Source: Cyanidioschyzon merolae (taxonomy: Eukaryota). From it: a DNA stretch of 64,000 nucleotides. The translations under genes were made by a program, and so were the position numbers. The notes under the pieces are model-generated. The model saw nothing but the letters and a program-made list of their open reading frames with translations. It was not told where the DNA came from and searched no databases. Shown here in pieces: positions 1 to 64,000 of this stretch (positions within the stretch are counted from its first letter, which is position 1; every line of letters begins with the position of its first letter). The stretch lies in the NCBI GenBank assembly GCA_000091205.1, contig AP006485.2. One strand, 5' to 3'.

Positions 1-369
1 CCCCCCATTCCCCCCATTTACCTCCAACCCACGCACTTCACGCACTTCCCCATTAACGCGATGATCCCAGTGCCAATGCATATGTGATTATGACTTCTAT
101 CTCTCAAAATTCATTACTGATCCGTCTTCGGCGGTACGATCTGAGCGCGTACGCATCTGTTATATCTCCATCTGGCATTCCATGATCATTACTGTTTTAC
201 CTCCAGCTTTTTTGTTTTTGGTTTTGACAGAACCTCTACACTGCCCAGACGGCCGTGACCTCCGGATCGATAATCGTTTCAGGAAATCAACCGTTCCGCT
301 GAATAGTTTCTTCAGCTTCCGTTGTATTTACTTAATCTCGGCTTTATTGATCTAGTCAGGCTTTTTATT

Positions 370-775
370 CGGCGCCAATGCCTGCCGTAAGCACCCGCTC
401 TATCGTTTGTATCTCCGTTGCGGATATCCTCTGGTTACAGAGCAGCTTTTGCATACCACTGTGCTCGTTGGAAGTGGCTTGGTTCATACAACATGGAATG
501 ACAGAGATTTATTTTGTTGCGAGCCTCCAAGCTGTTGTTGCAGACCCTCTGCCTGTGGGAGTGCGAAGCGTTGTAGTACGTGTTTACTGCATCCAAGTTG
601 GGGCCCAGACGCAGCATAGCCCCTCCTAGTCCCAAAAAATTCGTTTCGGACGAGATGGAAAGGAGCGACACATCACCTGCCACTGAAGTTCTAGACGGGG
701 CACTATCTGGTAGAATCTCGCGGCTCGGAGACCTTCCGCCTAATAGATGACTGTTGGAGCAAACGTAAAAACCTC
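370..775 (+). repeat. Non-coding dispersed repeat, family 3 copy (partial)
   Basis: Shares blocks 'tgcctgccgt(a/g)agcacccgc', 'gctcctag(t/c)cccagaat' and 'ctcg..ggaccttccgcctaraaggta' with the copies at 22590-23150 and 34500-35030. Confidence 0.5.
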
Positions 776-1518
776 TTCCTATTGAAGTTTACTGTAGTTT
801 GCGATAGTGCTTGCTATCCCCTTTGTGGGTAATTTTTTTGCATTCTCTTCGTCGCGCACCTGTTAATGACTTATCCTGAAATTTGGCCGTCACATCACAC
901 CACGTGCTTCTCGCCGATCAAGAGAAACCTGCTAATGACCTCTTCTGGAGCGACTGTTTTATCCATCGCGGCCACTTTTATTTTGCGATCGGGTCGTAGC
1001 AAAATATAGTTTTGGCTTCAATGGCGTTTCAATCTTCAAGTAAATGTTCTCAGCTGATTTTCGCTGCTCAAAGTAGAGGTCTTCAATGAGTTTTTCTCCT
1101 AAAAAATTAGACTAATGTAATTGGGGGAGTGGGTTTGGGGTGGCCGGTATTGTGTATTTCAGAATGAAACGTGACTTAGTGCCGATCGAAGAGGATCAGG
1201 AAAAAAAGAAGATGCAACATGGGGAGGTCTTACATTGAAGGCTTCAATAGTGACGTCTGTACGACGAGATGGTGGTGGAATCCTATCTTTTCCTACATAT
1301 CAATGATCCTTACCACTCAATGTTGCGAGACGTTATCAGAAACAGTGTCGGTTCGTACGCCATGTATATTTTTAACTTTTCTTGAAGACTGCGGCGTTTG
1401 GAGAGCGAGCTGCATCGGGACGTGACGCACACCGCGAAGGTGATGTTTCCGGAAGATTTTTCACAATAGACTTACATCAACCACCTGATTGTTTTTAATG
1501 GGAAAACATCGGGGATAA

Positions 1519-1893
1519 ATGAGCGAGTGCATGCCTTCCTCAAAAATTACGCCAAATACCTCGTCAGCGATGCTGAACGAGGGGGTGACGCCGACATTTT
1601 TCGAATACAGGGCAATGAGGTGCCTTACGAAAGTGAGGAACCATAAGATCGTAAACCTCGATTGTTTCATGAAACGCGTCGTCTTTGCGCTGTACCCGGG
1701 CCCGTTTCGCAAAGGGATGCTGGCAATCATCGATTGCAAGAAGAGCGATCGCCAGCATGAACAGGAGATCAGAATCGTCGACAAGAGGACATCAAACAGG
1801 AGAAAGAATCTTGCTTTCGTTATCCGCGCCACTATTCTAAAACATCGTTCGGTCTTGGGTCATGTCATCCCAAGTGAAAACTGTCAGATATGA
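1519..1893 (+). pseudogene. ORF-A companion protein remnant (copy C)
   Basis: 'FMKRVVFALYPGPFRKGMLAIIDCKKSDRQHEQEIRIVDK' aligns with ORF-A of copy B ('FMIRAVFALYPGISRKGIWAMINGVTNDRKYEDEIEFVDK'). An upstream in-frame stop breaks the N-terminal part. The TGA stop overlaps the next ATG (ATGA at 1890). Confidence 0.55.
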
Positions 1894-3306
1894 TCAAAGA
1901 AGACGAAGAGAGAATTTACTCCCTCATCTTGCCACACCTCATTTTTTCGGACAGAGAACACGCACGCAAGGCCGACATGGAGCAGAGTGCAGAAAAAATG
2001 ACGGGTGGGAGTACCGACATTGAAGGCCTTCTCCAGATGCGATTCATTGTGGTTCAGTTATGCGAGTTCAATTCATATTCTGTGAATATCGACTCTAGAG
2101 TCCTTTACGCCTTCACGAAATAGATCGGTCCAGAGCTCGATGTAAACTACAAAGAGATCACCGGCGAAGACCGGGACACCCTGGTAGAATATCTTCGATT
2201 TCAAGCGTCCCAAACCGGCCAAAGAAAGGTACTCACGGGGGCCATCGATTACGATGTGGTATACATAAACCTACACTCTCAGGGGTTGAAGGCACGTCGT
2301 CCTATCCCGTCTTCGTTATCTCACTTGCCGAAGCGCGTACACAAGAAGACGGGCGATGGAACGTATAATGCCCACGAAATCGTCTTTCTCTGCGGCCTTA
2401 ACCCCTTGAATACGAATATCATCAGCATCGCTGCTCCCAGGCGTGCGGAAGGTGGTACTGACGGCAACATGCCTCAGAAAGACCTGTTTTTGTTGGTGTT
2501 CTCGAGAGCGAGATGGTATCGGGAATCCGGGAGATTGAGTGCGAGGATGGACATCGACCCGTGGAGTGCAACAGTTAAGGATAACCCGGAAACTTTGAGC
2601 GAGGTGACATGCCCAAGAGCGGACTCTCTAGTTTTTTGGATATTCAAAGAAGTTCGCGTTGCACACTGGGATGCGCTGTGCAAGGAATACTCAAAGCCAC
2701 GGTAGACTCGTTTGCAAATGAATCTACGCGGTGGGAGGCAGCATGCATTTGCGAATTTCTTCAATCAGTTGAGCGCCTTGAAGGAGAATGAACGTCAGTG
2801 GCTCGTATTAGCATACGGAGCATGGCGCTGGAAGACCCAAAAAGGGTGTACACCAGCTCCAACGACTAGGGTGTACAAGGGGTGCGCAAGGCGTTTCGTT
2901 ACGATACCTGTAGATGAGTTCCGAACATCGTATACACACCATGAACTGGGTTGTACACTTCAGAGAATGGAGATTGAAAAGTGCCAGTGGAGCCCTGAGG
3001 ATGTGAAAACTACGGACCGCTGACAGAAGAGCAAACGGAAAGGAAAGCGATAGTTCGAGGGCTACTTGCATAAGTACCACCAACGGCAAGAACCGGAAAG
3101 AGTTTTTGAACCGAGACTTTAACGCCGCTATCAATAAAAGTAGATGTGCGGTACTAGAGAAAAGTCCTCCAGAATGGACAAAAGAGAACTTTCTAAGAGA
3201 ACCTCTCAAAGTCGAACTATATGAGAAACAATTGGAAGCAGTAATAGGTGTCCGGTCCAAAAAGACTGGGAGGCGTCTGCACTTCAGTTGGAGACGTTTC
3301 GTCTAG
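1890..3306 (+). pseudogene. TnpB/Fanzor-like RuvC nuclease, frameshifted (copy C)
   Basis: Pieces 1890-2123, 2256-2705, 2712-3023 and 3106-3306 lie in three frames. They carry 'GLNPLNTNIISIAAPRRAEGGTDG' (RuvC-I), '[31 protein letters not shown]' (RuvC-II plus Zn finger) and 'MNRDFNAAINKSRCAVL' (RuvC-III). Confidence 0.65.
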
Positions 3307-4015
3307 GGCGGACCGGTCGCCGCTACTGCACTATGCCGACGTCGTTCCGCTTTAGAACGGCGTTTGGCTGTGGGTGCAACTTTTCGACGTCATGCTTTCC
3401 AGTGCAGAAGGAGTAAAATTGTGCCACTGTAATCCATTTCTGCTTCTCTGCCGTCTGCGCCAATTCTGGATCATGTATCACTGTGGATGATATTTTGCGT
3501 TTTGAGAAAGTGTGGTTTACTGCTAAGGTTCATCTCTTTCCATGAATCAGTTCCTGAATGCGTTTACGCCACAGCTCCAAGTGTCAAGCAACAGAGCTGA
3601 CCGCTAACATCCACGACTGCGGAAACGGTCTAGAGGAGTCGTTTGCGCCCTGGCACAATCAACCACATCTCCAAGCTTCAATGTACTTGACTCACGGATC
3701 GCGAATTCTCATGTGCCCTGCATGTGCTGCTATGATCATCAACCAATATATGCACAACCCAATCTTGTTCTCAGATTATTTTCTTCACCGGTTTTTTCGA
3801 ATGCGCTCATATATAGATCCGGCTTCGCATATTCAGGTGCAGGACTCATGCCGCCTCCGTGATCCACGTGCTTAGCAGTATGTTGTCGAAGGCTTTTACG
3901 CAGTGAACCATACATTATTACCATTGCTTTGATAAGAACCTCAGCAGGTAGGCCTCGCAGCTTATGTTGTATCCCATATGCTAGTTGCGCCTGTACTCTA
4001 CGTCAAACTGGATGC

Positions 4016-6433
4016 TCAGCAGGCAGCACCTATAACAATCACGCGAGCCTTCTCCAATATTTGCGCTGCACTTGCGTATATGCGGTAGAGCCTTTCCGCG
4101 TACGGCATGATAGACGCAGTACTGTCTGAACCGAGCGCTGAACCGCACATGGTGCGCAGCACATCTACCCGCGCAGGCCATAGCACAGCGTGGGCGACCT
4201 CTTGCGAGGCGTACGTGCCGTAGCAGCTTACGAGTAGACCATCAACCACGAGGCGTCCGGAACGCGTTAGTGGCGCATAGACTCCCTCACGCGTTACATA
4301 AGTGTCGATCGCGACGACAGGGTCCGCTCTATGGGCAGCGGCATCGAGAAGGGCGTCGCCTATGCGTATATGTTCTGCAAAAACTGCCTCGAGGGCGAGG
4401 CTCTCCAGCTCGGGCCTCTGATGTATTGTCTGCTGGTGACGTAAAAGATCTGAAAAAGGGGTCATCCCAAAATCCCGGACTCTCATGCTTGCGTGCATAC
4501 GGTACACTAAATGCTGACTCGTCAAGCGCAACTGCTTCCCTGATAACGTCTTAATAAGTAGGACCTCCGCGGTTGCGCCAGGCTCTTTGTGCAACCATCC
4601 AAGTATAGTATCCTCTAGCAGCTGTCCACTTCTATCGGCCCCAATCACACTCATACCCGAGCGCAACTCACTCATCGGCCGAATACTGCCCAGACGATCG
4701 ATCAGCACAGTGGCATCCTCCGGGAAGCAGATCGTGGTGCCGCCATTGATAGGAATTTTCGTGACATTCGCTGCTGTGGACGGTGTCGCTGAGAGTGATG
4801 GAGTCGCCGACGCAGTCGGTGTCGCTGTAGGCGTTGAGGTTGAGGTTGGTGTCGGCGTCGGTGTCGGCGTCGGTGTCGGCGTCGGTGTCGGCGTCGGTGT
4901 CGGGGAAGGGGTAATCATTGATTCGCTGAGCATGAATATATCATTGAGCTCTCCCTTTCCTTCACTTGTGTTCGAGTATCCGAATCCTCCGAACAGTATC
5001 ATGCCGCTTTCAGTTGTATTCCAGAGAGCAGATCCATACCGAGCACCGGGAACGACGCTGGGACTGAAAGTCCTAAACATTCCGTAATCAGCGGGGGCAT
5101 TAATGACTGCGCTACCATTGATCCAAGCCCACTGGCGCTGCTCCACGTTAAACAACCAAAGATCGTTCAGATCGCCGCTTTCGCTACTACTGTTCCCGTA
5201 CCCTTCACCACCAAAAAGCTGTAGATTTCCTGAAGCGTCAATGAAGCCAACTCCATACTCGCGGGATCCAGGATAGCTTGCAGCATCGGTATTGCCAAAT
5301 ATGATATACGATCCAGGGATCGAGATCGTGGTATTGCCTGCGACAAACGTCCATATGGACGTACTAATGTTATAAAACCAAAGATCATTCAAAAATCCTG
5401 GATAAGATTCCGAACCATTTCCATAACCAAACCCACCAAACATCCACAGATTGGCTTTTGAATCCGTCCATGTAATTGCACCCTGGCGAGCTCCGGGAGC
5501 ATTCGATCTATTGGCAATATCAGGTTCACTGTAATTGCCAGGCTGGTTTACCGATTGTGACCCACCCATATATGCCCACAGTGATAAGGATCTGTTGAAG
5601 CACCAAAGGTCTGAAAACAGGTACGAATAGCAATTCTCACCTCCAAACAACCAGAAGTTTCCATCTGCGCCCAGCCAGAACGCTGCCTTTAAGCGAGCCC
5701 CAGGGTTGTAAGAGGGATCGTAGGAACCCATTGGCCCGTACGTGGGTAAGGCATTGATTGTATCGTTGCCGTCTACCCAGGTCCAGTTTCCACTAACTGT
5801 GTCGTACTGCCACATGTCGTTAAGGCAACCGATATTACCATTTCCATCCAATCCGTAGCCTCCAAACAACCAGAAATGCTCCTCGTCTGCACGCCAGAAT
5901 GCACTGGCCTCCCTTGCGCCCGGAATATTGAGGGCGCTTCCGACTCCAAGTGTACCATAGTTTCCAGGCACATAAATGTCCATAGATCCGCCGATCCATG
6001 CCCACTCGAGCGAGGTAACGTTCAGTCTCCACAGATCGTTAAGATAACCTCCAGAGGAGTTCGCGTATCCAAAGCCACCAAAAAGGTACAAAACGCCGGG
6101 GCTTCCAACCCAGGTCGAGGAGTAGTGGCGACCGCCTGGGACGTTATTCGAGGACGCCACGTTCAGCGTACCATACTTCCCATAATTGTTGACACTAGTT
6201 TCTCCACCTATCCAGGTCCACCGCACGGGATAAGCCGGTGCCCCTGCGCCTACCAAAACCCAAATACGGGCCGAGAACCACAAACAAACGACCAAAACAC
6301 GCAGCCAGAGTACCCGCCTGAGACTACTCCGCCTCAAGCCTCCTTTCATAGGTGAATCTTGTCTTCGTACAGCTCGGGAAGCTCGCCCAAAAGCGTGTCC
6401 AAAGAAGGAAATCGCCGGCTTCAGAACACGCAA
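4016..6433 (-). CDS. Secreted Kelch-repeat / Thr-Pro linker / Hint-domain (Hedgehog-type 'Hog') protein; the true start is probably the Met of 'MKGGLRRSSLRRVLWLRVLVVCLWF' near 6349
   Basis: Single ORF of 805 aa with an N-terminal signal peptide, repeated 'WLFGG / LFGGFGY' kelch or galactose-oxidase-like blades and a (PT)n linker. The C-terminal Hint domain reads 'CFPEDATVLIDRLG...TSQHLVYRM...GVYAPLTRSGRLVVDGLLVSCYG'. Confidence 0.8.
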   Translation of the reverse strand: MRVLKPAISFFGHAFGRASRAVRRQDSPMKGGLRRSSLRRVLWLRVLVVCLWFSARIWVLVGAGAPAYPVRWTWIGGETSVNNYGKYGTLNVASSNNVPGGRHYSSTWVGSPGVLYLFGGFGYANSSGGYLNDLWRLNVTSLEWAWIGGSMDIYVPGNYGTLGVGSALNIPGAREASAFWRADEEHFWLFGGYGLDGNGNIGCLNDMWQYDTVSGNWTWVDGNDTINALPTYGPMGSYDPSYNPGARLKAAFWLGADGNFWLFGGENCYSYLFSDLWCFNRSLSLWAYMGGSQSVNQPGNYSEPDIANRSNAPGARQGAITWTDSKANLWMFGGFGYGNGSESYPGFLNDLWFYNISTSIWTFVAGNTTISIPGSYIIFGNTDAASYPGSREYGVGFIDASGNLQLFGGEGYGNSSSESGDLNDLWLFNVEQRQWAWINGSAVINAPADYGMFRTFSPSVVPGARYGSALWNTTESGMILFGGFGYSNTSEGKGELNDIFMLSESMITPSPTPTPTPTPTPTPTPTPTPTSTSTPTATPTASATPSLSATPSTAANVTKIPINGGTTICFPEDATVLIDRLGSIRPMSELRSGMSVIGADRSGQLLEDTILGWLHKEPGATAEVLLIKTLSGKQLRLTSQHLVYRMHASMRVRDFGMTPFSDLLRHQQTIHQRPELESLALEAVFAEHIRIGDALLDAAAHRADPVVAIDTYVTREGVYAPLTRSGRLVVDGLLVSCYGTYASQEVAHAVLWPARVDVLRTMCGSALGSDSTASIMPYAERLYRIYASAAQILEKARVIVIGAAC

Positions 6434-7249
6434 CGAACGATCGCAAGACTAGACGTTTTCAATGACTGCAGCCACGTGCGTTGCGCGCGCAACGTTGGAA
6501 ACGCACGTTGCGCAACGCATGCAGCCGGTTCTGATCTCGAGATGCATGCGAGCACTTGAACCTGAACTATGTGGACCAATATAGAATGTAATGGACATTT
6601 ATGCACATGGACCAATCATCCAAAAGTTTGTTTCGATCTGCTACTGGTGGGATCCTGTACTAAACGGTACACATGGGACACCAACCAAGATGCACTAAAG
6701 GCCTTGGACTTGAAATGGAACAATCATGTCCTATTATTGTGTAAAAACGAATACGATGCATCATAATGCCAAAGTTCGGTTCCAAAGAGTCGCAGCAGCA
6801 CGCCCCTTGGGGCAGCCTGCAGCTGCCCCGATGCGCGAGCGCAAATGCGCGCATTCCGGGCAGCGGCGGTGTTGGCAATACGAAACAGTGGCGACATTTG
6901 TGTAAAGAGCGTCGAGGCGCCATCGTGGCGTCGGACACGTGTGCTTCATCGATCTGAGTAGCGTCTCGCGCGGTGCGCGCATCGCGCTCGGTGAGCGTCC
7001 CTGGGAGGTCGGGTAGTCAACGGACGCGACGCACTTGTCGCCGTTGAAGGGAAATGTGATCCTCAGGATTCGTTGGCGTGTTGTTCTAACATAAAACTTG
7101 TATTTGTATTGCAATCGTAACAAAATATATGGTTTCATCTCAGTCATGTTGCAGCCCTCAAGTAAAAATACTGGAGTGTTTTTTTCGCAGTATACAACAG
7201 GAACCTTCAAAGAGGGTTCTTTCTCAAAAAAAAACTAAAAAGGAAAGCT

Positions 7250-8042
7250 ATGAAAAAGCAAGTCCACGATCCTGGAGGTCCAGGGTCGGCGGCTGCTAGA
7301 AAAAAAACAAAAGACGGTGCCGAGTTCATAAGAAAAGGAAGAGAAAAAGAAGCAAAAATGGGAGGCCCTACGTAGAAGGCGGCAAGAAAGACGACCGCAC
7401 TACGAGGTTGTGGTGAAAACCTGTCTTCTTGGACATATCAAGGATCCCTACATGGAAAAGTTGCGAGACATTATCGAAAAACGTGTCGGCTCGTACTCCA
7501 AGAGCATTGTCAATGCGTCGTCAGGACTAATGCATTTGGTGAGGGAGATGTACCACGAAGTTACGCACATGGAAACGGTCGAGGTACCCTGACGGGTTTT
7601 TCGATAAGACTTTACTCATCACCTGATGCTTGGTACAGAGGAAACGCGGAAGGAAAATGAGCTAGTAAATGCCTTCCGCGAGAAACATCCCTTTTACAGT
7701 TTCGAGGGTACTCGATACAAGGGTGAACGGGATATTTACACTTACGAAGCGATGAAGTATCTCACGAATCTGCAGAACCATTTGACAGCGGACCTCGAAC
7801 GTTTTATGATACGCGCCGTGTTTGCACTTTACCCGGGCATCTCTCGCAAGGGGATATGGGCGATTATCAATGGCATCACGAAAGATCGCAAGCGTGACAA
7901 TGAGGTCGAATTTGTCGACAAGAAGGCCTCACGCAGGAGCACAAATGAGGATTCCGTCATCCGTGCGGTTATACAAGCGCACCGGGCAATCTCGAGGCTG
8001 GCGAATCCAGCAGGCAAGATATCAGAGTTGAAAAAAAGATAA
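7250..8042 (+). pseudogene. ORF-A companion protein (copy A), frameshifted
   Basis: The conserved leader ATG at 7250 ('aaaggaaagctATGaaaaagcaagtccacgatcc') gives 'MKKQVHDPGGPGS...', a basic Lys-rich leader ending at TAG 7373. The body then lies in other frames (7410-7592, 7626-8042) with a +1 insertion relative to copy B. It retains 'YTYEAMKYLTNLQNHLTADLERFMIRAVFALYPGISRKGIWAIINGITKDRKRDNEVEFVDKK'. Confidence 0.55.
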
Positions 8043-8160
8043 AATGCTGTCGCCTCATTCTGCTCGATTTCGTATTTCTGGACCGAGAGCTCGAACGCAA
8101 AGCGGAGATGAAGCTGAGTGAGGAAAAAATGAAGAATGGGAGAGACGGAAGGCGTTCCTA

Positions 8161-9600
8161 ACGGGGAAGCGCTTCAACGGGGTTCCGTTGTGCAACATCA
8201 AGTCACATTTTGTGAGTACCGACTCCGGCGTCCTTTATGGCATCATGGTGGGGTTCAGTCCGGAGTTCAAAGTTAGCAGGGAGGACTTCACCGGCGAGAA
8301 CCGGGTGACGTACTGGAAGAGTATCTTCGATTTCAAACCTGTAAAAGTCAGCAAACAGAAGGTATTCACTGGGTTGATCGAAACCGATGGAGTAGCCTTG
8401 TGCGTACACTACCGGCGGTTGAAGAAAGATCGGCCAGTCCCTCCCTTGGCTGCGCCCGTGACGAAGGATGCAGAAAACAAAGAGGCGGATGCTGCGACGC
8501 ACAGAGTGCAGGATAACGACTTTATTGTTGACGCGGCGAAGGATGACGATGAAAAGGAGGCGGTTCCTGAGACGGAGGAGATGGAGGATGACGACTTTGC
8601 GGTTGGCGCGGTGAAGGATGAAGAAAAGAAGGAGGCGGTTCCTGCGATGCAGGAGGTGCAGGATAACGACCTTGTCATTGGCACGGTGAAGGATGAAGAA
8701 AAGAAGGAGGCGGATCTTGAGACGCAGAAAGTGCAGGATAACGACTTTGTCGTTGGCGCGGACCCTGGAAATACGAATATCATCACCATCGCAGCACCGA
8801 AGCGTGCTGAAGATGGCACTGACGGTAACTTACGTCAGAAAGACATGCGTCTTTTAAGATTCTCGAGAGCGAGATACTACCGGGAATCAGGAACCATGAA
8901 TGCAAGGAAGAGAATCGAAACATGGAATGCCGGAAGAAAGGATCTCCTGGAAGCCTTGAGCGAGGTGACTAACCGAGGAGCGGACTTTGAAGCTTTTCGG
9001 AAACTCATGAAAGTTCGCGTTGCTCATTGGGATGCGCTGTGGGAGAAGTATACCAAGCCTCGGTGGGCTCGTCTGCGTATGAATCTATACGGTGGGAAGC
9101 AGCGGGCGTTTGCCAACTTTTTCAATCAGTTGAGTGCCCTCAAATAGGACAAGACTCAAAGGCTCGTAGTAGCAAATGGGGCAGGGCGATGGAAGACCCA
9201 AAAAGGCTGTACACCAGCTCCAACGACGCGAACGTACAAAGAGTGCGCAAGGCGTTTCGTTACGATACCTGTAGATGAGTTCCGAACATCGTATACACAC
9301 CACGAGCTGGGTTGTACACTTCAGAGAGTGGAGATGGAAAAGTGCTAGAGGAGCCCTGAAGATATAGTAAAGTATGGACCTCTGACGGAGGAACAAACGA
9401 AAAGGATGCGAAAGTTCGGGGACTACTTGCATCAGCATGTACAACCAGTGATGGCAAGAAACGTATGGAGTTTGTGAACCGAGACTTTCATGCCGCTATC
9501 AATGTCAGGAGATGTGCGGTGCTGCAGACGAGAACTCCAGAGCTGACACGAGAGAACTTTGTTGGACAACCTCTCAAAGACGAACTATATGAGAAAAATG
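8161..9600 (+). pseudogene. TnpB/Fanzor-like RuvC nuclease (copy A), disrupted
   Basis: Homologous to 16784-18025. The start codon is ACG, there is an in-frame TAG at about 9143, and there are more stops downstream. An internal ~84-nt tandem expansion is listed separately below. Confidence 0.7.
8455..8750 (+). repeat. Roughly 84-nt in-frame tandem repeat (about 3.5 units) inside the copy A nuclease ORF
   Basis: The repeating protein unit is 'KDEEKKEA(V/D)...[12 protein letters not shown]', and copy B has a single unit. The array ends at the RuvC-I motif 'GADPGNTN'. Confidence 0.7.
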
Positions 9601-9730
9601 GGAAGCAGTAGTAGGCAGCCGGCCGAAAAAAAAAGCCGGGAGGCGTCTGCATGTCAGTTGGACACTTTTCATGTGGGCGCCGGTCGCACTGCAGTAAACG
9701 CCCGACGTCGTTCGAGTTAGAACGGCGTTT
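9600..9730 (+). ncRNA. Conserved non-coding 3' tail of family 1 element (candidate omega-RNA / right-end region)
   Basis: 'gggaggcgtctgca..tcagttgga.ac.ttt...gggcg.ccggtcgc..ctgca.ta.cgcccgacgtcgttc.gtt.agaacggcgttt' is conserved between copies A and C and, more diverged, copy B, while the flanks are unrelated. Confidence 0.35.
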
Positions 9731-10700
9731 TGGAGCAGTCTGCAGAGCATCTGGTACTTTTTGCTTTGCCTTTATCGATATATGGATAAGGCTGTGGTTA
9801 CGATTCTTCTAGTACGGTCTTCTGACAGCCCGGGTCATTTCACTGCCTATTTTTTTCCAGGCACACCTTTTCATCTGCAGTGCGTCGACCGAATAGCCGT
9901 GAGAAGTTTACCCTCTTGGCCCTATAACTTTCTGACTTCATGCTTTCCACAGCACGAGCGCTAGAATTGTGCGATTCTAAAGCACTTCTGTCTTTCTGCC
10001 GCCTGGTGCTATTCTTGATCGTATTTCACTCAGAACAGCCTTTTTGGTTTTTGGAGAAATTCTGTTTCAAAGGTTTATCTGATATCTTCGCAACTGTCAA
10101 CTCCGTAATGCTTTCACAATACTACTCCAAGTGACACGCAACGAGGAGAAGCACGAATTTTTGTATCTGAAAGTAGACTCCATCGGAACGCCCCGCAAAC
10201 CTCTAGCCAGCATACTATTTCGATGCATAGATGCATGCGAAGCTCTGCTCACTCAGTCTCATGTGACCGACATCTGCTGCTATTCCTCTTCGCAAGTCTT
10301 GGCGCTACCGTACTTCTCTGTATATAAAACTGTATTCCGCGGCTTGCCTCGATTGCGCACAATAATAACTGTATGCAACTTTGCTCGTTCGTATAAGTTG
10401 CTATGGTTGTGCCCCTTATCAAAATCCCTGACAAAACGCAGTGCGAACCTTTTTCGAAATGTAACTCGTATGATCATCATCGCTTGATCATTATCCTAAG
10501 ACAGAAAAAGCGGAACCTAGAGTAGTACCATCGGTGCTGTTCGCCCCCGTGCTTCAGAGCAGATTGCCAGTTCAGCAAGCTGCAACTACAACACTTACGT
10601 AAGCCTCCGTTAAAACACGTGCTGCACTCGTCCAGTTATGATATAGCCTTTCTGCGTACTGCATGATACCCATAATACCCTCTGTGCCGAGCCCTGGTCC

Positions 10701-12767
10701 CTATAACTTGCGCAGAGCATCGACCGGCGCAGGCCACAACGCAGCATATGCCACGGCATGCGATGCGGACATCCCGTAGCAGCTCACCAGAATACCGTCG
10801 ACGACAAGGCGCCCTGAGCGAGTCAATGGCGCATAGAGACCATTGTGCGTAACGAAAGTCTCGATTGCCACCAAGGGGTCTGGCAGGTGCGCCGCAACAT
10901 CCACTAGAGTGTCGCCAATGCGTATATCTTCCGCGAGATCTACCTCAATGGCAGAGGTACCCAGCTCAAGCCTCTGACGTATTTGCCTCTGCTGCTGTGG
11001 CTGATGCTTCCCTGAAAGAGAAGAAGCTGTGGTCGTAACACTGTAAAAGTCTCTAGAGTGTCCAAGCATCCGATATACGAGATGCTGCCTCGTCAAACAC
11101 AGCTGCTTTCCGGAGAGCGTCTTGATCACCAGAATCTCCGCAGTAGCGCCGGGCTCGTTATGCAACCATCCTAGTACACTATCATCGACCAGTTGCCCAC
11201 GTCCATTGACCCCGATCGCGGCCATACCTGATCGAAGCTCGCTTATCTGCAGACTGTTGCCCAGACCATCGATCAGTACCGAGGCATCCGCGGGGAAGCA
11301 GACCGCAGAGCCTTCGCCTACAGCGGTCTGCGTCACATTTGTCGTTGCCGCCGGTGCTGCAGTAACGGAGCGTGTCGGTGATGCCGTCGGAGTCGGTGTT
11401 GCGGTCGGCGTAGGCGTCGGTGTTGCGATGTATAATGTGAAGAGGTCGTTATAGATACCTGAGCTTCCTTGGCCTCCGAACAGGACCGGGTCGTTTTGAT
11501 CGGTATCCCAAAGAACTGCATCAGCTCGCGGAGGTGGAAGCGTTGTATTGCTTGTCTTGTTAAGCTCGCCGTAACTATAGGCTCCATCTGTTGTATTGTC
11601 ACCGTCTACCCACGCCCATTCGAGACTCGTAATATTGAACGTCCACAGGTCGTTGCAGAGACCAGGTGAATAACCACCGAAAAGATACAGGGTGTTTGTC
11701 GAGTCTACGAATCTAGAGGAACCAGCTCTGTACCCGGGACTGTTATACGATGAGAGCACTCTTTTGTCGCCGAAAACTGACTCATTCGAGCCAACGCTAC
11801 CATCTCCAGATATCCAGGCCCATGCTCTAGAGCTGATATTGAAGAGCCACAAATCATTCAGAAAGCTGCGAATTCCGATACTCAGTCCTAGACCACCAAA
11901 GAGCCAAAAGTTGCCAGCAAGGTCTTGCCATGATGCGGCTCCGGAACGTCCAGCGGGATAGTTGCTCGGTGATGTCTGCCGAAACGCACCATAACTTCCA
12001 GAGGCAATCTGCTATTCAGTCCCTTCAATCCATCCCCATTCGTTGGTCACTATGCTGCACTACCACTAGTCACCGTAATATGCACCATTAGGACTAGATC
12101 CACCAAAGAGATAAAACTGGCCAGCCAAACCAACCCAGGTGGCGGGTAAGAAACGAGTGCCGGGCGTATTGTTCGAAGACGACTTCCCAAGAGTGCCATA
12201 TGTAGGGGAAATAATGGTCTTGTCGAAGCCCTGCACCCATGTCCACTCGCTCGACGATACATTATACATCCACATATCACAATACCCCGAGTTCAAATTC
12301 CGGCCTCCATATAACCAAAGGTTTCCGTAGCTGTCGCTCCATGCAGCGAGTTGCCTCCTCGAGGGCGGAGCGTTGCTCTCTTTGGGAACTCCGAGGAAAC
12401 CTTATACCCCTGCAAGGTTGGGGGATACAGAGCCTCCAACCCAGGTCCAAGTCTACGCGCTCAGATTGTAGTACCAGAGATTATCAACGACGCCACTCGG
12501 GACGCGACCACCAACCAACCAGAGCACTACGTCAACGCCGGTCCAGGAAGCCGCACCGTGCTGCGCCGGAGGCACGTTGCTGCTGTTTGGTACACCCTGA
12601 ACATCGTAGCTAACCGCGCTACCGGTAGAGTTACTAATGCCGATCCAGGTCCATAAAAAAGTATTCACGGCCGAAAAATCCCCTTGAACTGTGTGCATAT
12701 AAGACACAACCAAGATTACAACTAGGTGTCTCACTGCAGAAAAATCTCGTATTCGGATTTGAAACAT
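10701..12767 (-). pseudogene. Second Kelch-(TP)n-Hint 'Hog' paralog, interrupted by in-frame stops and frame breaks
   Basis: The signal-peptide start is 'MFQIRIRDFSAVRHLVVILVV' (12767) and kelch blades 'FYLFGGSSPNGAYYGD' and 'FWLFGGLGLS' follow. Two adjacent in-frame TAGs ('ggtgacTAGtggTAGtgc', about 12077-12085) and one more interrupt the frame, and 12296-12453 is frame-discontinuous. The intact 3' part 10701-11852 carries the TP linker and Hint domain 'CFPADASVLIDGLG...GLYAPLTRSGRLVVDGILVSCYG'. Confidence 0.6.
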
Positions 12768-13334
12768 GGAAGGCGTTCTGCATGAGAAAAGAAAGCGCTA
12801 TTCAGAGAAAAGAGTTGCTTAGGATCTGTTGGAACAGAGGAGCCCCAACTGCTGTAACTGCTGCCTCTATCCCTACCACTACTGTTCTCCAGAGAGAGTT
12901 CTGAGGTAAGCAGCACGAGAGCGCGTCAAGCACCGCCATCTATATGACGAAGAAGTGCTCACGACTGCCCCGCATACCCGTTCCATGCATCCAGGAGGAA
13001 TGATGCAGATAGCTGCTCTACAGCACACCAATCAAACAATATGTCTTACCGCACACAGCGCAAAGCTGGAGTACGCAAGCGGCACGCATGTGCGCGAACT
13101 GCCCAATACAATCTGTCCTTTAAATCTCAATCCAAAGAATGATACTGTCTATCTTTCCAACCGATCCCGACCATACACATATACCACTGTAACCATCGAA
13201 ATTTGTAGAGCCCCCTACGAGACGCATGCACTGTTGCATACAGCAGAAGGACTTTGCTGCTCACTGATAGCCATCGATCCGCTCCACGCTCAATACGCGA
13301 GTCGATCGACTGTTCATAGAAATAAAAAAGCTCA

Positions 13335-15206
13335 TTACACTGTGGAGAAGGCGCTCGCAGACGTCGACACAGAAGCTGAAACTGAAGCACTCGCGGATAC
13401 ACTCACAGAAGCTGTCGCAGAGGCCGTCGCAGAGACTGTTGCAGACACCGTCGCAGAGGGTGTCGCTGTCACAGCCACGGGACTCGGAGTCGGTGTTGGA
13501 CTAATGACCACACATTGGTTGTTGATGCACTCCTCGTCAGCGCGGCAGCAACGAACCTTGTTCACAAGGTTATCCGAAGGGATCAGGTACGTCCCGCACT
13601 GCTTCGTAGGGTCCTTGCACACACAGAACGACGGCAGCAGCACCTGTTGTTGCTGCTGTTGTTGCAATTGCTGCTGCTGCTGCTGGTTGTTGTTGTTGCT
13701 GAACGGGTTGTACGTGCAGTTCTGCGTCTCGGCGTTGCAGCACTCCGGGCCACACGGAATATAGCTCGAGTTCGATACGTTGCCGGTCGTGCCGCTCAGC
13801 GAGTTCGACACATACCCGTAGGTCTGGCACACGTACTCGGTCATCGGCTGGAAGCACTCGTTGCTGAGCCCCAGGCAGCAACCAGCCTCCAGACACTGCT
13901 GCGGCGAGTAGCTCGTGCGCTGCGTCCCGTGCTGCTCCCCGTACAGAAGCGTGTTCAGCAGACGCACAAACTGGTTATTGTTGATGTTATTGTTCAGCTG
14001 CTGGTTCTGATTCACCGCGTTCGTGCACGGCTGGCGCTCAAACTCGCCCACCGCGCACGTCTTCACGGGCTGGAAGCAGTACGGGTTCGACTCAAAGTCG
14101 CTCTGCTGCTTGCCGTTCTGCACCCACTGGTTCTGCGCCTGCGAGTCGTAGCAGCAGCCCTGGGCATAGCACGTAAACTGGTTGATGCCCGCGTTGCCGC
14201 ACGGCTGGCGCTGCGCTCCCGGTGACGGGCAGAGGGGAACCGGTGCCTGCACCTCCTGCAGCGCTACAGAGGCCTGCGGTGCATGGTTGATGTCGTAGTA
14301 GCACCAGGGTGCCAGGATGCCGTTCGCTGTGGGCTGCCAGCAGCATCCCGGTATCGCAGTGCACTCGTCGGGGTAGATATAGCTCCAGCCGCAGGGGACG
14401 CGCTGTGTCACTGGAACAGCGCTGCAGGCCGCTGAGACGCTCTTCAGGGTGCACGCGTTCGTCTGGGCGTTGAAGCAGCATCCGACTTGCTCGCAAGCGT
14501 CCTGGTTTGTGTACTGGCCCGGAGAACCGCAGATTTCACTCGTGCAAACTGGTGTTGGCGTTGCACTCGGTGTCGGGGTTATAATAGCAAGTGTCGCACC
14601 AGAGGGTAGAATTGTAGAAAGCAGGTCGGTGAAAGTTTGAAGCACAATTTGCAGTTCACTGGCGAGGGATGTGTCTCCTGAGATCTTAATCACATAGGTC
14701 ACAACACTGCCGCCCGAAGTGCGCACCAATGCTCGTTCCAGACGAGGATTGCTCTTGTCTAATGTGGTGGCGAGGCGCCTTGATGTACCCGAACCGAAGA
14801 CCGTGTCGCAGTTATCAGTCACGCTAACATTCACTTCCAGGCCTATGAAGCGAGCCTCGAGATCGTTCTGCAAATCCGTCGCCACGGCCAAACAAAGAGA
14901 AAGATTCTGAACGGATATCGCAATCGAGGTGGAAATCGTCGTCGGCACGATTGTTGGTGACGTTGTTGTAGTCGGTGTCATCGTAGGCGTCGGCGTCGGT
15001 GTCATCGTCGGCGTCGGTGTCATCGTCGCTGACACCGATGGAGCCACCGAACTTGTTGGTGACAATGTTGCAGTCGCTGTCATTGTCGATTGTGCTTCGG
15101 CCCCTAGCGTGGCACACCCAACAGCAAGCGACAGAGCTGCGACCAAGACGAACAACTGTTTACACAGTTCGCCGAAGTTGCGATATTTTCCTGCTCCTGG
15201 TCTCAT
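13335..15206 (-). CDS. Secreted multi-trefoil (P-domain) glycoprotein with TP/ST-rich, poly-Q and poly-N regions
   Basis: There is a signal peptide 'MRPGAGKYRNFGELCKQLFVLVAALSLAVGC' (ATG at 15206). Trefoil signatures include 'RVPCGWSYIYPDECTAIPGCCWQPTANGILAPWCYY' and 'RQPCGNAGINQFTCYAQGCCYDS...NPYCFQ', with two more degenerate units and (TP)n/(ST)n linkers. Confidence 0.7.
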   Translation of the reverse strand: MRPGAGKYRNFGELCKQLFVLVAALSLAVGCATLGAEAQSTMTATATLSPTSSVAPSVSATMTPTPTMTPTPTPTMTPTTTTSPTIVPTTISTSIAISVQNLSLCLAVATDLQNDLEARFIGLEVNVSVTDNCDTVFGSGTSRRLATTLDKSNPRLERALVRTSGGSVVTYVIKISGDTSLASELQIVLQTFTDLLSTILPSGATLAIITPTPSATPTPVCTSEICGSPGQYTNQDACEQVGCCFNAQTNACTLKSVSAACSAVPVTQRVPCGWSYIYPDECTAIPGCCWQPTANGILAPWCYYDINHAPQASVALQEVQAPVPLCPSPGAQRQPCGNAGINQFTCYAQGCCYDSQAQNQWVQNGKQQSDFESNPYCFQPVKTCAVGEFERQPCTNAVNQNQQLNNNINNNQFVRLLNTLLYGEQHGTQRTSYSPQQCLEAGCCLGLSNECFQPMTEYVCQTYGYVSNSLSGTTGNVSNSSYIPCGPECCNAETQNCTYNPFSNNNNQQQQQQLQQQQQQQVLLPSFCVCKDPTKQCGTYLIPSDNLVNKVRCCRADEECINNQCVVISPTPTPSPVAVTATPSATVSATVSATASATASVSVSASASVSASVSTSASAFSTV

Positions 15207-15877
15207 GCTTCTAGAGCTAAGAACTTCTTGTCGACACTAGGTTTTTGTGAATACTTATTTCTTACAGCTGCACCGGTTGCTGAGATGTTTTGTCGCACCG
15301 CGAGTTTCGCTATCTCTCTGGCTACGAAACAGCCCAGTCGGCTACCGAGCGCTGTGTGAAGAACACCAACGCAGCGGCGATAGCGCCTGTGAAAAAATTT
15401 AAAACGCGCAACATGCCTCGAAGCCGCGGCAATCGATGATCACGGCGAAGGAGAAACGGTTCGAGACGATCCCTGCAGGCGCGGTTTCGATTTCGCGTTT
15501 CGCGCCAAAAGCGATTGCGCAGACGTGTCCCCGAGCGAGCTCTGGTTTGCTTCATTATCGGCGTGGGGCACGTGTCCTTCATCGATCGGCGTAGTGTCCC
15601 GCGAGGCGCACGCATCGCGGTCAGTGAGCGCACCTCGGAGATCGAGCAGTCAACTGACGCGACGCGCATGGCTCCGTTGAAGGGAAACGCGGTTGGGATC
15701 AATAGCATGTTGTTCTACCGGAAAAAGTTGGATTTCCGTTCAGGTCGTAGCCAAGTACAGTCTTTCAGTTCGTTTCTGTTTGAAACTTCAAACAAGTCTA
15801 GTCAAGTGTTTTTCGTGGTTTATAGTAGACGCGTTCGTACCGCGTTCGTTCGCAAAAAAAACAAAAAAAGGAAAGCT

Positions 15878-16545
15878 ATGGAAAAGCAAGTCCACGATCC
15901 TGGAGGCCCAGGGTCGCCGGCTGCCAGAAAAAATACAAAAAACAGTGCCGAGTCCAGAAGAAAAGGAAGAGAAAAAGAGGCAAAAGGGGGAGGCCCTACG
16001 TTGAAGGCGGCAAGAAAGACGACTGTACGACGAGAAGGTGGTGAAACCCTTTCTTCTTGGACATATCCGTATGGGAAAAGTTGCGAGACGCTATCAAAAA
16101 ACGTGTCGACTCGTACTCCATGAGTATTGTCAAGACGTCGTCAGCACTGATGCATTTGGTGAGGGAGATGTATCGCGACGTGACGCACATGGAAACGGTC
16201 GAGACTCCGGACGGGTTTTTCGATAAGACATTTATTCGTCACCTGATGCTTGGCACAGGGGAAGCGCGGAGGGAAATTGAGCTAATGCATGCCCTCCACG
16301 AAAACTTCGCAGAATTCCGCTTCGAGGGTACCCCATTCAGGGGTGACCCGGATATTTACACATATGGGGCGATGAAGTACCTCACGAACCTGAAGAACCA
16401 TTTGACAATGAACCTCGAACTTTTCATGATACGCGCCGTGTTTGCACTCTACCCAGGCATCTCTCGGAAAGGAATATGGGCGATGATCAACGGCGTCACG
16501 AACGATCGAAAGTATGAAGATGAGATCGAATTTGTCGACAAGTAG
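15878..16545 (+). CDS. ORF-A companion protein of family 1 element (copy B); leader and body are in different frames and the C-terminus is truncated by a TAG
   Basis: Leader ATG at 15878 gives 'MEKQVHDPGGPGSPAARKNTKNSAESRRKGREKEAKGGG...' in frame 2 up to 16123. The main conserved frame 16057-16545 reads 'EKLRDAIKKRVDSYSMSIVKTSSALMHLVREMYRDVTHMETVE...YTYGAMKYLTNLKNHLTMNLELFMIRAVFALYPGISRKGIWAMINGVTNDRKYEDEIEFVDK*'. Copy A has AAG where copy B has the TAG stop. Confidence 0.55.
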
Positions 16546-16783
16546 GTGCCAAACGAGAGCACGAATGAAGCCTCTGTAATCCGTGCGGTTATACGAGAGC
16601 ACCGTGCAGTCTTGGGGCTGGCGAATCCAACAGACAATATCAGAGTTGAAAAAAGATAAGGAAAGATACTATCGCCTCGTCCTGCGGTATTTTGTGTTTC
16701 TGGACCGAGAGCTCGAACGCGAAGCGGAGATGAAGCTGAGTGAAGAGACAAATGATGAGTAGGAGATACGGACGGCTTTCCTA

Positions 16784-18025
16784 ATGGGTAAGCGCTTTAA
16801 CGTGGTTCCAATGTCCAATATCAAGTCACATTTTGTGACCATCGACTCCGCGGTCTTTTACGGCATCATGAAAGAGATCAGTCTGGAGTTCAGTGTCAGC
16901 AGGGAGGACTTCACCGGCGAAAACCGGGAGACGTACTGGAAGAGTATCTTCGATTTCAAACGCCTCAGAGTAAGCAAACAAAGGGTATTTACTGGGTTGA
17001 TCGAAACCGATGGAGTATCCTTGTGTATAGACTATCGGCGGTTGAAGAAAGATCGTCCAGTTCCGCCCTCGGCTGCGCCCGTGCCGAAGCATGAAGATGA
17101 GAAGGAGGCGGATCTTGAGACGCAGAAAGTGCAGGATAACGACTTTGTCGTTGGCGCGGACCCTGGAAATACGAATATCATCACCATCGCAGCACCGAAG
17201 CGTGCTGAAGATGGCACTGACGGTAACTTACGTCAGAAAGACATGCGTCTTTTAAGATTCTCGAGAGCGAGATACTACCGGGAATCAGGAACCATGAATG
17301 CAAGGAAGAGAATCGAAACAGGGAATGCCGGAAGAAAGGATCTCCTGGAAGCCTTGAGCGAGGTGACTAACCGAGGAGCGGACTTTGAAGCTTTTCGGAA
17401 ACTCATGAAAGTTCGCGTTGCTCATTGGGATGCGCTGTGGGAGAAGTATACCAAGCCTCGGTGGGCTCGTCTGCGTATGAATCTATACGGTGGGAAGCAG
17501 CGTGCGTTCGTCAACTTTTTCAATCAGTTGAGCGCCCTCAAGGAGAATGAAAATCAGAGGCTCGTAGTAGCAAATGGGGCAGGGCAATGGAAGACCCAAA
17601 AAGGATGTACACCAGCTCCAACGACGCGAACGTACAAAGAGTGCGCAAGGCGTTTCGTTACGATACCTGTAGATGAGTTCCGAACATCTTATACACACCA
17701 CGAGCTGGGGTGCACACTTCAGAGAGTGGAGATGGAAAAGTGCCAGAGGAGCCCTGAGGAAACAGCAAAGTACGGACCGCTGACGGACGAGCAAATGGAA
17801 AGGAGGGCGCAAGTGCGGGGATTGCTTGCATTAGTACGTACAATCAATGGCAAGAAACATATGGAGCTTGTGAACAGAGACTTTACCGCCGCCATCAATA
17901 TAAGGAAATGTGCGGTGCTGGAGGAAAGACCTCCAGAGTCGACACGAGAGAACTTTGTTGGACAACCTCTCAAAGTCGAACTATATGAAACAAAGTTGGA
18001 AGCAGTAGTACATGGCCCGCCGTGA
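16784..18025 (+). CDS. TnpB/Fanzor-family RNA-guided-type RuvC nuclease (413 aa, intact ORF)
   Basis: ATG at 16784. Motifs are RuvC-I '[21 protein letters not shown]', RuvC-II '[31 protein letters not shown]' (the E, then H/H/C/C residues in place of a C4 Zn finger) and RuvC-III '[20 protein letters not shown]'. The size and motif order match TnpB/Fanzor2-like proteins. Confidence 0.8.
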
Positions 18026-18125
18026 AATGCTAGGAGACGTACGCACATCGTCGAAAACGCTTCGTCCAGGGCGCGTCACTCGCTACTTCTGTACAACGCT
18101 GGCGTCGCTCGACTCTAGGTTTGCA
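18026..18125 (+). ncRNA. Family 1 3' tail (copy B), candidate omega-RNA region
   Basis: 'gctaggagacgtacgca...gggcgcgtcactcgctacttctgtacaacgctggcgtcgctcgactctag' aligns with the tails of copies A and C. Confidence 0.3.
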
Positions 18126-18424
18126 GTGCGCAACTGTGGTAAACGTTCTTGCGGGTTGCCTCTAGCTAGTGAAGACTTGAAATGTCAGGCCCAAGTCTTT
18201 ACAAGCTTGTAGCAAGACGCTTCTTGAGCAAGAGCACTGCGGGTTCTTCCACTGGGGCTGCAGACAGGCCGTTCTACGGCGGCCTGCGCGGGTTCCTGGA
18301 GCGGCTGAGGCGGGGCCGCATCTTCCGGGCCGACCTCGAACCGGAAAACTGGAGAGAGCCTTGGCGAGAGTCGCGTTTTCGTTATCCTTCTCCGGGGTAA
18401 GTTAGAATATGGTGCACTGAAGTG

Positions 18425-18847
18425 ATGACCACCTACGCTGAGAACTTGGTCTCAACTTGGACAAGTGTCGCCCCTATCGTAGTTGAGGCTGCTAACCTTG
18501 CAGCCGTGCCGAGAAACAGTCGTGCTGATCAGTGCGCTATCGCGCAAGTCGTGGCAAAGGACACAGAACTAACCACTGAGGCTGGTGCACCGAACCGCTA
18601 CAATACTAGATCCCAAAAACCGGCGCTGATCCCCCAGGGGCCTCCACAACGTATCTTCGATATAACCTATCACACCCGCGATGACCGTCGCCGCGTCTTT
18701 CGTGAGACATACCTCCTGAGAGTAGCGCCCTCGGAGCCGATAGCGAATCCGACAACAGGGGAGGACGCGTCTCCGCTTCCGCCGCTACCCGGCCGCAACT
18801 TGCAGTGGCAGCCGCTCGGGACGCTCAAAGACTACACGCGTGAATGA
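18425..18847 (+). CDS. Possible NADH dehydrogenase 1 alpha subcomplex subunit 7 (NDUFA7 / B14.5a)-like protein
   Basis: 'PQGPPQRIFDITYHTRDDRRRVFRE' resembles the NDUFA7 core 'P.GPSHKLSNNYYCTRDGRRE', and the C-terminal 'PPLPGR' resembles 'PPIKRW'. The match is short and weak. Confidence 0.35.
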   Translation: MTTYAENLVSTWTSVAPIVVEAANLAAVPRNSRADQCAIAQVVAKDTELTTEAGAPNRYNTRSQKPALIPQGPPQRIFDITYHTRDDRRRVFRETYLLRVAPSEPIANPTTGEDASPLPPLPGRNLQWQPLGTLKDYTRE

Positions 18848-19994
18848 GACGTTCCCGAAAGATGGCCCTGTCACGCCGAGTGCAGCGCATAGACAAGCGG
18901 CAATGACCATAGTGGCTCTTCCGGGCATACAGTGCTCTCAGACACGCAAGATGACGATGAAGGAGTAACAAATGCACATGACGAGCATACACCAAGGCAA
19001 GCGGGAATCGCGAGCAATCTTGGTCATTCTGGGTCGATTCTCTGCCGATCACACCCGGGCGCATAAAGCGTGCCTTATATGAGAGCCTCTTCTCGAGTTT
19101 ACGGATAGATCCAGACTCGTGTGCAGCAGCTAACGACATTGGCAGCGTACAAAAATCTCTGATCAGATGAACGGAGCGTCCGTATCGACTAGAGTCGACA
19201 TTTTCAAGAGCGGGGGCGCCGCTGCTCGTCGATTTCGACTGGCATCTGCATCTGTATTTTCCGCCGCTGGCGGCAAGACACTCAAAAAGAGTGTGAGCCG
19301 TTGATGGATTTCGGCTTCCGATGGGATCCGTGGATCGTCCTCAATCGATTTCTTGTGTGCATAAAAATGCGTCGTGGCGAATGATCGCAGTCATGCTCAG
19401 TATTGCTCATGTCGAAACTGTCAATAATTCCGTATAGTACGCTATTGTCGGCGGGTAGCCAATCGAGACACATGGTAGAGATGGAAGCTCTCTGGAAGCG
19501 CCTTCCCTAAGCAGCACAGTGGTCGCACAGCGTACTTGATCCTTGACGGGGTGACTAGTCTGTGACGCCTTCTTAGAAAGCTGCGTCGACAGCAGTGAAC
19601 ACGTCTGGACAAGTAAATCTGCAGAACAGGAGCATGAGCTTTCACCCGCAGGGGTCGCCCGCATGGATACACTCAGCACTGTGAGGGTAATGTGTTGTCT
19701 GCAAGCACCGAAATGCAATACTAGAAGCTATGCTTCCAGATCAATGGAATACTCTGGGGAGAGAGCGACGAAGCTAGTTCCAGCCCAACACGTTTCCATC
19801 GAATGAGGCATGCCCTTCTGGGAACATCTGGCGCCATGCGGGCAATACACCTCGCCTCTGCAAGACTCACGACCAACATTGCGATCACCTCGCCAGCATA
19901 CGATACGATCGTGGAAGAAGTGCTGCGCTCCGAACGACGCTCCAAGGTCCCTCAAATGCAATTGTTGCGTAATCAGGGCATCTAACACCGTCGT

Positions 19995-21878
19995 CTAGAG
20001 CGATGAATGCGGAAGTTTGCCTCCTGCACTACCCTTCAGAGTGCGCGCTGGTTCGCTCACCGCACTAGTTGTCCGCTGCGCGGGCGAGTCGCCTTGGTAC
20101 TGGTTCCTCTCCAGCGACCAGGTATCCAGTTCAAGTGGGTGCTCGTCAGCACCAGGCATGAAAAACTTTTCAACCACGTTATTCGTATACGTATCGTCAT
20201 GAGCAGCGAACCAGGCGTTGAGGGATGGAGCAGAGTGCCATCTCGGGTTCCGATCCTTGTCGACAAGCTGTGCCCGCACGCCTTCCATAAAGTCTGGGTG
20301 ATCCAAGCAGCGAAGTGTTGTTACAAACTCGCGACGAAGGCAGTCTGCAAGTGTCGTAGCTGTTGAGCCGCGCACACCAACCGACTCATAGGCGACCAGC
20401 ATGGAGAGCGGCGAGCAGCGTTCCATGCTCGCGAGGCAATCCTGGGCAAAGGACGCCTTCCGCGGGTCGTTCTTCGCTGCTTGCAGTGCACTCCATAAAT
20501 CTCGCAACTCGCGCTTGCCGTGCTTGGGATCAAAAAGCTCTGTTATGGTAGCAACGCGCTCATGCCCGAAGGCTGTCCAGCTAGTATCAACATCAGGTTG
20601 GAAGCTCTGCAGGGCCGTATCTAGTTCATCTAGAGCGGCAGCGGAGATCGATGCGCCCTCACGGGAATGCATATGGTGTGCCAGTTCAGCGACTCGAGAT
20701 ACCAGTTCGTGGATCCGATGACTTGGGCAGTAATGTGTAGCAATACCCAGGCGGACTGCGTCAATGCCCCGTACACGAGCGCCAGTCACTGCAAGCCAGG
20801 TGCCGACTGCTGCAGATTCAGTGCTTGGTATTCGCTCCATCGATAACCGGGAACCGGGATATCCTTCACGCTTCCAGTCAAGAAGCCGCGGCAAGACCCA
20901 GGAGGCCCCAACGTCCGGATGAAAGCCAATGCCGCATTCGGGCATGGCAAATATGGTATTTTCCGTCGCCACTCGGAAACGTCCGTGAATCGAGAGCCCG
21001 ACGCCCCCTCCCATGACGATACCGTCCAGGAGCGATATCTGCACTAGCGGTTCTTGAGTGATCGCCATATTCTTCTCCTCCCATAGGCCACCCGCGAGCA
21101 GGTAATTTAGGCGATACTCTTCTTGAAAATAGATGCGCTGGATGCGTCTATCGCCATCGGGCAAACCATGCCGATACATTTCCCGAATATCGCCACCAGA
21201 GCAGAAAAAAGGTACTCGGCTAGATGATCGAGGCGATGGCTCTGTGGTCTGTACCAGCCAGCATTTGGCATCTGATGCTGGAACTAGCTGCCAAGACCGC
21301 GGGAAGAGCGACGCGCACGCTACACTTGCTGTAAAGAGGACAGTGCAGGCCGGATGTGGCATTTTTCCGTCAGTTGCCGGCATTGAGCTGCGCTTCGCGA
21401 TTGCATACTGCAGGTATCGACGTCGCAGCGCTTGCACCATGGGCAGGTTCAACGCATTCAGCGCAGCAGGTCGGTTGAGAATCCATAGCGCACAAGAACT
21501 AGAACGCAGGAGTTGGGCCCGGTCTTCCGAAAGCTCTTCAATGCGGCCGGGTTCTTCGGTGTATACCATAGGCTGCGAAGCATGCTCAGGGTCCCGCACG
21601 GCAGCCAAGAGGCGCTCAGCAGCGGCGAATCCAGTCGCCTCTAAAATCTCCGTCCGACACGGCGCCAGCACCTGAAGCGTTTCCGAGCTCTGCCCTCGAA
21701 TTGTTTGCATTTGACACAGAGACCGTGTCGTAGAGATGGCGAGCGCGCTGCGTTTCCTCGGAAAAGGTTCGGGTGCAGCGGCTGGAGTACAGCCGCAGTG
21801 CACACTGCGCTGAGCTCGCAACCTCCACGCGCCCGCTCGTAAAGCCAGATCCCGTCCAGCTGCCAGGGTGAAGAGCAT
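19995..21878 (-). CDS. Enoyl-CoA hydratase/isomerase family, 3-hydroxyisobutyryl-CoA hydrolase (HIBCH)-like, with N- and C-terminal extensions and internal insertions
   Basis: ATG at 21878. Matches include 'CSGGDIREMY', 'LLDGIVMGGGVGLSIHGRFRVATENTIFAMPECGIGFHPDVGASWVLPRL' and 'LNRPAALNALNLPMVQAL'. Confidence 0.8.
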   Translation of the reverse strand: MLFTLAAGRDLALRAGAWRLRAQRSVHCGCTPAAAPEPFPRKRSALAISTTRSLCQMQTIRGQSSETLQVLAPCRTEILEATGFAAAERLLAAVRDPEHASQPMVYTEEPGRIEELSEDRAQLLRSSSCALWILNRPAALNALNLPMVQALRRRYLQYAIAKRSSMPATDGKMPHPACTVLFTASVACASLFPRSWQLVPASDAKCWLVQTTEPSPRSSSRVPFFCSGGDIREMYRHGLPDGDRRIQRIYFQEEYRLNYLLAGGLWEEKNMAITQEPLVQISLLDGIVMGGGVGLSIHGRFRVATENTIFAMPECGIGFHPDVGASWVLPRLLDWKREGYPGSRLSMERIPSTESAAVGTWLAVTGARVRGIDAVRLGIATHYCPSHRIHELVSRVAELAHHMHSREGASISAAALDELDTALQSFQPDVDTSWTAFGHERVATITELFDPKHGKRELRDLWSALQAAKNDPRKASFAQDCLASMERCSPLSMLVAYESVGVRGSTATTLADCLRREFVTTLRCLDHPDFMEGVRAQLVDKDRNPRWHSAPSLNAWFAAHDDTYTNNVVEKFFMPGADEHPLELDTWSLERNQYQGDSPAQRTTSAVSEPARTLKGSAGGKLPHSSL

Positions 21879-22067
21879 AGCTCAACACTGGACCGCTCTC
21901 GTTGCACGACCGGTCCCTGAAACAAGGCGTTCTCTGCCACAAGTTGATAAAAAGCCTTGCCCTAGGCGCCTCAAAAAGCTTTTACGGACCGCAGACTAGG
22001 TAGCGACGCAGCGCCTGTGATCCACAATCGATCGCACTGTTGCGCTTTTCTTTACCGTTAGACAAAT

Positions 22068-22570
22068 CGATTCCATAGACCAGGGATTCCATAGACCAGG
22101 GATTCCATAGACCAGGGATTCCATAGACCAGGGATTCCATAGACCAGGGATTCCATAGACCAGGGATTCCATAGACCAGGGATTCCATAGACCAGGGATT
22201 CCATAGACCAGGGATTCCATAGACCAGGGATTCCATAGACCAGGGATTCCATAGACCAGGGATTCCATAGACCAGGGATTCCATAGACCAGGGATTCCAT
22301 AGACCAGGGATTCCATAGACCAGGGATTCCATAGACCAGGGATTCCATAGACCAGGGATTCCATAGACCAGGGATTCCATAGACCAGGGATTCCATAGAC
22401 CAGGGATTCCATAGACCAGGGATTCCATAGACCAGGGATTCCATAGACCAGGGATTCCATAGACCAGGGATTCCATAGACCAGGGATTCCATAGACCAGG
22501 GATTCCATAGACCAGGGATTCCATAGACCAGGGATTCCATAGACCAGGGATTCCATAGACCAGGGATTCC
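22068..22570. repeat. Perfect 16-bp tandem repeat (ccatagaccagggatt)n, about 31 copies
   Basis: Seen directly. The 16-nt period keeps all three frames open, which explains the overlapping 'GIPGLWNPWSMESLVY' ORFs on the minus strand. Confidence 0.95.
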
Positions 22571-22589
22571 AAATTGCGGGACAGATAGT

Positions 22590-23150
22590 GGCATTCGGGA
22601 TGGCGTTCATCAAGTTGCACTGTACGTCCAAGTTCCATGAACGATACGTCCTCTCGGATGTACTGGTCGTTTCATGTATTCCATCGTCCTCCGAATGCCT
22701 ACCCAGAGCACCCGCCATAGCACCCACACCGCCGGTGCGGATACCGCACAGAGAGAGAACGGCGTTGCCGTACCACCGGGAGCGTCGGCTCGACGCATCA
22801 TTCATTCAACAGGGAATTCGGGACCCTTTATTATTCTGGGAGCTGGCAAACTGTGCAGGACTACCTACTACCGGCTGCAGCGCGAAGCGATGTACTAGGA
22901 GACCACCACGCCCAGAGCGATGCCCAGACGCCGCCCAACCGCTCCTAGCCCCAGAATATACTGTGTTGTGGGCGAGCTTTTCAGGTCTCATGACAGCATC
23001 CGGCACTGCGGAGTCGGACGGAGCACAAAACCGACAGAATCGTCCGGCTCGCGAGACCTCCCGCCTAAAAGGTACACGTTCGATTACGCGGGAACCGTTT
23101 CCACATATCAACGCTTACCTTGCAGAAGAAAAGAAGCGGTTACCTAGGTG
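22590..23150 (+). repeat. Non-coding dispersed repeat, family 3 copy
   Basis: Collinear with 34500-35030 ('cctctcggatgtactggtcgtttc', 'gagcacccgcc', 'acggcgttgccgtaccaccgggagcgtcggctcgacgc', 'ttattctgggagctg', 'cgtccggctcgcgagacctcccgcctaaaaggta'). Confidence 0.65.
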
Positions 23151-25685
23151 CTAGCTTGTACTTCATTTCTTTCCATGTTGCTTCCATGGCGCGCTCGTGT
23201 GCGCCTTTGCGCGTTCATGGGAGGCGCTGATCAGGCTGTGCATTGAACTGGACGCTTCCGCTTTCGGCGGTCGCACTGCTGCCTGATCATGCCGCGTTTA
23301 CACTACGAGGTGTCTGTATTCTCACAAGCAATCGGTGAAATGCAATATGAAGGCTGAATTTTGATGCTAGTGGTAGCGCTCATCGATCACTTTGGAGTGA
23401 GGTGCAGCAACTGCTACAGAATCGATAACAATGTAACGCATCGCAGACCGTCGAGAGCCATCGCACGGACTCGAACATACAGGTCCGGCAAATGCAGTGC
23501 CGGGACGTGTGTCTCAGAGGCGCTTCAGCATCGGCGGAATGCCCATAGAACCGTACTCGAGGTGAAATTACACGCAATTCTGACGCTGTATGCGACGCAC
23601 GCTTCTCTTCGCTATGCTCGAGACACCTGTCCTGCATTGTACGAGTCTAGTCGGGACTAGTTTAAGGACAGATGCCGTTTTCTGCTATACGGGTGTATGC
23701 GGGAGATGCCCGCCCGCAGACAACGCCTGCTATCGCCTGTGTTGTGCTCAGTCTGCTGGGAGAACCACCTGAACAGATTTTGCACAGCAGCAGGTTAAAA
23801 TACCGGTTTCAGGTGTGTTCGCTGGACTTCAGGTACACTTGCGGATCCGAGTTCCACATGCCTGCATTAGAAGCTGGAAAGATGCCGATTATTCCTGATT
23901 TGGGTCGCCCGTGTCTGTGAAGTACTGTTCCCCGCGTTCCGCAGTACCTGCTCTTCCTAGGATTTTGCGATCAGGTGAACAAGCCATGAATGCACTCCTA
24001 GGACGCGGACCCGGTTTTACCGTCAGTGCGTTCAAGTGGACGCATCTCCGCGTGCCAAGTCCGTCTAAAGTCTGAGGCGGTGCGCAAGCAGCAGCATACT
24101 TGCACAGCCGTTTCGGATGCGTGTTTTGGGTGCGAGCGCGGGACGCTCGAACACGCCTTCAGGGTCGAATGACGCCGTCCTGTGGGAGCTCTTCAGTGAT
24201 GCTTTCGGGACCACAAAGCCATGACAGCTTTGAAACCTCGACTAGATCTGGCGGATCCGAAATGCATGGACACCAGTGCACGGGGAACTCTGATTTCTGG
24301 TTCATGCGCCCGAAACGCAACGTCATATTCGTATCACATTGGCGGTGGGCGACCTGCTTTTCCGGAAAGCAGCCTCATTCCTAATTCACCCTTGCTTTGA
24401 GGTATACTTATAAGGGTTGCACGTCGCTCAGCGAAGCGAGGCCGAGTCCGAGTCCGGAAGTCGTCGCTGAGCGCTGATGCACTTCCCTGGTGTATGGAGC
24501 TACCCCCGATGGTGCAGGAACGCTCGATTTGCACATCGACCACAAGCTAACGACATTATTGTACTTTCGGAGCGATTCCAGCTCGCTAAGCTCTATCATA
24601 CGCAAGCAACCTGCAATGGCAGATTGTCTCTTTAGAAACCGGGGTAGCACAACGGTGCTGCGCACGGCGACTTCGATCCAAGAGTGGATGTCGCGCTACG
24701 AATTCCCAACAGTGCTTTCGGGATCACTTTTGAATGGGTGCTGCGCTCACAGCACGCCTGTCCTGTACAGGCACCATATGCAACCTATTCGAGCCGTGTG
24801 AGGCATGCCCTTGGGCGCTACGTATTCCAGCCTCTATACCGCACACACCGGATTCTATAGTCTATCACAAGCGCTGCGCTAGCTGCGTCACTCCAAACGC
24901 TCCTGGAATGACGCTGACATTCCGCGAGGATTCCGTTAGCGCGAAACTGGTCCGACTGGACGCAAATCCGGTTCCATGCTTCACGAGTTCGACGTTCCAT
25001 CGATAGCTCTTTTGTGCCCCGCACAGCCAGCTGTCATGCGGACACACAGTGCGCGGGCATGTGCAGTCACAGGTCTATCAGCAGGTTGGACGCGCTGTGT
25101 TCCCATTTTCCGGACGTGCAGCGACAGCGCTGGCAGCCCAGCAACGCGTAGTAAACGCTCTGCTCTCGCGGAGGCCGCTCTTCGCGGCGAATGCCCGAGA
25201 GCCCCGCTCTGTGCACTAAAATCAAGGAAACGAGAAGCAGTTGCGCACTGTGTGAATCATAAAGTTTAGGTTCCTCTATACATCAAGTGCACATCTCGCG
25301 GAGCCTTCGCGGAGTCAAAAGACATCTTGGGATCTGCTAGAAAATCCCATTGGGGTCCCGGCACCGGCGTATCGCAGATACCATTCGCTTGGCGGGATGA
25401 TGCAGTGCGACCCGGCATGAACGCGGCAATGGCCACCTATCACATATCAACACGCTTGCAACCGTGCCTTCTAGAAGGCTTGGGCCTCGGTGCCTGCAAA
25501 ACAGCCCCAGACCCCGAGACCTGCTCGGAAGCGATTCGAAAGAACTTCCGATCCCGAAACTGCAGCTGCAACATATTTTCTCGCCGTACCTGAGGCCCAG
25601 GCTTGATCCCCGCTTACTTCATCGAAAAGCTGTGCATCCAGTTGGTCCCAGTAAGCGAATCGTCACCCTCAGAAACCAGGTGCCG

Positions 25686-26210
25686 CTACTCAACTCGGTG
25701 CCGCTCGACGACCTCGCGAATCTTCGAATCATCTGCCCAGGTTATCAGGTCCTCCATACTCCGCGTAACCAACAAGTTTGGATCTCGTACCACATGCGGC
25801 CCAATCCGTATGTGGCCCCTCTTGATAAGCGCAACCGCATCCGACAGGCGTTCCACAAAGTGATTGCGAACGAGCACCGAGGGCAACCGCCGCCGACACA
25901 ACGCCGATACCGTCACGTTCGCACACACATCCAACCCAGATTTTACGTTAATCAGCCCGAGATCATATAACTCGTTCAGTAGCTTCTCAGTGCGGTCTAT
26001 TCGAAACGGATTGTTCACCTCAAGCGCCTTCAGCTTCGACACCAGCGCGGTTACCTTTCCCACGAACTGGTTGTAGGTATGGTACACCTCAGGGCTCGGC
26101 AGATAGTAACGACGTACAACCCGATACTCTCGGTGATGATTCTCTCGCTTCCATTCGTAAAGGTTATCCTTCTTCAGAAGCTTGTATTCATGATAGCGCA
26201 GCTTTCGCAT
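25686..26210 (-). CDS. IMP3: U3 snoRNP protein IMP3 (ribosomal S4/S9 N-terminal plus S4 domain)
   Basis: 'MRKLRYHEYKLLKK...RRLPSVLVRNHFVERLSDAVALIKRGHIRIGPHVVRDPNLLVTRSMEDLITWADDSKI' aligns along its full length with eukaryotic IMP3. ATG at 26210. Confidence 0.9.
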   Translation of the reverse strand: MRKLRYHEYKLLKKDNLYEWKRENHHREYRVVRRYYLPSPEVYHTYNQFVGKVTALVSKLKALEVNNPFRIDRTEKLLNELYDLGLINVKSGLDVCANVTVSALCRRRLPSVLVRNHFVERLSDAVALIKRGHIRIGPHVVRDPNLLVTRSMEDLITWADDSKIREVVERHRVE

Positions 26211-26688
26211 CGCGGTACCAGCGACACCAGCTTACGCTCAGAAGTCAGCGCAGCGCAGGCGTGAAGCAATGATGCGCCCATCCGATCCGCATCTGCGTCA
26301 TCGAAATCGACGCCGCTGCTGCCGCTGCCTCGACTTCCAGACGCGGCATCGGCGCTGCAGAGCTGATAACGAGGAGGCTGGGGCGCAGCACCGTGGACAG
26401 CCACAGCGTGCACGAGATTTGCACTGTAGGGCGCCGTGTAGCGTGTGTTCACCGCTCAACTCCTGAGCACTGTCGGGGTTCTTGGAAACCTCCATCCTGT
26501 TCTGAGAACGAAAACCTGCGCTGTGACGGGTGCAGGAGTGACTGAGAAAGCAGCTTCTCGGGAAAGCCGGTGGTGAGCAGGTGCTGAGCGCTAGCCACCG
26601 GGGTTCTACGGCAGCGAAGCTTCCGTAGCCGCGTACCCGTGAGAACTGCTGCTGCTACGCCCTCCATAAACGCAAGCAATAGACCTGT

Positions 26689-29013
26689 ATGGAGTTTGCG
26701 ATCGGGGGTCGGGGTCCCGGCGGCTGGGCTGGCGCTTTTCAGGCGGCCTCGCGAAAGCGACGAGCGGCGCGCGTTGCCGCCGCAGTCGTTGCCGGGGTTG
26801 CTGCAGTCGGTGGCGCCACCTACTACTGGACGCAGCAGACAGAATGTGACGCGGAAAGCTCGACCCAGCTTGAGAGCAGTGTTAATAATGACGTGCAAGC
26901 GCTGATAGAGCGGCAGCGTGAACGAAGCGTTGCCCTCACCGCGGCGTCTCCGGAGCGCTCGCTGCGAGAGCACCGGTCGACGGGGGCAAGTGTCAGAAGC
27001 GGCACGAGCCGCAGCGGTACCAGTCAGTCAGCAGCGATAGCGATTTCTCGTGCCCCGTCGATGGCGGCTCTGAAGTCGATACCCAGCGATGCCGCCAGCG
27101 GCCGCAGCAGCGTGCGGGTGGATCGCAAGTTCTTCAGCCAACTCTGGCGCTTTATCAGAATCATCGTTCCATCGATTCGCAGTCGGGAATTTTGGGTTGT
27201 GCTTGGTATTGGAGTGACGCTGGTAATACGTACTCGTCTGGATATCTGGGTTTCGGACAACGCAGGCGACATTGTGAAAGCGATTGTCGCGCGTGATCGC
27301 GAGGCATTCATGAGAAAATGCGTTCGCGACATCTCGATCATGATGTTTCCCATGTCGTTCGTGAACAATATCCTGAAACTGCAGATTTCGCTGCTTCGCG
27401 TTATGGCGCGGAAACGATTAACCCTCTATTTTCACGAGCTGTACTTGTCCCAGCTGACATTTTACAAAGCCACGAATCTGGATAACCGCATACAGAATAT
27501 CGATCAGCTCGTGACGCAAGATGTGGAAAAGTTCTGCACGACGCTGGTGAACCTCTACTCGAACGTCAGCAAGCCGCTGCTGGATGTGGTTCTTTTTTCG
27601 AGCCGCCTCGCGCGCTCACTGGGTGCAAAGGGACCTGCTGTTATGATCGGCTACTTTATTCTAACGAGCGCAATTCTGCGCAAACTGCAGCCTCCCTTTG
27701 GTCGGCTCACCGCAGATGAGCAGCGTCTCGAGGGAGACTTTAGACTGTGTCACTCGCGCCTCATCATGCACGCTGAGGAGATCGCTTTCTACGGCGGCGG
27801 ACAACGAGAAAAGTTCTTCATTAATGGCACCTTCGAAAAGCTGCTGCAGCATATGCAACGCATCTTCATGGCTCGTTTCCGCATTGGTCTTGTTGATAGT
27901 ATTCTGGTCAAGTATCTGGCGACCATCGTTGGCTACTGTGTGGTCAGCATGCCGATATTCTTTACGTCGGGGTTCGTGCGGACCTTGCTGGCTCCGCTCG
28001 GAGGCCAGAAACTCATTGACCAGAACAAGCAGGCGGATGCGGAGGATGCCGCTCTGGTGGCGGAAATGTACACACGGAACAGCCGTTTACTGATTTCTCT
28101 CTCAGCAGCAATTGGTCGACTCGTACTCTCCGGGAAGGAACTCACTCGTTTGGCGGGGTACACAGCCCGAGTTGGCGAACTTGATTCAGTGCTGGGTGAC
28201 CTGCGACGGTCGCAAGCTGCTGACTCCCATTCATCGCTCGACGCGATCGCCAAACTTGGTCTCGAGGATGTTGAACTTCGCGCTGCAATGGTGCCTGGTC
28301 GCCTCGTAGACAACGTTGACTTTGTTCGCTTTGAACATGTGAATATCGTCTCACCGGATCGGATCCTGCTTGCGAAGGATCTGACGTTTGAGGTACCGCC
28401 GGGCACGAACGTCTTGATCACTGGACCTAATGGATGCGGCAAGTCTTCGCTCTTCAGGGTGCTTTGCGGTCTGTGGCCGCTGTACGGGGGCACGCTGTAT
28501 CGACCTCCCCGATCCCGAATGTTTTACATTCCGCAACGACCCTATCTGGCGATTGGATCCCTCCGGGAGCAAGTCATCTACCCGATGACCACCCTGGAGA
28601 TGCGCAGTCGGAACATTCGCGATGAAGACCTCCAGAAACTGCTCGATGAAGTACATCTCGGAGAGCTCAGCCGACGGCGTAACGGCTGGGATAACGTCTG
28701 TGACTGGTCCGATGTACTCAGCGGGGGCGAGAAGCAGCGATTGGCCATGGCGCGTCTGTTTTTCCACCGACCGCAGTACGCTGTTCTCGATGAATGCACA
28801 TCCGCCGTGAGTCTAGATGTAGAGGGCTATCTCTACACACACGCGCGCGAGCTGGGCATTACGCTGATCACTGTGAGCCATCGGCCGAGTCTGTGGCGGT
28901 TTCACGAGAAGCTCCTGCGTTTCGATGGACACGGTGGATGGACCTTTACAGATATCAAACCAGAGGATATTCCGCAGCTTACTGGGATCAACGGGGAATC
29001 AGTTGCCGCGTAG
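26689..29013 (+). CDS. Peroxisomal-type ABC half-transporter, subfamily D (PMP70/ALDP-like)
   Basis: Has the ABCD TMD-NBD architecture: 'YFHELYLSQLTFYKATNLDNRIQNIDQLVTQDVEKFCTTLVNLYSNVSKPLLDVVLF', Walker A 'ITGPNGCGKSSLFRVLCGLWPLYGG', signature 'LSGGEKQRLAMARLFFHRPQYAVLDECTSAVSLDVEG', and 'ITLITVSHRPSLW'. Confidence 0.9.
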   Translation: MEFAIGGRGPGGWAGAFQAASRKRRAARVAAAVVAGVAAVGGATYYWTQQTECDAESSTQLESSVNNDVQALIERQRERSVALTAASPERSLREHRSTGASVRSGTSRSGTSQSAAIAISRAPSMAALKSIPSDAASGRSSVRVDRKFFSQLWRFIRIIVPSIRSREFWVVLGIGVTLVIRTRLDIWVSDNAGDIVKAIVARDREAFMRKCVRDISIMMFPMSFVNNILKLQISLLRVMARKRLTLYFHELYLSQLTFYKATNLDNRIQNIDQLVTQDVEKFCTTLVNLYSNVSKPLLDVVLFSSRLARSLGAKGPAVMIGYFILTSAILRKLQPPFGRLTADEQRLEGDFRLCHSRLIMHAEEIAFYGGGQREKFFINGTFEKLLQHMQRIFMARFRIGLVDSILVKYLATIVGYCVVSMPIFFTSGFVRTLLAPLGGQKLIDQNKQADAEDAALVAEMYTRNSRLLISLSAAIGRLVLSGKELTRLAGYTARVGELDSVLGDLRRSQAADSHSSLDAIAKLGLEDVELRAAMVPGRLVDNVDFVRFEHVNIVSPDRILLAKDLTFEVPPGTNVLITGPNGCGKSSLFRVLCGLWPLYGGTLYRPPRSRMFYIPQRPYLAIGSLREQVIYPMTTLEMRSRNIRDEDLQKLLDEVHLGELSRRRNGWDNVCDWSDVLSGGEKQRLAMARLFFHRPQYAVLDECTSAVSLDVEGYLYTHARELGITLITVSHRPSLWRFHEKLLRFDGHGGWTFTDIKPEDIPQLTGINGESVAA

Positions 29014-29809
29014 GGCGCCTGTGGCAGTACGCCGCCACCCGGGCCTCGTGAGACCAGTCGACGGATGATGAGGATGGAGCCAGTGCATGAAGCGAAATGC
29101 CGCATGGTTTCTGGTGGTCATGATGATGGACACTTCGCGGTTGGGCACAAGTCATAAACGATTGCCTGAATGGTGCTCTGAGAGAACGAACGTGCATCGG
29201 GGGGCGGGGGTCTCCTGACCGCGCTTCCACTCGCCAGGGAACATTCATATCGAGACGCCGGTGGCGCTGGTGGCCTCATGAGCCGCCTCGAGAGACAGCG
29301 TTCGGCAGGTATGTTACGCGTCTGCGATGCAGCGACATGTACGAGACGCAAGGCGTTGCAGCTGCTGCAGCCTCCATAGTAGACACCCTGTTTGGGCAAC
29401 GACATCGAACTCGAGAGCATCGCGCACAGGTGTTGCATGCAGCCATCTGCTGGACTCGTGTGAGATGGGAATCGGCCAAGGAGGTACTCGTCCCGTTCCT
29501 GAATTTCTAATTTTTCGACGTTTTTCTGAGAGACAGCTTCGGCATTCGAAATGCAGCAGTAGCGCACACGGATTCATTCATCATTCCGGGATTCTAGGTG
29601 GTTTTTCTTTTTCGAAGCGGTACCATCTACTCCATGTCGATGCGAATCGTTACGAAAGAGGAATCAAGATAGTTCGGGTTAGCCTCTAACAAAGCCTCGA
29701 TATATACACTGTATCACTATCCAGTTCATACGTATAATCCTCCGCAATTCACCTTGGCTTGTCTGTTGCATGCCCCTATCACGCATTCTTCAGGTTCTTC
29801 CTCGTACTA

Positions 29810-30750
29810 TTTGAAGGCAAGCCGTGGATGCAGTAATCCGTGCCGCTGAATTAAAGAGGAAAGCAACTCGAGATTGCCGTATGGCAACTTGTTCACAAGC
29901 TTGTGCTAAAAGGTCATTGAGCGTGTCACGTCGAATAATTGATGTCATTCGAAAGAGAAACACTTCTCTCTCTGGTCATCAACGAAGCGGTATTCTACAG
30001 CAGCCGCAGCAGCAGAATACCTGTCCCGGTATGTGATTCCAGAGGGTCTCGTCTCTTCCTTTTGCGTAGTACAGGGTCCTGGACTTGAGTCATCGAAGCG
30101 ATCGCTTCCAGTGAAGCGCGCGTCAGCGATTTGCACGGAGGAAGCGTAGACGGATCCGAATAGTTTGACTTGTTCTCCAGCATGGATATTCCGTCCAGTA
30201 CTTGTTTCATCATGGACACCATCGCTTTCCACCTTTGCTCTTTCTGATGGAACAGCGAGCGTTTACGCGTGCAGCAGTGAGGGTGCTCATTGAGGGAATC
30301 GCCCGGACGGAGCCCGTTATCTTAGGGCACGGAACCGCGCCCGGAAACTTAAGAGGACATCCAGCGAGGCCCTCTCTACGCAACACGGGCTAGTTCAGAG
30401 CCGTGTTGGAAGCGTTCGCGAGCCACAGGGCAGCGTTCGAAGGAGGAGGTGCAGTGGACATATGGGGGCACCTGACCCCAAACATGCCTCACCGCTGCAA
30501 GCGGCGCATCGGGGATGGATGGATGCAAAGCGGATGAAAATGGCAAGCCAAGCGTAGATCGCAACTTCCGTCTATGCATGATTTGCGTCGACTACAGTCA
30601 GATGCAGCGGCATCAGTACTTGAGCGCTACCATGAACATCCTTCGACTACGGACGACGGGGCTGGTGCGGCAGGAGAGACCAGCGTATTTAAAGCCGATA
30701 ACAAGAGCGAGGCAAATGACGTAGTCGCAGGCATCGCCCGCAGGGGCTGT
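29810..30750 (+). mobile_element. TnpB-derived short element, family 2, copy 1
   Basis: About 0.9 kb, collinear with 33195-34090. It ends in a TnpB-like C-terminus 'DRNFRLCMICVDYSQMQRHQYLSATMNILRLRTTGL' (30515-30724). Confidence 0.55.
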
Positions 30751-31134
30751 CGTTCATGACAGCGTTCGGCGACCCCGACTTGGTGTACACAGGCGAGTCG
30801 GAGGACCTGTTGCATTTGATTGTGTCATGAGCGTAGATACGCTTCCGTTCATAAACGCCAACAGCAATCACGGGTTCGGGATCCCTGGGTGGACTCGCAT
30901 GTACCACTCCGCCGAAAACCTTTCATATGTAGGTATCCGAATGTGCCGATCGTTTCCACATGACCTTTTGGAAAACTGTACGGAAAGCGAAAGGAGCCTC
31001 GCGATGTAATCCTCGTGTTCCCCTCGTCCGCTTAGAGGCTCCACTTTTGTGCGTATCAGCAGGCATCGATCACGATGGACGCGTCCAGTACTCACGACTA
31101 CAACGCATGCGCTGGAATCAGAGGGTCTGATTCG

Positions 31135-32145
31135 CTAGCTGCTGGATGCAGTGCTCTGTAGACCCGCCGCTTTCGGGAAGACAAGCGCCTTCAGCAGGTT
31201 CATTGTGAGCATCTGATGGCAGTTCTCGTCACAGAGCCTCTTCACGCCGTCCGCTAGGCGACGCTTTGCATCAAGTTTGCCAACGCGCGACACCGCGAGC
31301 TCCTCCTTCGATCGAGAACGCAGCTCCTCCTTCACCATGTCTGTGTAGAGTTTGGATAAGGACACCATGTCCTTCAACGTGGTTTCACTATGTTCCCGCT
31401 GGCGATCTTGGTCCCGCGACGAAAGCGATCGCGTCCACTTGGGTCTATTTAGATTCAGAAGCATCTTTCTTTCCAAATCATTCAGTTTGTACTCCATTCT
31501 CAGGGAATAGTAGTGGCGATTAAGCCCGTGAATCAGTGCCTGGATGGAAGGCTTGTTCAAACTACCCGCGTTACTGGTCGTCTGTCGCGGCTCCATGCCA
31601 AGGATGGCAAGCTGAGGGTTCAAGGTCCGGAAAGTGTCCGCGACTACCTTGCCTTTCACAGACTGGATAGGATCCACGACAAGGGATACCGCTCGAGCGT
31701 TCAACGCTTCGAATGACTGCGCCGTATTCACATCAACGCCAGACAGCCAGCAACCAAAGCCAGGGTGGCTGTGACCCCAGCCGCAGACGACCTCGTGCCG
31801 ACCGGTCTGCTGCAGCGCTTCCAGAAACTGCTGCTGATACACGGCGTCAATGGCCTCGACAGACACGCCAGTACCCGATTGCGGCATAGCGAAGTAGTCT
31901 ACGACGTTTATCGTCCAGTCATCAACAAACTCGCCGAGAAGCAAACCCATGACTTCCATGGGAACACCCGCACGTGCGTGCTTGAGAATTTTCAGCAGCG
32001 CCAGCGATGAGAGGTACACCGTCTCCGAGGTATCGCTTTGTGGGATATCCGCCCCCGCTGCGGCAACATCTGCACCTTGAATAGGGAGAAATAAGTGGTT
32101 CGCCCGATCCATGTCAAAGGTCGAGAGCCGCAGACCAGTGAGCAC
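31135..32145 (-). CDS. RPN11: 26S proteasome lid deubiquitinase RPN11/PSMD14 (JAMM/MPN+); the likely true ATG is at 32112 ('MDRANHLF')
   Basis: '[34 protein letters not shown]...[16 protein letters not shown]...[22 protein letters not shown]...[13 protein letters not shown]' is near-identical in pattern to PSMD14, and it ends with TAG. Confidence 0.9.
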
Positions 32146-32569
32146 CGGCAGTCACCTGGTGATGCAGCACAAGCACTGCTGCTGAACCTGGGAAGCACTC
32201 TGTGGATGAGTTCTTCACGCGCGCACGCGCGCCCATAGTCTTTCAACTCAGTTGCATGATACCCGTAGGTGCGTAGAATAGAATGCTTTTTCGTGGTTTG
32301 TAGCAGCTGCCTTCGAATGCGTTCAATTCCAAAAATAGAAAATAGAAGGAAAACGTATGAATTTGGGAGTTGGGCATCCTAGAGGGCCGTCGCGGCCAGG
32401 TTCTACGAAGAAACGAAAGAATCCTCTTCTCACCGGCTATCGAGCGATGAGGACGAAGATAAAGAAGGCGGGAGATAGGAGTGAGAAAAGGAGTTTGCCC
32501 GACGAGACGATGTGGAGACACTGGTGACTCTGAGGGCACGAGTTCTAGGAATCCTTGCTATGGTGCATT

Positions 32570-32800
32570 CAACCAGTATCAGTGCACGCATGGAGTTCGT
32601 GAACCGAGACTTTAAAGCCGCCATCAATATCAGACGATATGTAGTGCTGTAGACGAGACCCGTGGAGCTGAAGCGATCCAACTTTGTGGGGAAGCCTCTC
32701 CGGCTCGCAGTGCGCGCGGAAAAGCTGAAGCCGATAGCAGGCGGCAGGTCACAAAAGGCTGAGAGGCGTCTGTGGCTGGATGCATGTATATACATACGCT
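32570..32800 (+). mobile_element. Family 1 (Fanzor-type) 3' fragment: RuvC-III end plus tail
   Basis: 'MEFVNRDFKAAINIRRYVVL*' is followed by '...ggctgagaggcgtctg', which matches the 3' ends of copies A, B and C. Confidence 0.6.
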
Positions 32801-33194
32801 ATATGGGCGCGGGGCGTTGATCATTTTAATGATCACTCAGGGATCTACACGCGTGTCAGGCGAGCATGGAACCGTGAACTGCTCGTTCTGTTCCTGCTCT
32901 TACGAGTTGTTCAATCTTGTTCTGAACAGTTCAGCTGCGACATTCGAGGCGGAGCGATAGGGGCGTACCGATTCACTCGTGTCTCTAGGACGCTCGGTTG
33001 TTTATCCAGAATGGCTACTTCGACGCTTTCCCGTTGGAATTCGTGACGTCAATAGAATCGAGATGATCCGCGACGCCGTACAACAAGGCTTTTTTAACGT
33101 AACGGACACAAACTTTGAATTCATAGGCACTTGCATCCGCTTTTGTTCTTTTACCTATGCGTACCATGATCAAGGCAGAAATTCCTTGTGTCTT

Positions 33195-34090
33195 CTCTGT
33201 TAACCAACCACAAAAGCATGGCGGCGACGATTAGAGCTGCTCGACTGACACATGAAAAAATCTCGATGTCATTCCCTGAAGACTTGTTCACAAGCTCAAG
33301 CCGAGATTTTACTGAACTTGTCAGGCCAAATAATCGGTTCATTTCGAAAGAGAAATTGTGCTGTCTTTATAGTCATCGACGGAATGGGATTCCAAACCAG
33401 CTGGATGCCTCGGAAGCAATGTATCTTCAGCGACTGCCGTCTTCTCTGTCCGAATCGAAAACGGGTCTTGGACTCCGACATGAGCCATCGCAGCGATTGT
33501 TTTCCGGGAAGCGTGCGTCAGTGATTTGCACGAAGAGAGCGTAGACGGCTCCGCATTTTTGACTTGGTCTCCAGTCTGGATATTCCCTTCCAATACTTGC
33601 TGCATCATGGTCAACATCGCGATCAGCGTACCCGCTAGCTCATGGAACAGCGTAGACGTGCGCGTGCATCGAGCAGCGTCCTCGCCGAAGGCATCGCCAT
33701 CAGGGACCTCTTGGTCGTAGTGTAAGATGCCGGACTCGGAAAATCGGAGTAGTGTATCGAGGGTATGCATTTGTACCCGCCATGCGCATGTATCGCTCGA
33801 TGAAGCCAGCGCTCCAGCGCCACAGCACATCCGTCGCAGCAGAGGACAGTTTCGCGAAGCAAGAAGAAAACCCGGCCACACTCAAGTGTCACTGCTGTGA
33901 CAGATGCTCCAGCGCTGTTTGCCCAGAAGATGAAGATCTGAATCGATTCATAGATCGCAACGTTCGCCTATGCCAAGAAAGCATCGACAACAACGGAAAG
34001 CAGCGACATCGGGACTTGAACGCTACAATCAACATCCGTCCACTGCTGACAATGAAACTGGTGTAAAAGAAGAAACCGCCGTATCCATAG
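33195..34090 (+). mobile_element. TnpB-derived short element, family 2, copy 2
   Basis: Collinear with 29810-30750 (for example 'gcgtcag(c/t)gatttgcacg.ag.agcgtagacgg', 'ttgacttg.tctccag..tggatattcc'). The C-terminal ORF 33752-34066 reads 'LKCHCCDRCSSAVCPEDEDLNRFIDRNVRLCQESIDNNGKQRHRDLNATINIRPLL' (Zn-finger-like plus RuvC-III-like). Confidence 0.6.
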
Positions 34091-34499
34091 CCGGAGGTTA
34101 GAGAGCTGTGAACGAAGCAAGCACAGAAATGCCCACGTATATGCCGCTGAACAAGAAAATGCATCGAAGACCAATCGTTTCAGTCTTCTCCGGACTTGGG
34201 CCTGCCCATATGTCCCTTTTGATGCTAACGTGCGCATCGTGTGCCGATACCCGTACAGAGCGCTTCACACGTCACAAATTCCGCACCTGCACGCTGCATA
34301 GAGCATCCTGGCGTGCTTCACTTGGACAGTACTTGTACGAATCTGGAGCAAACCAGTCATCTGTGGAGGTGCTGCCTACGCTTCAGAACACACACGCCAC
34401 AGCCTTGCACAAACGTTTCAGCACGGGCGTTTTGTCCAATCGATTTTTTTCGATGCGAAAACCTTTACGTTGACCATAGATTCCAGATTGCGTGATAGA

Positions 34500-35030
34500 T
34501 AATGGATTTCGGGAAAGCGTCCATATTGAAGCACCTACCTTCAGGTTCCGTTACCCATACTTCCTCTCGGATATACTGGTCGTCTCGCACGTTCTGTCGT
34601 GCGACGACTGCCTGCCGTGAGCACCCGCCGTTGCGCTTCTATACACCGCTGAAGCAGATGTTGCACGGATACAGAACGGCATTGCCATTCCACTGAGGGC
34701 GTCGGCTCGAGGCGTAATTCATCCGACACGACGTCGGAGTACAGAATTATTCTGGGAGCCTGCGACAGCGCAAACCGATCTACCAGGCGTCCACTGCAAC
34801 CAGGGCGACGCCAAGACGCAGCATACGCGCTCCTAGTCCCAGAATGAATTGCGTTGCAGACGATCCGCTCAGTTTTCAGTACAGCACCTGCCACTTGGGG
34901 GAGCAGGAAGCACTAGCCAGCCCCGCAGACTCGTCCGGCTCGCGGGACCTTCCGCCTAGAAGGTAAGCTTTCGAAAATACGGAAACTTTTCCCCTTTTCA
35001 ACGCTTCCTATCAAGGTCAAACAGCACTGT
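34500..35030 (+). repeat. Non-coding dispersed repeat, family 3 copy
   Basis: See 22590-23150; same orientation. Confidence 0.65.
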
Positions 35031-35290
35031 TATCGAGTTGCTAGTTAGTGGTCAGTTTCGGTTCTCTCAGTTCGGAGACTTGGTCGAATCGATGCACCGT
35101 CAGCGCGCGCCTTCGTCGAGGCGCCGATCGCGTGTACGCGGCAGCAGCGCAGGGGCCGGCACGCTGAAGGCACCTCCGCTGTGCTGGTGGCAACGCGCAG
35201 GCCTCGTGTGCGACACGAAAGCATACGCAGCCGAGTGGCACAAACTCGCCGTGCTGTCGTGTTTATCACCAGTTTGCACTCTGGTCGTGA

Positions 35291-36346
35291 ATGGCGTACC
35301 TCGTCTTTTTTCAAAAAGCACAGCGCGGGCTCGGTGGTAGGGTCTCGGGAGTGGCCGGCCCCAGGTGCGCAGGCGACTACCGCGGCCGTACGAGCCTGCT
35401 GGTGCCTCCGGGGATGCGGTCGCGTGCACGCCCGCATGCGCACTCGCTTCTAATGAAGGCGAGGCGTCGTAGTCTGGATGAAGTGGAAAGCACGCGAGAT
35501 AGCGTTGATGGGGCACGCGAAGAACGGTCGCACGGAGGTACTCGCGCTACGGGTGCGAACGACGGCTCCGGGCATACACGGACGGGCGAGTCGCCGTCGT
35601 TGCACGCTGCTTCGGGGCAGCCTGCCGATGGCGTGGCGTTAACGCACACCGCCAGTCAACCGGCTGCTGGCACGCACACCCAAGGGGTGACCGCAGACGT
35701 GAGCGCGCCGGAGCAACGGCAACCAGGTTTGAGTCTGTCGGAAGTGCAAGAGTTCCTGGAAGTCATGCGAGAAGTAACGCTGTATTGCAGCGATGCTCGG
35801 TTGCAGATCGGCAGCACTGTAATCGAGGTGAGCCGTCCAGATGGATTCGGATTTGATGAGCATGGCGAGTTGCGCACTGCCGAGCCACACCCGAGCACAC
35901 ACCCAGGCGACAGCAGTCCTGCGTCGGCATACAGTGCGCCCGCGATGCCCCCAGACGCTGAGTCGTCAGTACTGGGTAGCAGCGCTGCGCAGGCAACGGT
36001 CTCATCATCAACAGCATCGACGTCTGCGAGAGCTGCAATAGAGCAGCGGTCGGGGAAAACGCCCGAGCCGCGTCCTCGATATGACGATGTGTCGCAGATT
36101 CTTGACACCGACTTTAAAGTGATCAGCAATCGGGTTGGAATATTTCGAGCGGGGCCGCCCTCACGTCCGCCCTACGTCAAAGTGGGAGACCGGATCGAAG
36201 TCAAACGCCCCGTGTGCATCATTGAGCAGCTGGGGAACTACTTTGTCTACAATTCCGAGGTAAGTGGGACGGTCATCAAAGTTTGCGTCGAAGACGGGGC
36301 GCCCGTCGAATACGGCAAAGAACTTGTTATCATCCGACCGGAGTAA
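35291..36346 (+). CDS. Biotinyl/lipoyl-attachment-domain protein, BCCP-like but lacking the biotinylated Lys (BADC-like); N-terminal low-complexity region, start uncertain
   Basis: The C-terminal 'AGPPSRPPYVKVGDRIEVKRPVCIIEQLGNYFVYNSEVSGTVIKVCVEDGAPVEYGKELVIIRPE' matches the BCCP fold '...VKVGD.V..GQ.VCIIEAMKLMNEIEADKSGTI..I..EDG.PV....PL..IE' with AMK replaced by QLG. Confidence 0.6.
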   Translation: MAYLVFFQKAQRGLGGRVSGVAGPRCAGDYRGRTSLLVPPGMRSRARPHAHSLLMKARRRSLDEVESTRDSVDGAREERSHGGTRATGANDGSGHTRTGESPSLHAASGQPADGVALTHTASQPAAGTHTQGVTADVSAPEQRQPGLSLSEVQEFLEVMREVTLYCSDARLQIGSTVIEVSRPDGFGFDEHGELRTAEPHPSTHPGDSSPASAYSAPAMPPDAESSVLGSSAAQATVSSSTASTSARAAIEQRSGKTPEPRPRYDDVSQILDTDFKVISNRVGIFRAGPPSRPPYVKVGDRIEVKRPVCIIEQLGNYFVYNSEVSGTVIKVCVEDGAPVEYGKELVIIRPE

Positions 36347-37130
36347 ACTGAGAGATATCCTAGGAACCCGCGGTAGAGTCATTGTACAGTCACGAGACTG
36401 GGCGATCTTCACGGCACCAGGTATACGGGCACCGGCCATGCCCTGGGTGCGCTGCAGTGGCTCGCAAAGTGTGCCTTGCCTGCAGGGCGCCTGCGTTCCC
36501 CGCAGTCTTGCGGAAATCATCGGGCACGACGTACCGCAATGAACAATACGGAGGACTGCCCGTCGCCATTTTTTGATCGGCTCTGTGAGCGTTGATCTCG
36601 TCCCGTCGTGTTGCCGCGGAAACTCAACGACACCCAAGCGCACTCGGGCCTCCAACGGATACGGGACGGTCTCAGCTAGCTATGCATTTCGCGATAGACT
36701 CGTACGTTCAGCGGCACAACGGGGCGCTTGGAGCAGGCACTCGCACCAGCTGCACGTCCATGAACATCGCGCGACCGAATGTCGACTTGTACTGCCGACT
36801 CGACAACATCCACGGCATTGCACCCCATGATTCTAAATGAATCACCATAGACGTGCTCGGTGCAGATGCTGCATACCATCCCGCACGGGTTGCTCGCAAA
36901 GCGGGCCCTCTGGTTCACGTTGTCTCTGGCGATGCGGCTATCGACCGGGTGGCGGTGGCGAATAGCGCACGACCCTCGACGCCAACGCACGCCCGGGTTC
37001 GTTCGTTCGCAATGTGAACATTGCGTCGATGCATATGCGGATGCATATGTGTGTAAAGGTGTCGATGCTCGACGGGATCAAGCTATCCGCGACTGTTCAA
37101 TCCGGATCCTCTGCCGTCCGGGAGGGTCCT

Positions 37131-38660
37131 CTACGCTTCCCCAATCGCTGGCTGCACGTAGACAAACTCCTCGACATAAGGATGCGGCAAACTTTTGTCT
37201 TGCACATCGGGACAAATTTCCGAGCTCGACGGTACACAGTCTCGCGGGCAGGTCCAGATCGCAATCGTTCCGAAATCCAAAACAGCACGCGGGTCTTCGG
37301 AACGCACTCCACGTGTCGCCGGCGTCTGAGTAGGGCACTGTTCCGCAGGTTCCAGTTCGTTTTCCGACTCCCGGCAGAGATAATAAATTAACTGCGACAT
37401 GACCTGCACTTCGAAAACTCGTGGCATGCCGCAGAGGCCACAAGGAGGCACCTGTGCGGCTTCAAGCCTCGACTTGGATCCGAACCACAGGATCTGCTGA
37501 TTCGAAATCGTAGCTAGCTTTTGCGGGTTGTTCACAGCGATCATCGCAAGACGATCATGCAAGGGCAGGTATCGAATGACTTGGTTTCGATGGCTCCCAA
37601 GCGCCTGCTCGAATGCAAGTGCATCCGACAAATCAGAACAGCGTAAGTTTTGCTCTGTCTCGATTGTTTCTATGAATGATATCCATTCTGCTGCCGAGCA
37701 TGCATGCTCTTTTGTAGGTGCAGCATCCTCTGCGTCTACGTTCACCACACGGAGTTCCGATTCTTCAACTTGGTCGTCGATGACGCCGCTGTCGTGCTCG
37801 GAGTCGCTGTCCCAGTCGACGAGAATTTCGACCGCCGGGAAGCCGAGAGAGGGCTCCTCAGAGATGGTTGCGTCCGCCCCAGATTTGTCGTATGCTGCGT
37901 GTGCTCGCCGCGAACTTGTTCCGCCTACACGCGTCTGCTCTGCTGTTTGCTGCGGAGCCACTGCAGCGGCCGCTTGAAGCGCATCAAAACTGGCGGTGTC
38001 AGCGGCAGCACCCCGGTGTGGCGACGGAGGCGGATCAAGCCCCGACAACCCCGCCGACAAGTTCGCAGGGTACCGACGCAACGCTTCCAGGTCTTCGACT
38101 TGATCTGGGTACCAGCTATTGTGCTGTGGCAGCTGCACCCTGTATACTCGAGCAGCGCCTGAATTGTCGGCGGATCGACTAGCGCACCACGCACAGATGA
38201 ACAAGTACAACACGCGATGAAACGCCGCCGCATTGTGCCCCCGGGGCGCGTACACTTGCAAAAGGAAACGAAGTTGTCGTTTGCACGAGCCGCATCGTAA
38301 TCTTTTCGTGGCTAGGCCAGCGGGGAGCGGCACCAACCAGGCCGGTGTGCCGCCCGCTCGCGACTCGAACGGTGTCCACTGTTTCGACCTGAACAGCTCC
38401 CGTTCATACACACCGTCCTCGACGCAACCCAATATAATAGAAGATTTTGAGACTTCAACGTCCATGAAGGGTTCCAAGCAGTGCATAAAGATCTCAACGC
38501 TCACGTCTAGCGCTTCTGGTGTTTTGCATTCCCCAGAGGCTTTCGCATCGGGAGTGCCAAGTGCACCCGCCAGCACGTGTTGTGCCAGCACCGGGTCGCA
38601 CCGACAGGTCCGCAGGTACATGACGATTCTCGTGCGCAACCTCTGGTGCACGACCTGCAC
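37131..38660 (-). CDS. PDCD2 / PDCD2-like (TSR4-type) protein with a long low-complexity insertion; the likely start is the Met of 'MHCLEPFMDVEV' near 38486
   Basis: N-terminal 'GGTPAWLVPLPAGLATKRLRCGSCKRQLRFLLQVYAP' matches the PDCD2 N-region. The C-terminal PDCD2_C part reads 'CGLCGMPRVFEVQVMSQLIYYL...LDFGTIAIWTCPRDC'. Confidence 0.75.
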   Translation of the reverse strand: MQVVHQRLRTRIVMYLRTCRCDPVLAQHVLAGALGTPDAKASGECKTPEALDVSVEIFMHCLEPFMDVEVSKSSIILGCVEDGVYERELFRSKQWTPFESRAGGTPAWLVPLPAGLATKRLRCGSCKRQLRFLLQVYAPRGHNAAAFHRVLYLFICAWCASRSADNSGAARVYRVQLPQHNSWYPDQVEDLEALRRYPANLSAGLSGLDPPPSPHRGAAADTASFDALQAAAAVAPQQTAEQTRVGGTSSRRAHAAYDKSGADATISEEPSLGFPAVEILVDWDSDSEHDSGVIDDQVEESELRVVNVDAEDAAPTKEHACSAAEWISFIETIETEQNLRCSDLSDALAFEQALGSHRNQVIRYLPLHDRLAMIAVNNPQKLATISNQQILWFGSKSRLEAAQVPPCGLCGMPRVFEVQVMSQLIYYLCRESENELEPAEQCPTQTPATRGVRSEDPRAVLDFGTIAIWTCPRDCVPSSSEICPDVQDKSLPHPYVEEFVYVQPAIGEA

Positions 38661-38669
38661 GCTTCAGGG

Positions 38670-41018
38670 ATGACTGCCTCTGAAGACGAACGAGCTCCGC
38701 TTGATTGGAGTCTGGACTATGTAAGGTACTTAGAAGCGAAGGAACGGATCGATGATCGAGCCATTCACTGCGAGCTCTGGGAGCGGTTTACGGGGTTCCT
38801 GCACAGCCAGCTGAGCCAAGGCCAAGCCGCAGCGACCCGACTGGAGCCGCTGCGCATCATTGACGTGGGTGCGGGTATCGGCTCGCTACTTTTTCGCTTA
38901 CTGGCAAGTTGGGAGCACGCGGAAGCGCTTGAACAAGTACGAACGTACCGTCGAGGGGTGGAATACTGGGCAGTCGACCTCAAGTCGCAGCTCCTGCGTG
39001 CACTGCTCCAGCGTCTGCAGAGCGTCGCAGCCAGCAATGAGAATCCCTGGCAATTGGAGCGCTATCATTTAGAAACGAACGTGGTGGACCACTCAAATGA
39101 CGACGAGTTGCACCAGTGCCTATCTGGTTTTGACCTCCACCGTGCCGCTGATCGCGATCAGCGACCGGCCTGCTCGCAAGCGATCCGAGCAGCTGCCACA
39201 GGTCAGGCGACTCGCGCAGAAAGCCCAGCGCCTGTAATGGACATGAAGACGCCCCTGGAACCAGGTCCAAAAACTCAACAAACAGTTGTTGTCGTTGGTG
39301 GTGGTGGTGGTGGTGGTGCTCAGAAAGCCACAGCTACTGCGGCCTCACTGGAGCATACGCGCCAGCATCGAGCCGGTGAAACTACTGGCGACGACACTAG
39401 GCACGTCGCCGAGCCACAAATCGGCCCTGGTGCGGCTTCAGTAGAAACAAGACGTTTTGAAGATAGCGACATGCCCGCCGGAACTCCAACAACGGATCCG
39501 CAAACGCATCATGCGTCGTGCCTGGGGTCAGCGAAGCTGGTACTGAAGGCATCATCGACTGGTTTCTACCTCAACGTACACTGCTATCAAGGCGATGCAG
39601 AAACTTTCTGTACGCAGCATCCCGGCACTGCAGAGGTGCTGTGGGCGTCATCTTTTTTCGATCTGCTGCTGAACGAGGCCGCCGCTGGGAGCGCATCGAA
39701 CCTGGCGTATGCGCGTTTGCGCGCCGCAATGCCCCGATTGCTGGCGACACTCAAACCCTATGGCGTATTTTATTTCCCTTTACATTACGACGGCATGACT
39801 TACTGGCTACCTAATTTTGATCCATCAAGCGCAGCGTATGAAGCAGAGCAGCAGGTGCTGGCAGCCTTTCATCGCTCGCTGAACCCCGATTGCACCGGCT
39901 TTTGTGGCCAAGCGCTCCTGGATGTTATACAAGACGCAGCGATACCTGCGCCTGCAGCATGTGATTGTACCTTTGGATACGTCACAGCGGGAGAAGTTTC
40001 TGCAGACGAACCGGCATTATCGAGTGCTGGCGTATCTCCCCAGCGTGTGCCACGAAGCACACAGCAAACCTTGGCGTCCGACTCGCTCTGCGCAATTCGT
40101 TCGGGGGCGTACGTACAGACGGCTGCTGGACAGCGCCTGGCCGGACCGCACGCGGCGATGCGACCCATGGTTACGGGCTTGGCACCCAGCACATGGTGTG
40201 TCCAGCCGTTTGCTGGGCTCGGCGTCTATTTGCCATCCACTGATGCCTATTTTCTCGAATGTATACTTAAGCTCATCGGTGGAGCTGCCTGGTCAAGCGC
40301 TTGCACCGCGTCAGAGAGGGCACGCATTGAGCGCTGGTACCAACAGCGACGCGAGCAGTTGCAGCAACGGCTGCTGACCTATGTTGCCCACAATATCGAT
40401 CTGCTAGGAATCGTCATTCCAGCGAGAATCCAGACTCGAGCGGTTGCCCGTGGCCCGGTCTTGCACTCGCCGACGGTTTGCGATTCGAGTATGGCGCCCG
40501 TACTGATGGGGATGACCGCGCGGGCCCGAGTGCCCGCCTTTGCCAAAAGTATAGAGCCAGTTGGCGTTTTCTCGTACGGAACGCTGCAATCGCCCCGCGT
40601 ACTACAAACCATTTTGGGACGCATTCCCCGATCGGTTGCCGCTGTGCTCAACGGGTATCGCGTCCACGGGGTGCGAGATGAATCATACCCAGCAGTGGCG
40701 AAATCAGCACCGGAAAATGCGCCGCACGAGGCCGTACCTGGCGTATTGCTTCTCGAGCTTACTGCAGCCGATCACGCGCTGCTGGACGCCTACGAAGGCC
40801 CACAGTACCAAAAACTGGTGGAAGAGGTCCAGATTCTGCCCCTGGGCATGAGACTCAGAGCTTTCGTGTACGTTTGGAAATCTTCCACTGATAATCTCGT
40901 TGCCTTACCGAACCAACACTGGGATTTGGATGCCTGGACGCGAACACATGAACAGAGTTTTTGCCAGGAATGCTCAGAATGGATCCGTACATTCAAGTCG
41001 GCAAATGCGGCTGAGTGA
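38670..41018 (+). CDS. Two-domain protein: N-terminal Rossmann/SAM-methyltransferase-like motif and C-terminal AIG2/gamma-glutamyl(amine) cyclotransferase-like domain, with long low-complexity inserts
   Basis: First ATG at 38670 ('MTASEDERAPLDW'). 'LRIIDVGAGIGSLLFRLL' is a methyltransferase motif-I-like stretch. The C-terminal 'GVFSYGTLQSPRVLQTILGRIPRSVAAVLNGYRVHGVRDESYPAV...VPGVLLLELTAADHALLDAYEGPQYQKLVEEV' fits the GGACT/AIG2 'YGTL...YP...V.G.L..L...LD..EG' pattern. Confidence 0.55.
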   Translation: MTASEDERAPLDWSLDYVRYLEAKERIDDRAIHCELWERFTGFLHSQLSQGQAAATRLEPLRIIDVGAGIGSLLFRLLASWEHAEALEQVRTYRRGVEYWAVDLKSQLLRALLQRLQSVAASNENPWQLERYHLETNVVDHSNDDELHQCLSGFDLHRAADRDQRPACSQAIRAAATGQATRAESPAPVMDMKTPLEPGPKTQQTVVVVGGGGGGGAQKATATAASLEHTRQHRAGETTGDDTRHVAEPQIGPGAASVETRRFEDSDMPAGTPTTDPQTHHASCLGSAKLVLKASSTGFYLNVHCYQGDAETFCTQHPGTAEVLWASSFFDLLLNEAAAGSASNLAYARLRAAMPRLLATLKPYGVFYFPLHYDGMTYWLPNFDPSSAAYEAEQQVLAAFHRSLNPDCTGFCGQALLDVIQDAAIPAPAACDCTFGYVTAGEVSADEPALSSAGVSPQRVPRSTQQTLASDSLCAIRSGAYVQTAAGQRLAGPHAAMRPMVTGLAPSTWCVQPFAGLGVYLPSTDAYFLECILKLIGGAAWSSACTASERARIERWYQQRREQLQQRLLTYVAHNIDLLGIVIPARIQTRAVARGPVLHSPTVCDSSMAPVLMGMTARARVPAFAKSIEPVGVFSYGTLQSPRVLQTILGRIPRSVAAVLNGYRVHGVRDESYPAVAKSAPENAPHEAVPGVLLLELTAADHALLDAYEGPQYQKLVEEVQILPLGMRLRAFVYVWKSSTDNLVALPNQHWDLDAWTRTHEQSFCQECSEWIRTFKSANAAE

Positions 41019-41387
41019 CGCACGCATCAACTGTGCACGCATCGCGGACACGTGTATCCCGGCGTCGAGATGCGTGCGCAGCTGATGCGTGCACTGCGTC
41101 GCACTTGCGCGGAAACCTTGCGCATTGGGGTAGCACATGTGCGACGTTTGCCGCCTCTCTCTTTCTTTCTACTTCTCTCTGTGTACGTATGTATGCGTCG
41201 GTGTGGGTACGTGTGTATGTTTGTGTGTGAATATATGAGAGGATCGCGCCCATGACGTGGCTATACGACAAAAGTCACTACTGCGACAGCTGAGGTGAGC
41301 ACACGTAGATGGCGGCGACAGTTACCTGCGCCTCAGCAGATGTGTGCGTGACTTTGCGAGGCTTGCATGTGTGCCGAGTAAGCAGTC

Positions 41388-41388
41388 T

Positions 41389-41420
<32 letters not shown>
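41388..41420. repeat. (GTC)n microsatellite, about 11 units
   Basis: Seen directly: 'gtcgtcgtcgtc...'. Confidence 0.9.
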
Positions 41421-41780
41421 TGCATTCTTGGTGCACCAAGCAGCTGCCAGCATGCATGCTCCTGCCATTCGACAACCAGGCGCGTCTTGCTGTTCGATTG
41501 CGCAGTGTTCTGGGACACGTCCGCCTTTACAAACGGTACTGCGCAAGAGGCCCGCATAGCGCGACAGCACTGCGCGCCGCTTCGTTGCTCCATCTGGTGA
41601 GCCACTGGACCAGGCACCGTTTCGATAGGGCGCGTCCAGCTAAACGGCACAACCTGCGTCCCGGCGAATACAGAGCAACCAAGACATTGGCAATCGGGCG
41701 GCATACCCAGGCCCGGCGCATGCCGCAAGACCCTGATCCCCGGCCGTGTGTTCTGGCGCGCTGAACGTACTGGACACGGG

Positions 41781-41803
41781 CAGCAGCAGCAGCAGCAGCA
41801 GCA
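41781..41803. repeat. (CAG)n microsatellite
   Basis: Seen directly. Confidence 0.9.
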
Positions 41804-41831
41804 ACTGATCTGGTACCAGCCTCGCAAAACC

Positions 41832-42656
41832 TCAGTGACGATGCGTCAGGACGACACCGAGAACGATCGCTAGGATGATCAAGATCACTAAAACGATGAT
41901 ACAGCTCGCCGCGGCCACATTCTTTTGACACATGCGTTTCTTCAAGGTTCCCGACTGCCGCTGAAACGTACCCGCCGTATTCCGGAGCGCATCGGCCTGC
42001 TCCACGAGGTCATCCAAGCGTTCGCCACGCTCCAAGACGTCTTCGATGTTGCGCTGCATCACAGCGTGAATGTCACGAACCTCGCCCTGGAGCTGGGCGA
42101 TCTTGTCCTGCCTCGTTGTGTACGTCTGGGTCAGCGCTTTGAGCGTTGGGCGAAACGCAGCGTCCAGGGCGTCCGGTTTCGTCATTCTCCGCAGGTCAGC
42201 GGGCGCATATCGCGATTCAAACTGTTCACGTACTTGCTGTAGAAAATCAAAAGCCAGTTGTCTGGGGTACCCACGCAAACACACTGCCAAGTAGATGAGG
42301 TCCTGATGAACCTGAACGTGATACCCGACGTTTCCACTGTCGTACGAGGTGCGCACATCCGTCCCAGTCGGCGTTTTATTCAAAATTCGATCCGCAATTT
42401 CCTCGAACTTTGGGCGCTCTCCCGCACCGAGACCCTCCTGGATCGCTCGACGGTCCAGGTAGGTTACCAGACGCACGGAGCTATTCCCGACAGTGACGAA
42501 GAGGATGCGTCGCGGTGCGGGGGCTGGTCGCTCCGTCTGTCCAGCACTGTCGTCGCTGCTGCGTGCCTTGCTCAAGTTTGCGTCATCACTATTCGAAACG
42601 GAGAGAGCGTTCGTCCCTTTTGAAAGGGAGGTGTTTGCCGCAGTAGTGCGCTCCAT
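41832..42656 (-). CDS. Longin-domain R-SNARE, VAMP7-like (longin plus synaptobrevin SNARE motif plus C-terminal TM)
   Basis: ATG at 42654-42656 ('MERTT...'). The longin region reads 'ILFVTVGNSSVRLVTYL...YLAVCLRGYPRQLAFDFLQQVREQFESRY'. The SNARE motif is 'LQGEVRDIHAVMQRNIEDVLERGERLDDLVEQADALRNTAGTFQRQSGTLKKRMCQKN' and the TM is 'AAASCIIVLVILIILAIVLGVVL'. Confidence 0.8.
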   Translation of the reverse strand: MERTTAANTSLSKGTNALSVSNSDDANLSKARSSDDSAGQTERPAPAPRRILFVTVGNSSVRLVTYLDRRAIQEGLGAGERPKFEEIADRILNKTPTGTDVRTSYDSGNVGYHVQVHQDLIYLAVCLRGYPRQLAFDFLQQVREQFESRYAPADLRRMTKPDALDAAFRPTLKALTQTYTTRQDKIAQLQGEVRDIHAVMQRNIEDVLERGERLDDLVEQADALRNTAGTFQRQSGTLKKRMCQKNVAAASCIIVLVILIILAIVLGVVLTHRH

Positions 42657-42865
42657 GAACTGCACACCCGTAATCCACGTTCAGGGAGGAAAGCGGACAG
42701 GCGCGTTCTGCTGTCGTTGGCATCGATCGTTTCCCCGTCGACTAGGACACGTCAGAGGTGTCGTCTCGAGTGACGTTCCCTTCGCCGCGGTCTTCCGTTA
42801 TTCGGGCACTTCTACCGAGGACGTCTGTGTTTATTGAAGGTTATTATTCATAAAACGAAAACTTC

Positions 42866-45800
42866 ATGAGAGGTAATGGCTTGGCTTGGTCTAGGTTGCT
42901 CTGGGGGCTCGTTTGGCTTGGAGTCGTGGTGTTGGCGTTCGCGAACCGAGCCACGGGGCAGCGTTATCCCCAGAGCACGTGGATCCTTGAAGAGCGAAAT
43001 CTACTTACACTGCGTCAGACCACACCACTGGAGCCAGTGCTGGGAAACAGCACTGCTGTACCCAGTGCGCGTGCATCGGTGACGGCGAGCGCGTCGCTCA
43101 ACCCGAACGCAACGCTGCTCTCGGTGCGACCCAGCGTTTCGGAGACGGGAACGCCATCGCCGTCAACAACCACAGCGACTCCAACGAGTACGGTGCTGCC
43201 GTCACCGCTGCCGTCGCCTAGCACAACGGCGACGAGCTCGCCGAGCCCGACGCCCATGGCAAGCAGCGGGCCCGCTGCAACCCCGAGTTTCCCGAGCCCG
43301 TCACCAGATACCGGTGTGGTGAACCTGCTGGCGAACTCGGGCAACGTCAGTCTATCATTGTATGAGAACAGAACGTTTCAGGAGGCGTTCGCACAAACGC
43401 TCGTGTCCAACCTGCAGAGCCAGTGCGTGCGGTGTCAGAACGCTTCAGCTATTCAATTAACCATGTTCAGGTACACATCTGGTTACTTTCGCCTGAATCA
43501 CTCCAACAGCTCCCGAAACAACACCTCGGATACCAGTGGCAATGGAGGCAACGGGCCGGTAACGGCACCGGTGCTGACCAACCGTCGACGCCGCATGCTT
43601 CAAACCTGGCAATGGCTCACTGGGAAGCGCTCGACCTCGCCTCCCGTGCAGAACATCGCTGGGTCTGTCGTTGGACGTGCCAGCAGCACCGCTGGATCCG
43701 GCACAAGCGACGGAACCGATGTTGCAGTGGCGTTGCAGGTGGCGGCGGACCCAGCGGATATACCCACGGTTGAGAATCGAACCTCGTCGGGGCTCCTGAC
43801 GGCGGTGCTCGCTACCAGTTCGAATATCACCAATGCCTCGATGCAGGTCGTCGCTCGCACCGCAGCGTTCGGTGAGGGTGCCGAGGACCCGTTCAAGGGC
43901 TCCGGGCTCGGTAGCGTCCACAGCGGGGCGGTGTCCACAGGTGCCATTGTGGGTGCAGTGATCGGCTCTGTGGCTGGCGTCCTGCTGGCGATGATCTTCG
44001 CCTTCATGCTTTGGAGACGGTGCCGACGCCAAGCGGCGAAGCAAGAGGCACTCCGCACCAAGGAGGCTGCCGAGGCAGCTGCCCGCAAGTATCGCGAGCA
44101 ACAGTCCGCTATGGCTGCTGCTGCCGCCGCTGCACAGCGCCTCTCGAGCGGCTCTGGTCGACCGATTCCACCAACATTACCGCAAGACCAGTCCGCTGGT
44201 GGAGACGCCGCATCACGTGCTCGCTATGCTGGCGTTGTGACGCTGCGGGAGCTCGCTCGAACGCGTATTCTCCAAGGCATGATGCGCATCGTGCAAGCTG
44301 CCGAGGCGGAGTCGAACGCTGCGTCTGCCGCACTCATTCGTAGCGATAACCAACGCAAACTGGTATTTTTGATCGTTGCAGATCGACGTGCGCTAGCGGT
44401 ATTGTCGGCAGCGTGTCGCTTGACAGACCTCATCCAAGAGGGTGCCTTCGTGGTGGAGTCGCTCGAGAGTGAGCGTGAGCCATTGCCGCGCATGTCGGCG
44501 GTGTATTTTGTAGCGCCGGAGCTAGCTTCATTCGATCGCCTTGTTGCCGACTTCCCGGATACGCAAACCGCAGCACATCCATCAGACGGGGCCGGTCAGC
44601 GCCTCGCTGACGCTGGTCCAGGGACGAGCGTCAGCCGCACGGCGCCAAGGAGCGCTGGGTCCGGCCCCGAGAGCGGCGCTGCGGGGCGTCTGGCGGCGAG
44701 TCCCGCGAACGCGCGTACACCACGGGCTCGCTGGGGTTCGGGCGCTGCACCCGGGCCACCCGGCGCTACCACGACAGCTTCGGGGCCACGCTATCGAGCG
44801 GCACATGTGTTCACCACGGCTCGCGTGCCAGATGCGCTGTTGGACCTTCTGCGGCAGTCGTCGTGTCTGGTCCAGCGGCTCTTGACGTTTACGGAGCTCA
44901 ACCTGGACTTTATGGCTATCGAGGAGCGCATCTTCTCCCTGGACTATCCGAATGCACTGGAGATGCTATTCGCCCCGGGCAGTGCCGCAGGTCACGATGA
45001 TGATCATGATGGTGCTGCGCTTCCAGGCTGGGCATCTGCCTGGGATGCACGCCCAGCAGCGTTGCAGCCGCCCCCAGGCGCCTGTTCGGATATGGTCCAG
45101 CGTATTGCCCAGAACCTGCTGACGCTCTGCCACCTTCTGGGCGAGGTGCCAACGATTCGCTACCAACGAAGCGAAAGCGGCGTTGCGCAGAGCATCGCTG
45201 AGGCGCTCCTCGACGCCATCCGAGACTACGAGGCCAATGTACCCGGCGGGATGCGTGGTGCGCAGCTGGAAGCGGCTGCCGTCGAGCAGAACGCCAGCAC
45301 CGCAGCAGCTCCCAGCGAGGACAAGTCCTCTGCTGGTACCAGCACCAATACCATGCTGCTGATTCTGGACCGTTCTGTGGATATGGTGGCTCCCTTTCTC
45401 CACGAATATACGTACCAGGCGATGTGCAACGATCTGCTAGCAGCGGATGCGCTGGATAGCGGCACCACGCGCTATACCTACGTGGTGCGTGAAGGCGACT
45501 CCACCGCCAGCACCACCCGGGAAGCCTTTCTGGACGAGTACGCTGACCAGACCTGGGCCCGTCTTCGTCATCTGCATATCGCGGACGCTATCAGCGAGAT
45601 CAGCGAGGAGCTGCAGGGAACTACAGTGCGTTCATTGGGCGCCGCGCTGCAGGGCGCCTCCGCTGCTCGAAACGCGCCCCCGGAGAGCACTGCCATGCCC
45701 TATGAACAGATGCAGAAACTGAGCAAATACGCGGTGCACATGGATATCCTAGATTGTCTGATGCATCGTTTCAATGATCGGTATCTTCAGCGTACCTCGC

Positions 45801-46933
45801 TTTGTGAACAGGATCTCGCGTGTGGTCTAGTGGATTGTCACGGGAACCTGCTCTCGTCGACAGAGGCAGCACAGCGGATTTCGTTGATCCTCCAGGATGC
45901 GCATGTGCCGCTGGAGGACAAGGTGCGCTTGTTGGCAATCGTGCTGGTCACCATGGATATGAGTGCACGTGATGTCGACGATCTCCTGGAGACCATGGAG
46001 GATGTGGGTCTAGGGCGAGAACTCGTGTCGGCGTTGCTACGTGCACGCCTGGGTGTGCATCTCGCCAAGGAGCCTGGTGAGTGCCAAGCGCTTGCGGAGC
46101 GTGCGCTGCGCTACTTTCGCGCAAGTCGTGGCGAATCCTACGATCTATCTCGCTATGTTCCGTTCCTGCGGGAAATCCTTGAAGCTATTGCGCGTGATCG
46201 TCTCTCGCGGAGTCGGTTTCCGATCCTCTTCAGTGCAGAGCGGGAGTCGGCAGGTCGCCAGCCCCCAGACGACGCGTTGACGCGAGGCCGCTCACGCTCG
46301 CTCTCGCGGGAGCGAGACGTTGCCGGTCGGGTACCTACGCGGAACCGCGCAGCCTCGGTACGCAGACGACGCTCATCATCGGTCGTGCGTCGTCGCTCTG
46401 ACTCTGCCGATGACCTGGAGCGCGGTTCAGGGCGAGAGCTCTCCAGTGCCAGCGAAGACGAAGCCGCTACCCTGAATGGAACCGAGCGGATTAGTGATAG
46501 CAAACGACCTCGTCGACGGGTGGTCGTCTTTATTGCTGGTGGCATGTGCGCGTCTGAGATGCGAGTTAGCTACGAGGTATCGGCGGAGTTGCCGCTGAAT
46601 GTGTACCTTGGAGCGACGCATGTGTTGACGCCTACTCGGATGCTTGAGGCACTGCGAGGCCTGAATCGCACGCTGTACGCTGGCGAGATGCAACGAGAAC
46701 GTCGACCAGTGAGTGCTTCAGAGCAGCGTCGTGGTGCACGTTCGACACCTGCGGTATGGCCACCACCGGGCGAGCCGAGTACCAGCGGCAACCTGCGACT
46801 GGGTACCGGGCTTGCCTCTGAAGCTGCCACCGCGTTTGATAGTGCCGCAACTCCTTATCCCTCGAATGACGGCTTTGCACCGCGCAGGCGTCGTTCAAGT
46901 AGTCTTTCGCGCTTTTTCAGCCGTCGGTCATAG
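42866..46933 (+). CDS. Sec1/Munc18 (SM) family protein as a single 1355-aa ORF, with an in-frame N-terminal signal peptide, S/T/P-rich mucin-like region and TM helix preceding the SM domain
   Basis: ATG at 42866 with signal peptide 'MRGNGLAWSRLLWGLVWLGVVVLAFA'. The TM and stop-transfer is 'GAIVGAVIGSVAGVLLAMIFAFMLWRRCRRQ'. SM motifs are 'RKLVFLIVADRRALAVLSAACRLTDLIQEGAFVVESLESEREPLPRMSAVYFVAPELASFDRLVADF', 'LLILDRSVDMVAPFLHEYTYQAMCNDLL' and 'RVVVFIAGGMCASEMRVSYEVSAELPLNVYLGATHVLTPTRMLEAL' (closest to the Munc18/Sec1 C-terminus). Confidence 0.75.
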   Translation: MRGNGLAWSRLLWGLVWLGVVVLAFANRATGQRYPQSTWILEERNLLTLRQTTPLEPVLGNSTAVPSARASVTASASLNPNATLLSVRPSVSETGTPSPSTTTATPTSTVLPSPLPSPSTTATSSPSPTPMASSGPAATPSFPSPSPDTGVVNLLANSGNVSLSLYENRTFQEAFAQTLVSNLQSQCVRCQNASAIQLTMFRYTSGYFRLNHSNSSRNNTSDTSGNGGNGPVTAPVLTNRRRRMLQTWQWLTGKRSTSPPVQNIAGSVVGRASSTAGSGTSDGTDVAVALQVAADPADIPTVENRTSSGLLTAVLATSSNITNASMQVVARTAAFGEGAEDPFKGSGLGSVHSGAVSTGAIVGAVIGSVAGVLLAMIFAFMLWRRCRRQAAKQEALRTKEAAEAAARKYREQQSAMAAAAAAAQRLSSGSGRPIPPTLPQDQSAGGDAASRARYAGVVTLRELARTRILQGMMRIVQAAEAESNAASAALIRSDNQRKLVFLIVADRRALAVLSAACRLTDLIQEGAFVVESLESEREPLPRMSAVYFVAPELASFDRLVADFPDTQTAAHPSDGAGQRLADAGPGTSVSRTAPRSAGSGPESGAAGRLAASPANARTPRARWGSGAAPGPPGATTTASGPRYRAAHVFTTARVPDALLDLLRQSSCLVQRLLTFTELNLDFMAIEERIFSLDYPNALEMLFAPGSAAGHDDDHDGAALPGWASAWDARPAALQPPPGACSDMVQRIAQNLLTLCHLLGEVPTIRYQRSESGVAQSIAEALLDAIRDYEANVPGGMRGAQLEAAAVEQNASTAAAPSEDKSSAGTSTNTMLLILDRSVDMVAPFLHEYTYQAMCNDLLAADALDSGTTRYTYVVREGDSTASTTREAFLDEYADQTWARLRHLHIADAISEISEELQGTTVRSLGAALQGASAARNAPPESTAMPYEQMQKLSKYAVHMDILDCLMHRFNDRYLQRTSLCEQDLACGLVDCHGNLLSSTEAAQRISLILQDAHVPLEDKVRLLAIVLVTMDMSARDVDDLLETMEDVGLGRELVSALLRARLGVHLAKEPGECQALAERALRYFRASRGESYDLSRYVPFLREILEAIARDRLSRSRFPILFSAERESAGRQPPDDALTRGRSRSLSRERDVAGRVPTRNRAASVRRRRSSSVVRRRSDSADDLERGSGRELSSASEDEAATLNGTERISDSKRPRRRVVVFIAGGMCASEMRVSYEVSAELPLNVYLGATHVLTPTRMLEALRGLNRTLYAGEMQRERRPVSASEQRRGARSTPAVWPPPGEPSTSGNLRLGTGLASEAATAFDSAATPYPSNDGFAPRRRRSSSLSRFFSRRS

Positions 46934-47926
46934 AGCGATCCAGAACGCAGTGTGTGATAGGGAGCCGGGCGTTGCACCAGGTGTCGCTGACGTGGCATCG
47001 CAGCGTCTGGGACGCGCCTGGCGTGCGACTCAAGCATCGTCGCTGGGAAACGAGTCCTCAACGGGTTCTAGCAACGTTCACTGCTTTCTGCGGTCTCGAG
47101 CCGCCATGCAACGTCTCCTCAGCGCGATGCAATCCAAGCTGGTGCTGGTGCTGGTGCTGGTGTGTCGCGAGGTGCAGGCACCGCGCAGGCCGGTTGCCTT
47201 GGTAGTTGCCTGCCGCTCTTCAAGACGCAATCAGTTGCAAAAGGCGGAAGCGGGTATCAGATCTGGTGCAACCACTGGTTTTAAACGGGTAGGTTGTCGT
47301 TCGTGCACTCGTTGGCGGGTGCTGCATCCTCAGGTGTCTCGCCGATGGCGACGTGCAGCAATAGGATATACGATTTCGTTTCGGAAACAGCCATTTTGGA
47401 TATTGAGAACAGCGACGCGCGGTACCGACCAGAAAAATCGCGTTCTCGCACCGACCTGGTAAGGCGTTTCACTGGTCATCCGTAGAGCATCGTAAACGGT
47501 CTAGTGCGTCCGTCGGCAAGCGTACAAAAGCATCCATATGAATGGATGCAACCAGACATAGAGACGAGCACGTTTGATTACAAACGTAAGTATATCCATG
47601 AGTGCAGGCGCGCGTCTACTCCTGACGAGTCCAGCGCACTCTTGACCATCGTCGGTGCGAAAGCAGCCACCAAGCGCCTGGTACCGTTCAAACTAAGGCG
47701 TATTGCGAGCGCACGATGTTCGGCGACAAGCCTCCCAGCGAGCACTGGAACGCATTCAAAGACGTCTTGCATCGTCGCAGAATGTGTCGAATAATCACCC
47801 AGCAAAAGCGAAGCGACGAGGCGGTGACTTGGATCGGTAACGCAAGCTCGGACGTGCTCGCTATACAGAATCGCATGCTGAGCATCTCACTGGTACGCGA
47901 GACAAGTGCGCAAACCTCATGGAGCG

Positions 47927-49753
47927 CTACGACGACGCCGCATCCAGGTCGCTGACGTTCTGAACGACCTGGAGTCGGCGTTCCAGTATCCGCCGCATTG
48001 GGCTTTCGTGTAAACGATCATGTGGACACTGATCCGACATGCAACGAAAGGTTATTTCCGGTGAAACAAAGCGTAAATTGCTCACCCGACTAGTGTACAG
48101 GCAAGCGTATTGCTCGACCTGCTCTGCAAACCTACTATTCTGATACCCGGTTTTGAAGAGTTGCCCCCATACTGGATGAAATCGCCGGTGATAGCGTTCT
48201 GTCTCTGCTGCGAGCGCCGCCTTGACCTCTCGGAGTTCTGTCTCGGCGGTTTCCACGCTCTGTCGAAGCGCTTCAATTCGCTGCCTTCGGGATGGATCCG
48301 CGTGTGGGTCCGCTTCGTGCTCGGAGCGCTCGTACTCGCAGTGAAGTTCCCATTCGGCACGGTCAATCATCTCATCGAGTTCGTCACGAAGTAGACGCAT
48401 ATCCCGCAGACGTTGGCGGTCCACCTCCGAGCGCAGCATTTCGTTGATTTCATCTGTTAGTTCGGGAATAATGAGCATGGTGCGCCAGCCCAGCTGGCGC
48501 TTGGAGCGTAAAATATCACTGAACATGTGATCACCCACGTACAGAACCTCGCTTCCGGAGTTCAAAGAGAGTATTTCCTGGAGGTGTGTGTAATTCCCGC
48601 CCTGCAGCACCTTACCCTCACGGAGAAACGCCTCGGCGTTGCCATCAATAACACCTTCAGTGTTGCTCAGGTAGCCTTCCTTGGATCTGGGATCGACTCG
48701 GTACATCCAAAGCCTCGGGTCCGTAAGGAAGGCAGGTTTGTTCGCGCCCACAATGACGACATCGAACAAATCCAACCAGTCCAGCTCGAGCAAACCAGGA
48801 GGATTCCCCATGAGGAAGTTCATCACCACATTCGTGTATTCCCAGAGCGAGTTCGTTAGGAGAAAGGTTTTGCGTCCAGAGCGTTTCAGTCGCTTCAACG
48901 TCGGGATCAAATGCGGGTCGTACTCGATGTATTTGGCGGGCTCCTCAGCGACGCGTCGCTTTATGGTGCCGTCTCGATGACACAGGTCGACTGCCCGACG
49001 CACATCACGATAGATTTGTTCATATGGTTTCTCGATGAGGTTCGGATACTGATCCTTAAACTCCACGAGCTTGCTGAAGAGGAACGCATCTGGCAGCGAG
49101 AAGAGCGTATCGACGACAGCAAAGTCCGGTTCGTTGAAGGCAGCCCAGTTGACCGCCGCCGGGTTATAGAGCGCATCCCGCTCTTGTTTGGATAGACGCT
49201 GGAAACCGTGAAATGCCAATTTGACGTACTTGTGGCGATCCATCTTGAGAATGTTGCCACGCTTTTTGTCGATGACAAGCCCCCGGATGTATGCCTGGGG
49301 ATCGTATGGTCGCAACTCGTCCAGAATCTCCCTCGGGTAACCAGCGTGAACAAGGCGGCGCAGGGCTCCCTCATAGGCGAGCGTCTCGAAGGTGTCCGCT
49401 TTGTAGTGCGCGAGCGTGTAGTCCATGTCGAAGCCGATAGCCTTTATGGAGCGCATCTTCAGAGAACGGTTACAGAATATTTCTCCCAGATAGTGCTGCT
49501 CATTTAAATGGGGAACAGCACTCCCGTCAGAGCCGTCACTGACCCTGTCATTGGACGGGGAACTGCGTCGCTTCTTGCTGCGCGCGACGACGGGCCTGTT
49601 CTGGGCCAGGTACCAAGTGGGTACGGGTGACCGTGCGCGCGGCGGCCGCGCTCCCACGACGACTGCTCCATGCCAACGATGTGCCCAGGTCCGATAGCTC
49701 CACCCAAACCAAGCACTCCTATTGCAGGATGCCCACGCTGTCTCGAGCAACAT
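47927..49753 (-). CDS. Cytosolic purine 5'-nucleotidase family (NT5C2 / NT5DC-like, HAD superfamily)
   Basis: ATG at 49753. Matches are 'IFCNRSLKMRSIKAIGFDMDYTLAHYKADTFETLAYEGALRRLVHAGYPREIL', 'KYVKLAFHGFQ' and 'LYVGDHMFSDILRSKRQLGWRTMLIIPEL' (the NT5C2 'FVNRSL..I...GFDMDYTLA.Y' signature). Confidence 0.8.
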   Translation of the reverse strand: MLLETAWASCNRSAWFGWSYRTWAHRWHGAVVVGARPPRARSPVPTWYLAQNRPVVARSKKRRSSPSNDRVSDGSDGSAVPHLNEQHYLGEIFCNRSLKMRSIKAIGFDMDYTLAHYKADTFETLAYEGALRRLVHAGYPREILDELRPYDPQAYIRGLVIDKKRGNILKMDRHKYVKLAFHGFQRLSKQERDALYNPAAVNWAAFNEPDFAVVDTLFSLPDAFLFSKLVEFKDQYPNLIEKPYEQIYRDVRRAVDLCHRDGTIKRRVAEEPAKYIEYDPHLIPTLKRLKRSGRKTFLLTNSLWEYTNVVMNFLMGNPPGLLELDWLDLFDVVIVGANKPAFLTDPRLWMYRVDPRSKEGYLSNTEGVIDGNAEAFLREGKVLQGGNYTHLQEILSLNSGSEVLYVGDHMFSDILRSKRQLGWRTMLIIPELTDEINEMLRSEVDRQRLRDMRLLRDELDEMIDRAEWELHCEYERSEHEADPHADPSRRQRIEALRQSVETAETELREVKAALAAETERYHRRFHPVWGQLFKTGYQNSRFAEQVEQYACLYTSRVSNLRFVSPEITFRCMSDQCPHDRLHESPMRRILERRLQVVQNVSDLDAASS

Positions 49754-50846
49754 GGAGCGCGCAGAACCCTATCGGTCGCTGAAGCGTAGCGGTACGGGAG
49801 CAGCTCACGAAACGCGCGCCGCAGCTGAGGGCGCACATTCGATTCGAGATTCGGCAAATAAAACAGTATAAAATTGTCATTAATGGGATGAAAGGTGTCC
49901 ACTGCTGGGATGATAGCTGTGAGGCAGACAGTGAGCGCTGCTTTGTAGCACGATACCAGTGCAGCGATAGTGAAGTCGCTGAAGCGTCAAACCCGCCGCT
50001 AGACCGAGGATAACGCGGTCAAGACTCGCGAGTATTGGGAAGATCGGTTTTGTACGGGGCTCCTCGGGCGCGATGCGCTCGTTCCAGCATAGCGGCAATG
50101 GGTTACAGCCTGCGTGACGTGCGTGACATTCTGCTCCGGGCTACTCGGCAGTGCGTCCGTTGTGCGCACTGGTACCAGTATGAAAGCGGAGTCGCGGACT
50201 GCGACTGTTAAGCGTGGGTGCACGATACCATCATCGGTGTCGGAAAGCTAATGTGTCTTTGTCTGGTGTTCGCAACGTGGTGCATCTGTACGCAGCAATG
50301 TCGATGAATAGAATACCATGCTCGATCAGTATTTACTTGGGAACGTTGCCCCGGGGGTACATAGATCGCCGTGCAGCCTTTCTGGATTACTGAATGATAC
50401 CACGCGAGTGTCTGGCTCAACACGTAATTCGAGTGCCATTTATCCTGGACAGTGAATTTGTTTCTCCGCAAGTCTCGCGCGTTTCCGAGCGATACGCGGA
50501 GTGAATTACGAACATTGAACTCGAAGCATCGCTCGATACGAAGCCGCTGGACGCTCACCAGACCCGACACATTTTCGTATTCTGATTGATGCAGTCAGGT
50601 GTCGATGCGGAAAAGATTTGCGCGCATGGTTGCTGGCGGAATCACTCCAGGATCGGTTTCAGACCTGCGACTACCACGCCATCTCAGGTTCGAACAGCTT
50701 ACCGTATACCATATCCGTGTATGCGCCTCTGTTTCATGCGCTCCCCGACCGTTTTCAGCGCAACCCGTGCTTGTGATGCATGTATTTCGTCCTGAACGCA
50801 TCGATGGGAATCCAGCAACTTCGATCGCTCCACTTGCTGTACGCTA

Positions 50847-53018
50847 ATGTCGACGGGGCACGCGTGCAGCCGCTCCACCACCAATTTCACGAACGTAGTG
50901 TCACGCCGACGCCGCCGCCGACGCTGCTGCACAGCCGTAAACACCAGCCGCTGCGCGTGCCGATCGCATCCCAGGACGCCACCGTTATTCAGAACGTTTT
51001 CGCAACGTACAAACGCAACTTCCATGTACGAACTGTGTCAACCAACGGGGACTGCTGGATACCCTTATTTTCTCTTTGGATCGCAACAGGATCAGCGTCT
51101 CAACTACAGATCGGTTATTGTGCACCGCGCTGGACTAGCTCAAGAGACGGCTGGCGATGGCGGCGTCAGCACGAGCAGCAGCGCTGAAACCGGGAACAGC
51201 GTCAGCGCTTTGGCGTCAGCAGCCGCAGGGCGTCGTGTCAAGTTTCGGGAGCTGCGTCGAACGAAAATCGTATGTACTATAGGGCCTCCGACGGCCTCTT
51301 ATGAGATGATCAAGGCTCTTGCAGACGCTGGAATGGACGTTGCTCGCTTGAACTTCAGTCACGGGACGTACGAGTTCCACAAGAAAGTATCGGACGCCGT
51401 CGATCGCGTCAATGAGGAGCGTTTTGAGAAAGCTCGTCGAAGGTGGACGTCGCACGACGAGGCACGTGAGCAGTTGACAGACTCCGCCAAATCGGTGGCG
51501 GTGTCTGACGCCGGTCCCCTGCGTACCGAGAGCACGTCAAGCTCCACTGACTCGCTGAATAGTGTGTCGGGCCTCGAGTACAGAAATGACGCTAAGAGCG
51601 CTCTGTATGTGCGCATTGGGAAAATGATGGACTCAAAAGGTGCGGAAGTGCGCAGCGGGGAGATCAACCGAGCGGAGGAGATTGCGAAGCGAATGGTGGA
51701 GCACGGCTTGGTGACCTCCGATCAGGTAACAGAACTCGTGAGCCAAAACACCATGTTAATGCCGGCAGGAAGCTCGCTCGTTCTGCGTTGTACGCATGAG
51801 GCATTTGAGAAGCAGCCGGAACCTCTTGAGGGTGTCGCGGTGAAAGGCTCCGTTTTACCTTTTGCGCCAGTAGTCGGTGTCAGCTATGCGGGATTCTTCG
51901 AGGACACAGCCGAAGGCGATTGTATTCTTGTTGATGGCGGTCTCTTGGAGTTACAGCTGGAGCGCAAGGACGCTGACAAACGGGATCTCATCTGCCGCGT
52001 GTTGGACGGTGGCGAGCTCTCGCCCCGTCGCCATTTGAACATTCGCGGAAAGACGGCGTCGTTGCCCTCGGTTACCGAATCCGATTGGAAGGATATCGAG
52101 TTCGCTGTGAAGGAACTCAACGTGGACTTTATCGCCTTGTCGTTTGTGAATGACGCTGAAACCGTTCACATGGTGCGAGAATTTGTCACGAAACTTGGCT
52201 CGCGGGCGGCGATCATCAGCAAGATCGAGAGCATGAAGGGTGTGCTGAACCTCCCCGCAATCATCGAGGCAAGCGACGGGGTTATGGTGGCGCGTGGCGA
52301 CCTCGGTAGCGAGCTGCCCCTGGAAGAGGTGCCTATCGTCCAGTCCTTCATGGTGCGTCTTTGTCGAGCGGCAGGCAAAGTGGTCATTACGGCCACGGAG
52401 ATGCTCGAGTCCATGATCGAGAAGCCCATCCCGACGCGGGCGGAGGCCTCGGACGTGGCCCATGCCGTGGAGCAGGGCGCCGATGCACTGATGCTCAGCG
52501 GCGAGACCGCCAAGGGAAAGTATCCGATCAGAGCCTGTGCCACGATGCGCCATATTATCATGCGACAAAACGAGCAGCTCATTGCAGACGAACGTGCTCG
52601 TCAGGGGCTGGATCCGATTGCCGGCTTTGCCGAGTGTTGCCGCGACGTGGAGCGTGTATCCGATGCCATGGCCCGAGCAGCGGTCTCTCTGGCGGAATCG
52701 TTAGACGCGGCCGCGATCATCGTCTTCACACGAACGGGCAACATGCCCAAGCGCCTCTCGAAGCTGCGGTCACGAATACCGATCGTTGCTGCGACTGCAG
52801 TTTCCGATATCCAACCGAAACTCTCGCTCTTGTGGAACGTATTCTGTGTAACCATTGAAGTGCAGGATACGTTTGAAGCAACGTTCCAACGCTTCAAAGA
52901 GGAAGTTTTGGCGGAGAACTTTTTACGAAAAGGTGATACGGTTGTGGTGGTACAGAGTGGCATGCGTGGTATCTGGCGAGAACAGGGCCATCATCTGCTC
53001 CGCTATGTGGTAATGTAA
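50847..53018 (+). CDS. Pyruvate kinase with a roughly 150-aa N-terminal extension and low-complexity insertions
   Basis: 'RRTKIVCTIGPPTASYEMIKALADAGMDVARLNFSHGTYEFHKK', 'IISKIESMKGVLNLPAIIEASDGVMVARGDLGSELPLEEVPIVQ' and 'VITATEMLESMIEKPIPTRAEASDVAHAVEQGADALMLSGETAKGKYPIRA'. Confidence 0.85.
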   Translation: MSTGHACSRSTTNFTNVVSRRRRRRRCCTAVNTSRCACRSHPRTPPLFRTFSQRTNATSMYELCQPTGTAGYPYFLFGSQQDQRLNYRSVIVHRAGLAQETAGDGGVSTSSSAETGNSVSALASAAAGRRVKFRELRRTKIVCTIGPPTASYEMIKALADAGMDVARLNFSHGTYEFHKKVSDAVDRVNEERFEKARRRWTSHDEAREQLTDSAKSVAVSDAGPLRTESTSSSTDSLNSVSGLEYRNDAKSALYVRIGKMMDSKGAEVRSGEINRAEEIAKRMVEHGLVTSDQVTELVSQNTMLMPAGSSLVLRCTHEAFEKQPEPLEGVAVKGSVLPFAPVVGVSYAGFFEDTAEGDCILVDGGLLELQLERKDADKRDLICRVLDGGELSPRRHLNIRGKTASLPSVTESDWKDIEFAVKELNVDFIALSFVNDAETVHMVREFVTKLGSRAAIISKIESMKGVLNLPAIIEASDGVMVARGDLGSELPLEEVPIVQSFMVRLCRAAGKVVITATEMLESMIEKPIPTRAEASDVAHAVEQGADALMLSGETAKGKYPIRACATMRHIIMRQNEQLIADERARQGLDPIAGFAECCRDVERVSDAMARAAVSLAESLDAAAIIVFTRTGNMPKRLSKLRSRIPIVAATAVSDIQPKLSLLWNVFCVTIEVQDTFEATFQRFKEEVLAENFLRKGDTVVVVQSGMRGIWREQGHHLLRYVVM

Positions 53019-53329
53019 AGGGACAGAGCGCATGCTCCAGAGGCCCCGGATACCCGCTGACGATCATAGCCGGTGTAAAGAGTGGCGCGGGAATCTTGCG
53101 CTTCCACGGAGCATGATGTTGGCGCGTGCGCTCTCTCACTGAGTCTCTCAGTACCAGGAAGCCAAGCAAAGCGATATGCGCACGGTGCTCGCTTGGTACC
53201 TGGGTGCAGCGTGCGCACGGCAGCGCTGCTTCCCGCACCACTGCCGCCAAAAAACGGAACGGGTCGACGAGCGCGGTCGTACGCGATAACGTTTGGTTCG
53301 CTTATCACATCAATAACACAAGCTTTTCG

Positions 53330-53500
53330 GCGCTTTTTTCTCTGTGACTGCTTCATGGTATCGTCTCTTTTATTCGGCTTTATATTCGTTGGTCTTTCCT
53401 CTTCGGTAAGCTCCGTTGTCAGCAGTCGAAGGATGTTGATGGCAGCGTGCAACTCCTGATTTCGCTGTTTCCGACTGTATTCCATGCATTTCATGACCAA
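53330..53500 (-). mobile_element. Family 2 (TnpB-derived) fragment
   Basis: 'CMEYSRKQRNQELHAAINILRLLTTELTEEERPTNIKPNKRDD' matches family 2 copy 1 'CMICVDYSQMQRHQYLSATMNILRLRTTGLVRQERPAYLKPITRARQ'. Confidence 0.45.
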
Positions 53501-54782
53501 GCGGAAGCTTCGACCTACGCTTCTTCTGAAACGAACATCTTCTTCGTTCTATAAAGCATCGGCGTGCTCTTCGCAGCGGGCACACTTGGATCCTGTCAGG
53601 TATACTCATGTTTCGGCCAGAGCGTATTCTACGAGCGGTGTCCCACGGAGCACGAACGCGTGCTTCATCACTCGGAATACATCCCTAACTGGTACAGAAA
53701 AATCCAGTCAATGTCATTCTCCGTCTTCGCGCTCGCTGCCGCACCACAGGATCATGAGTTCTCCCATACTGTTCCTTTGGGCGAGTCCTATGTCTGCTGC
53801 AGACACAAGCGCAGGCTACACCATTCGATAGGTAATTTGTGGAGCTTGATGCTGTGTATCATGGGCAAGCATCGGAATGGCATTGAGTCTTGAGAACGAG
53901 TCCAGAAATACTGATTCGTGTACGCTACCTTCGAGCAAAGTGGTTATGCCCGCGCGACTGGTGCGGATCGTTGCAATGATTAACGTCCGAGTCGGATGTT
54001 ATTTGCGATGCCGAACGAAAACACGGGAGCATCTGGGAGCATATTCCATGACTGGTATCGAGTTCGTGTGGAGAGATATTTCGTCCATGTCGACAAAGAA
54101 GGAAGGGTTTCGTCTGCGAACGGACTCGTTTACTGGACGTGAGAATTTTAGTGAGTTTTCGGCATGAGGTCACGAAGGAGTCGTCAACGTACAAAGTCGA
54201 AACTTCGCTCGCCAATCCAGCGGCGCGAATCTCTTCCCCGTGTTTTTGCTTGAAACGTGGAGATCGTGATCTTGAAATATACGACATTTGAGCATACGAA
54301 ACGTAAATAAAGGAGAAGAATGGAGGCTTGGACCAATGAACAGGATCATGAGATAGGTACTTTTACCGGCCCCTGTTGGAGGATGTCACGAATCATGCCG
54401 ATTCTGGTAACGTAACGATTCCAAACTGCAAAGACTCGAAGAAACCACTGCAAAAGACAAAGAAAACAACGCATCAATCTGTAAACCCATTGTTGATGCA
54501 CATCGAATGCAGTGGCTGTACATCTAGATCAAGCTAGGAGAATATTTCGGAATCTAGGAACAGCGCCAGCAGTTCAGCGCTCCATTCGAACCCCACAAGA
54601 GTCTAGCGTTCAGAGCGGGCACTTTGTCAACGTTTCTACCAAGCCGGCTCCCCAGTTTGACGCGTCGTCAAGAAAGACACACACGCTGTCCAGGCATACA
54701 TTGCAGCAACCAAGCCGTGCGCGACATCCGAAGCGCAAGGCGTCGTAGAGCGCTTTTCCGCCTGGAGACGACGCCTCCGGTG

Positions 54783-54908
54783 GCACTGCGACAGCAACAC
54801 CAAGACGCATTCCAGGGCACGGTGAAGACGATGCCTTCTCTGGAGGCACTGCGACAGCAACACCAAGACGCATTCCAGGGCACGGTGAAGACGATGCCTT
54901 CTCTGGAG
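54783..54908. repeat. 63-bp direct tandem duplication (x2)
   Basis: 'cactgcgacagcaacaccaagacgcattccagggcacggtgaagacgatgccttctctggaggca' occurs twice in tandem. Confidence 0.8.
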
Positions 54909-55034
54909 GCACATACAGGCTCCATCCAAAGCGGCGCACCAGGCGGGACGCGCACCCCTGCAAGCGGGTGCCGCGTGCAGCGCGTCTCCAGTGGCCGCGA
55001 ATCCAGAGTTGCAAGACGCTGAGCGTCCACATGT

Positions 55035-56612
55035 TCAGTTTCGTTTACGTCGCATAGCGCTGGCACTCCGATGCACCAGTCCACGATAAGCAAGGATCTC
55101 CCCAGCAAAGTGACGCAACAACATGGATCCCAGTCCGCAGAGAATCGCCGCAGCGAAGCACAACCATAAGCGTTGTTTCTTGGTCTCCTGGACGATCATC
55201 CACTCCATTTCATGGATACTTCGGATGGAAAGACAGAGATTTTTCAGCAAATTAACCAAGGCTACTACTTCGTTACGCGTGATGCGCATCTCCAAGCGAC
55301 GAGTCGACACACTGGATAAGGACTCAGCGAAGAGAATCTTGAAGGCCGTTCCGAGTCCGAGGAACTGAAGCTTCCCCCAGAGACGACATTTTTCACAGCC
55401 GACGCAGTCCATGATCTTGCTGATGTTCCGAAAGTGAGCGCGGAACTGTACGAGGCAGTCTGCACAACAGCCGCGAAACATCTCGTTTTCGGCAAAAGGC
55501 ACGGCGCAATCGGGAACCGTGCCACGAATGAGTGGATTCTCCAGAACTCGTTCCAAAAGCTCCTTGGTTTGCATGTCCTCGGTTTCATTGCCTGTCCAGT
55601 AATCTGAACGCTGCAAGAGCAGCGGTGCGGCTTGATTCATTGCCCGCAGAGCCAGCGCATACACAAAGTACAGGTTCTCAATGCGTTCCGGATAGTAGCG
55701 CAGCCGCTCCCGATACAGGCGTGTGTTGTAGCCCCAGCGATTCCGTCCGAACAGGTAGCGACGGGCAATGTGGGCATTAATCGAGGCGTGGATACCGCTG
55801 ATACAGCGGTAAAACACGCGTTCTTCTCGGCACCCGGCAGGACGCACTGGAGCCAGAGTAGAAACCGAGCCTTGGCGAAGCAGTTGTTCGGCGACGCTGC
55901 CGGCTGCGTCACCGCTCAGGCATGGAAGCGGCCGAAAACAGTTCTCTCGGTAAACCGCATCCCATATGTGCTGGCCCTGGTATCCTGTGAAGCCTTCAGG
56001 ATTCAGCGCCAGGTCTACGTATTCGGAGAGCTCATCGCTATCGGGCGCTGTCCACGCGGACTCGTCCTCCAGTGCATAGGGCGAGAAAAAAGGCGGCAAC
56101 GCCTGTGATCCCCTCGGGCGCTCTACACGCCCTAAGGTTGCTTCCTGCTCCCCACGCGGGTAGTCAGCGACGGGGAAGGTTCTCGTTTGCTCTGTTTGGA
56201 GTACCTGAGACTCGTCGCGGCGCCAGACGGCTGGGATCAGCTCCGGATCACAGACTAGAACCGAACAGTCCGGTTTGGTGCACGTTGCAGCTGTGCCGCC
56301 CCAAAAAGGACACGCCTTGGAAAGATCGACTTTGAAAATTCGAAAATAGAGGCTCGAAGTCAAGCACGTAAGGTCATGACACAGCGACTCGCGTTCAGGC
56401 AGGAAGCTGTACCGTGTCAACGAGTCGTACGTGCACTTGGTATCACTGGGCGAGGTCCCGAGTCCCAGTCGCTTCAAGGAGTACAAATAACGGTAAGTTG
56501 AGGCCGGATCATGTTCACTCCCTATAGCCTGAAAGCTTTCCGGTGAAATTATGACGCAGATGCAGAGCAAGCAGGCAAGCGTGCCCGTCAAACGCGTCGC
56601 GTGGAGCCGCAT
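55035..56612 (-). CDS. ERO1: ER oxidoreductin ERO1; the likely start is the Met of '[23 protein letters not shown]' at 56612, and the ORF track extends to 56864
   Basis: '[19 protein letters not shown]', '[12 protein letters not shown]' and '[47 protein letters not shown]' match the ERO1 CxxCxxC region '[26 protein letters not shown]'. Confidence 0.85.
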   Translation of the reverse strand: [525 protein letters not shown]

Positions 56613-56847
56613 AGAGGAGCAGTGCGCTCGGTAACCGTACCAGAACGCTTCTATCACCCCAAGTCCAAGTATGTTGGTTAGAGTGATGGAAACAGACCAA
56701 TCTATAGATCGAAACCTGCGCCCTCTGATAATAATCACGAGCCAATGACCGTTCCTTTTACCGTGTGGCTCGTACTGCCAACTGGAACGAAAGCAGAAGC
56801 GCACGCGCCCGAGTGCATCCTGCCAAACATGCGCGCAGGGCGTGCAA

Positions 56848-57275
56848 GAGAACTGGCGAGTCATTCCATGTTGACGGAATTTCGGAAAAGGTTTATATAG
56901 ATATAGAAGAGAAAGCTCACGAGAACTGGCGAGTCATTCTTTGTTGACGGAATGTCGAAAAGGTTTATATAGATATAGAAGAGAAAGCTCACGAGAACTG
57001 GCGAGTCATTCTTTGTTGACGGAATGTCGAAAAGGTTTCTATAGATATAGAAGAGAAAGCTCACGAGAACTGGCGAGTCATTCTTTGTTGACGGAATGTC
57101 GAAAAGGTTTATATAGATATAGAAGAGAAAGCTCACGAGCACTGGCGGGTCATCCTTCGTTGATGGAATGTCGAAAAGGTTTCTATAGATATAGAAGAGA
57201 AAGCTCACGAGAACTGGCGAGTCATTCTTTGTTGATGGAATGTCGAAAAGGTATACATAGATATGGAAGCATTCA
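56848..57275. repeat. 72-bp minisatellite, about 6 copies with point variants
   Basis: The unit 'gagaactggcgagtcattctttgttgacggaatgtcgaaaaggttt(a/c)tatagatatagaagagaaagctcac' repeats with period 72, so periodic 24-aa ORFs stay open on both strands. It lies directly upstream of ERO1. Confidence 0.9.
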
Positions 57276-59090
57276 TTTACGAGCGCAGGTGCCTCGTTCT
57301 TTTGTTGATCAAAAGACTAGGGCGTGAGCCAGAGCTTCAAGAATACGCGGCTGCTACTGGCAACCACGAAAGAGAGCGCCGGTAAATGGCAGAAGTCTTT
57401 AGAGCGCACAGGGCCCCACACCAGTTTCCCTGTTCGCATACAGCGTTGATCGCTCTAGCAGCATTTGATCGCTGGGTTTCGAGCGTCATAGAAGCGCTCC
57501 CAGCAACACTGGATACATCGGCACCACCGAGAACGCTATCCGAATATAGAAAAACTTTGCAGTGTCTGTGCAGGCATCGACTCGAAGGCGTGTCGCGGTG
57601 TATTTGTGCAGGTCTGCGGCCTCCTCGGTGGCGAATGCTGCCTCTCACTACTGCCGCCAGAATCAATGTTCGGTACGGATGCGCATGCCTCGGCGACTCG
57701 GAACGTTCCTAGTCTAGCACAGGGATTGCCAGCCATGCTCCTTGCTTAGCGGCAATGCCGAAAGCGAGTCGTTGACCAACATGAGCGCCAGCGCCAGAAA
57801 CGCGTCCGCTTATCCGTCAGCCAGTTCGTCCGTCCGTTCGTCCCAATAGCGACCGCCGAGGTGCGCAGGCGCGCTCTTCTCGGAACGGAGACACCCTGTG
57901 CGATTCATTGTATGTCAGATCCGGAAGATTCGCTGTTCGAAAATTGCATGCATGTCTCGTGCGACCATGCAAAATATTTTGTGGTATGCAGAGCGCTCAG
58001 TACGCTGAAGGTTTAGCGTCACATTCGATGAGGTGCATCAAATGATGCAAGCAGCGTTCGTTCGCGTCGAGCGTCACGAAGAAGTATGAGCGTCGTTTCC
58101 CATGAAAATCGATCAGTGAAAGCGTTTTCATGGAAAAGGCTCGGAGCGCACAGGCGGCATCATCAGTCGCAGCATCCCTGACACCGTATCCCTCGCAACG
58201 ACGGATTATATGCTACCAACGTTTTCGACGCGCTCGGTGCGGGTGAAATGTGGTCTGCGATGGAATCAGATGCATACCGGATACGATCTGAACGCAGGAC
58301 ATATACAAGATGAAGCAAGAATAGAGCGGTATTCGTGCTCGCTGTCCAGTTGATGCCGCGTTTGATGCGCTTCTGTCCATATTCGAAGAGCACCCACTTG
58401 CAGGTGACGAATGTAGTGCAGCACTTCGCGAAAGAGGTCCAGAGCACCGTCTAGGTAAAAAACGGAAGACCGTAGACGTTCACGACCTCACCAAACGATG
58501 CAGTGAGGGTTCTGCTCTAGCCTTGGGGCAGCTCCTCGGCCGTAGAAAGCTCAGTGCGTCGTTCGGGCGGTTAGCGACGATACCCAAGGTACCCGCTCTT
58601 CAGCGATCACGTCGATGGACGCTCGCTCCGCTGGGTCATCATCGTCGGTTGCTCGTATGCGTCGAGATGTGGCGCAAACGCTGGCATGCTTGCAACGCAC
58701 ATCTCGGAGCAAGGCTCTCCTTTGAAACGCTTCTAGTGCTCCGAATAGCAAGAGCCTCCAGGGTACGCGTGCCCGACAAAGCCAACGTGAAGCGCAAGAA
58801 ACCACGGAATGGAGCAGCTAGAGATCGATCACAGCGGCAGGTCCGGTTTCGGAGCAACGAGCAAGTCGGAAACGAACCAGAACGGATAGCGCCAAGCGCG
58901 GTGAGAGGCTTTCGCTGCCACCTACACGAAGCTGCGTACGTAAAGCGTGCATTGCACGCCCAGACACTTTTGCTTCCTGGGCTGCGACCGGCGCGTTTTC
59001 TTTCGTGTGTCCAGCCTTCACGCGTATACCCTGTCACGCACGTGCGCTTGAGTGCTGGTAGCCGAAGCGAAGGCTTAGGCGCCCAAGATC

Positions 59091-60746
59091 ATGAAGAGGC
59101 TCGCCTCCCACTGGAGCCAGGCTCCGAGGTATCCAACACTTTGGATACAAGCCGCGCAGTGCTCAAGAAGCGCCGCCGTGTGGGTGCGTGTGGGTCCCGT
59201 GTCGCGCACTGCAAACGACCCGGAGGTCATGAAGGGTCACCGAGTTCCGCTGAAGGCCTTCCGGGCCCTGGTGCAACGCACTGCACGCCCGGGCGACGCA
59301 GTGCTCGGTCACTTGCCAGCGCGCTCGTGTATGCAGGCGAGGCGCTGGTACCCTGGCCCAAGCAAACCACACTGGGCCACCGATACTCCGCTAGCGGCAG
59401 GGACGGGCTTCAGCTGGCCGATGCGGGAGCGACGATCACAAAAACGTCGCCAGCGGGCCTGTAGGTACAGTACTGTGCTTCGAAACTGTGACGAGCGCCA
59501 AGCAATACCATCCTCCTCCGCAAAGGCCGCAGAAAACTTCTTCCGAGGCTCAGCGGAGACCAGCGCCGACACCGACCCGGACGAAGGCGGCGTTCCAGAG
59601 TCAAGCTTCACTGTGGATGCGTTTATGGCACCAAAACCTACGCGAATCGATCGAGTGCTCACGGATCGCTTCAGTGAGCCGTCGCGCACGTACTTTCAGT
59701 ACCTCATTACGCAGCGAGCAATTCAAGTGAATGGTCGCGTGGTCCACCGCAAGTCGGAGCTCGTAACGCAGGATGATGTCGTGCATGTTCGCTTCCTGCT
59801 TCCGGAAAACAGCGCTGCACAGGACCTAGTGCCAGAGCATCTGCCGATTGATGTGTTGTACGAAGATGGGGATATTTTGGTCGTGAACAAAGCCGCGGAT
59901 ATGGTGATCCATCCGGCCCCGGGGAACTGGCGCGGTACGCTAGCAAACGCCTTGGCATATCGTTTCGGGAAAGGGGCTGCAGAGGCATCGGCCGCCACTG
60001 TCGAGCCGTCCACCAAACCAGACAGCATCGGAGCAACCGTCGATGCCGACAACGACACAGTGCATGGTGATGAAATGGTCTCCCGAGATTGCGCCTTACG
60101 ACCGGGCATCGTCCATCGCCTGGATAAGGGCACCTCCGGGGTGCTCGTTGTCGCGAAACACAATTTCGCAGAACGCCGCCTCCAGCGCGCTTTCGCACAA
60201 CGCCAAGTGTACAAAGAGTACCTCGCCGTCCTGGCGGGCACACCTCGTTGCCTACAAAATGGACCTTCTCTGGTCGAGCTTCCCATTGGACGCAGCACCC
60301 ATCGATGGATCGAGCAACGCGTCCAAAGCGTCGCGCAAGGCGGCCGCGCTGCGCGCAGTCGCTTCGAAGCGCTGGCGATGCGCCCGTCGATAGCGCCGCT
60401 GACGCTGACACGTGTGCTCATTGAAACCGGGCGCACGCATCAGATTCGCGTGCATGCGCGCTACGGCCTGCAAGCGCCCGTGCTGGGCGATGATCTGTAT
60501 GGATTTCCGGCCTGGAATCAGCGCTATCGGATGCGTGCGCGGCGTCCGCTGCTGCATGCGTGGCGTCTCGGCTTTCGACATCCATGCACCGGCAAGTGGT
60601 GCGTGTTCGAGGCACCGCTTCCAGAAGATTTCAGATATTTCGAGAAACTATTGCAGGTGCGCTGGGCAGAGGTGCCGTCGACTGAGGAGCTTCGAGCACG
60701 CTCAGAAGCAGGTGCAGATAACAGTGCACCGCGCGATCGAATCTAG
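59091..60746 (+). CDS. RluA-family pseudouridine synthase (S4 domain plus catalytic domain) with a basic N-terminal extension that may be organelle-targeting
   Basis: The S4-like region is 'IDRVLTDRFSEPSRTYFQYLITQRAIQVNGRVVHRKSELV'. The catalytic stretch is 'IVHRLDKGTSGVLVVAKH' and the C-terminus is 'HQIRVHARYGLQAPVLGDDLYG'. Confidence 0.8.
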   Translation: MKRLASHWSQAPRYPTLWIQAAQCSRSAAVWVRVGPVSRTANDPEVMKGHRVPLKAFRALVQRTARPGDAVLGHLPARSCMQARRWYPGPSKPHWATDTPLAAGTGFSWPMRERRSQKRRQRACRYSTVLRNCDERQAIPSSSAKAAENFFRGSAETSADTDPDEGGVPESSFTVDAFMAPKPTRIDRVLTDRFSEPSRTYFQYLITQRAIQVNGRVVHRKSELVTQDDVVHVRFLLPENSAAQDLVPEHLPIDVLYEDGDILVVNKAADMVIHPAPGNWRGTLANALAYRFGKGAAEASAATVEPSTKPDSIGATVDADNDTVHGDEMVSRDCALRPGIVHRLDKGTSGVLVVAKHNFAERRLQRAFAQRQVYKEYLAVLAGTPRCLQNGPSLVELPIGRSTHRWIEQRVQSVAQGGRAARSRFEALAMRPSIAPLTLTRVLIETGRTHQIRVHARYGLQAPVLGDDLYGFPAWNQRYRMRARRPLLHAWRLGFRHPCTGKWCVFEAPLPEDFRYFEKLLQVRWAEVPSTEELRARSEAGADNSAPRDRI

Positions 60747-62637
60747 CCCAGGCAAAGTTCTCATCTGGTCCGTGATTGCGATCGGAGGGCAGCGCAAACG
60801 CGAGCACGCCGATAGGAATCGCTGTGGATCGGTTCGTGACGCGAGCGACATAACGTTTCCCGTGGGTCTGCAACAAGCTCAACGCTGGAATGCTGGCTCC
60901 TGAGTACACTGGGACCACGCTGGAGCCGTACGCTGCGAGCAGCGTTGCTCGCACCAGGGATACCAGCGCGCTCTCCGGATCCGATACAAATGGTTCAGCA
61001 AAGAAGGAGAGGTTCTGGCACCTGCATCGCAAGCCGCGATCTTCGAGATGCTGCTGCGCGTAGCGCTGGACGTGATCGCAGAGCGCGATGGCGATGCCTC
61101 GGGCATCCTGTCCCGGCACCAGACGCATGAGGATTTTGGCTGTCGCTCGTGCGGGGATCGCGCCACGAATCCCTTCGCCAACGTAGCCGCCGCCAATACC
61201 GACGATTTCCAGCGTTGGACGGAACCATAGGCGCGCGAGATAACTTGGAAAGAGCGCGTGCTCGCCGCCGCCCAGCGTCGAGAGACCCAGAGATTGCGCA
61301 GCAGCTTTTTCTGATGGTAGCTTGCGTTTTGCCCCCTGCAGAGCTGCTGCGTAGATCGGCGGCAGGCTGGACATGTTCGAATACGGAATGCCGTTGTAGA
61401 AACCAGCGATCCGCGCCGCTCCGGTTTCGGAATCGTGCAGTGATGCCACGAGCCCTGCGATACCCTGCAGCGGGTTTGCGACAGCGCCACCCCACTGGCC
61501 AGAGTGTACGTCGTTTTGCGGCCCGTGGACATCGATCTGAAACGCCGCAGCACCTCGCATACCGAGAAGCAACGCACCGGTGCGTTCATCGACCTGGCCT
61601 CCGTCCACGGACACGATGAAGTCCAGCACCTTGCCAGGGCAAGCATCAGCTGATTGGTTGCCGCATGGCATGCCAAAGAGGAAATCTGCATGATCTTCGA
61701 GGAGGCGTTCAAAGCCCGGGCTGCCGGTCTCCTCCTCGCCTTCGAACAACAACTTGACAACGAGAGGAGGTGCTTCATCTTCACCTGATAGATGCCGGCG
61801 CAGTATCGTAAGTGCTGTTAGAAGCGTCACCACACCCGCCTTGTCGTCGCTCGCACCACGCGCATAGATGCGTCCGTCTAACTCCGCGGGCTGGAAAGCG
61901 TCTGCAGTCGTCGTCCAGCCGTCCTCACGGGCGTCGGCCGGTTGCACATCGTAGTGACCGTAAAAGAGGACACCTCGTGCTGGCAGCGCTCCAGAGCTCC
62001 GCGACTGCAGCACTTCGTGAAGCGCGTGCTCGCGTCCAAAGGTGCACTGGGCAAGCAACGCAGGACGCCGTCCGTGCCGCTCGACCACGTGGACCACTTC
62101 ACAGCCTACGTCGTTCTGAGCGATGCCTCGTAGGCGTTCGACACAAGCCCGAAACTCAGCTTCGTTCCCCAGCTGACTCGACACGGTTCGGTAGCGCACG
62201 AGTTCGCGTAACCAGTCACGAAAACGCTCCCGATCGGCGTTGTAGTCGAGCACTGCCTGCCGAAGAGCACGCACGGCATGAACCGACAGAGTCTCCCCGA
62301 CCCGCACCCGCCCCAGGTGTACGACATAATACCAGGCACTGAGCCCTGATAAAACGCTCAGGCTTATCAGGAATAAAAGTCTCCACTGGTTCATGTGCGG
62401 CGTCCTGTGCTTTACAAAAGCGCATAGAGTCAGGCGCGTACACAGCATCGTAATTGTGCTATGGAGACGGACTAGGATGATGGAAAGAACGTCTATAGTT
62501 ATATAGGTTTTTACAGATCGATGCGACGACCTGGGGATTCCCCGAATTTCTCCCGGTCTTGGATTGTCGGTATGGACCAGTGGATGCCCGACTACCAGCG
62601 ACACCCTGATGAGTGCGCGTCCCTGATCGAGCCGCAT
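60631..62637 (-). CDS. M20A metallopeptidase, cytosolic non-specific / Cys-Gly dipeptidase (CNDP2/Dug1)-like, with an N-terminal hydrophobic anchor; the true start is probably the Met of 'MNQWRLLFLISLSVL' near 62394
   Basis: 'LFYGHYDVQPA', 'DGRIYARGASDDKAGVV' and 'LFEGEEETGSPGF' match the M20 dipeptidase metal-binding and catalytic motifs. Its 3' end overlaps the convergent RluA gene by about 115 bp. Confidence 0.8.
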   Translation of the reverse strand: MRLDQGRALIRVSLVVGHPLVHTDNPRPGEIRGIPRSSHRSVKTYITIDVLSIILVRLHSTITMLCTRLTLCAFVKHRTPHMNQWRLLFLISLSVLSGLSAWYYVVHLGRVRVGETLSVHAVRALRQAVLDYNADRERFRDWLRELVRYRTVSSQLGNEAEFRACVERLRGIAQNDVGCEVVHVVERHGRRPALLAQCTFGREHALHEVLQSRSSGALPARGVLFYGHYDVQPADAREDGWTTTADAFQPAELDGRIYARGASDDKAGVVTLLTALTILRRHLSGEDEAPPLVVKLLFEGEEETGSPGFERLLEDHADFLFGMPCGNQSADACPGKVLDFIVSVDGGQVDERTGALLLGMRGAAAFQIDVHGPQNDVHSGQWGGAVANPLQGIAGLVASLHDSETGAARIAGFYNGIPYSNMSSLPPIYAAALQGAKRKLPSEKAAAQSLGLSTLGGGEHALFPSYLARLWFRPTLEIVGIGGGYVGEGIRGAIPARATAKILMRLVPGQDARGIAIALCDHVQRYAQQHLEDRGLRCRCQNLSFFAEPFVSDPESALVSLVRATLLAAYGSSVVPVYSGASIPALSLLQTHGKRYVARVTNRSTAIPIGVLAFALPSDRNHGPDENFAWARFDRAVHCYLHLLLSVLEAPQSTAPLPSAPAIVSRNI

Positions 62638-63662
62638 GCTAGACGGGCACAGAAGCTTATGCTCGATTCCTGGGTATGTTTTTGCAACTGGTGCCGGTCC
62701 GTAAGATCATCGGTTTCTGCTGGGCGATCCCGAAGCCGAGTACGCTGTCTGCGACACACGCAAGTGCACGCTGTTGCATTTGGTAGAGGACTCGTTGAAA
62801 GTGATATTTCCGTGACGAAACAAGTACAAGAAGCAAACTCGAACCTGGAGAACACGTCGAAAAACTTCCACACGACAACGCTCTCTTTATGCGACCCGAT
62901 GACGCACGCTTCGATGGATGTGATCGCTGTGATGATTCGAGTCCAAGATCGTTTTCCATGCAAAAAGCAGAGACGAGAACCTCTGGGAATATATCCCAGT
63001 AGAGGTATCGTGTTGCTGCGGAATGCTGCTTCTTCATTCGGTACAAAGTGCGGAAAATTTGCGTCTCGATCCAAATGAATGATTTCGCATGACGAATTCA
63101 GTGGTCTGTCGTCATGGGCGTATGAACAAGTCTTCGAAGGATGAATTCGAAGTCTCTATTCGTCAATACAGCGGCACGAGCTGCTGTGCAAGTGAGCTGC
63201 ATTGAAACTGAGCGAGCGAAAACATGAAGGATGCGTCACTTGTGCTTCCTACTTATAAGGAAATGCACAGAGAGAAGACCTGCATGCATGAACTGGATAA
63301 TGCTTCATGTTATTGTAGAGACGCCTGCTCGATGACGCCGCGAATCACCCTGACTACGATCACGTATCGAATTCCAGCGGCATAGCGCCAAACGATCCAT
63401 TCTGAGAAGACGACCACGAGTCCTAGAGTTACACATAAATCCATCATCACTTGTTGCAGCACTTTGAGCAGCGATCCTGTACATTTAAAATTGAACGTAA
63501 AAAGCGATAGGTAGGAAGATAGCTAGCGTTTCCGTGTTGATCACACACGGTTTTGGTGAAGCGCCCAGGCTCGCCGTCCAGCGCCGACGCCGACCCGCCA
63601 CGTGCGCACGCGAAGCCAACATGACATCGTTTTGAACGACGAAAACGTGTCGGAGAGTGCAG

Positions 63663-63699
63663 GTGAGTGAGTGAGTGAGTGTGTGTGTGTGTGTGTGTG
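63663..63699. repeat. (GAGT)n followed by (GT)n microsatellite
   Basis: 'gagtgagtgagtgagtgtgtgtgtgtgtgtgtgtgg'. Confidence 0.9.
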
Positions 63700-64000
63700 G
63701 TTTCCTGAGCACCTCGTTGTCTGTTGTTGTGGGAAAACGTCGATCAGTTCAAGATAAGCGACACATGTTGCGTTGACGTGGACAGAAGTCGTGAACGCCA
63801 ATGTCATGGAGCAGGGTGGGTCGCGTGGTGCTGGGCTTTGCGCTTGGTGGCGCGCTGGCCACGGCCTGGGGCAGCACCAGCTCCTCTGTTGACGCGTACA
63901 AGCGCACACTCCGTCCGCTGCTGTTTCGACTCGAGCCAGAACACGCTCACGATCTGGCGCTTTGGGCGCTATCACACGGTCTAGTGGCCTGGTGGTGCCG

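What the first reader, a model, noticed from the sequence alone, without database searches (positions are those of the whole stretch)
4016..12767. Tandem pair of secreted Kelch-(TP)n-Hint 'Hog' proteins, one intact and one decaying, separated by a Fanzor element
The genes at 4016-6433 and 10701-12767 (both minus strand) are paralogs with the same architecture: a signal peptide, about six kelch or galactose-oxidase-like blades (WLFGG / LFGGFGY), a Thr-Pro linker and a C-terminal Hedgehog/intein-type Hint domain ('CF...TxxH...G.YAPLTRSGRLVVDG.LVSCYG'). Hint domains autocleave and can attach the N-terminal domain to a lipid or release it. Kelch-Hog fusions are uncommon, since known protist Hogs mostly have other N-domains. 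The second copy has two adjacent in-frame TAG codons ('gacTAGtggTAGtgc') and a third downstream, so it is a pseudogene or a sequence error. TAG is a genuine stop here, for example at the end of RPN11. A Fanzor copy (6.9-9.7 kb) lies between the paralogs.
Basis: partly seen in the sequence, partly recalled or inferred. Interest (0 to 1): 0.7.

Follow-up and report, generated by a model that had tools for sequence, protein, structure and literature searches.

The report
Subtelomeric Kelch-Hog gene and its pseudogene

Summary
Window 4016-6349(-) encodes an intact 777-aa protein. It has a signal-like N-terminus, a six-blade Kelch propeller, a Thr/Pro linker and a Hedgehog-type Hint/Hog domain (Pfam Hint 1e-33; best structural match Drosophila Hh-C).

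The second copy is a true pseudogene. It has six premature stops rather than three, and its original ORF ran to 10572, not 10701. Four metagenome contigs of the same locus carry the same five internal stops. Intact ~84% relatives have sense codons at all six positions.

The window starts with the Cyanidioschyzon telomere repeat, so the pair lies 4-13 kb from a chromosome end. Kelch/Trefoil/Hint genes joined by Thr/Pro/Ala linkers are the published, most prevalent subtelomeric duplicated genes of Cyanidiales (Nozaki 2007; Cho 2023; Plant Cell 2026).

The element between the copies is a degenerate CMe-1A Fanzor1 (Bao and Jurka 2013). It is one of three relics here, and at least one was duplicated together with a gene unit.

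Minor additions:
- The cholesterol-activating Asp is naturally His.
- Hog domains evolve in concert within species, while Kelch types are old.
- Paralog DNA homology breaks at the linker.

Verdict: real, correctly read, already known.

The parts
1..18 (-). Two telomere repeat units (AATGGGGGG on the minus strand), marking a chromosome end
   Evidence: The repeat is described as unique to Cyanidioschyzon merolae in PMC1955436.
1167..3303 (+). Fanzor1 (CMe-1A) relic A, strongly degenerate, convergent with Hog1
   Evidence: tblastn of the published CMe-1 consensus covers residues 19-734 at 48-74% identity in 5 pieces in different frames. The relic, the spacer and the Hog half of Hog1 align as one 4.6-kb block (74%) to L006 and L016-L018.
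4016..6349 (-). Hog1: intact K+Hog gene, 777 aa (signal-like N-terminus, 6 Kelch blades, TP linker, Hint/Hog domain with ARR tail ending AAC)
4760..4915 (-). Thr/Pro linker coding repeat of Hog1 (12-nt repeat, residues 479-530); DNA homology to paralogous units ends here
6927..9701 (+). Fanzor1 (CMe-1A) relic B, with a 75-nt x4 internal tandem repeat at 8463-8761; convergent with Hog2
   Evidence: L008 confirms the order relic B - Hog2 pseudogene - Trefoil gene at 97% identity.
10572..12767 (-). Hog2: K+Hog pseudogene, ancestral 731 codons, six premature stops (12453-55 TAG, 12402-04 TAA, 12066-68 TAG, 12060-62 TAG, 12012-14 TAG, 10701-03 TAG)
13335..15206 (-). T-only member of the same K/T/H family: secreted TP-rich protein with Trefoil domains
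   Evidence: Pfam Trefoil 2.8e-13. It is homologous to the C-terminal half of the Cyanidiococcus K+T protein P0038, and 89-92% identical copies sit upstream of the intact K+Hog relatives in L012, L014 and L015.
15560..18049 (+). Fanzor1 (CMe-1A) relic C, the least degraded (coding part 15878-18049, three frame changes); inner edge of the subtelomeric block

Best explanation
The first ~18 kb of the window is a chromosome-end (subtelomeric) block of a Cyanidioschyzon-type red alga. It carries members of the lineage's known Kelch/Trefoil/Hog secreted-protein family, interleaved with dead CMe-1A Fanzor1 elements.

Hog1 is a functional K+Hog precursor. The proposed mechanism has these steps; only the sequence and fold features are shown, and the biochemical steps are inferred.
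1. It enters the ER through an N-terminal signal (inferred).
2. The C-terminal Hog domain carries out the Hedgehog-type reaction (inferred from conserved residues and fold). There is an N-to-S acyl shift at the Ile-Cys junction using the conserved Cys, Thr-x-x-His and second Cys.
3. The thioester is then resolved by a nucleophile that a His activates at the general-base position. The nucleophile is most likely a sterol or another lipid held by the C-terminal adduct-recognition tail.
4. This releases the N-glycosylated six-blade Kelch propeller on its O-glycosylatable Thr/Pro stalk. It is released either lipid-anchored on the cell surface or free.

Hog2 is a dead copy of a different Kelch subtype, disabled by six nonsense mutations and still decaying in the population.

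The units spread by ectopic subtelomeric recombination. The repetitive Thr/Pro linker acts as the junction where Kelch and Hog (or Trefoil) halves are exchanged or homogenised.
For: Chromosome end and family:
- The telomere repeat sits at window 1-18 (PMC1955436).
- The closest full-length homologs are Cyanidiococcus K+Hog proteins lying within 10 kb of contig ends.
- The family, its Thr/Pro/Ala linkers and its subtelomeric location are described in PMC9812998 section 13. PMC1955436 maps hedgehog-protein and trefoil-factor genes at C. merolae chromosome ends. PMC13353863 reports 17 Hog genes in Cz. merolae, mostly expressed in haploid cells and supported by proteomics.

Domains and catalytic residues:
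- Pfam confirms Kelch and Hint.
- The alignment to human SHH 197-382 places C198, T267 and H270 on Cys, Thr and His of Hog1, and places D243 on His.
- Among 157 Hog sequences aligned (the family members plus 145 of the 150 top-ranked relatives), the pattern is C / (89 D, 67 H) / T / H / C.
- The AF2 model has high-confidence Hint beta strands. Its best PDB matches are 6TYY (Hh-C D46H) and 1AT0, with TM 0.88-0.89.
- The engineered D303H variant keeps cholesterolysis (PMC9163320).

Pseudogene:
- There are six stops.
- The same five internal stops occur in L008-L011 (98.5-99.3% identical). L010 and L011 add a frameshift, and W689* is polymorphic among the alleles.
- The relatives have sense codons at all six positions (TTC, TAC, TTG, CAG, CAG, TGG); L012, L014 and L015 are uninterrupted over the parts held.

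Block structure:
- Relic A plus the Hog half of Hog1 aligns as one block to other units, and homology ends in the linker at 4869, 4834 and 11348.
- Kelch identities group across genera, whereas Hog identities group within species. P0003 and P0018 are 48% identical in Kelch and 88% in Hog.
Against: - No biochemical or expression data exist for this particular copy.
- The signal peptide was judged only from hydrophobicity. Its hydrophobic core is interrupted by Arg residues, and no predictor was run.
- The adduct is unknown. The tail after the Hint module is modelled with low confidence (pLDDT below 50), and its similarity to the SHH sterol-recognition motif is not significant on its own (second domain).
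- Ka/Ks of the pseudogene against intact relatives (0.42-0.49) is no higher than among intact copies (0.37-0.50). Relaxed constraint is therefore not visible at that scale.
- The intact 84% relatives may belong to other chromosome ends of the same genome or to co-occurring strains. Metagenome contigs cannot tell.
Confidence: 0.85

Rival explanations
1. Hog2 is a working gene, and its in-frame stops are sequencing or assembly errors, spliced-out introns, or recoded or read-through codons.
For: - The frame is never shifted over 2.2 kb in the window copy.
- Ka/Ks against intact relatives is below 1.
Against: - The same five internal stops are present in four separately assembled metagenome contigs.
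- Homology to Kelch motifs runs straight through the stop positions (D-*-W where the relatives and Hog1 have D-L-W; V-*-G where they have V-Y-G or N-Y-G), so these stretches are not introns.
- TAG and TAA terminate ordinary genes in the window.
- Two alleles carry an extra 1-bp frameshift, and the W689* stop is polymorphic, as expected for neutral decay.
Confidence: 0.03
2. The pair arose by a recent local tandem duplication, with a Fanzor transposon later jumping in between the copies.
For: - Both copies have the same orientation and architecture.
- The spacing between Fanzor relics A and B is roughly regular, about 6.36 kb.
Against: - The Kelch domains are only 36% identical. Each copy has much closer relatives elsewhere: Hog2 is 73% identical in Kelch to L012, and Hog1 is 56-59% identical to P0003 and P0038.
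- Relic A, the spacer and the Hog half of Hog1 align contiguously to other loci, so that relic was already part of the duplicated unit.
- The relics are 70-83% identical to each other and all are broken.
Confidence: 0.07
3. The Hint module acts as an intein or a bacterial intein-like (BIL) domain, or is an inactive structural remnant, rather than a Hedgehog-type adduct-transferring domain.
For: - Weak match to the intein N-terminal model (TIGR01445, E 0.016).
- Inteins and BIL domains appear lower in the fold search.
- The canonical general-base Asp is missing.
Against: - The protein ends about 60 residues after the Hint module, with a conserved tail and no C-extein.
- Pfam Hint (the Hedgehog type) scores 117 bits.
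- The best structural hits are Hh-C, with TM 0.88-0.89 against at most 0.83 for any intein or BIL entry listed.
- His at the Asp position is found in 67 of 157 aligned Hog sequences.
- His also supports cholesterolysis in Drosophila Hh-C D303H (PMC9163320).
Confidence: 0.08

Closest known systems
Cyanidiales subtelomeric K/T/H family (Kelch+Hint 'hedgehog protein' genes of Cyanidioschyzon merolae and Cyanidiococcus yangmingshanensis; Nozaki 2007, Cho 2023, Plant Cell 2026)
   Same: - Same architecture: signal peptide, Kelch, Thr/Pro/Ala linker, Hint.
- Same position next to the telomere repeat.
- Same neighbours: a Trefoil gene and CMe-1A relics.
- 48-55% protein identity to P0002, P0003 and P0018 over 95-98% of the length.
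   Different: Nothing categorical. This window adds one pseudogenised copy, with its lesions mapped and seen in several assemblies.
Metazoan Hedgehog C-terminal autoprocessing domain (Hh-C / SHhC; PDB 1AT0, 6TYY, 7E2I)
   Same: - Same Hint fold (TM 0.88-0.89).
- Cys nucleophile, TxxH and the second Cys (C143 equivalent) are conserved.
- A C-terminal tail sits where the sterol-recognition region lies.
   Different: - The cargo is a Kelch propeller on a mucin-like stalk, not the HhN signalling domain.
- The general base is His, not Asp.
- The residue before the Cys is Ile or Val, not Gly.
- The adduct is unknown.
Non-Hh Hog proteins of protists, red algae and mosses (Burglin 2008, PMC2362128)
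   Same: A secreted protein whose C-terminal Hog domain is joined to an unrelated N-terminal domain. Red-algal members were already listed there.
   Different: That survey covered Chondrus, Gracilaria, Griffithsia and Porphyra, with no Kelch N-domains and no Cyanidiales. There the motif-J cysteine is often replaced in red algae. Here the SCYG cysteine is kept; I did not map this residue onto Burglin's motif J.
Fanzor1 element CMe-1A of C. merolae (Bao and Jurka 2013, PMC3627910)
   Same: The three window copies match the published 734-aa CMe-1 consensus over almost its whole length at 48-85% identity. They contain the motifs [15 protein letters not shown] and NRDFNAAIN or close variants of them. 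The ~3 kb length and ~80% identity to consensus fit the published description.
   Different: All three are broken by frame changes. Copy B carries a 75-nt tandem repeat expansion. No RNA-guide or end sequences were examined.

Membership tests
Hog (Hedgehog-type Hint) domain proteins | Significant match to the Hedgehog-type Hint module | tested here: met
   PF01079 scores 117 bits (cut-off 29.7) for Hog1 and 88.9 bits for Hog2. phmmer to SHH gives 8.9e-11.
Hog (Hedgehog-type Hint) domain proteins | Catalytic residues: Cys1 nucleophile, Thr69-x-x-His72, Cys143 | tested here: met
   The pattern at the five catalytic positions is C/H/T/H/C in both Hog1 and Hog2, from an HMM alignment of 157 sequences. 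The SHH alignment maps C198, T267 and H270.
Hog (Hedgehog-type Hint) domain proteins | General-base Asp (D46 / Dme D303 / SHH D243) that activates the sterol hydroxyl | tested here: not met
   His occupies this column in every cyanidialean sequence. His is a frequent natural alternative (67 His against 89 Asp), and the D303H enzyme is active (PMC9163320). This is therefore a variant rather than a disqualifier.
Hog (Hedgehog-type Hint) domain proteins | Hint fold closest to Hh-C rather than to inteins | tested here: met
   The AF2 model has a Hint core with pLDDT 85-96. Foldseek top hits are 6TYY and 1AT0 (E 9e-12, TM 0.88-0.89), with inteins and BIL domains lower.
Hog (Hedgehog-type Hint) domain proteins | Adduct/sterol-recognition tail after the Hint module, with no C-extein | tested here: inconclusive
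   A conserved ~60-residue tail (IMPYAERLY...AAC) ends the protein. Its resemblance to SHH IHWYSQLLYQI is not significant on its own, and the model is low-confidence there.
Hog (Hedgehog-type Hint) domain proteins | Autocleavage at the X-Cys junction with transfer of an adduct | not testable with these tools
   Needs biochemistry or mass spectrometry.
Cyanidiales subtelomeric K/T/H duplicated genes | Kelch domain joined to Hint or Trefoil by a Thr/Pro/Ala-rich linker | tested here: met
   The description is in PMC9812998.
Cyanidiales subtelomeric K/T/H duplicated genes | Location within the subtelomere, next to the AATGGGGGG telomere repeat | tested here: met
   The repeat is at window 1-18 and the genes lie at 4-15 kb. 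The Cyanidiococcus homologs lie within 10 kb of contig ends.
Cyanidiales subtelomeric K/T/H duplicated genes | Multiple related copies in the same genome or population | tested here: met
   12 related metagenome loci at 51-97% identity (best segment) to the Hog2 query.
Fanzor1 (CMe-1A) element | Sequence identity to the published CMe-1 Fanzor1 protein | tested here: met
   tblastn with the consensus taken from supplementary file 3 of PMC3627910 finds three near-full-length copies.
Fanzor1 (CMe-1A) element | Recognisable TnpB/RuvC domain by HMM or fold | tested here: inconclusive
   No hit in Pfam, NCBIfam or PDB sequences. The AF2 model is unusable at pLDDT 36. Homologs carry a precomputed PF26935 that is absent from the local library. 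The D/E/D-type motifs are visible by eye only.
Fanzor1 (CMe-1A) element | Intact nuclease ORF | tested here: not met
   Every copy needs three or more frame changes to cover the consensus.

The most novel reading that the evidence does not exclude
The K/T/H genes may form a contingency-type surface-coat repertoire for the wall-less haploid cell. In this reading, old Kelch 'head' types are recombined at the repetitive Thr/Pro linker onto a species-homogenised, His-based Hog lipidation module. Subtelomeric pseudogenes such as Hog2 would serve as sequence donors, analogous to the variant surface gene families of parasites. The His general base might also allow attachment of sterols other than cholesterol.
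Probability: 0.12. Interest if true: 0.6.

Novelty: already known. Interest (0 to 1): 0.2.

Why it matters
This is a useful calibration case.

What remains open is biochemical, and it is of moderate interest:
- No non-animal Hog protein has had its adduct identified.
- These algal proteins carry a natural version of the engineered D46H 'general base swap', which broadens sterol tolerance in Drosophila Hh-C.
- They are expressed mainly in the genetically tractable, wall-less haploid cells of a model alga.

That makes C. merolae a practical system for asking what ancestral Hog domains attach to their cargo. The pseudogene, the Fanzor relics and the linker-bounded homology illustrate how subtelomeres shuffle and discard these genes.

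Tried and rejected
- Exact-protein look-ups for Hog1 and for the Trefoil gene found nothing on record.
- Fanzor could not be confirmed with Pfam, NCBIfam, PDB sequence searches (single sequence and profile) or AlphaFold2. There were no hits and the model had pLDDT 36. Comparison with the published consensus settled it instead.
- PF26935, precomputed on the Fanzor homologs, is not in the local Pfam copy or in the paper library, so its name is unknown.
- A RIP-like (transition-only) hypermutation origin for the stops was considered and rejected. The six changes include transversions: TAC>TAA, TTG>TAG and TTC>TAG against CAG>TAG twice and TGG>TAG.
- Introns were rejected because motif homology runs through the stop positions.
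- Ka/Ks did not separate the pseudogene from the intact copies.
- The word-indexed search with the Hint domain alone reached only 9 proteins. The exhaustive profile search was needed.
- The HGT survey of Cyanidiales (PMC6629376) does not mention kelch, hedgehog or trefoil by keyword.


Full report
**Check of the observation**

ORF listing and translation show two minus-strand genes. Hog1 is the ORF 4016-6433, with its first ATG at 6349 and a product of 777 aa. Hog2 reads in a single frame across 10701-12767.

Pfam finds the Hedgehog-type Hint module in both copies, at 1.1e-33 and 4.7e-25. It also finds several Kelch families. The two proteins are 40% identical overall (E 8e-153); split by domain, the Kelch parts are 36% identical and the Hog domains 60%.

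Hog1 has six [LM]FGG / D[LM]W blades and a Thr/Pro linker at residues 479-530. Its Kelch part has 14 N-glycosylation sequons against 5.5 expected from shuffles. Its N-terminus is a basic stretch followed by a hydrophobic one.

**Status of the second copy**

There are five internal ones: four TAG and one TAA, with coordinates.

The supposed natural stop at 10701-03 is a sixth nonsense mutation. The frame continues with the conserved tail and ends in ...VVVAAC followed by TGA at 10572-74. This matches the ...GAAC end of Hog1 and the ...AAAC end of the homologs.

TAG is an ordinary stop in this genome. It ends 8 of 16 long ORFs, including RPN11 and an ABC transporter.

A scan of metagenome contigs recovered the same locus four times, as L008-L011 at 98.5-99.3% nucleotide identity.
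- All four carry the five internal stops.
- L010 and L011 add a 1-bp frameshift.
- L008 and L009 still have TGG at codon 689.

Four ~84% relatives (L012-L015) read TTC, TAC, TTG, CAG, and CAG or GAG at the five internal positions. The two that reach codon 689 (L012, L013) read TGG there. L012, L014 and L015 are uninterrupted over the parts held, while L013 carries one stop of its own.

The stops are therefore real and shared by all the assemblies recovered, and further decay is still segregating. They mix transitions and transversions, so no special mutational process is needed. Ka/Ks does not separate the pseudogene from the intact copies.

**Where the segment sits**

The window begins with CCCCCCATTCCCCCCATT. 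That is two units of AATGGGGGG, the telomere repeat reported as unique to Cyanidioschyzon merolae.

The closest full-length homologs are two Cyanidiococcus yangmingshanensis proteins and a metagenome protein, at 48-55% identity over 95-98% of the length. The Cyanidiococcus genes lie within 10 kb of contig ends.

An ordinary gene of the window, the ABC transporter, is found residue-for-residue in many public assemblies. The organism is therefore well sampled.

**What else is in the block**

Reading from the telomere, the order is:
1. Fanzor relic A (+)
2. Hog1 (-)
3. Fanzor relic B (+)
4. The Hog2 pseudogene (-)
5. A TP-rich Trefoil protein gene at 13335-15206 (-), Pfam Trefoil 2.8e-13
6. Fanzor relic C (+)
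7. Housekeeping genes

HMM libraries, PDB sequence searches and an AlphaFold model all failed to identify the Fanzor. The supplement of Bao and Jurka 2013 holds the CMe-1 Fanzor1 consensus protein. tblastn with that consensus covers residues 19-734, 4-734 and 1-728 in the three copies, at 48-85% identity. Each copy is interrupted by three or more frame changes.

This fits their description of about 150 CMe-1A copies of about 3 kb, each about 80% identical to the consensus.

**How the units relate**

L008 reproduces the order relic B - Hog2 pseudogene - Trefoil gene at 97% identity. L012, L014 and L015 carry the Trefoil gene upstream of an uninterrupted K+Hog copy, and L014 also holds a piece like relic C beyond the Trefoil gene. 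L006 and L016-L018 align to window 327-4869 as a single 4.6-kb block at 74%, covering relic A, the spacer and the Hog half of Hog1.

At least for Hog1, the Fanzor relic was therefore part of the duplicated unit and not a later insertion between the paralogs. DNA homology between units stops inside the linker-coding repeats, at 4869, 4834 and 11348.

Identity matrices make the same point.
- Kelch domains fall into three old types shared across genera. Hog1, P0003 and the K+Trefoil protein P0038 form one type at 56-64%. P0002 and P0018 form another at 68%. Hog2 and L012 form the third at 73%.
- Hog domains group by species. P0003 and P0018 are 88% identical in Hog but 48% in Kelch.

This indicates exchange or homogenisation with the linker as the junction. 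Hog1 and Hog2 are neighbours of different subtypes, not recent tandem duplicates.

**Mechanism**

The alignment to human SHH puts Hog1's Cys, Thr and His on C198, T267 and H270. It puts a His on D243, the general base that activates cholesterol. The second catalytic Cys, in SCYG, is kept.

An exhaustive profile search finds 8205 Hog relatives at E up to 0.001. I aligned 145 of the 150 listed, together with the family members, 157 sequences in all. At the general-base position, 89 have Asp and 67 have His. His is therefore a common natural state.

The engineered Drosophila D303H enzyme keeps cholesterolysis and accepts more sterols. The AlphaFold model of the Hog1 domain has a confident Hint core. 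Its best PDB matches are that D46H mutant (6TYY) and wild-type Hh-C (1AT0), ahead of inteins and BIL domains.

The protein ends about 60 residues after the Hint module with a conserved tail, so there is no C-extein to splice.

I infer Hedgehog-type autoprocessing in the secretory pathway. It would release the glycosylated Kelch propeller on its Thr/Pro stalk, probably with a lipid adduct. The cleavage and the adduct are inferred, not shown.

**Comparison with what is known**

- Nozaki et al. 2007 mapped 'hedgehog protein' and 'trefoil factor' genes at C. merolae chromosome ends.
- Cho et al. 2023 describe Kelch, Trefoil and Hint genes joined by Thr/Pro/Ala linkers as the most prevalent subtelomeric duplications of Cyanidiales. 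They count 11 K+H genes in Cyanidioschyzon and three in Cyanidiococcus.
- A 2026 Plant Cell paper reclassifies them as non-Hh Hog proteins. It counts 17 Hog genes in Cz. merolae and reports mainly haploid-cell expression with proteome support.
- Burglin 2008 had listed Hog domains in other red algae, none of them with Kelch.

Outside this lineage the fusion does look rare. Ten long Hog relatives carried HH_signal, MACPF, trypsin or extra Hint modules as N-domains, and never Kelch.

**Verdict**

It concerns a published gene family in its published genomic setting. The additions here are the following:
- The corrected anatomy of the pseudogene and its confirmation across assemblies.
- The identification of three CMe-1A relics, at least one of them part of a duplicated unit.
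- The linker-bounded, domain-wise incongruent evolution of the family.
- The natural His at the general-base position.

Interest is low, and the novelty class is 'already known'.

Noticed in passing
window 1-18: The window opens with two units of the Cyanidioschyzon telomere repeat (CCCCCCATT)2, so it starts at a chromosome end. GC content is also lower in the first ~12 kb (47-53%) than in most of the rest (mostly 53-62%).
   Followed up: yes
window 13335-15206 (-): A 623-aa secreted TP-rich protein with Trefoil domains and poly-Gln/Asn runs. It is a 'T-only' member of the same family and corresponds to the C-terminal half of the Cyanidiococcus Kelch+Trefoil protein P0038.
   Followed up: partly
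window 8463-8761 (+), inside Fanzor relic B: A 75-nt tandem repeat (4 copies, 80% matches) encodes an acidic KDEEKKEA...QEVQDND segment of the Fanzor protein. Its copy number differs among homologs; P0132, for example, has more units.
   Followed up: no
window 32533-32772 (+) and 50548-50871 (-): Two short isolated fragments resemble the C-terminal part of the CMe-1 Fanzor protein, at 59% and 32% identity. They lie among housekeeping genes, and the second sits just upstream of the pyruvate kinase ORF.
   Followed up: no
Hog1 residues 1-470 (window 4940-6349): Apart from Cyanidiococcus proteins, every named protein among the 120 best database matches to the Kelch propeller is bacterial (Flavobacteriales, Fulvivirga, Chitinophagaceae, Burkholderiales, Planctomycetota), and the rest are unnamed metagenome proteins. 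They are about 40% identical over the whole propeller. This hints at a bacterial origin of the Kelch module. A published HGT survey of Cyanidiales does not mention it by keyword.
   Followed up: partly
L013, near codon 38 of the K+Hog gene: One of the ~84% relatives of Hog2 carries its own single in-frame stop (EDTF*WTW). Loss of K+Hog copies may therefore be recurrent, or this may be an assembly error.
   Followed up: no
C-termini of Hog1 (window 4019-4030), ancestral Hog2 (10575-10586), P0002, P0003, P0018: All full-length family members end in a hydrophobic stretch followed by an invariant Ala-Cys (GAAC, VAAC or AAAC) as the last residues. The role of this terminal Cys is unknown.
   Followed up: no
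Homologs of the Fanzor ORF (P0130 and others): The precomputed Pfam accession PF26935.1 is attached to many homologs. It is absent from the local Pfam copy, so the window ORF gets no Pfam hit although a curated model apparently exists.
   Followed up: partly

Follow-up and report, generated by a model that had tools for sequence, protein, structure and literature searches.

A subtelomeric gene for a predicted secreted trefoil protein of the KTH family in Cyanidioschyzon merolae, a red alga

In a preliminary description of this stretch of DNA (64,000 nucleotides, hereafter the window), a 623-aa open reading frame at 13335..15206 was read as a secreted, mucin-like protein carrying four trefoil (P-type) domains, which raises the question of whether a unicellular eukaryote encodes genuine relatives of the animal trefoils and, if so, what they might do there. 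The frame is a real minus-strand gene with an ATG start, and the core of that reading, a mucin-like extracellular protein with bona fide trefoils, is supported. The host is the red alga C. merolae 10D. Earlier publications already contain this gene, CMC005C, with its annotation as a trefoil protein, the family to which it belongs, the subtelomeric duplication of that family, the gene's diploid-biased expression, and the idea of acid protection. For a genome scan little is thus gained, and some of the results may be of use to workers on C. merolae. Added here are the purifying selection on the cysteine-rich cassette, the invariance of 35 of its 36 cysteines, the replacement by proline of the Asp/Asn with which trefoil factors (TFFs) contact sugar, and the exchange of a Kelch propeller for another module, termed module X.

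The locus and the layout of its protein

The proteins encoded beside CMC005C are exact matches to C. merolae 10D records, and the coordinates of the window are those of NC_010129.1; the window covers the left end of chromosome 3 in this strain. The annotation in the supplement of PMC13353863 gives the CMC005C coding sequence as NC_010129.1:13335..15206(-), names it "similar to trefoil factor", and places it in the class "KTH variants: T", which rules out an unannotated gene. The features discussed below are as follows.

1..20, no strand: telomere-like repeat CCCCCCATT at the chromosome end, read from the sequence
4016..6349, minus strand, as CMC005C: CMC002C, a K+Hog gene
10701..12770, minus strand, as CMC005C: decayed K+Hog copy
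13335..15206, minus strand: CMC005C (BAM78956.1), complete intron-less coding sequence of 623 aa with ATG start, from the open reading frame and the published GFF
15096..15206, minus strand: signal peptide region, aa 1-37, with hydrophobic core at aa 17-35, LFVLVAALSLAVGCATLGA
14925..15089, minus strand: mucin-like stretch rich in T, P, and S, aa 40-94 (40% T, 18% P, 16% S)
14577..14924, minus strand: module X, aa 95-210, orphan domain of about 115 aa in the place of the Kelch propeller of paralogues
14451..14546, minus strand: unit 1 (U1), aa 221-252, truncated and trefoil-like, C-x4-C-x11-C-x4-CC-x7-C
14301..14426, minus strand: unit 2 (U2), aa 261-302, canonical trefoil (P-type) domain by sequence, C-x10-C-x9-C-x5-CC-x12-C
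14076..14231, minus strand: unit 3 (U3), aa 326-377, trefoil with a long third loop (x24), C-x9-C-x9-C-x4-CC-x24-C
13854..14057, minus strand: unit 4 (U4), aa 384-451, marginally trefoil-like, C-x9-C-x43-C-x4-CC-x6-C
13716..13829, minus strand: module 5, aa 460-497, five cysteines, unassigned, cysteines invariant across three genera
13644..13697, minus strand: poly-N/Q tract NNNNQQQQQQLQQQQQQQ, aa 504-521, evident on inspection of the sequence
13512..13625, minus strand: module 6, aa 528-565, seven cysteines, unassigned, six of the seven invariant in four sequences from three genera
13338..13511, minus strand: C-terminal low-complexity tail rich in S/A/V/T(P), aa 566-623 (S 29%, A 22%, V 19%, T 17%)

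The repeat at 1..20 is presumably the C. merolae telomere unit, so CMC005C would be subtelomeric, and like other KTH genes it adjoins further K/T/H genes. The Kelch-like reading frames downstream of it belong to the separate decayed K+Hog copy and are not its remnant. A reading of CMC005C as what remains of a disrupted Kelch+Trefoil gene was rejected on account of its own ATG and signal peptide, and is also contradicted by an environmental contig (L006) that shows this arrangement at 97.5% DNA identity. The transposon reading frame at 16784..18025 returned no match in Pfam, NCBIfam, or PDB sequence searches.

From its N-terminus, CMC005C consists of a signal peptide, a T/P-rich stalk, module X, a TP linker, a disulfide-rich cassette, and the S/A/V/T tail. 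Secretion, as first described, agrees with the published table in the supplement of PMC13353863, where SignalP 6.0 assigns SP(Sec/SPI) and counts zero transmembrane segments, and aa 17-35 form the sole cluster of strongly hydrophobic 15-mers in the protein. A hydrophobic GPI-type tail was looked for at the C-terminus and not found (Kyte-Doolittle hydropathy averages 0.79 over the final 20 aa). The TP/ST-rich stretches noted at the outset (aa 40-94 and 566-623) are indeed there, and so are the asparagine- and glutamine-rich tracts: poly-N at aa 399-412, and the poly-N/Q tract at aa 504-521, which differs in length between paralogues and is not present in Cyanidium. The stretch at aa 40-94 is probably an O-glycosylation stalk, judging by its composition, and corresponds to the Thr/Pro/Ala linker of the published family description; together with aa 211-220 it supplies the Thr/Pro(/Ala)-rich linkers between modules that characterize KTH proteins.

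Two solid trefoils within a conserved cassette

The Pfam Trefoil model (PF00088, gathering threshold 21 bits) matched the whole protein at 49.9 bits (E 2.8e-13) over three stretches, and the best PDB sequence matches were human TFF3 and TFF1, porcine spasmolytic polypeptide, and the maltase-glucoamylase and sucrase-isomaltase trefoils (E 1.9e-5 to 2e-2). On these scores the trefoil signal lies well above chance. The claim of four trefoil domains stands for two units and fails for the other two at the Pfam threshold. U2 scored 45.7 bits (E 6e-12, model positions 1-42 of 43) and U3 31.4 bits (E 1.8e-7, positions 1-43; 32.7 bits for the U3 of Cyanidium). U1 reached 18.1 bits over model positions 12-33 only, with 21.8 bits for its Cyanidium counterpart, and U4 reached 7.2 bits, or 17.3 once its poly-N insert was taken out by hand. 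That insert, which splits U4, is lineage-specific; the Cyanidium U4, which does not carry it, scored 12.9-14.2 bits, and all six U4 cysteines are invariant.

Cysteine spacing separates the units in the same way. Measured against a trefoil spacing of about C-x9/10-C-x9-C-x4-CC-x9/12-C, U2 agrees, U3 agrees with a long loop 3, and U1 and U4 do not. The refutation named in the preliminary description, spacing that fails the trefoil HMM, does not apply to U2 and U3. Beyond the cysteines, the signature includes an arginine three residues before Cys2, a glycine after Cys2, an aromatic residue after Cys4-Cys5, and a tryptophan before Cys6. U2 reads QRVPCG, GCCW, and PWCY at these places, while U3 reads QRQPCG, GCCY, and PYCF, with tyrosine instead of tryptophan, and all of these residues are invariant across the three genera. 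The alignment of U2 to TFF3 (6v1c; E 1.9e-5) revealed R-x-x-C-G, GCC[WF], and PWC[YF] in common. A PROSITE-type P-domain pattern, given low weight ([KRH]-x2-C-x-[FYPSTV]-x3,4-[ST]-x3-C-x4-CC-[FYWH]), had no match in CMC005C; U2 has five residues between Cys3 and Cys4, against four in that pattern. Profile-profile comparison with hhalign linked U1 to U3 (89% probability) and connected neither U4 nor modules 5 and 6 to the trefoils. Taken together, score and spacing indicate that only U2 and U3 are solid trefoils and that U1 and U4 are degenerate.

Modules 5 and 6 had been missed in the preliminary description; Pfam gave no match at E<=10 for the former and none for the latter. The cassette has six cysteine modules in all: two canonical trefoils, a degenerate pair that resembles trefoils, and two that match no family. 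Its AlphaFold2 model, built from a 9-sequence alignment, had a mean pLDDT of 47.8, too poor for a fold search or for reading off the three-loop fold and the 1-5, 2-4, 3-6 disulfides of a trefoil. A homology search with the whole protein returned only seven matches, since low-complexity words saturated the candidates, and was redone with a cassette-only alignment. The cassette is 95-97% identical to those of the C. merolae K+T paralogues, 77-79% to Cyanidiococcus, and 58-64% to Cyanidium, with 35 of 36 cysteines invariant across the three genera. Its dN/dS against environmental alleles is 0.09-0.10; the cassette is under purifying selection.

A separate origin of these units has been raised by the authors of PMC13353863, namely convergence under selection for acid stability without homology to animal trefoils, and they report TFF-like genes to be missing from Galdieria. 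Profile searches for a donor lineage likewise gave no specially close relatives outside Cyanidiophyceae, where the nearest matches were generic animal multi-trefoil proteins. Convergence nevertheless appears very improbable given that U2 covers 42 of the 43 Pfam positions and matches human TFF3 at the E-values above, that the shared non-cysteine signature (Arg -3 and Gly +1 of Cys2, GCC plus aromatic, PW before Cys6) is normally read as homology, and that P-type domain proteins were also found by profile search in the cnidarian Clytia and in environmental sequences, so that the premise of TFFs in vertebrates only is too narrow. The similarity of U2 and U3 to animal trefoils, at a level usually taken as homology, speaks against the published suggestion.

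Whether the ligand was retained is a different matter. TFF1-3 bind GlcNAc-alpha-1,4-Gal through two side chains, an Asp/Asn right before Cys2 and a Trp right before Cys6; in TFF3 the former is Asp20, a bidentate sugar contact (Asn in TFF1/2), and D20A abolishes binding (PMC7221086). In CMC005C the residue before Cys2 is proline in U2, U3, and U4 (alanine in the U2 of Cyanidium), while the aromatic side chain that stacks against the sugar in TFF3, just before Cys6, is kept as Trp in U2 and Tyr in U3. The pair of contacts found in TFF1-3 is therefore not present, the sugar specificity of vertebrate TFFs cannot hold for CMC005C, and the TFF analogy is not transferable to the identity of the ligand.

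Family context, module X, and expression

CMC005C belongs to the Kelch/Trefoil/Hint (KTH) genes, a subtelomeric family of Cyanidiales that was described by Nozaki 2007 (PMC1955436), Cho 2023 (PMC9812998), and Plant Cell 2026 (PMC13353863). The authors who defined the family class it as "KTH variants: T", and it shares orthogroup OG0000022 with ten further C. merolae genes. The other T-class gene, CMC186C (BAM79099.1, 816 aa), lies at the opposite end of chromosome 3. The C. merolae K+T paralogues, such as CME001C (BAM79243.1), share with it the cysteine cassette, T/P-rich linkers, subtelomeric position, signal peptide, and diploid-biased expression. They differ in carrying a Kelch propeller of about 470 aa, which CMC005C lacks, having instead module X behind its own signal peptide. 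The part that precedes this cassette varied: it was a Kelch propeller, a Kelch together with module X, or module X with either of two distinct signal peptides.

Module X has no Pfam or NCBIfam match, and no homologue was found among 5.8 billion proteins, a negative weakened by the fact that this collection does not contain the CMC005C sequence itself. It was found in three hot-spring metagenome loci at 95-97% identity and in three different N-terminal contexts. A single-sequence AlphaFold2 model (pLDDT 61.8) is alpha/beta, and at this model quality Foldseek against the PDB gave only non-significant, generic ferredoxin-like matches (best E-value 0.024); neither SEA nor other known alpha-beta sandwich domains gave a significant sequence or fold match. 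Its dN/dS of 0.46-0.66, from 8-10 differences, is weak evidence of constraint.

Published RNA-seq reported 4838/5160/4548 TPM (about 4,850) for CMC005C in walled diploid cells, whereas two haploid strains gave 26-30 and 49-52 TPM (logFC 7.7 and 6.8); its transcription is strongly diploid-specific. It is the highest in diploids among the ten KTH members retrieved and at least five-fold above each of the other nine (about 25-973 TPM). CMC005C is thus conspicuous among KTH members for both its expression and the uncharacterised module in place of the Kelch propeller. The adjacent CMC002C has the opposite ploidy specificity, being haploid-specific (2 TPM in diploids versus 207-343 TPM in haploids). 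According to the authors of the Plant Cell 2026 study (PMC13353863), TFF-like genes have their function chiefly in the diploid, walled phase and may guard against low pH. A wall location of the protein does not follow from high diploid mRNA alone.

Proposed role and comparison with known systems

On balance, a role for CMC005C as a secreted KTH component of the matrix or wall of the walled diploid stage, with its trefoils as stable binding units, is slightly favoured. The protein would be secreted through the Sec pathway, soluble outside the cell, and probably heavily O-glycosylated, and it would most likely belong to the cell wall or extracellular matrix that walled diploid cells make. Its compact trefoil modules, presumably resistant to acid and protease, could act as durable attachment sites, with glycans as probable partners in a lectin-type manner. 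They would fasten CMC005C to polymers of the wall or matrix at pH 0.05-4 and let it contribute to a protective surface layer. Against this stand the proline before Cys2 in U2-U4, so that lectin activity is putative, the weak evidence of constraint on module X, and the nickel-stress response reported for some KTH members in haploid cells, which hints at functions beyond wall building. A more ambitious form is doubtful. In it, CMC005C would be the chief glycoprotein in the wall or matrix of the walled diploid stage, which was discovered recently, module X would be a new lineage-restricted extracellular domain replacing Kelch function, and the trefoils would be truly homologous to animal P-domains and bind another ligand. 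Were it true, the trefoil lectin fold would have been in use on a cell surface facing acid either far earlier than animal mucosae or independently of them.

An equally doubtful alternative, framed by analogy with the yeast FLO/EPA adhesins, regards KTH genes as a fast-recombining repertoire for adhesion between cells or to substrates, or for recognition specific to stages of the sexual cycle, with CMC005C as the main diploid variant and not a structural part of the wall. The subtelomeric position, the shuffling of modules around one cassette, and the opposite ploidy specificities of CMC005C and CMC002C would fit such a repertoire, as would the reported H3K27me3 enrichment at subtelomeres and a Cyanidiococcus K+T protein whose Kelch part is closest to the Kelch of the neighbouring CMC002C (59.5%). 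However, CMC005C has no membrane or GPI anchor to stay on the cell, its cassette is conserved between paralogues and at a dN/dS of about 0.1, which sets it apart from the usual heads of variant adhesins, and it is not known to have an adhesion phenotype.

It is somewhat less likely again that the trefoils are mere disulfide-knotted spacers, acid- and heat-stable rigid segments with no specific ligand, and that protection comes from the glycosylated low-complexity regions. The loss of the sugar-contacting Asp/Asn from every unit, the degeneracy of U1 and U4, and the long variable inserts tolerated by U3 (in loop 3) and U4 (in loop 2) all point that way, but the non-cysteine positions of U2 and U3 (GW-YIYPDEC, IPGCCWQPT, APWC, GINxFTC) are conserved in three genera more strongly than a scaffold alone needs, and the aromatic before Cys6 is retained.

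Among known systems, vertebrate TFF1, TFF2, and TFF3 (PDB 6v1c, 6v1d, 1psp) share with CMC005C the P-type signature of six cysteines, including R-x-x-C-G, GCC-aromatic, and P-W-C-aromatic, and both are secreted and linked with mucin-like sequences in an acidic extracellular setting. TFFs are small secreted peptides, 60-106 aa long, that consist of one or two domains, whereas CMC005C has 623 aa, stalks, module X, and six cysteine modules, four of them (2+2) trefoil-type, with a longer loop 3 (x12 and x24). The N-terminal trefoils of GH31 alpha-glucosidases (maltase-glucoamylase and sucrase-isomaltase; 9kz6, 3lpo, 2qly), matched at E 1e-3 to 2e-2, are likewise P-type accessory modules of larger extracellular proteins, and these enzymes carry a glycoside hydrolase domain, unlike CMC005C or its paralogues. 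The yeast FLO/EPA genes are subtelomeric families of Ser/Thr-rich lectin adhesins, and as multigene families of secreted proteins with a mucin-like low-complexity stalk, a carbohydrate-binding-type head, and variation in modules and repeat length between copies they resemble KTH. CMC005C differs from them in having no sequence relationship and no GPI anchor signal, and in a binding cassette that is conserved rather than diversifying.

CMC005C and its family at the chromosome end

The 623-aa reading frame predicted at 13335..15206 is present on the minus strand with an ATG start. It is CMC005C (BAM78956.1), annotated as similar to trefoil factor; the gene and its family were already annotated and published before this analysis. 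The GFF in the supplements of PMC13353863 places it at NC_010129.1:13335..15206, minus strand, and the window numbering is therefore that of chromosome 3. The products of three neighbouring reading frames are identical to the 10D proteins BAM78958.1, BAM78960.1, and BAM78967.1, whose chromosome measures 481,791 bp. The first bases of the window (1-20) are CCCCCCATT repeats, which we take to be the C. merolae telomere unit in reverse complement; with this numbering, the window would thus be the left chromosome end.

Genes for "trefoil factor" (T) and "hedgehog" (H) were mapped to C. merolae chromosome ends by Nozaki et al. 2007 (PMC1955436). Genes with kelch (K), trefoil (T), and hint (H) domains were later reported as the most prevalent subtelomeric duplications in Cyanidiales, arranged as K, T, H, K+T, or K+H with Thr/Pro/Ala-rich linkers (Cho et al. 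2023, PMC9812998). C. merolae carries 15 genes resembling vertebrate trefoil factors (TFFs), 13/15 of which are expressed mainly in the walled diploid phase and for which low-pH protection of cells has been suggested (Plant Cell 2026, PMC13353863); CMC005C is not named in the main text of that study. Several trefoil-factor genes are induced in a nickel-stress transcriptome, in the paper on which CMC005C is not named.

Trefoil units of the cassette

The sole strongly hydrophobic segment of CMC005C is N-terminal (aa 17-35). A mucin-like T/P/S stretch (aa 40-94) and poly-N/Q tracts are present, in line with the preliminary description, and the S/A/V/T tail at aa 566-623 is real; a GPI-signal-type hydrophobic C-terminus was looked for and is absent. 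The Pfam scan proposed there gave 49.9 bits for PF00088 (Trefoil) against the whole protein (E 2.8e-13, three stretches; gathering cutoff 21). The closest solved structures by sequence, at E 1.9e-5 to 2e-2, are human TFF3, TFF1, and porcine spasmolytic polypeptide, together with the maltase-glucoamylase and sucrase-isomaltase trefoil domains.

Cysteine units of CMC005C, with Pfam Trefoil scores for each unit scanned singly
U1, aa 221-252: C-x4-C-x11-C-x4-CC-x7-C; 18.1 bits, model positions 12-33 only
U2, aa 261-302: C-x10-C-x9-C-x5-CC-x12-C; 45.7 bits, model positions 1-42 of 43
U3, aa 326-377: C-x9-C-x9-C-x4-CC-x24-C; 31.4 bits
U4, aa 384-451: C-x9-C-x43-C-x4-CC-x6-C; 7.2 bits, 17.3 without the poly-N insert
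U5, aa 460-497: 5 Cys; no Pfam family
U6, aa 528-565: 7 Cys; no Pfam family

Four trefoil units had been claimed, of which U2 and U3 hold while U1 and U4 fall below the cutoff. CMC005C thus combines two solid trefoils with two units that are trefoil-like but degenerate and with two other modules, and the initial interpretation was essentially right except for the number of good units. Profile-profile comparison linked U1 to U3 at 89% probability and gave no link of U4, U5, or U6 to trefoils. Cyanidium, which lacks the U4 poly-N insert and the poly-Q tract, scores 21.8 (U1, barely at threshold), 43 (U2), 32.7 (U3), and 12.9-14.2 bits (U4).

Module X and neighbouring elements

A Kelch propeller of ~470 aa precedes the cassette in all full-length paralogues retrieved; CMC005C carries in its place a signal peptide of its own, a stalk rich in T/P, and module X, of ~115 aa (aa 95-210). 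Neither Pfam nor NCBIfam gave a match for module X, and no relative appeared in a 5.8-billion-protein collection, a weak negative since that collection also lacks CMC005C. BAM78956.1 is absent from a 15-billion-protein collection although its neighbours are present; negatives there for the protein and for module X are hence weaker than they appear. Three hot-spring metagenome loci encode the module at 95-97% identity:

L004: Kelch C-terminus, long TP linker, X, TP linker, cassette
L005: different signal peptide (MKPSLFIICFILCSVFPSLVRA), TP linker, X, cassette
L006: arrangement as in the window, 97.5% DNA identity

Its occurrence in these three contexts rules out an artefact. Its dN/dS is 0.46-0.66, from just 8-10 differences. 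A single-sequence AF2 model has an alpha/beta arrangement (pLDDT 61.8), for which Foldseek against PDB returned generic ferredoxin-like matches only (best E-value 0.024).

Several further elements lie around the gene:

1178-3355, 6927-9730, ~15407-18118: three copies of a ~2.5-kb repeat, 65-93% identical, flanking the K/T/H genes
4016-6349, minus strand: CMC002C, Kelch propeller plus Hint module (K+Hog) without HhN domain
10701-12770, minus strand: second K+Hog frame, directly downstream of CMC005C
16784..18025, plus strand: intact 413-aa reading frame in the third repeat copy, not an annotated gene

The second K+Hog frame, missing from the v2.0 GFF (where CMC005C comes next after CMC002C), has five in-frame stops in its Kelch part (four TAG, one TAA) and is probably a decayed paralogue; the absence of indels over ~690 codons without frameshift is a little odd. 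The 413-aa product carries what look like TnpB/Fanzor RuvC motifs, with no match in Pfam, NCBIfam, or PDB sequence searches. Bao and Jurka in 2013 reportedly described a Fanzor1 element, CMe-1A, of ~3 kb and ~150 copies; the repeat is probably this element.

The Kelch of a Cyanidiococcus K+T protein (P0005) is closest to that of CMC002C (window 4916-6310, minus strand; 59.5%), and its trefoil part is 74% identical to CMC005C. These affinities would be expected if K, T, and H modules were shuffled among subtelomeric genes. The Cyanidiococcus gene likewise lies at a contig end. A JGI metagenome contig of 1559 bp encodes a predicted 389-aa protein (P0007) in which an N-terminus like ribosomal L39 is combined with a C2 domain, a Gly-rich stretch, and the C-terminal half of the cassette (90% identity); chimerism of the assembly or of the gene call is the likeliest explanation, a real fusion being still conceivable.

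Expression, origin, and proposed role

Published expression (TPM; supplements of PMC13353863)
CMC005C (T): diploid MS1 4838 / 5160 / 4548; haploid MS1 Ha3 27 / 30 / 26; haploid 10D 49 / 51 / 52
CMC002C (neighbouring K+Hog): diploid MS1 ~2; haploid MS1 Ha3 207-225; haploid 10D 236-343

The published logFC values of CMC005C in the diploid versus the haploids are 7.7 and 6.8. Eight orthogroup members (CMA001C, CMA142C, CMB162C, CMC186C, CMD002C, CMD191C, CME001C, CMJ005C) reach 134-973 TPM in the diploid, so CMC005C is the strongest expressed of the ten members compared, a set without CMR001C. The tenth, CMH282C (BAM79920.1, P0046; ~28 TPM), is the sole member seen without diploid bias; this 373-aa T paralogue from another chromosome lacks a signal peptide, carries Tyr at conserved Cys238 together with additional cysteines, and may have been truncated and be decaying. 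CMC002C, on the same strand at a distance of 7 kb, is haploid-specific, opposite to CMC005C.

CMC005C is a secreted protein, transcribed strongly in the diploid stage. With slightly better than even confidence, we would see it as O-glycosylated and associated with the matrix or wall, where acid-stable trefoil modules would attach to wall or matrix polymers through a ligand other than that of vertebrate TFFs. A variable subtelomeric adhesin or recognition protein would suit the location of the family, but seems unlikely beside the dN/dS of the cassette (aa 216-570), which at 0.09-0.10 against environmental alleles indicates purifying selection. The cassette is 95-97% identical to C. merolae and environmental K+T proteins of ~900 aa (e.g., CME001C/BAM79243.1), 77-79% to a Cyanidiococcus yangmingshanensis K+T protein, and 58-64% to Cyanidium caldarium K+T and T-only proteins. 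Its cysteines are invariant at 35/36 positions in four sequences from three genera and at 34/36 in eight sequences. A disulfide-knot spacer without binding is rather doubtful, given the aromatic residues retained at the ligand position.

Convergence of the cysteine-rich units, put forward as possible for the TFF-like genes (PMC13353863), is improbable: U2 matches the Pfam model at nearly full length, non-cysteine signature residues included, which favours homology without proving it. Searched exhaustively with a U2-U3 profile, 1.84 billion cluster representatives yielded 189 proteins at E<=1e-3. The best named matches beyond cyanidiophytes were proteins with several trefoils from the cnidarian Clytia hemisphaerica, a newt, and a pipefish, accompanied by unnamed environmental proteins, with no specially close donor lineage among them; the trefoil domain occurs beyond vertebrates.

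The TFF3 ligand GlcNAc-alpha-1,4-Gal is touched by two side chains only, Asp20 and Trp47, and mucin binding is abolished by D20A and by W47A; TFF1 and TFF2 have Asn at the Asp20 position (PMC7221086). In the TFF3 alignment, Asp20 directly precedes Cys2 and Trp47 directly precedes Cys6. CMC005C has Pro instead before Cys2 in U2, U3, and U4, and Cyanidium U2 has Ala, whereas the aromatic before Cys6 is kept as Trp in U2 and Tyr in U3. The trefoil scaffold and aromatic platform appear conserved with TFF3, and the specificity-determining contact does not.

What the first reader, a model, noticed from the sequence alone, without database searches (positions are those of the whole stretch)
15565..18125. 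Multicopy eukaryotic TnpB/Fanzor-type RuvC nuclease element with an intact 413-aa ORF
The ORF at 16784-18025 carries the full TnpB/Fanzor catalytic layout. RuvC-I is '[13 protein letters not shown]' (Asp), RuvC-II is '[17 protein letters not shown]...KC' (Glu plus an H/H/C/C metal site in place of the canonical C4 finger), and RuvC-III is '[10 protein letters not shown]' (Asp). There are three full copies in this window (~1.1-3.4 kb, 6.9-9.7 kb, 15.6-18.1 kb) and a 3' fragment at 32.6 kb, all in the same orientation and at different stages of decay. This pattern indicates a recently active OMEGA-type mobile element in a eukaryotic nuclear genome. At 413 aa the protein is small for Fanzor1 and closer to the TnpB/Fanzor2 size range.
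Basis: partly seen in the sequence, partly recalled or inferred. Interest (0 to 1): 0.9.

Follow-up and report, generated by a model that had tools for sequence, protein, structure and literature searches.

The report
Decayed Fanzor1 transposon copies, already known
The region holds broken copies of CMe-1A, a Fanzor1 (eukaryotic TnpB-like, RNA-guided nuclease) mobile element already described in 2013 in this red alga, Cyanidioschyzon merolae; the '413-aa intact ORF' is only the C-terminal remnant of a ~700-aa protein, so the finding is correct in kind but not new.

Summary
The ORF (16784-18025, 413 aa), its three motifs and the same-strand copies are real. Single-sequence searches (Pfam, NCBIfam, PDB) found nothing. 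A profile of 74 diverse relatives hit solved Fanzor1 structures (E=4.6e-22, 7.8e-13, 1.4e-7). A confident AlphaFold model (pLDDT 84.9) matched Fanzor1 structures first (E=2e-13, TM 0.66), far ahead of TnpB and Fanzor2. D126/E298/D366 align to SpuFz1 catalytic D383/E541/D606, and G265 fills the canonical RuvC-II slot, which is the Fanzor-type rearranged site.

The host is Cyanidioschyzon merolae 10D, at a chromosome end. Bao & Jurka (2013) already named this family CMe-1A: Fanzor1, ~150 copies, ~3 kb, no TIRs.

Four corrections apply. The ORF is a remnant of a ~700-aa protein, cut by stops and a frameshift. All window copies are dead. The proposed H/H/C/C metal site is not conserved, and the lineage lacks the CCCC zinc finger. 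Copies A and B belong to a segmental duplication, and B and C share a ~600-bp gene-conversion tract.

One addition: a conserved ~145-nt 3' tail ends in a terminal hairpin and is a candidate omegaRNA scaffold. Covariation support is only suggestive. Low interest.

The parts
15560..18124 (+). Copy C of the CMe-1A Fanzor1 element (about 2.56 kb). It is 5'-truncated by about 500 bp relative to the ~3.06-kb full element, and the 3' arm of its terminal hairpin is deleted.
   Evidence: Homology to 80 metagenome loci stops at 15559/15560 (or 15612-15614) and at 18103-18118. Upstream extension in other loci.
15878..16783 (+). Degraded N-terminal half of the Fanzor1 coding region in copy C. It holds a K/R-rich start (MEKQVHDPGG...RRKGREKEAKGG), the 162-aa ORF 16057-16545, a stop at 16546, a frameshift near 16630-16680 and a stop near 16760.
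   Evidence: Three-frame translation. Continuous reading in P0012/P0014/P0018. tblastn with the 699-aa P0123 shows frame 1 to 2 and 3 stops. Start codon at 15878.
16784..18025 (+). The 413-aa ORF, which is the C-terminal remnant (part of WED, plus RuvC and the NUC/TNB domain) of Fanzor1. D126 = 17159-17161, G265 (canonical RuvC-II slot) = 17576-17578, E298 (relocated catalytic Glu) = 17675-17677, D366 = 17879-17881.
17980..18124 (+). Conserved 3' tail overlapping the ORF end, a candidate omegaRNA scaffold. In copy C the terminal hairpin is broken (remnant at 18101-18123).
   Evidence: 46-sequence alignment A3. nhmmer hits only at copy ends. Per-sequence folds. Pair counts.
17089..17688 (+). 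Gene-conversion tract shared with neighbouring copy B: 97.2% identity against 82-85% in adjoining segments.
   Evidence: The orthologue L085 is only 91.5% identical to B in this tract.
6927..9733 (+). Copy B. It has at least 3 frame changes and at least 4 stops, plus an internal 75-bp tandem triplication at 8463-8761. Its 3' terminal hairpin is intact at 9703-9730.
1178..3370 (+). Copy A, the most decayed (about 71% identical to C, at least 7 stops). Its 3' terminal hairpin is intact at 3337-3365.
32532..32772 (+). 3' fragment covering the last ~70 codons plus the first third of the tail.
50530..50937 (-). Diverged Fanzor1 remnant (RuvC-II/III region, about 30% aa identity, 4-5 stops), lying between a 5'-nucleotidase gene and a pyruvate kinase gene.
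1..18 (.). Telomere repeat (CCCCCCATT)2, the reverse complement of AATGGGGGG. It places copies A-C within 18 kb of a chromosome end.
   Evidence: Repeat identity from PMC1955436.

Best explanation
The region is one of three tandemly oriented, inactivated subtelomeric copies of CMe-1A, the Fanzor1-encoding mobile element of Cyanidioschyzon merolae 10D. The ancestral element is about 3 kb. It has a 5' module, one ORF of about 700 aa and a structured 3' tail of about 100-145 nt. The ORF encodes, in order, a K/R-rich N-terminus, REC/WED, RuvC with the Fanzor-type relocated catalytic Glu, and a NUC/TNB domain without the CCCC zinc finger. By homology with SpuFz1, an intact copy would make an RNA-guided DNA endonuclease. 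Its omegaRNA scaffold would be transcribed from the 3' tail, overlapping the ORF end and finishing in the terminal hairpin. Its guide would be read from the flanking DNA just past the element end. In this window the protein is dead. Copy C keeps only a 413-aa C-terminal ORF after stops and a frameshift, and its terminal hairpin is broken. Shown here: family identity, truncation, catalytic-site layout, host and chromosome-end position, conservation of the tail and hairpin, the segmental duplication, and the gene conversion. Inferred: RNA-guided cleavage, omegaRNA identity of the tail, and the mode of mobility.
For: Host: five neighbouring proteins are exact matches to C. merolae 10D proteins on a 481,791-bp record, and the window starts with the telomere repeat. 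Prior description: Bao & Jurka 2013 (PMC3627910) report CMe-1A as a Fanzor1 family with ~150 copies ~80% identical to consensus, ~3 kb, no TIRs and TSDs undetermined. This matches my copies at 71-93% identity, the absence of TIRs and the 2.56 + ~0.5 kb length. Homology: a family profile hits PpFz1 at 4.6e-22, SpuFz1 at 7.8e-13 and GtFz1 at 1.4e-7, and 15/74 members touch Pfam Cas12f1-like_TNB. Structure: pLDDT 84.9, and the top 7 Foldseek PDB hits are all Fanzor1. Active site: D126 74/74, G265 74/74, E298 74/74 and D366 73/73. These align to SpuFz1 D383/E541/D606 (with PMC10432273), and the rearranged layout is as described in PMC10530073. Truncation and decay. Past function: dN/dS is about 0.2 between copies in the RuvC core. 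No present constraint: 8 of 8 differences from orthologue L082 are non-synonymous. 3' tail.
Against: The window ORF alone gives no hit in Pfam, NCBIfam or PDB, and a shallow-alignment model was useless. The assignment therefore rests on profile and structure evidence. The CCCC zinc finger, part of the 2013 motif definition and present in SpuFz1 and ISDra2 TnpB, is absent. I could not align to the Repbase CMe-1A consensus itself, so equating the copies with CMe-1A rests on matching species, family, copy properties and length. Covariation in the tail is modest, and RNAalifold found no consensus structure. Part of the tail is coding in most copies, which could explain its conservation. No RNA data were available.
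Confidence: 0.92

Rival explanations
1. The 413-aa ORF is a functional, N-terminally shortened or domesticated nuclease kept by selection, a 'mini-Fanzor' comparable in size to TnpB/Fanzor2.
For: The ORF is open for 413 codons and keeps D/E/D. ORFs of exactly 413 aa occur at the orthologous locus in related strains (P0001, P0002). The model folds confidently.
Against: Upstream in-frame homology to the missing ~300 N-terminal residues is present but broken by stops and a frameshift, so this is a remnant and not a compact design. Against orthologue L082, 8 of 8 differences are non-synonymous, and against L085 omega is 0.56, compared with ~0.2 between functional lineages. The ORF carries derived substitutions at near-invariant sites: Y264N next to the RuvC-II slot and N368T in NRDxNAAxNI. 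The REC/WED part that holds the guide-target duplex in SpuFz1 is missing. Its own 3' hairpin is deleted. The exact protein is not on record as a called gene.
Confidence: 0.04
2. The conserved 3' terminal hairpin is mainly a DNA-level transposition signal, like a Helitron 3' hairpin or an IS200/IS605 right-end hairpin read by a trans-acting HUH transposase. It would then not be part of an omegaRNA, or not only that.
For: There are no TIRs (PMC3627910). The hairpin ends 1-3 nt from the element boundary and is kept in two sequence variants with different registers. The 5' ends are variable and modular while the 3' end is fixed. Bao & Jurka found Fanzor1 inside Helitrons in other species.
Against: No Rep/Hel or Y1 transposase gene lies in the window or next to the copies. 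No 5'-TC...CTRR-3' termini or A|T insertion site were established. In TnpB and Fanzor systems the transposon right end and the omegaRNA scaffold are the same DNA, so the two readings are not exclusive.
Confidence: 0.25
3. The three copies are not independent transposition events. They mostly result from subtelomeric segmental duplication and gene conversion of one or two old insertions.
For: A and B share downstream flank and paralogous Kelch+Hint genes at a constant ~6.36-kb offset. B and C share a 97%-identical 600-bp tract inside otherwise 82-85% identical copies. C. merolae chromosome ends carry duplicated blocks of up to 20 kb (PMC1955436).
Against: C has flanks unrelated to A and B. The family is dispersed in many unrelated gene contexts in metagenome contigs, so it was mobile. 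This reading modifies the main explanation rather than competing with it.
Confidence: 0.6

Closest known systems
CMe-1A (Fanzor1 element of Cyanidioschyzon merolae; Bao & Jurka 2013, Mobile DNA 4:12)
   Same: Same species, same protein family, multicopy, ~80% inter-copy identity, ~3 kb full length, no TIRs, no clear TSDs, and a 5' module shared with another repeat (TE-N2_CMe).
   Different: Nothing essential, so this is that element. The window copies are 5'-truncated and inactivated. The 2013 paper does not describe (in the text I read) the structured 3' tail and terminal hairpin, the absence of the zinc finger, or the subtelomeric duplication and gene conversion.
SpuFz1 (Spizellomyces punctatus Fanzor1; PDB 8GKH; Saito et al. 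2023)
   Same: Best structural match (E=2e-13, TM 0.66). The catalytic D383/E541/D606 align to D126/E298/D366. Gly occupies the canonical RuvC-II slot. [quoted passage not shown]
   Different: SpuFz1 elements have 30-nt inverted repeats and a CCCC zinc finger, and CMe-1A has neither. Sequence identity is only ~18%. The window ORF lacks the N-terminal REC/WED half.
PpFz1 (Parasitella parasitica Fanzor1; PDB 9CF0) and GtFz1 (Guillardia theta; 9CER)
   Same: PpFz1 is the best sequence-profile match (4.6e-22), with the same motif order DPG ... DEFRTS ... NRD.
   Different: Both keep the CxxC...C(x)nC zinc ligands. The CMe-1A lineage has none of them at the aligned positions, and the wider clade keeps only the third Cys (54/74).
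ISDra2 TnpB (PDB 8H1J) and mimivirus Fanzor2 (9B0L)
   Same: Same superfamily: RuvC fold, with the omegaRNA taken from the transposon right end.
   Different: Much weaker structural match (E=3.8e-4 and 1.3e-3, TM 0.25-0.29). ISDra2 TnpB has the canonical RuvC-II Glu. Both are associated with IS200/605 or IS607 transposases. Their ~400-aa size is native, not the result of truncation.

Membership tests
Fanzor1 (eukaryotic TnpB homologues) | Significant sequence similarity to bona fide Fanzor1 proteins | tested here: met
   A family profile (74 sequences including the window ORF) hits PpFz1 at 4.6e-22, SpuFz1 at 7.8e-13 and GtFz1 at 1.4e-7, with nothing else below E=0.1. The single sequence alone gives no hit.
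Fanzor1 (eukaryotic TnpB homologues) | RuvC-I Asp and RuvC-III Arg-Asp (D ... RD of the Bao & Jurka motif) | tested here: met
   D126 is 74/74, and R365-D366 are 73/73. They align to SpuFz1 D383 and D606.
Fanzor1 (eukaryotic TnpB homologues) | Rearranged RuvC-II: inert Gly or Pro at the canonical Glu position, and an alternative catalytic Glu downstream, next to the [TS][TS] motif | tested here: met
   G265 is 74/74 in 'AYG'. E298 is 74/74 in 'VDEFRTS', 33 residues downstream, and aligns to SpuFz1 E541. The feature is as described in PMC10530073, which cites a spacing of about 45 residues.
Fanzor1 (eukaryotic TnpB homologues) | C4 (CCCC) zinc finger between the [TS][TS] motif and RD | tested here: not met
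   At positions aligned to SpuFz1 C942/C945/C980/C985 (chain numbering) the window ORF has H305, L308, L350 and no Cys. In 74 relatives only the third position is mostly Cys (54/74). I still file the protein under Fanzor1. The founding paper itself lists the C. merolae protein as Fanzor1, and homology and fold evidence are strong. It is a zinc-finger-degenerate lineage.
Fanzor1 (eukaryotic TnpB homologues) | Fold: WED + RuvC + NUC core superimposable on solved Fanzor1 | tested here: met
   Model pLDDT 84.9, pTM 0.81. The top 7 Foldseek PDB hits are all Fanzor1, E=2e-13 to 1e-9, TMq 0.47-0.66.
Fanzor1 (eukaryotic TnpB homologues) | Full-length architecture (~600-750 aa with N-terminal disordered/NLS region and REC) | tested here: not met
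   This applies to the window ORF, which has 413 aa; the N-terminal ~300 aa are present only as broken frames. It is met by relatives such as P0123 (699 aa), P0130 (673 aa) and L003 (722 aa).
Fanzor1 (eukaryotic TnpB homologues) | omegaRNA encoded at the 3' end of the element, with the guide read from the flank | tested here: inconclusive
   The ~145-nt tail is conserved in 72 of 81 loci and found only at copy ends. The terminal hairpin folds in about 32/46 tails. Pairing is 76.6% against 40-52% in slid controls, and both-side changes number 28 against 18.8 (4/500). RNAalifold and Rfam gave nothing. No expression data.
Fanzor1 (eukaryotic TnpB homologues) | RNA-guided, TAM-dependent DNA cleavage | not testable with these tools
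   Needs biochemistry. No TAM could be derived because the 5' terminus is not defined.
CMe-1A (Repbase family of C. merolae) | C. merolae host; ~3 kb; Fanzor1 ORF; no TIRs; copies ~80% identical | tested here: met
   Host by exact protein matches. Length 2.56 kb plus a ~0.5-kb 5' module. No TIRs. Copy identities 71-93%. Description in PMC3627910.
CMe-1A (Repbase family of C. merolae) | Nucleotide identity to the deposited CMe-1A consensus | not testable with these tools
   The Repbase consensus is not in any accessible collection.
TnpB / Fanzor2 | Native ~400-480-aa protein, closest to TnpB/Fanzor2 structures, IS607/IS605 context | tested here: not met
   The 413-aa size results from truncation. 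TnpB (8H1J) and Fanzor2 (9B0L) match at only E=3.8e-4 and 1.3e-3, TM 0.25-0.29. No serine or Y1 recombinase lies nearby.
Helitron-type non-autonomous element | 3' subterminal hairpin with 5'-TC...CTRR-3' termini and A|T insertion; Rep/Hel in autonomous copies | tested here: inconclusive
   A 3' terminal hairpin is present. Canonical termini and insertion site were not established, and no Rep/Hel was seen in the window or the fetched flanks.

The most novel reading that the evidence does not exclude
CMe-1A-type Fanzor1s could form a working RNA-guided system with an undescribed architecture. The clade also includes green-algal proteins such as Tetrabaena socialis TSOC_005131. Its features would be a NUC domain that has lost the CCCC zinc finger, no inverted repeats, and an omegaRNA whose scaffold overlaps the ORF end and finishes in a conserved terminal hairpin just before the guide. 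Rare intact copies in thermo-acidophilic Cyanidiales would then be a source of naturally heat- and acid-adapted eukaryotic RNA-guided nucleases. The dN/dS of ~0.2 between copies would reflect long-term selection for that activity.
Probability: 0.3. Interest if true: 0.45.

Novelty: already known. Interest (0 to 1): 0.15.

Why it matters
As a discovery it matters little. The family, the species and even this element were published in 2013, and Fanzor biochemistry and structures followed in 2023-2024. There are three points of practical value. First, standard single-sequence annotation (Pfam, NCBIfam, PDB phmmer) completely misses this protein, and the only precomputed label is a weak DUF8286 hit. 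Fanzor1 remnants of this clade are therefore probably under-annotated in algal genomes and hot-spring metagenomes, where I found 484 relatives. Second, Fanzor-derived sequence makes up about 13% of this 64-kb chromosome end, in a genome reported to be only ~0.7% transposon. Third, the conserved 3' tail and hairpin and the zinc-finger-less NUC domain give concrete, testable leads for anyone wanting a Fanzor from a thermo-acidophile.

Tried and rejected
1. Pfam and NCBIfam scans of the 413-aa ORF and the upstream 162-aa ORF gave nothing meaningful.
2. phmmer against PDB, and a shallow 42-sequence profile against PDB, gave nothing.
3. AlphaFold with the shallow alignment gave pLDDT 35.6 and was unusable.
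4. A literature search for DUF8286 found no papers.
5. An inverted-repeat search for TIRs in all three copies found only short chance pairs.
6. RNAalifold on the 3' tails predicted no pairs, probably because the two hairpin variants pair in different registers.
7. An Rfam E-value scan of 15300-18400 gave no hit.
8. I tried to define the 5' terminus and a TAM. Loci fall into several groups with different repeated 5' modules joined to a common core at about 15612, and the distal boundary could not be fixed.
9. I rejected the idea that the 240-bp gap between the 162-aa and 413-aa ORFs is an intron. Relatives read straight through it, and the window sequence there is homologous but carries a stop and a frameshift.
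10. I considered reading 'recently active' from the 93% B/C identity and rejected it. That figure comes from a 97%-identical conversion tract inside 82-85% identical copies.
Full report
OBSERVATION. It runs ATG to stop at 16784-18025 on the + strand and encodes 413 aa. It contains the three quoted motifs. blastn of the region against the window confirms three same-strand copies: A at 1178-3370 (about 71% identical to C), B at 6927-9733 (81-93%) and C at 15560-18124. There is also a 3' fragment at 32532-32772.

WHAT THE PROTEIN IS. Single-sequence methods fail. Pfam, NCBIfam and phmmer against PDB return nothing for the ORF. The large protein collection holds 192 close, unnamed relatives from JGI and ENA metagenomes, some with a weak precomputed DUF8286 hit. 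A profile of those shallow relatives still finds no solved structure, and it gave a useless AlphaFold model with pLDDT 35.6.

An exhaustive HMM search of 1.84 billion representatives then revealed a large family. It has 1,465 representatives at E<=1e-3, and full-length members are 600-750 aa. A profile of 74 diverse members plus the window ORF (A2) hits only Fanzor1 entries in PDB:
- Parasitella parasitica Fz1, E=4.6e-22
- Spizellomyces punctatus Fz1, E=7.8e-13
- Guillardia theta Fz1, E=1.4e-7

Fifteen of the 74 members touch Pfam Cas12f1-like_TNB, the former OrfB_Zn_ribbon domain. With the deep alignment, the 413-aa ORF folds confidently (pLDDT 84.9, pTM 0.81). The seven best Foldseek matches in PDB are all Fanzor1 structures (E=2e-13 to 1e-9, TM up to 0.66). 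ISDra2 TnpB (3.8e-4, TM 0.25) and mimivirus Fanzor2 (1.3e-3, TM 0.29) lie far behind.

ACTIVE SITE. In the 74-sequence alignment D126 (GxDPG) is 74/74, E298 (VDEFRTS) is 74/74 and R365-D366 (NRDxNAAxNI) are 73/73. Saito et al. 2023 give the SpuFz1 metal-binding residues as D383, E541 and D606 (PMC10432273). Chain 8gkh_P carries a 394-residue MBP offset, so these are chain residues 777, 935 and 1000. Those are exactly the residues aligned to the family D, E and D.

Jiang et al. 2023 (PMC10530073) showed that Fanzors replace the canonical RuvC-II Glu with Gly or Pro and use an alternative Glu about 45 residues downstream. Here the canonical slot is the invariant G265 in 'AYG' (74/74), and E298 lies 33 residues downstream.

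ZINC FINGER. The proposed H/H/C/C metal site is not supported. H305 and H306 are His in about a third of relatives, C310 is Cys in 2/74 and C320 in 3/74. At the positions aligned to the SpuFz1 CCCC ligands the window ORF has H, L, L and no Cys. The wider clade keeps only the third Cys, in 54/74. This lineage has a degenerate zinc finger. That is a departure from the 2013 motif definition and from SpuFz1 and ISDra2 TnpB.

'INTACT' IS WRONG. Homologues P0012, P0014 and P0018 read continuously through the upstream 162-aa ORF (16057-16545), the 240-nt gap and the 413-aa ORF. A 699-aa relative (P0123) aligns to copy C from 15916 onward, with a frame change near 16630-16680 and three in-frame stops. 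Copy B has at least 3 frame changes and at least 4 stops, and copy A is worse. A K/R-rich start, MEKQVHDPGG...RRKGREKEAKGG, lies at 15878. From there to 18025 would give about 716 aa. The 413-aa ORF is thus the C-terminal remnant (part of WED, RuvC and NUC) starting at an internal Met. The argument that it is 'small, closer to TnpB/Fanzor2' falls.

HOST AND PRIOR KNOWLEDGE. Five neighbouring ORFs are exact matches to Cyanidioschyzon merolae 10D proteins (BAM78958 to BAM78971) on a 481,791-bp record. The window begins with (CCCCCCATT)2, the complement of the C. merolae telomere repeat AATGGGGGG (Nozaki et al. 2007, PMC1955436). Copies A-C therefore lie within 18 kb of a chromosome end.

Bao & Jurka 2013 (PMC3627910) list one Fanzor1 family in C. 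merolae, called CMe-1A. They report about 150 copies, each about 80% identical to consensus, about 3 kb long, with no TIRs and undetermined TSDs. [quoted passage not shown] My measurements agree. No TIRs were found. Homology across 80 metagenome loci stops at 15559/15560 (or 15612-15614) and at 18103-18118. Loci that extend further add about 500 bp of 5' module, giving about 3.06 kb. That module is absent from the window, so B and C are also 5'-truncated. The finding is therefore already known.

ANATOMY BEYOND THE ORF. The last ~145 nt of the element (17980-18124 in C) are conserved in 72 of 81 loci and occur only at copy ends. In most copies the reading frame runs into this tail, so ORF end and tail overlap.

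The tail ends in a hairpin of 8-12 bp, 1-3 nt before the boundary. It folds in about 32 of 46 independent tails, and half have z<-2. It exists in two sequence variants that pair in different registers: CGTCGTTCGA-CTT-TCGAACGGCG and AACGTTTTTC-TTTT-GAAAGACGTT. Copies A (3337-3365) and B (9703-9730) keep it, and copy C has lost the 3' arm.

Explicit pair counting over four hairpins gives 76.6% paired cells, against 40-52% for slid controls. Cells changed on both sides number 28, against 18.8+-3.3 expected (4/500 shuffles). RNAalifold and Rfam found nothing. This is suggestive, not proof.

[quoted passage not shown] By position and size, the CMe-1A tail is the obvious candidate scaffold. A DNA-level role for the hairpin in mobility (Helitron-like or IS200-like) is not excluded and is not incompatible.

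EVOLUTIONARY STATE. Between copies, the RuvC core shows dN/dS of about 0.2 (median 0.23 over 79 loci; C against B gives 0.27). Most inter-copy divergence therefore accumulated in functional source lineages. This echoes Bao & Jurka's remark on long-lasting coding capacity.

The window ORF itself shows no constraint. P0001 and P0002 lie at the locus orthologous to copy C in related strains, with the same B14.5a and enoyl-CoA hydratase neighbours. Against L082, 8 of 8 differences are non-synonymous. Against L085, omega is 0.56, while the adjacent host gene differs at 1 of 423 nt.

The differences are clustered. In 17089-17688 copy C is 97.2% identical to neighbouring copy B, against 82-85% elsewhere, and the L085 orthologue is only 91.5% identical to B there. 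This is a B-C gene-conversion tract.

Copies A and B also share downstream flank and paralogous Kelch+Hint genes at a constant ~6.36-kb offset. They belong to a segmental duplication, in line with the duplicated subtelomeric blocks reported for this genome. 'Recently active' is thus not supported for these copies. Only a few of the 80 best metagenome loci approach intactness, for example L003 at 722 aa.

VERDICT. But the element is the published CMe-1A Fanzor1 family, the ORF is a truncated remnant, all copies in the window are dead, and the metal-site and size arguments are wrong. Modest additions from this work are the conserved 3' tail and terminal hairpin as a candidate omegaRNA, the zinc-finger-less NUC domain across a clade that also includes a green-algal protein (Tetrabaena socialis), and the subtelomeric duplication and gene conversion. 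Interest is low.

Noticed in passing
window 4016-6433 (-) and 10701-11852 (-): Two paralogous genes encode Kelch-repeat + Hint-module (hedgehog/intein-type) proteins of 805 aa and 383 aa (truncated). Each lies just downstream of a Fanzor copy. Together with copies A and B they form a ~6.36-kb subtelomeric segmental duplication.
   Followed up: partly
window 17089-17688 vs 8689-9290: A ~600-bp gene-conversion tract links copies C and B (97.2% identity inside copies that are otherwise 82-85% identical). The orthologous copy in a related strain (L085) lacks it. A second cluster of differences between orthologues lies at 16279-16488.
   Followed up: yes
window 21941-22650: A perfect 16-nt tandem repeat array of more than 34 units lies just beside the enoyl-CoA hydratase gene (19995-21878) and overlaps mechanical ORFs on the minus strand.
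   Followed up: no
window 8463-8761 (copy B); also P0003/P0004: A 75-bp (25-codon) tandem triplication sits in the acidic linker just upstream of RuvC-I (…KHEE/DEKKEA..TQKVQDN…). The same unit is variably repeated in metagenome homologues, so this linker expands and contracts.
   Followed up: partly
window 13335-15206 (-): A 623-aa secreted-looking protein has Thr/Pro/Ser-rich mucin-like ends, trefoil (P-type) domains and a poly-Q/N stretch. It lies directly upstream of copy C, and the exact sequence is not in the protein collection.
   Followed up: no
loci L003 (1-1656 minus, 2932-5666 plus) and L078: Two CMe-1A copies are arranged head-to-head about 1.3 kb apart. In L019 and L070 the 5' module of one copy directly abuts the C-terminal coding end of another copy that lacks its tail. 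Nested or tandem insertions appear common.
   Followed up: no
loci L001-L081, junction at window-equivalent ~15612: At least four groups of loci share the Fanzor core from 'ATCGCGCTCGGTGAGCG' onward, but each group carries a different 5' module that is itself repeated. This suggests modular exchange of 5' regions (promoters?) between subfamilies.
   Followed up: partly
whole window: Fanzor-derived sequence totals about 8.2 kb, or 12.8% of this 64-kb chromosome end. The genome paper estimated transposons at ~0.7% genome-wide, so CMe-1A copies may be concentrated near chromosome ends or were not counted then.
   Followed up: no
window 15566-15577 and 6933-6944: A near-perfect palindrome GG(G/A)CACGTGTCC containing a CACGTG (E-box/G-box-like) core lies at the 5' edge of copies C and B. 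It is conserved in the loci that share this 5' region and could be a promoter element or a DNA hairpin.
   Followed up: no

Follow-up and report, generated by a model that had tools for sequence, protein, structure and literature searches.

The closest described systems are SpuFz1, the Fanzor1 nuclease of Spizellomyces punctatus, and PpFz1, that of Parasitella parasitica (Saito et al., 2023, PMC10432273; Xu et al., 2024, PMC11423790). The ωRNAs of Fz1 enzymes have a conserved first stem-loop (SL1), followed by a variable and dispensable second one (SL2) and then by the guide (PMC11423790). Elements in which the Fanzor-bearing 3′ part stays constant and the 5′ part differs had been described in several superfamilies (Bao and Jurka, 2013, PMC3627910). 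The elements considered here lie in a 64-kb stretch of DNA, called the window throughout. An original prediction, made from its letters, had placed the right end of a TnpB- or Fanzor-like element, and with it a guide-RNA scaffold, directly behind a nuclease gene. The core of that idea has survived, on the strength of a Fanzor1 homologue, a sharp element end and a recurrent fold; its argument from conservation was mistaken. The tail is fairly likely to be the right end of a mobile Fanzor1 element, ~2.6 kb in length, and to serve as the template of an ωRNA scaffold.

Copies A, B and C of the element and a fragment, D, are found in the window, all on the plus strand. Copy B was delimited as a Fanzor1 element at 15560..18130 by BLAST of positions 14000-18300 against the window and 80 of the ~350 related loci; in the BLAST and left-boundary views its likeness to other copies begins at 15560 or 15612 and stops at ~18118-18133. 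It retains an ORF of 413 aa (16784..18025), which corresponds to the C-terminal ~55% of a Fanzor1 protein of ~750-780 aa, while the upstream N-terminal part (15560-16783) is interrupted by stops and frameshifts. No contig of the collection gave an exact match to the window ORF. Copy C (1178..3376) is a pseudogene with many stops and has the best-preserved tail of the window. Copy A (6927..9733), also a pseudogene, has a 75-nt internal repeat present four times at 8462-8761. Copies A and C lie inside a segmental duplication of ~6.5 kb, and their downstream flanks are homologous, with 66-70% identity. Fragment D (32321..32775) is an internally deleted, 3′-truncated remnant in which 32532-32700 matches the Fanzor C-terminal coding region. 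It was said to begin its tail as the other copies do; it shares GAGAGGCGTCTG (32763-32774), after which similarity ends, and the tail is absent, the covariance model described below giving no match there. All three copies are dead or decayed: A and C are pseudogenes, and B combines a truncated ORF with a tail that does not fold.

Judged by its sequence, the window nuclease is a Fanzor1 homologue. A profile of 26 distant homologues matched SpuFz1 (8GKH) with E=4.4e-10 over profile positions 255-612, and GtFz1 (9CER) with E=7.8e-4. The 413-aa ORF of copy B by itself had no match in PDB or Pfam; the family to which the nuclease belongs is labelled DUF8286 in Pfam. The RuvC residues of this ORF are present in D/E/D order (DPGNTN, DEFRTS, NRDF), and in the profile alignment these motifs fall on the SpuFz1 catalytic motifs IDPNKRD, LDEYKTS and NRDM. 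The classical C4 zinc finger of Fanzor (Bao and Jurka, 2013, PMC3627910) is absent between the [TS][TS] motif and RD, where there is no CxxC…CxxC and just H-H-x3-C-x10-C; the consensus of the distant relatives likewise lacks it. Two relatives match the Cas12f1-like TNB domain weakly, below threshold. Among relatives, L057 and L006 have the longest open frames, of 778 and 772 aa, respectively, and the protein carries an internal 25-aa tandem repeat. An AlphaFold2 model made from the shallow family alignment was unusable (mean pLDDT 36).

The end of the reading frame lies further downstream than had been assumed. About 130 nt immediately after the stop were taken to be non-coding; the first ~60 nt of the shared tail are in fact coding, and the non-coding remainder is ~70 nt. 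The family-consensus ORF extends to ...GRRLHVSWRRFV*, some 20 codons into the tail as first drawn. The frame is open through GGGAGGCGTCTGCA..TCAGTTGG to ...RRFV*, 65 aa past NRDF, in copy C and the homologues P0003/P0004, as well as in 11 of the 36 copies that can be read, codon periodicity lasts as far as this end, and the consensus C-terminus is basic (GRSKKxGRRLHVSWRRFV*). In copy C the in-frame C-terminal coding part (…IGVRSKKTGRRLHFSWRRFV*) occupies 3243..3306, with the consensus TAG at 3304-3306. The earlier stops of copies A and B are secondary. That of A is due to a frameshift, and its consensus stop has mutated to GTG (9673-9675). That of B is a TGA (18023-18025), which shortens the ORF by its final ~26 codons; comparison with the consensus shows that a former C-terminal coding segment (...ARRRTHIVENASS, 18026..18069) is now 3′ of this premature TGA, with CAG at 18067-18069 in place of TAG. 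The string said to be shared by the tails was recovered at 9640-9733 in A and 3268-3376 in C, and the diverged yet alignable version in B at 18040-18130. A further possible stem, GGCGTCT…AGACGTC, occurs within the last 13 codons.

The comparison was widened to 50 distinct copies from Yellowstone hot-spring metagenomes. The majority-base frequency in these is 0.67-0.92 up to the equivalent of ~3368-3376 and random thereafter, so that identity falls away within a few bases at the right boundary of the element. The downstream flanks of the 50 copies are mutually unrelated, save for the duplicated A/C pair of the window, and, as the prediction required, conservation is far higher in the tail than in flanking DNA. 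A covariance model built from relatives scored 67 bits for copy C (E=2e-14), 38 for B (E=5e-7) and 32 for A (E=2e-5), with no further match in the window. The tail was found by this model essentially behind Fanzor ORFs alone, with one solo tail in 520 kb. A 16-mer match to the linker in the viral contig L083 was a chance one, where the model gives no match. The 50 copies thus show that a mobile unit has this tail as its constant right end.

Two hairpins are predicted in almost every copy of this right end. The first (SL1) is short and GC-rich and includes the stop codon; it is followed by a conserved linker, predicted to be single-stranded and reading CGCCACTACTGTACAC in the family consensus, and then by the second (SL2), which is long and terminal. 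The predicted SL1 has 6-9 bp and a conserved sequence; the predicted SL2 extends to as much as 19-25 bp and is kept in three differing sequence versions, the stem of L025 being a perfect one of 15 bp. In copy C the predicted SL1 (TAGGGCGG…CGCCGCTA) spans 3304..3325, the conserved block around the linker, which reads CGCCGCTACTGCACTA, 3318..3333, and the predicted SL2 3329..3376; its 3′ arm reaches the element end (…GGGTG), with unrelated DNA beyond. SL2 of copy A is placed at ~9699-9733. Segments of 135-141 nt fold at z=-3.2 to -5.3 (copy C -5.3, copy A -4.6), and the stable structure that had been looked for was thus obtained. Copy B, the copy to whose coordinates the prediction had been attached, has a decayed non-coding right end (18067..18130) with a remnant of SL1, the linker as CGCTACTTCTGTACAA at 18081-18096 (three mismatches) and a disrupted SL2; its tail folds worse than 198 of 200 shuffles (z=+1.9).

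The structure favours the sense strand. The ΔG was -21.6 for the sense sequence and -16.7 for the reverse complement (p=1e-8), and z against dinucleotide shuffles was -1.67 and -0.83, respectively (p=6.5e-5). SL2 has many G·U pairs, counted as 85 G·U cells against 25 A·C cells. When arms were swapped, SL2 variant 1 gave -20.8 kcal/mol with native and -19.2 with swapped arms, the native value being reached in none of 500 permutations; the same test was not significant for SL2 variant 2 (125/500) or SL1 (104/1000). These copies are related, so the structure tests are not independent of one another. For 20 copies in a fixed alignment, shuffled controls equalled both the pairing (76.9%) and the covariation. 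The covariation for which a check had been proposed was not seen there, and none of the classical kind is therefore claimed. RNAalifold found no consensus structure, either in a MAFFT alignment of 50 tails or in an alignment of 41 canonical tails, since SL2 contains indels and shifts of register that are not aligned correctly. A search of the whole window against Rfam gave nothing at gathering scores, with one chance snoRNA match near copy C (E=3.4), and no tRNA genes were found in the window. A long-range helix between coding GTAGTAGGTGGC and linker GCCACTACTG, by which a scaffold would reach into the ORF, was rejected as unsupported, since on inspection variants did not compensate.

The alternative that survives best is that the tail is a DNA-level transposon end alone, with its hairpin or hairpins serving, in DNA form, as the recognition site of a trans-acting transposase and having no guide-RNA role. 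This appears unlikely. The candidate enzymes would be a DDE_3 transposase of Tc1/mariner type, or a single-strand-specific one as in IS200/IS605 or Helitron2. The sharp boundary with unique flanks, the subterminal hairpin at the extreme 3′ end and a palindrome, GGACACGTGTCC, 6 nt inside one left-end class are all in keeping with it, and hairpins that are formed on one strand and tolerate G·T would also suit a signal for single-stranded DNA transposition. In the remote relatives L084, L086 and L087, a DDE_3 transposase gene adjoins the Fanzor gene upstream on the same strand, and a DDE_3 gene or remnant precedes Fanzor in L066, L079 and the second element of L012; none is present in copies A, B and C or at most loci. 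Against this alternative, no inverted repeats between left and right ends were found beyond chance in any copy, and no TA or other target-site duplication was seen flanking those copies whose left and right junctions are both unique. The element ends read GG… on the left and …GGTG on the right, not 5′-TC and CTRR-3′ as in Helitrons, and no Y1 or RepHel gene was found within 10 kb on two long contigs. Finally, a single right end is both transposon end and ωRNA template in characterised OMEGA/Fanzor systems, and a role as a DNA end is for that reason compatible with an ωRNA role.

The left side of the copies falls into at least five unrelated classes, while the ORF and tail stay linked. One of these 5′ modules carries the DDE_3 transposase, and the Fanzor ORF with its structured right end occurs at 50 or more unrelated sites, usually without a transposase. 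It is conceivable, if rather doubtful, that the 3′ module spreads alone, through RNA-guided cuts and the copying of the right-end module into new contexts, and is not a passive passenger of a classical transposase. A repeat of ~525-600 nt that adjoins many left ends was considered as a decayed transposase or ‘ghost’ element and discarded, having neither DDE_3 similarity nor a match to the tail model. Motifs resembling CAAT, CCAT or CATT occur 4-7 nt upstream of the left end in a few copies. With a fuzzy left boundary and too few independent junctions, the left flanks defined neither the left end nor a TAM.

A second alternative, that the tail has no present function, its likeness stemming from a recent master element and its hairpins being inherited features or 3′ UTR elements, draws on the conservation data. 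The tail was claimed to be conserved although the coding region had diverged; in the window the reverse holds, with tail identities of 68% (A-C), 58% (A-B) and 58% (B-C) as against 76-82% over the last 245 coding nt. The A-C likeness is uninformative on constraint, both copies being inside one duplication. Among the 50 copies the mean pairwise identity is 0.66 for the tail and 0.74 for third codon positions, so that conservation by itself is no proof of selection. The want of covariation on the fixed alignment agrees with this alternative, as do the large number of pseudogenes, which are most of the copies, and the decayed tail of copy B. Several observations oppose it. Tail conservation is uneven and follows a structured pattern, with 0.8-0.9 for stem bases and linker (the linker block at ~0.84 pairwise across the 50 copies) and 0.3-0.6 for loops and inner stems. 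SL2 has been rebuilt at least three times with pairing kept, native arms of variant 1 pair better than swapped ones, G·U pairs are more than three times as numerous as A·C mismatches, and the link between ORF and tail has held while 5′ modules changed. A tail without function is, on this evidence, quite improbable.

That the hairpins and a T-run (GGCGTTTTG) form a 3′-end signal of the Fanzor mRNA, which would terminate, process or stabilise it, is very improbable, for although the structure is sense-strand-specific and directly 3′ of the stop codon, and many copies have a hairpin and then 2-4 T residues, the T-run is short and variable and forms part of the long stem, in its 3′ arm, instead of following it, an intrinsic terminator of the bacterial type would not be used by a eukaryotic host, and the coincidence of the stem end with the element boundary is left unexplained.

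A guide-RNA scaffold remains the preferred role for the tail, and by analogy with characterised Fanzor1 systems it probably is one. The ~70-nt conserved block spans the consensus TAG to the sharp boundary in the 50 copies, which is the position of a Fanzor1 ωRNA, and the predicted order of a conserved SL1, a variable SL2 and a boundary directly after SL2 is that of the published layout. If the element worked as SpuFz1, PpFz1 and GtFz1 do, the right-end region would be read into a sense RNA, probably making up the 3′ portion of the transcript from the Fanzor gene; this RNA would become the ωRNA scaffold bound by the nuclease, and the guide would be the 14-20 nt of host DNA directly past the boundary. 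With a guide taken from adjoining host DNA, the enzyme would cut sites that are free of the element.

Should this be correct, the family would add to Fanzor1 a group with a compact two-stem ωRNA that has been known in Pfam just as DUF8286, and its origin in a hot-spring eukaryote (Yellowstone) could make it of interest for heat-tolerant compact genome editors. The constant ORF and right end behind swapped 5′ modules bear on how Fanzors move between transposon families. The established working of such systems is unchanged by the window element, the copies of which are dead.

With the Fanzor1 genes of Tc1/mariner-type elements (PMC3627910) the family shares the constant Fanzor-bearing 3′ part with differing 5′ parts, and a DDE_3 gene upstream in L084, L086, L087 and three family copies; it differs in that a transposase is absent from copies A, B and C and that TIRs and TA duplications were not found. 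With ISDra2 TnpB and IS200/IS605 it has in common an RNA template, here a predicted one, that takes in both the nuclease gene's 3′ end and the transposon's right end, a subterminal hairpin, ends without TIRs or target duplication, and a guide that would be the adjoining flank. It differs in its eukaryotic host, its place in the Fanzor1 clade and its lack of a Y1 TnpA gene, and the bacterial scaffold overlaps the ORF far more.

In GtFz1 of Guillardia theta the scaffold likewise abuts the ORF at its 3′ end or extends into it, there over the last 17 codons and here through a predicted SL1 that includes the stop. The RNA of GtFz1 is much longer, with four stem-loops, and the protein homology is weaker (the E=7.8e-4 given above). 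The window family shows no added synonymous-site constraint in its last 27 codons, in which third-position identity (~0.73) equals the ORF average.

Compared with SpuFz1 and PpFz1 (PMC10432273, PMC11423790), the window family is without detected counterparts of the 30-33 nt terminal inverted repeats and TA duplication, its SL2 is much longer (~19-25 bp), its SL1 overlaps the stop codon, and its protein is longer (~750-780 aa), with the 25-aa tandem repeat and without the C4 zinc finger. What they share is a homologous protein encoded by a single-ORF element of 2-2.6 kb, numerous degraded genomic copies, two stem-loops (here predicted) that match in size and order with the second variable, and, directly past the last stem, a variable flank, which in SpuFz1 is where the guide lies. 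The system is probably of this known kind, a further Fanzor1 family rather than a new mechanism.

The window is eukaryotic in look, with long, sparse ORFs and a GC content of ~53%. It holds three plus-strand copies of one Fanzor1-type repeat, copy C (1178-3376), copy A (6927-9733) and copy B (15560-18130), and a partial repeat on the same strand, fragment D (32321-32775). The flagged interval, 16784-18125, comprises the 413-aa ORF of copy B and the tail, the conserved stretch that follows the nuclease ORF. This ORF is only a remnant: the full-length protein of the family is ~750-780 aa, and the longest open frames among related metagenome loci are 778 aa (L057) and 772 aa (L006). Copy B sequence 5' of 16784 is homologous to the N-terminal part of the family protein, but broken, and the last ~26 codons are lost through an early TGA at 18023-18025. 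Copies A and C are pseudogenes with numerous stops and frameshifts; all three copies are dead.

The copy B ORF alone had no match in Pfam or PDB. Searching 1.8 billion representatives with a profile yielded 1,498 relatives, a good many of them 600-750 aa long. A profile from 26 of these matched the characterised Fanzor1 nucleases SpuFz1 (8GKH, E=4.4e-10) and GtFz1 (9CER, E=7.8e-4), with all three RuvC motifs aligned. DPGNTN, DEFRTS and NRDF, the last RuvC motif, are retained in copy B; the classical C4 zinc finger is absent from the clade of copy B and its relatives. The database label of the family is DUF8286, and an AlphaFold2 model of the protein was unusable. The system is of a known kind, Fanzor1. 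No target motif (TAM) was definable for this family.

There are 192 close protein relatives of the copy B ORF. Scanning metagenomes yielded 350 encoding stretches, and 80 of these loci, drawn from a few JGI hot-spring samples, were analysed; one of the samples, Ga0078972, is described as a Yellowstone metagenome (PMC8986864). Collapse at ≥97% identity, flanks included, left 50 distinct copies, among them window loci A and B. In their alignment the ORF end and tail are highly conserved; at the equivalent of ~3368-3376 conservation drops to chance level over no more than a few bases. Except in the duplicated A/C pair of the window, the 400-nt downstream flanks of the 50 copies are unrelated to one another. 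This sharp loss of conservation and the unrelated flanks show the tail to be the genuine right end of a mobile unit that has inserted at many separate sites. In 520 kb a covariance model of the tail found matches behind Fanzor ORFs and almost nowhere else, with one solo tail (L026:1046-1124) and no extra match in the window. The solo right end at L026:1027-1128, also present in L028, is ~100 nt long, runs from TCGTCAGTTGGAGACG to GGCGGTG and scores 60 bits with the tail model; no Fanzor coding sequence lies 5' of it, and the next full copy is ~650 nt downstream.

The original prediction described a non-coding tail of ~130 nt with a string shared by copies A and C and diverged in copy B. The string and its diverged form are present, but three parts of the description fail. 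About half of the tail so described is coding: in copy C the frame is open through GGGAGGCGTCTGCA and TCAGTTGG to GRRLHFSWRRFV and a TAG at 3304-3306, and the protein homologues P0003 and P0004 read to the same end. Codon periodicity runs up to the consensus TAG and is gone beyond it; the modal stop, 65 aa after NRDF, was found in 11 of the 36 copies with a followable frame. Nor is the tail conserved beyond the coding sequence, its identity being 68% (A-C), 58% (A-B) and 58% (B-C) compared with 76-82% in the last 245 coding nt. For the 50 copies, pairwise identity averages 0.85 at first, 0.89 at second and 0.74 at third codon positions; the mean for the non-coding tail is 0.66. Finally, the likeness of the A and C tails, taken as a sign of constraint, needs no special explanation because both copies lie in a ~6.5 kb segmental duplication. 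Eight distinct copies (L043, L004, L062, L019, L025, L058, L033 and L047) share a stop 22 aa after NRDF, following RPPE, at a codon that specifies W or L in other copies; either TGG>TGA/TAG changes occurred repeatedly or a truncated sub-lineage has multiplied.

The consensus 3' of the TAG is GGGCG, a variable 5-9 nt, CGCCACTACTGTACAC, a long hairpin and a terminal GGTG. Single-sequence folding predicts the same fold in nearly all copies: SL1, a GC-rich hairpin with the stop codon within its base, a linker, and SL2, a long hairpin with a 3' arm that extends to the element boundary and ends there. Conservation is patchy and structured, ~0.8-0.9 in the stem bases and linker and 0.3-0.6 in the SL1 loop and parts of SL2. 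SL2 occurs in at least three sequence versions (CGTCGTTCGA-CTT-TCGAACGGCG, AACGTTTTTC-TTTT-GAAAGACGTT and CCGGCGAGCACGCGC-TCGT-GCGCGTGCTCGCCGG), each still a hairpin. Folding of 135-141 nt segments gave z-scores between -3.2 and -5.3 for L076, L014, L021 and, in the window, copies C and A; copy B, at z=+1.9, has a decayed tail.

On balance the structural evidence is mixed. Against a structure, when 20 variant-1 tails are held in a fixed alignment, paired cells make up 76.9%, compared with 77.0% with partners shuffled, and double changes are not in excess. RNAalifold found no consensus structure, and the arm-swap test was not significant for SL1 (104/1000) or SL2 variant 2 (125/500). In its favor, slid-partner controls pair at only 36-54%, and in an alignment-free comparison native SL2 arms (-20.8 kcal/mol) are more stable than arms swapped between copies (-19.2), none of 500 permutations reaching the native value. 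The structure is strand-specific, the sense strand folding better than its complement (ΔG -21.6 vs -16.7, p=1e-8; z-scores -1.67 vs -0.83, p=6.5e-5), with p-values that overstate independence since the copies are related, and G·U cells outnumber A·C cells 85 to 25. The most likely reading, which we favor with some reserve, takes the tail both as the right end of a Fanzor1 element and as the template for its ωRNA scaffold, with the adjoining flank as guide. Its main rival, a purely DNA-level transposition signal, is rather improbable and is compatible with the ωRNA reading; a one-strand, G·T-tolerant hairpin would suit single-stranded DNA too. A functionless relic and an mRNA 3'-end element divide what probability remains.

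On the left, the core common to all copies begins near B 15612, and 5' of it the loci split into several unrelated classes, each common to a few copies. One class, with window copies A and B among its members, begins at 15560 with GGCGTCGGACACGTGTCC. In L084 (541-1449), L086 (65-963) and L087 (315-1208), remote relatives of ~40% identity from brine and other metagenomes, the DUF8286/Fanzor1 gene is immediately preceded, on its own strand, by a gene for a DDE_3 (Tc1/mariner-type) transposase. By tblastn, remnants of this DDE_3 gene precede the Fanzor gene in three copies of the present family, L066 (1158-1974), L079 (1140-2021) and a second element in L012 (6348-7046), which have their own left boundary in common. 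Two long contigs carry only ordinary host genes within 10 kb. These arrangements look like a constant 3' module (ORF and structured right end) joined to differing 5' modules, the pattern described for Fanzor1 in several transposon superfamilies (Bao & Jurka, PMC3627910). What is of interest is mainly the Fanzor1 family itself, which is new and apparently thermophile-associated, and its modular 5' ends.

Several short motifs were noted at the left ends. A direct-orientation GTCAATGGAAACGTCTTGTTAATG, similar to the tail segment GTCAGTTGGAGACGTCTTGTCTAGGG, lies ~30-60 nt 5' of the core start in L064, L058, L030, L040 and L046. One class has a 12-nt palindrome, GGACACGTGTCC, set 6 nt in from its left boundary (B 15566-15577, A 6933-6944; L004, L027 and others). 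The first 8 nt of this left end, GGCGTCGG, resemble the SL2 3' arm GGCGTTGG and are complementary to the SL2 5' arm. A second repeat of ~525-600 nt and ~70% identity stands alone in the window (~22558-23135 and ~34440-35005) and lies 75-100 nt 5' of the Fanzor core, in both orientations, in many loci (L064 1191-1815, L014 1268-1797 and many more); it has no long ORF, Rfam match, tRNA match or DDE_3 similarity.

Copies C and A lie in the tandem segmental duplication (1178-4438 and 7336-10997), which includes paralogous minus-strand genes with Kelch repeats and a Hint module (ORFs 4016-6433 and 10701-11852); the downstream flanks of the two copies are 66-70% identical. Identity between copies A and B is 93% along the 3' half of the ORF (8688-9613 and 17086-18010) but only ~81% along its 5' half and ~58% across the tail, with a break at ~18010/9613, a pattern that suggests gene conversion between copies. 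Inside the ORF, just 5' of the first RuvC motif, is a 75-nt tandem repeat (25 aa, acidic/lysine-rich) with four units in A (8462-8761), one in B (17085-17159) and one to four in the loci. In the metagenome contig L044 (Ga0209012_1006482) the left flank and 5' half of copy B (15419-17086, 96%) are fused at this repeat to the 3' half and right flank of copy A (8688-12591, 98.6%), the result either of chimeric assembly or of real recombination between the two copies. Because the left part of D (32321-32576) matches L012 7089-7351, just 3' of the transposase, D is an internally deleted remnant of the transposase-bearing subtype and not of the A/B/C type. A 48-nt unit forms a long tandem array at ~21996-22640, in which all three minus-strand frames read as repeats of ESLVYGIPGLWNPWSM.

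Three Fz1 complex structures have a conserved first stem-loop of seven pairs (PMC11423790). The tail studied here matches the Fz1 ωRNA layout in occupying ~70 nt 3' of the stop, in having a sequence-conserved SL1 and a freely changing SL2, and in being followed by unrelated DNA. It differs from known Fz1 systems in that searches found neither terminal inverted repeats nor TA duplications, SL2 is far longer, and SL1 overlaps the stop codon.

Follow-up and report, generated by a model that had tools for sequence, protein, structure and literature searches.

Introduction

The genome of Cyanidioschyzon merolae contains very few introns and very few transposons. Its Fanzor1 element, CMe-1A, was described by Bao and Jurka in 2013 (Mobile DNA 4:12; PMC3627910) as a sequence of ∼3 kb that is present in ∼150 copies with ∼80% identity to the consensus, lacks terminal inverted repeats (TIRs), and has target site duplications (TSDs) that could not be determined. 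[quoted passage not shown] TE-N2_CMe is therefore a known family, described in 2013 (Repbase and the founding Fanzor paper). A Fanzor1 is also present in WSSV (Bao and Jurka 2013; PMC3627910). Nozaki et al. (2007) described a “WSV repeat” in the same genome, with 253 copies, a mean length of 3.2 kb, and an ORF weakly similar to WSV486 of WSSV. The length of this repeat equals that of TE-N2_CMe plus the Fanzor1 core of CMe-1A (0.64 + 2.5 kb), and we infer that the WSV repeat is CMe-1A from size, copy number, and the WSSV link rather than from a comparison of coordinates.

The MCi-2 Fanzor1 family of Mucor circinelloides has a similar organization: different 5′ regions are joined to a 3′ body that bears the Fanzor gene, TIRs are absent, and no class has been assigned. 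However, MCi-2 copies are 99% identical and have TSDs of 11 to 12 bp, whereas the C. merolae copies are old and no TSDs were seen.

This study concerns a 64,000-nt stretch of C. merolae DNA (the window) in which a noncoding dispersed repeat with three copies had been predicted from the sequence and interpreted as a SINE- or miniature inverted-repeat (MITE)-like nonautonomous element or as a family of structured noncoding RNA (ncRNA) genes. The broad idea of a nonautonomous, dispersed, noncoding element was right, while none of the three proposed classes is supported. Comparison with the published consensus indicates that the copies are very probably TE-N2_CMe, a 635-bp noncoding nonautonomous repeat that is equivalent to the 5′ module of the ∼3.2-kb Fanzor1 carrier CMe-1A.

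Genomic setting

The window begins with two units of CCCCCCATT, which is the C. merolae telomere repeat AATGGGGGG in reverse complement, and five of its long ORFs are identical to C. merolae 10D entries (BAM78958, BAM78960, BAM78966, BAM78967, and BAM78971). The telomere repeat, together with the matches to chromosome 3 proteins, places the window at the left subtelomere of C. merolae 10D chromosome 3.

Several other features of the window were noted. Subtelomeric paralogues at 4016-6433, 10572-11305, and 13335-15206, comprising Kelch plus Hint (hedgehog-type intein) and trefoil-domain proteins with DTDA-type acidic repeats, agree with the “H” subtelomeric element published for chromosome ends 3L and 16R. 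A separate dispersed repeat family, with 66 to 80% identity between copies, is found at 29887-30707 and 33282-34093 and, inverted, at 62690-63021 and 53365-53522; one of its copies lies ∼370 bp upstream of the third repeat copy described below (copy C). A stretch of ∼2.5 kb at 23174-25685, bounded on one side by copy B and on the other by a ribosomal protein S4/S9-type gene (25686-26210, minus strand) with an apparent upstream exon, has no ORF longer than 103 aa and matches neither repeat profile, which is unusual in so compact a genome. Degenerate Fanzor1 core sequence was considered as its origin and rejected, as a search with the core profile gave no match in this stretch.

Identity and extent of the three copies

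The predicted presence of three copies in the same orientation was confirmed. In a self-comparison of the window by blastn, 22558-23116 matched 34472-35006 with 67.7% identity over 566 nt (E = 3e−51), and alignment of the three copies (A, B, and C) with MAFFT gave a mean column identity of 72 to 75%. The conserved blocks quoted in the original prediction are confined to these three sites within the window, while shuffled sequences are expected to give 0.00 to 0.34 matches. The components of the three copies are as follows.

213..848, plus strand: copy A, the TE-N2-like 5′ module of a full-length CMe-1A (nhmmer match, 213-797; consensus positions 4-629)
22042..22068, plus strand: extreme 5′ end of copy B, separated from the remainder by a satellite (nhmmer match, 22042-22095)
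22069..22571, plus strand: 16-nt satellite with 31.4 units of GATTCCATAGACCAGG, 100% identical (TRF and flank comparison)
22565..23173, plus strand: main body of copy B, probable solo TE-N2_CMe with 77% identity to the consensus (blastn, consensus 15-613 to 22551-23154)
34438..35065, plus strand: copy C, probable complete solo TE-N2_CMe with 79 to 85% identity to consensus positions 1-634/640

The extents first assigned to the copies (370-775, 22590-23150, and 34500-35030) were too short, the units being ∼620 to 650 bp long with sharp ends. When the satellite was collapsed, homology between copies B and C started at 22064 and 34458 and stopped at 23159 and 35049, respectively, and copy A aligned over 231-769. 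A profile built from nine copies and searched with nhmmer extended the matches to 213-797 (A), 22042-22095 plus 22547-23173 (B), and 34438-35064 (C).

The published 3,169-bp CMe-1A consensus (PMC3627910, Additional file 2) was used as the reference for blastn searches of the window. Consensus positions 1-634 matched 34451-35065 (copy C; 79% identity, E = 3e−162), positions 15-613 matched 22551-23154 (copy B; 77%, E = 5e−129), and positions 108-3128 matched 329-3327 in a single continuous alignment (73%) that contains both copy A and the adjoining Fanzor1 core. All 12 copies identified in this study (see below) are 67 to 85% identical to consensus positions 1-640, and copy A is the most decayed (67.5%). 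Copy C and its closest paralogue, D, end at consensus positions 634-640, where their flanks diverge, and this is the point at which the Fanzor core starts in CMe-1A. The assignment to TE-N2_CMe is made through the CMe-1A consensus and the identity stated by Bao and Jurka, rather than through the TE-N2_CMe sequence in Repbase. The copies nevertheless share with TE-N2_CMe the host organism, a length of ∼635 bp, the sequence of the CMe-1A 5′ end, the absence of TIRs and of coding capacity, a copy number in the tens, and ∼80% identity to the consensus. As one difference from the published consensus, the copies suggest that homology starts ∼15 to 20 nt upstream of position 1, taking in a run of T residues and a motif resembling ATCGA.

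Copy A and the adjoining core together form one full-length CMe-1A at ∼213-3398, 212 bp from the telomere repeat, in which copy A is the 5′ module, while copies B and C are solo units that lack the 2.5-kb Fanzor core. One copy had been placed directly downstream of a “family 2” element, the name given to what is here termed the Fanzor core. The reverse arrangement was found: copy A is directly upstream of, and continuous with, a core, and copy C is ∼1.7 kb downstream of a short deleted core derivative (32235-32772). The possibility that the copies are parts of larger duplicated blocks without defined termini is contradicted by copies B and C, whose ends are defined and whose flanks are unrelated. 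It holds in part for copy A, which forms the initial 0.64 kb of a 3.2-kb element.

A satellite within copy B

The 16-nt satellite had been thought to adjoin one of the copies. It lies within copy B, because homology between copies B and C resumes upstream of the array. The satellite unit is the element's own “ACCATGGATCCCAGAT” region (approximately consensus positions 23-38), tandemly expanded, and we propose that replication slippage would have generated the array from this 16-nt piece of copy B. In contigs of a related strain (L011 and L012) the array has just 2.5 units, including a variant unit, indicating that its length varies between strains. Most metagenome contigs break at the satellite; those around the ECH gene end there and are uninformative with respect to copy B.

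Copy number, age, and mobility

A degenerate-pattern scan of JGI metagenome contigs yielded 18 loci from hot-spring Cyanidioschyzon populations. These included orthologues of copies A, B, and C in environmental strains, with 97 to 99% identity, and the further paralogues D, E (with a partial tandem duplicate), F (the same as J), G, H, and I. Three more copies (K, L, and M) were found beside Fanzor core elements that had been retrieved through their ORF, bringing the total to 12 distinct copies, in addition to fragments, from ∼0.5 Mb of related contigs. No match was found when viral contigs were scanned with two block patterns.

Paralogues are 54 to 74% identical, with the exception of C and D (89%), and the combination of diverged paralogues with near-identical orthologues indicates that the family is ancient, fixed, and decaying. 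Flanking sequences are unrelated between different copies. Homology between C and D begins at 34442 and ends at 35059, which are the ends of the unit, so the duplication took in the unit alone, as one discrete segment. Taken together, these results describe a dispersed family of discrete units that is old and fixed across strains. This pattern of copies suggests that the unit has been mobile; a recent insertion, an empty site, or a TSD was not found for any copy.

In one ENA contig (L011:16342-17100), compared with 34438-35065, the sequence matches copy C as far as the very 3′ end of the element and beyond it enters another locus, with a peptide-chain release-factor gene; its last ∼200 nt resemble paralogue D. 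Either two copies have recombined ectopically or the repeat has given rise to a chimeric assembly.

Coding potential and RNA structure

The statement that the copies contain no ORF is not literally correct, as a 188-aa open frame with a GTG start (22588-23154) spans copy B. The frame is unconserved, however, and other copies have stops in every frame, so that the noncoding character of the repeat stands. It could be argued that a family of intron-containing, protein-coding genes on the minus strand gave rise to the copies, as decayed fragments or exons: stretches of that strand resemble a membrane helix (ILGLGA.MLRLG) bordered by AG/GT dinucleotides, and several substitutions within them look synonymous. 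Against this, mismatches between copies have no codon-phase preference in any aligned block, column conservation has no period-3 signal, each of the six frames of every copy contains 1 to 15 stops, and only ∼26 C. merolae genes have introns. A spliced minus-strand gene model was consequently rejected, and we attach virtually no probability to a coding origin.

The mosaic of strongly conserved blocks is less marked than the three copies suggest. In the eight-copy subset used for these tests (the nine-copy alignment with copy D left out), rate heterogeneity between columns was real (chi-square test, P = 2e−13), and the spatial clustering of conserved columns was modest (autocorrelation, 0.10 to 0.15; best 20-nt window, P = 0.03). 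The mosaic pattern seen in three copies is mostly the appearance of ∼30% divergence, and, with conservation imperfectly uniform, parts of some copies may be under constraint.

A structured ncRNA was also considered. TnpB and Fanzor nucleases have been known since 2021 to 2023 to use RNAs encoded at transposon ends, and the unit, which is physically linked to Fanzor cores, has a strong hairpin in its consensus and an internal inverted motif (ATTCTGGG...CCCAGAAT), such that the copies could be genes for a guide (omega) RNA of the Fanzor nuclease or for another dispersed ncRNA family. Several lines of evidence make this very unlikely. First, Rfam searches of the window at gathering thresholds and of copy C at an E value of ≤1 were negative, as was a search for tRNAs in the window. 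Second, RNAalifold, run on 3, 9, and 12 copies, produced weak consensus folds (approximately −28 kcal/mol for ∼650 nt with the 9 and 12 diverged copies) in which many pairs were broken among copies, and the covariation terms were unfavorable on both strands at ∼70% identity (plus strand, +4.8 and, with nine copies, +3.0; minus strand, +2.2 with 12 copies). Third, changes in the central motif are mostly uncompensated; ATTCTGGG/CCCAGAAT was rejected as a stem on the basis of uncompensated changes in copies E, H, and J. Fourth, the hairpin has decayed in most copies. Fifth, known TnpB and Fanzor guide RNAs are located at the 3′ end of the gene, whereas the unit is 0.9 kb upstream.

Class of the element

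The repeat is neither a SINE nor a MITE, as it lacks TIRs, TSDs, pol III boxes, and a tail and has only its 5′ end in common with CMe-1A. A search for pol III A and B boxes gave only three scattered matches, each with one mismatch and all in individual copies on the minus strand. The 3′ end of the unit (...GTTAGTTTC) has no poly(A) or simple-repeat tail, and a T-run occurs solely before the 5′ end. The longest words common to both flanks of a copy did not exceed those of random 30-mers, with the exception of a 7-mer that did not abut the ends, and TIRs were absent from the six copies examined for them. A deletion derivative retaining both ends of the Fanzor core element was also considered and rejected; the unit corresponds to the CMe-1A 5′ end alone, and the 3′ ends are unrelated.

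A strong hairpin at consensus positions 556-592 (z = −3.7), near the 3′ end, is lost in most copies. Helitrons have 5′-TC and CTRR-3′ ends, carry a 3′ hairpin 10 to 20 nt from the end, and insert between A and T. The hairpin in the consensus is ∼45 nt from the end, a conserved CTAG lies ∼20 nt inside the end with homology continuing beyond it, and the 5′ end is not TC. More generally, the unit resembles HUH-type elements (IS200/IS605, Helitrons, and Replitrons) in the absence of TIRs and TSDs, a subterminal 3′ hairpin, and an association with TnpB/Fanzor; it differs from them in having no Rep or TnpA gene and in ends that are not of the Helitron 5′-TC/CTRR-3′ type. The resemblance is one of a possible mode of action and not of membership. 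Replitron proteins have not been detected in red algae, and a search of the later literature found no reclassification of the element, e.g., as a Replitron.

The Fanzor core and its association with TE-N2_CMe

Four core sequences, one of them internally deleted, are present in the window.

844..3398, plus strand: Fanzor1 core attached to copy A, with a degenerate ORF (core profile and CMe-1A match)
6985..9752, plus strand: Fanzor1 core without a TE-N2 module (core profile; consensus 687-3103)
15616..18149, plus strand: Fanzor1 core without a TE-N2 module (consensus 648-3145), with a 413-aa ORF at 16784-18025
32235..32772, plus strand: internally deleted core derivative 1.7 kb upstream of copy C, in which profile positions 159-374 and 2201-2445 are juxtaposed

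By sequence comparison, the core is assigned to Fanzor1, a eukaryotic TnpB-like protein. The core DNA is 82 to 88% identical to the CMe-1A consensus, and the ORF at 16784-18025 has 192 homologous clusters (90% identity) in environmental data. Their alignment contains the TnpB-like RuvC motifs GADPG (DPG), VDEFRTS (DEFxTS), and NRDFNAAIN (NRDxNAAxN), and the ORF profile matched that of another published Fanzor1 in hhalign (E = 3e−4 over 214 columns). Scans of the ORF against Pfam and profile and sequence searches of the PDB gave no match, and an AlphaFold (AF2) model was too poor for use (pLDDT, 37). In the Fanzor ORF, 75-nt tandem repeats (8463-8761 in the window and L040:10426-10651) encode an acidic linker (..KDEEKKEA..) with 1 to 4 units per copy.

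The architecture of the deleted derivative recurs in three environmental contigs (L035:5373-5918, L032:11432-12022, and L038). In the deleted derivatives, ∼280 nt remain from the 5′ part of the core and ∼250 nt from its 3′ part; these derivatives look like a nonautonomous subfamily that has kept both core ends.

The unit is frequently adjacent to a core, in more than one arrangement. In five of the 12 copies (A, G, H, K, and L), its 3′ end abuts the 5′ end of a core in tandem; one of these five also abuts a second core head to head, and one further copy is associated with a core in the head-to-head arrangement only. In the two head-to-head cases (L041:1743-7438 and L046:3966-7143) the unit is inverted, with its 5′ end 11 nt from the 5′ end of the core, and in L041 one and the same unit is flanked on both sides by divergent cores. 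The sequences of these two junctions are identical, which suggests an inverted-module subfamily. Other cores have no unit (those at 6985 and 15616 in the window and those in L043/L045 and L047), and in every arrangement all cores start at TAGCG (approximately consensus position 645).

The inverted arrangement and the fixed TAGCG start suggest that TE-N2 and the core are separable modules that have been joined more than once. A simple model in which the module is the fixed 5′ end of one element does not predict its inversion relative to the core. The divergence rank of the module agrees with that of the attached core (A being the most diverged, followed by H), consistent with insertion of the composites as one piece.

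The 0.64-kb unit might instead belong to the Fanzor gene as its promoter or 5′ leader, perhaps acting in both directions, rather than being an independent mobile element, in which case solo copies would be leftovers of cores lost by deletion or recombination. The unit is directly 5′ of a core in five cases, with the Fanzor ATG at CMe-1A consensus position 906, and its position between two divergent cores in L041 is in keeping with such a role; in addition, the repeats have been reported as transcribed, and one repeat cluster has H3K27me3 over a 0.5-kb upstream region. We nevertheless regard this reading as unlikely. Solo copies B, C, D, and E share the same 3′ end position and then continue into unrelated DNA, which random deletion would not yield, and the C/D duplication is exactly the unit. 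Furthermore, ∼70 solo copies were counted by Bao and Jurka (2013; PMC3627910), and cores without the unit start at one fixed point.

The tandem and head-to-head junctions, the unit common to two divergent cores, and the uniform TAGCG boundary could also be read as signs that TE-N2 is more than a dead nonautonomous repeat: a separable cis-acting module, serving as a recognition end, an origin-like end, or a bidirectional promoter, that is needed by a transposase-less Fanzor core and has been acquired repeatedly in either orientation. This is a speculative proposal, to which we give little credence at present.

Proposed mode of mobilization

For the preferred reading, a discrete nonautonomous unit, we propose the following. 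The unit would once have moved as DNA, mobilized in trans by other machinery; no HUH-type transposase is present in the element. A mode that leaves neither TIRs nor TSDs is likely, e.g., a single-strand HUH-type route, and the ancestral strong subterminal hairpin near the 3′ end could have been the recognition site. Its strength in the consensus and its decay in most copies fit a site that was once used for mobilization and was then free to decay. After insertion, the copies would mostly have decayed neutrally.

Implications

As the family has been catalogued since 2013 and its bulk was noticed as the WSV repeat in 2004 to 2007, the discovery value of the present analysis is small. It is useful for annotation: much of the ORF-poor “noncoding” DNA in this subtelomeric window of a compact genome is the debris of decayed Fanzor elements. 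If TE-N2 were a cis-acting module required by the core, it would provide a handle on how a transposase-less Fanzor1 spread to ∼150 to 250 copies in a genome with almost no other transposons. Fanzors are RNA-guided nucleases, and this status lends current relevance to the movement of TE-N2 and the core without a recognizable transposase and to their frequent adjacency.
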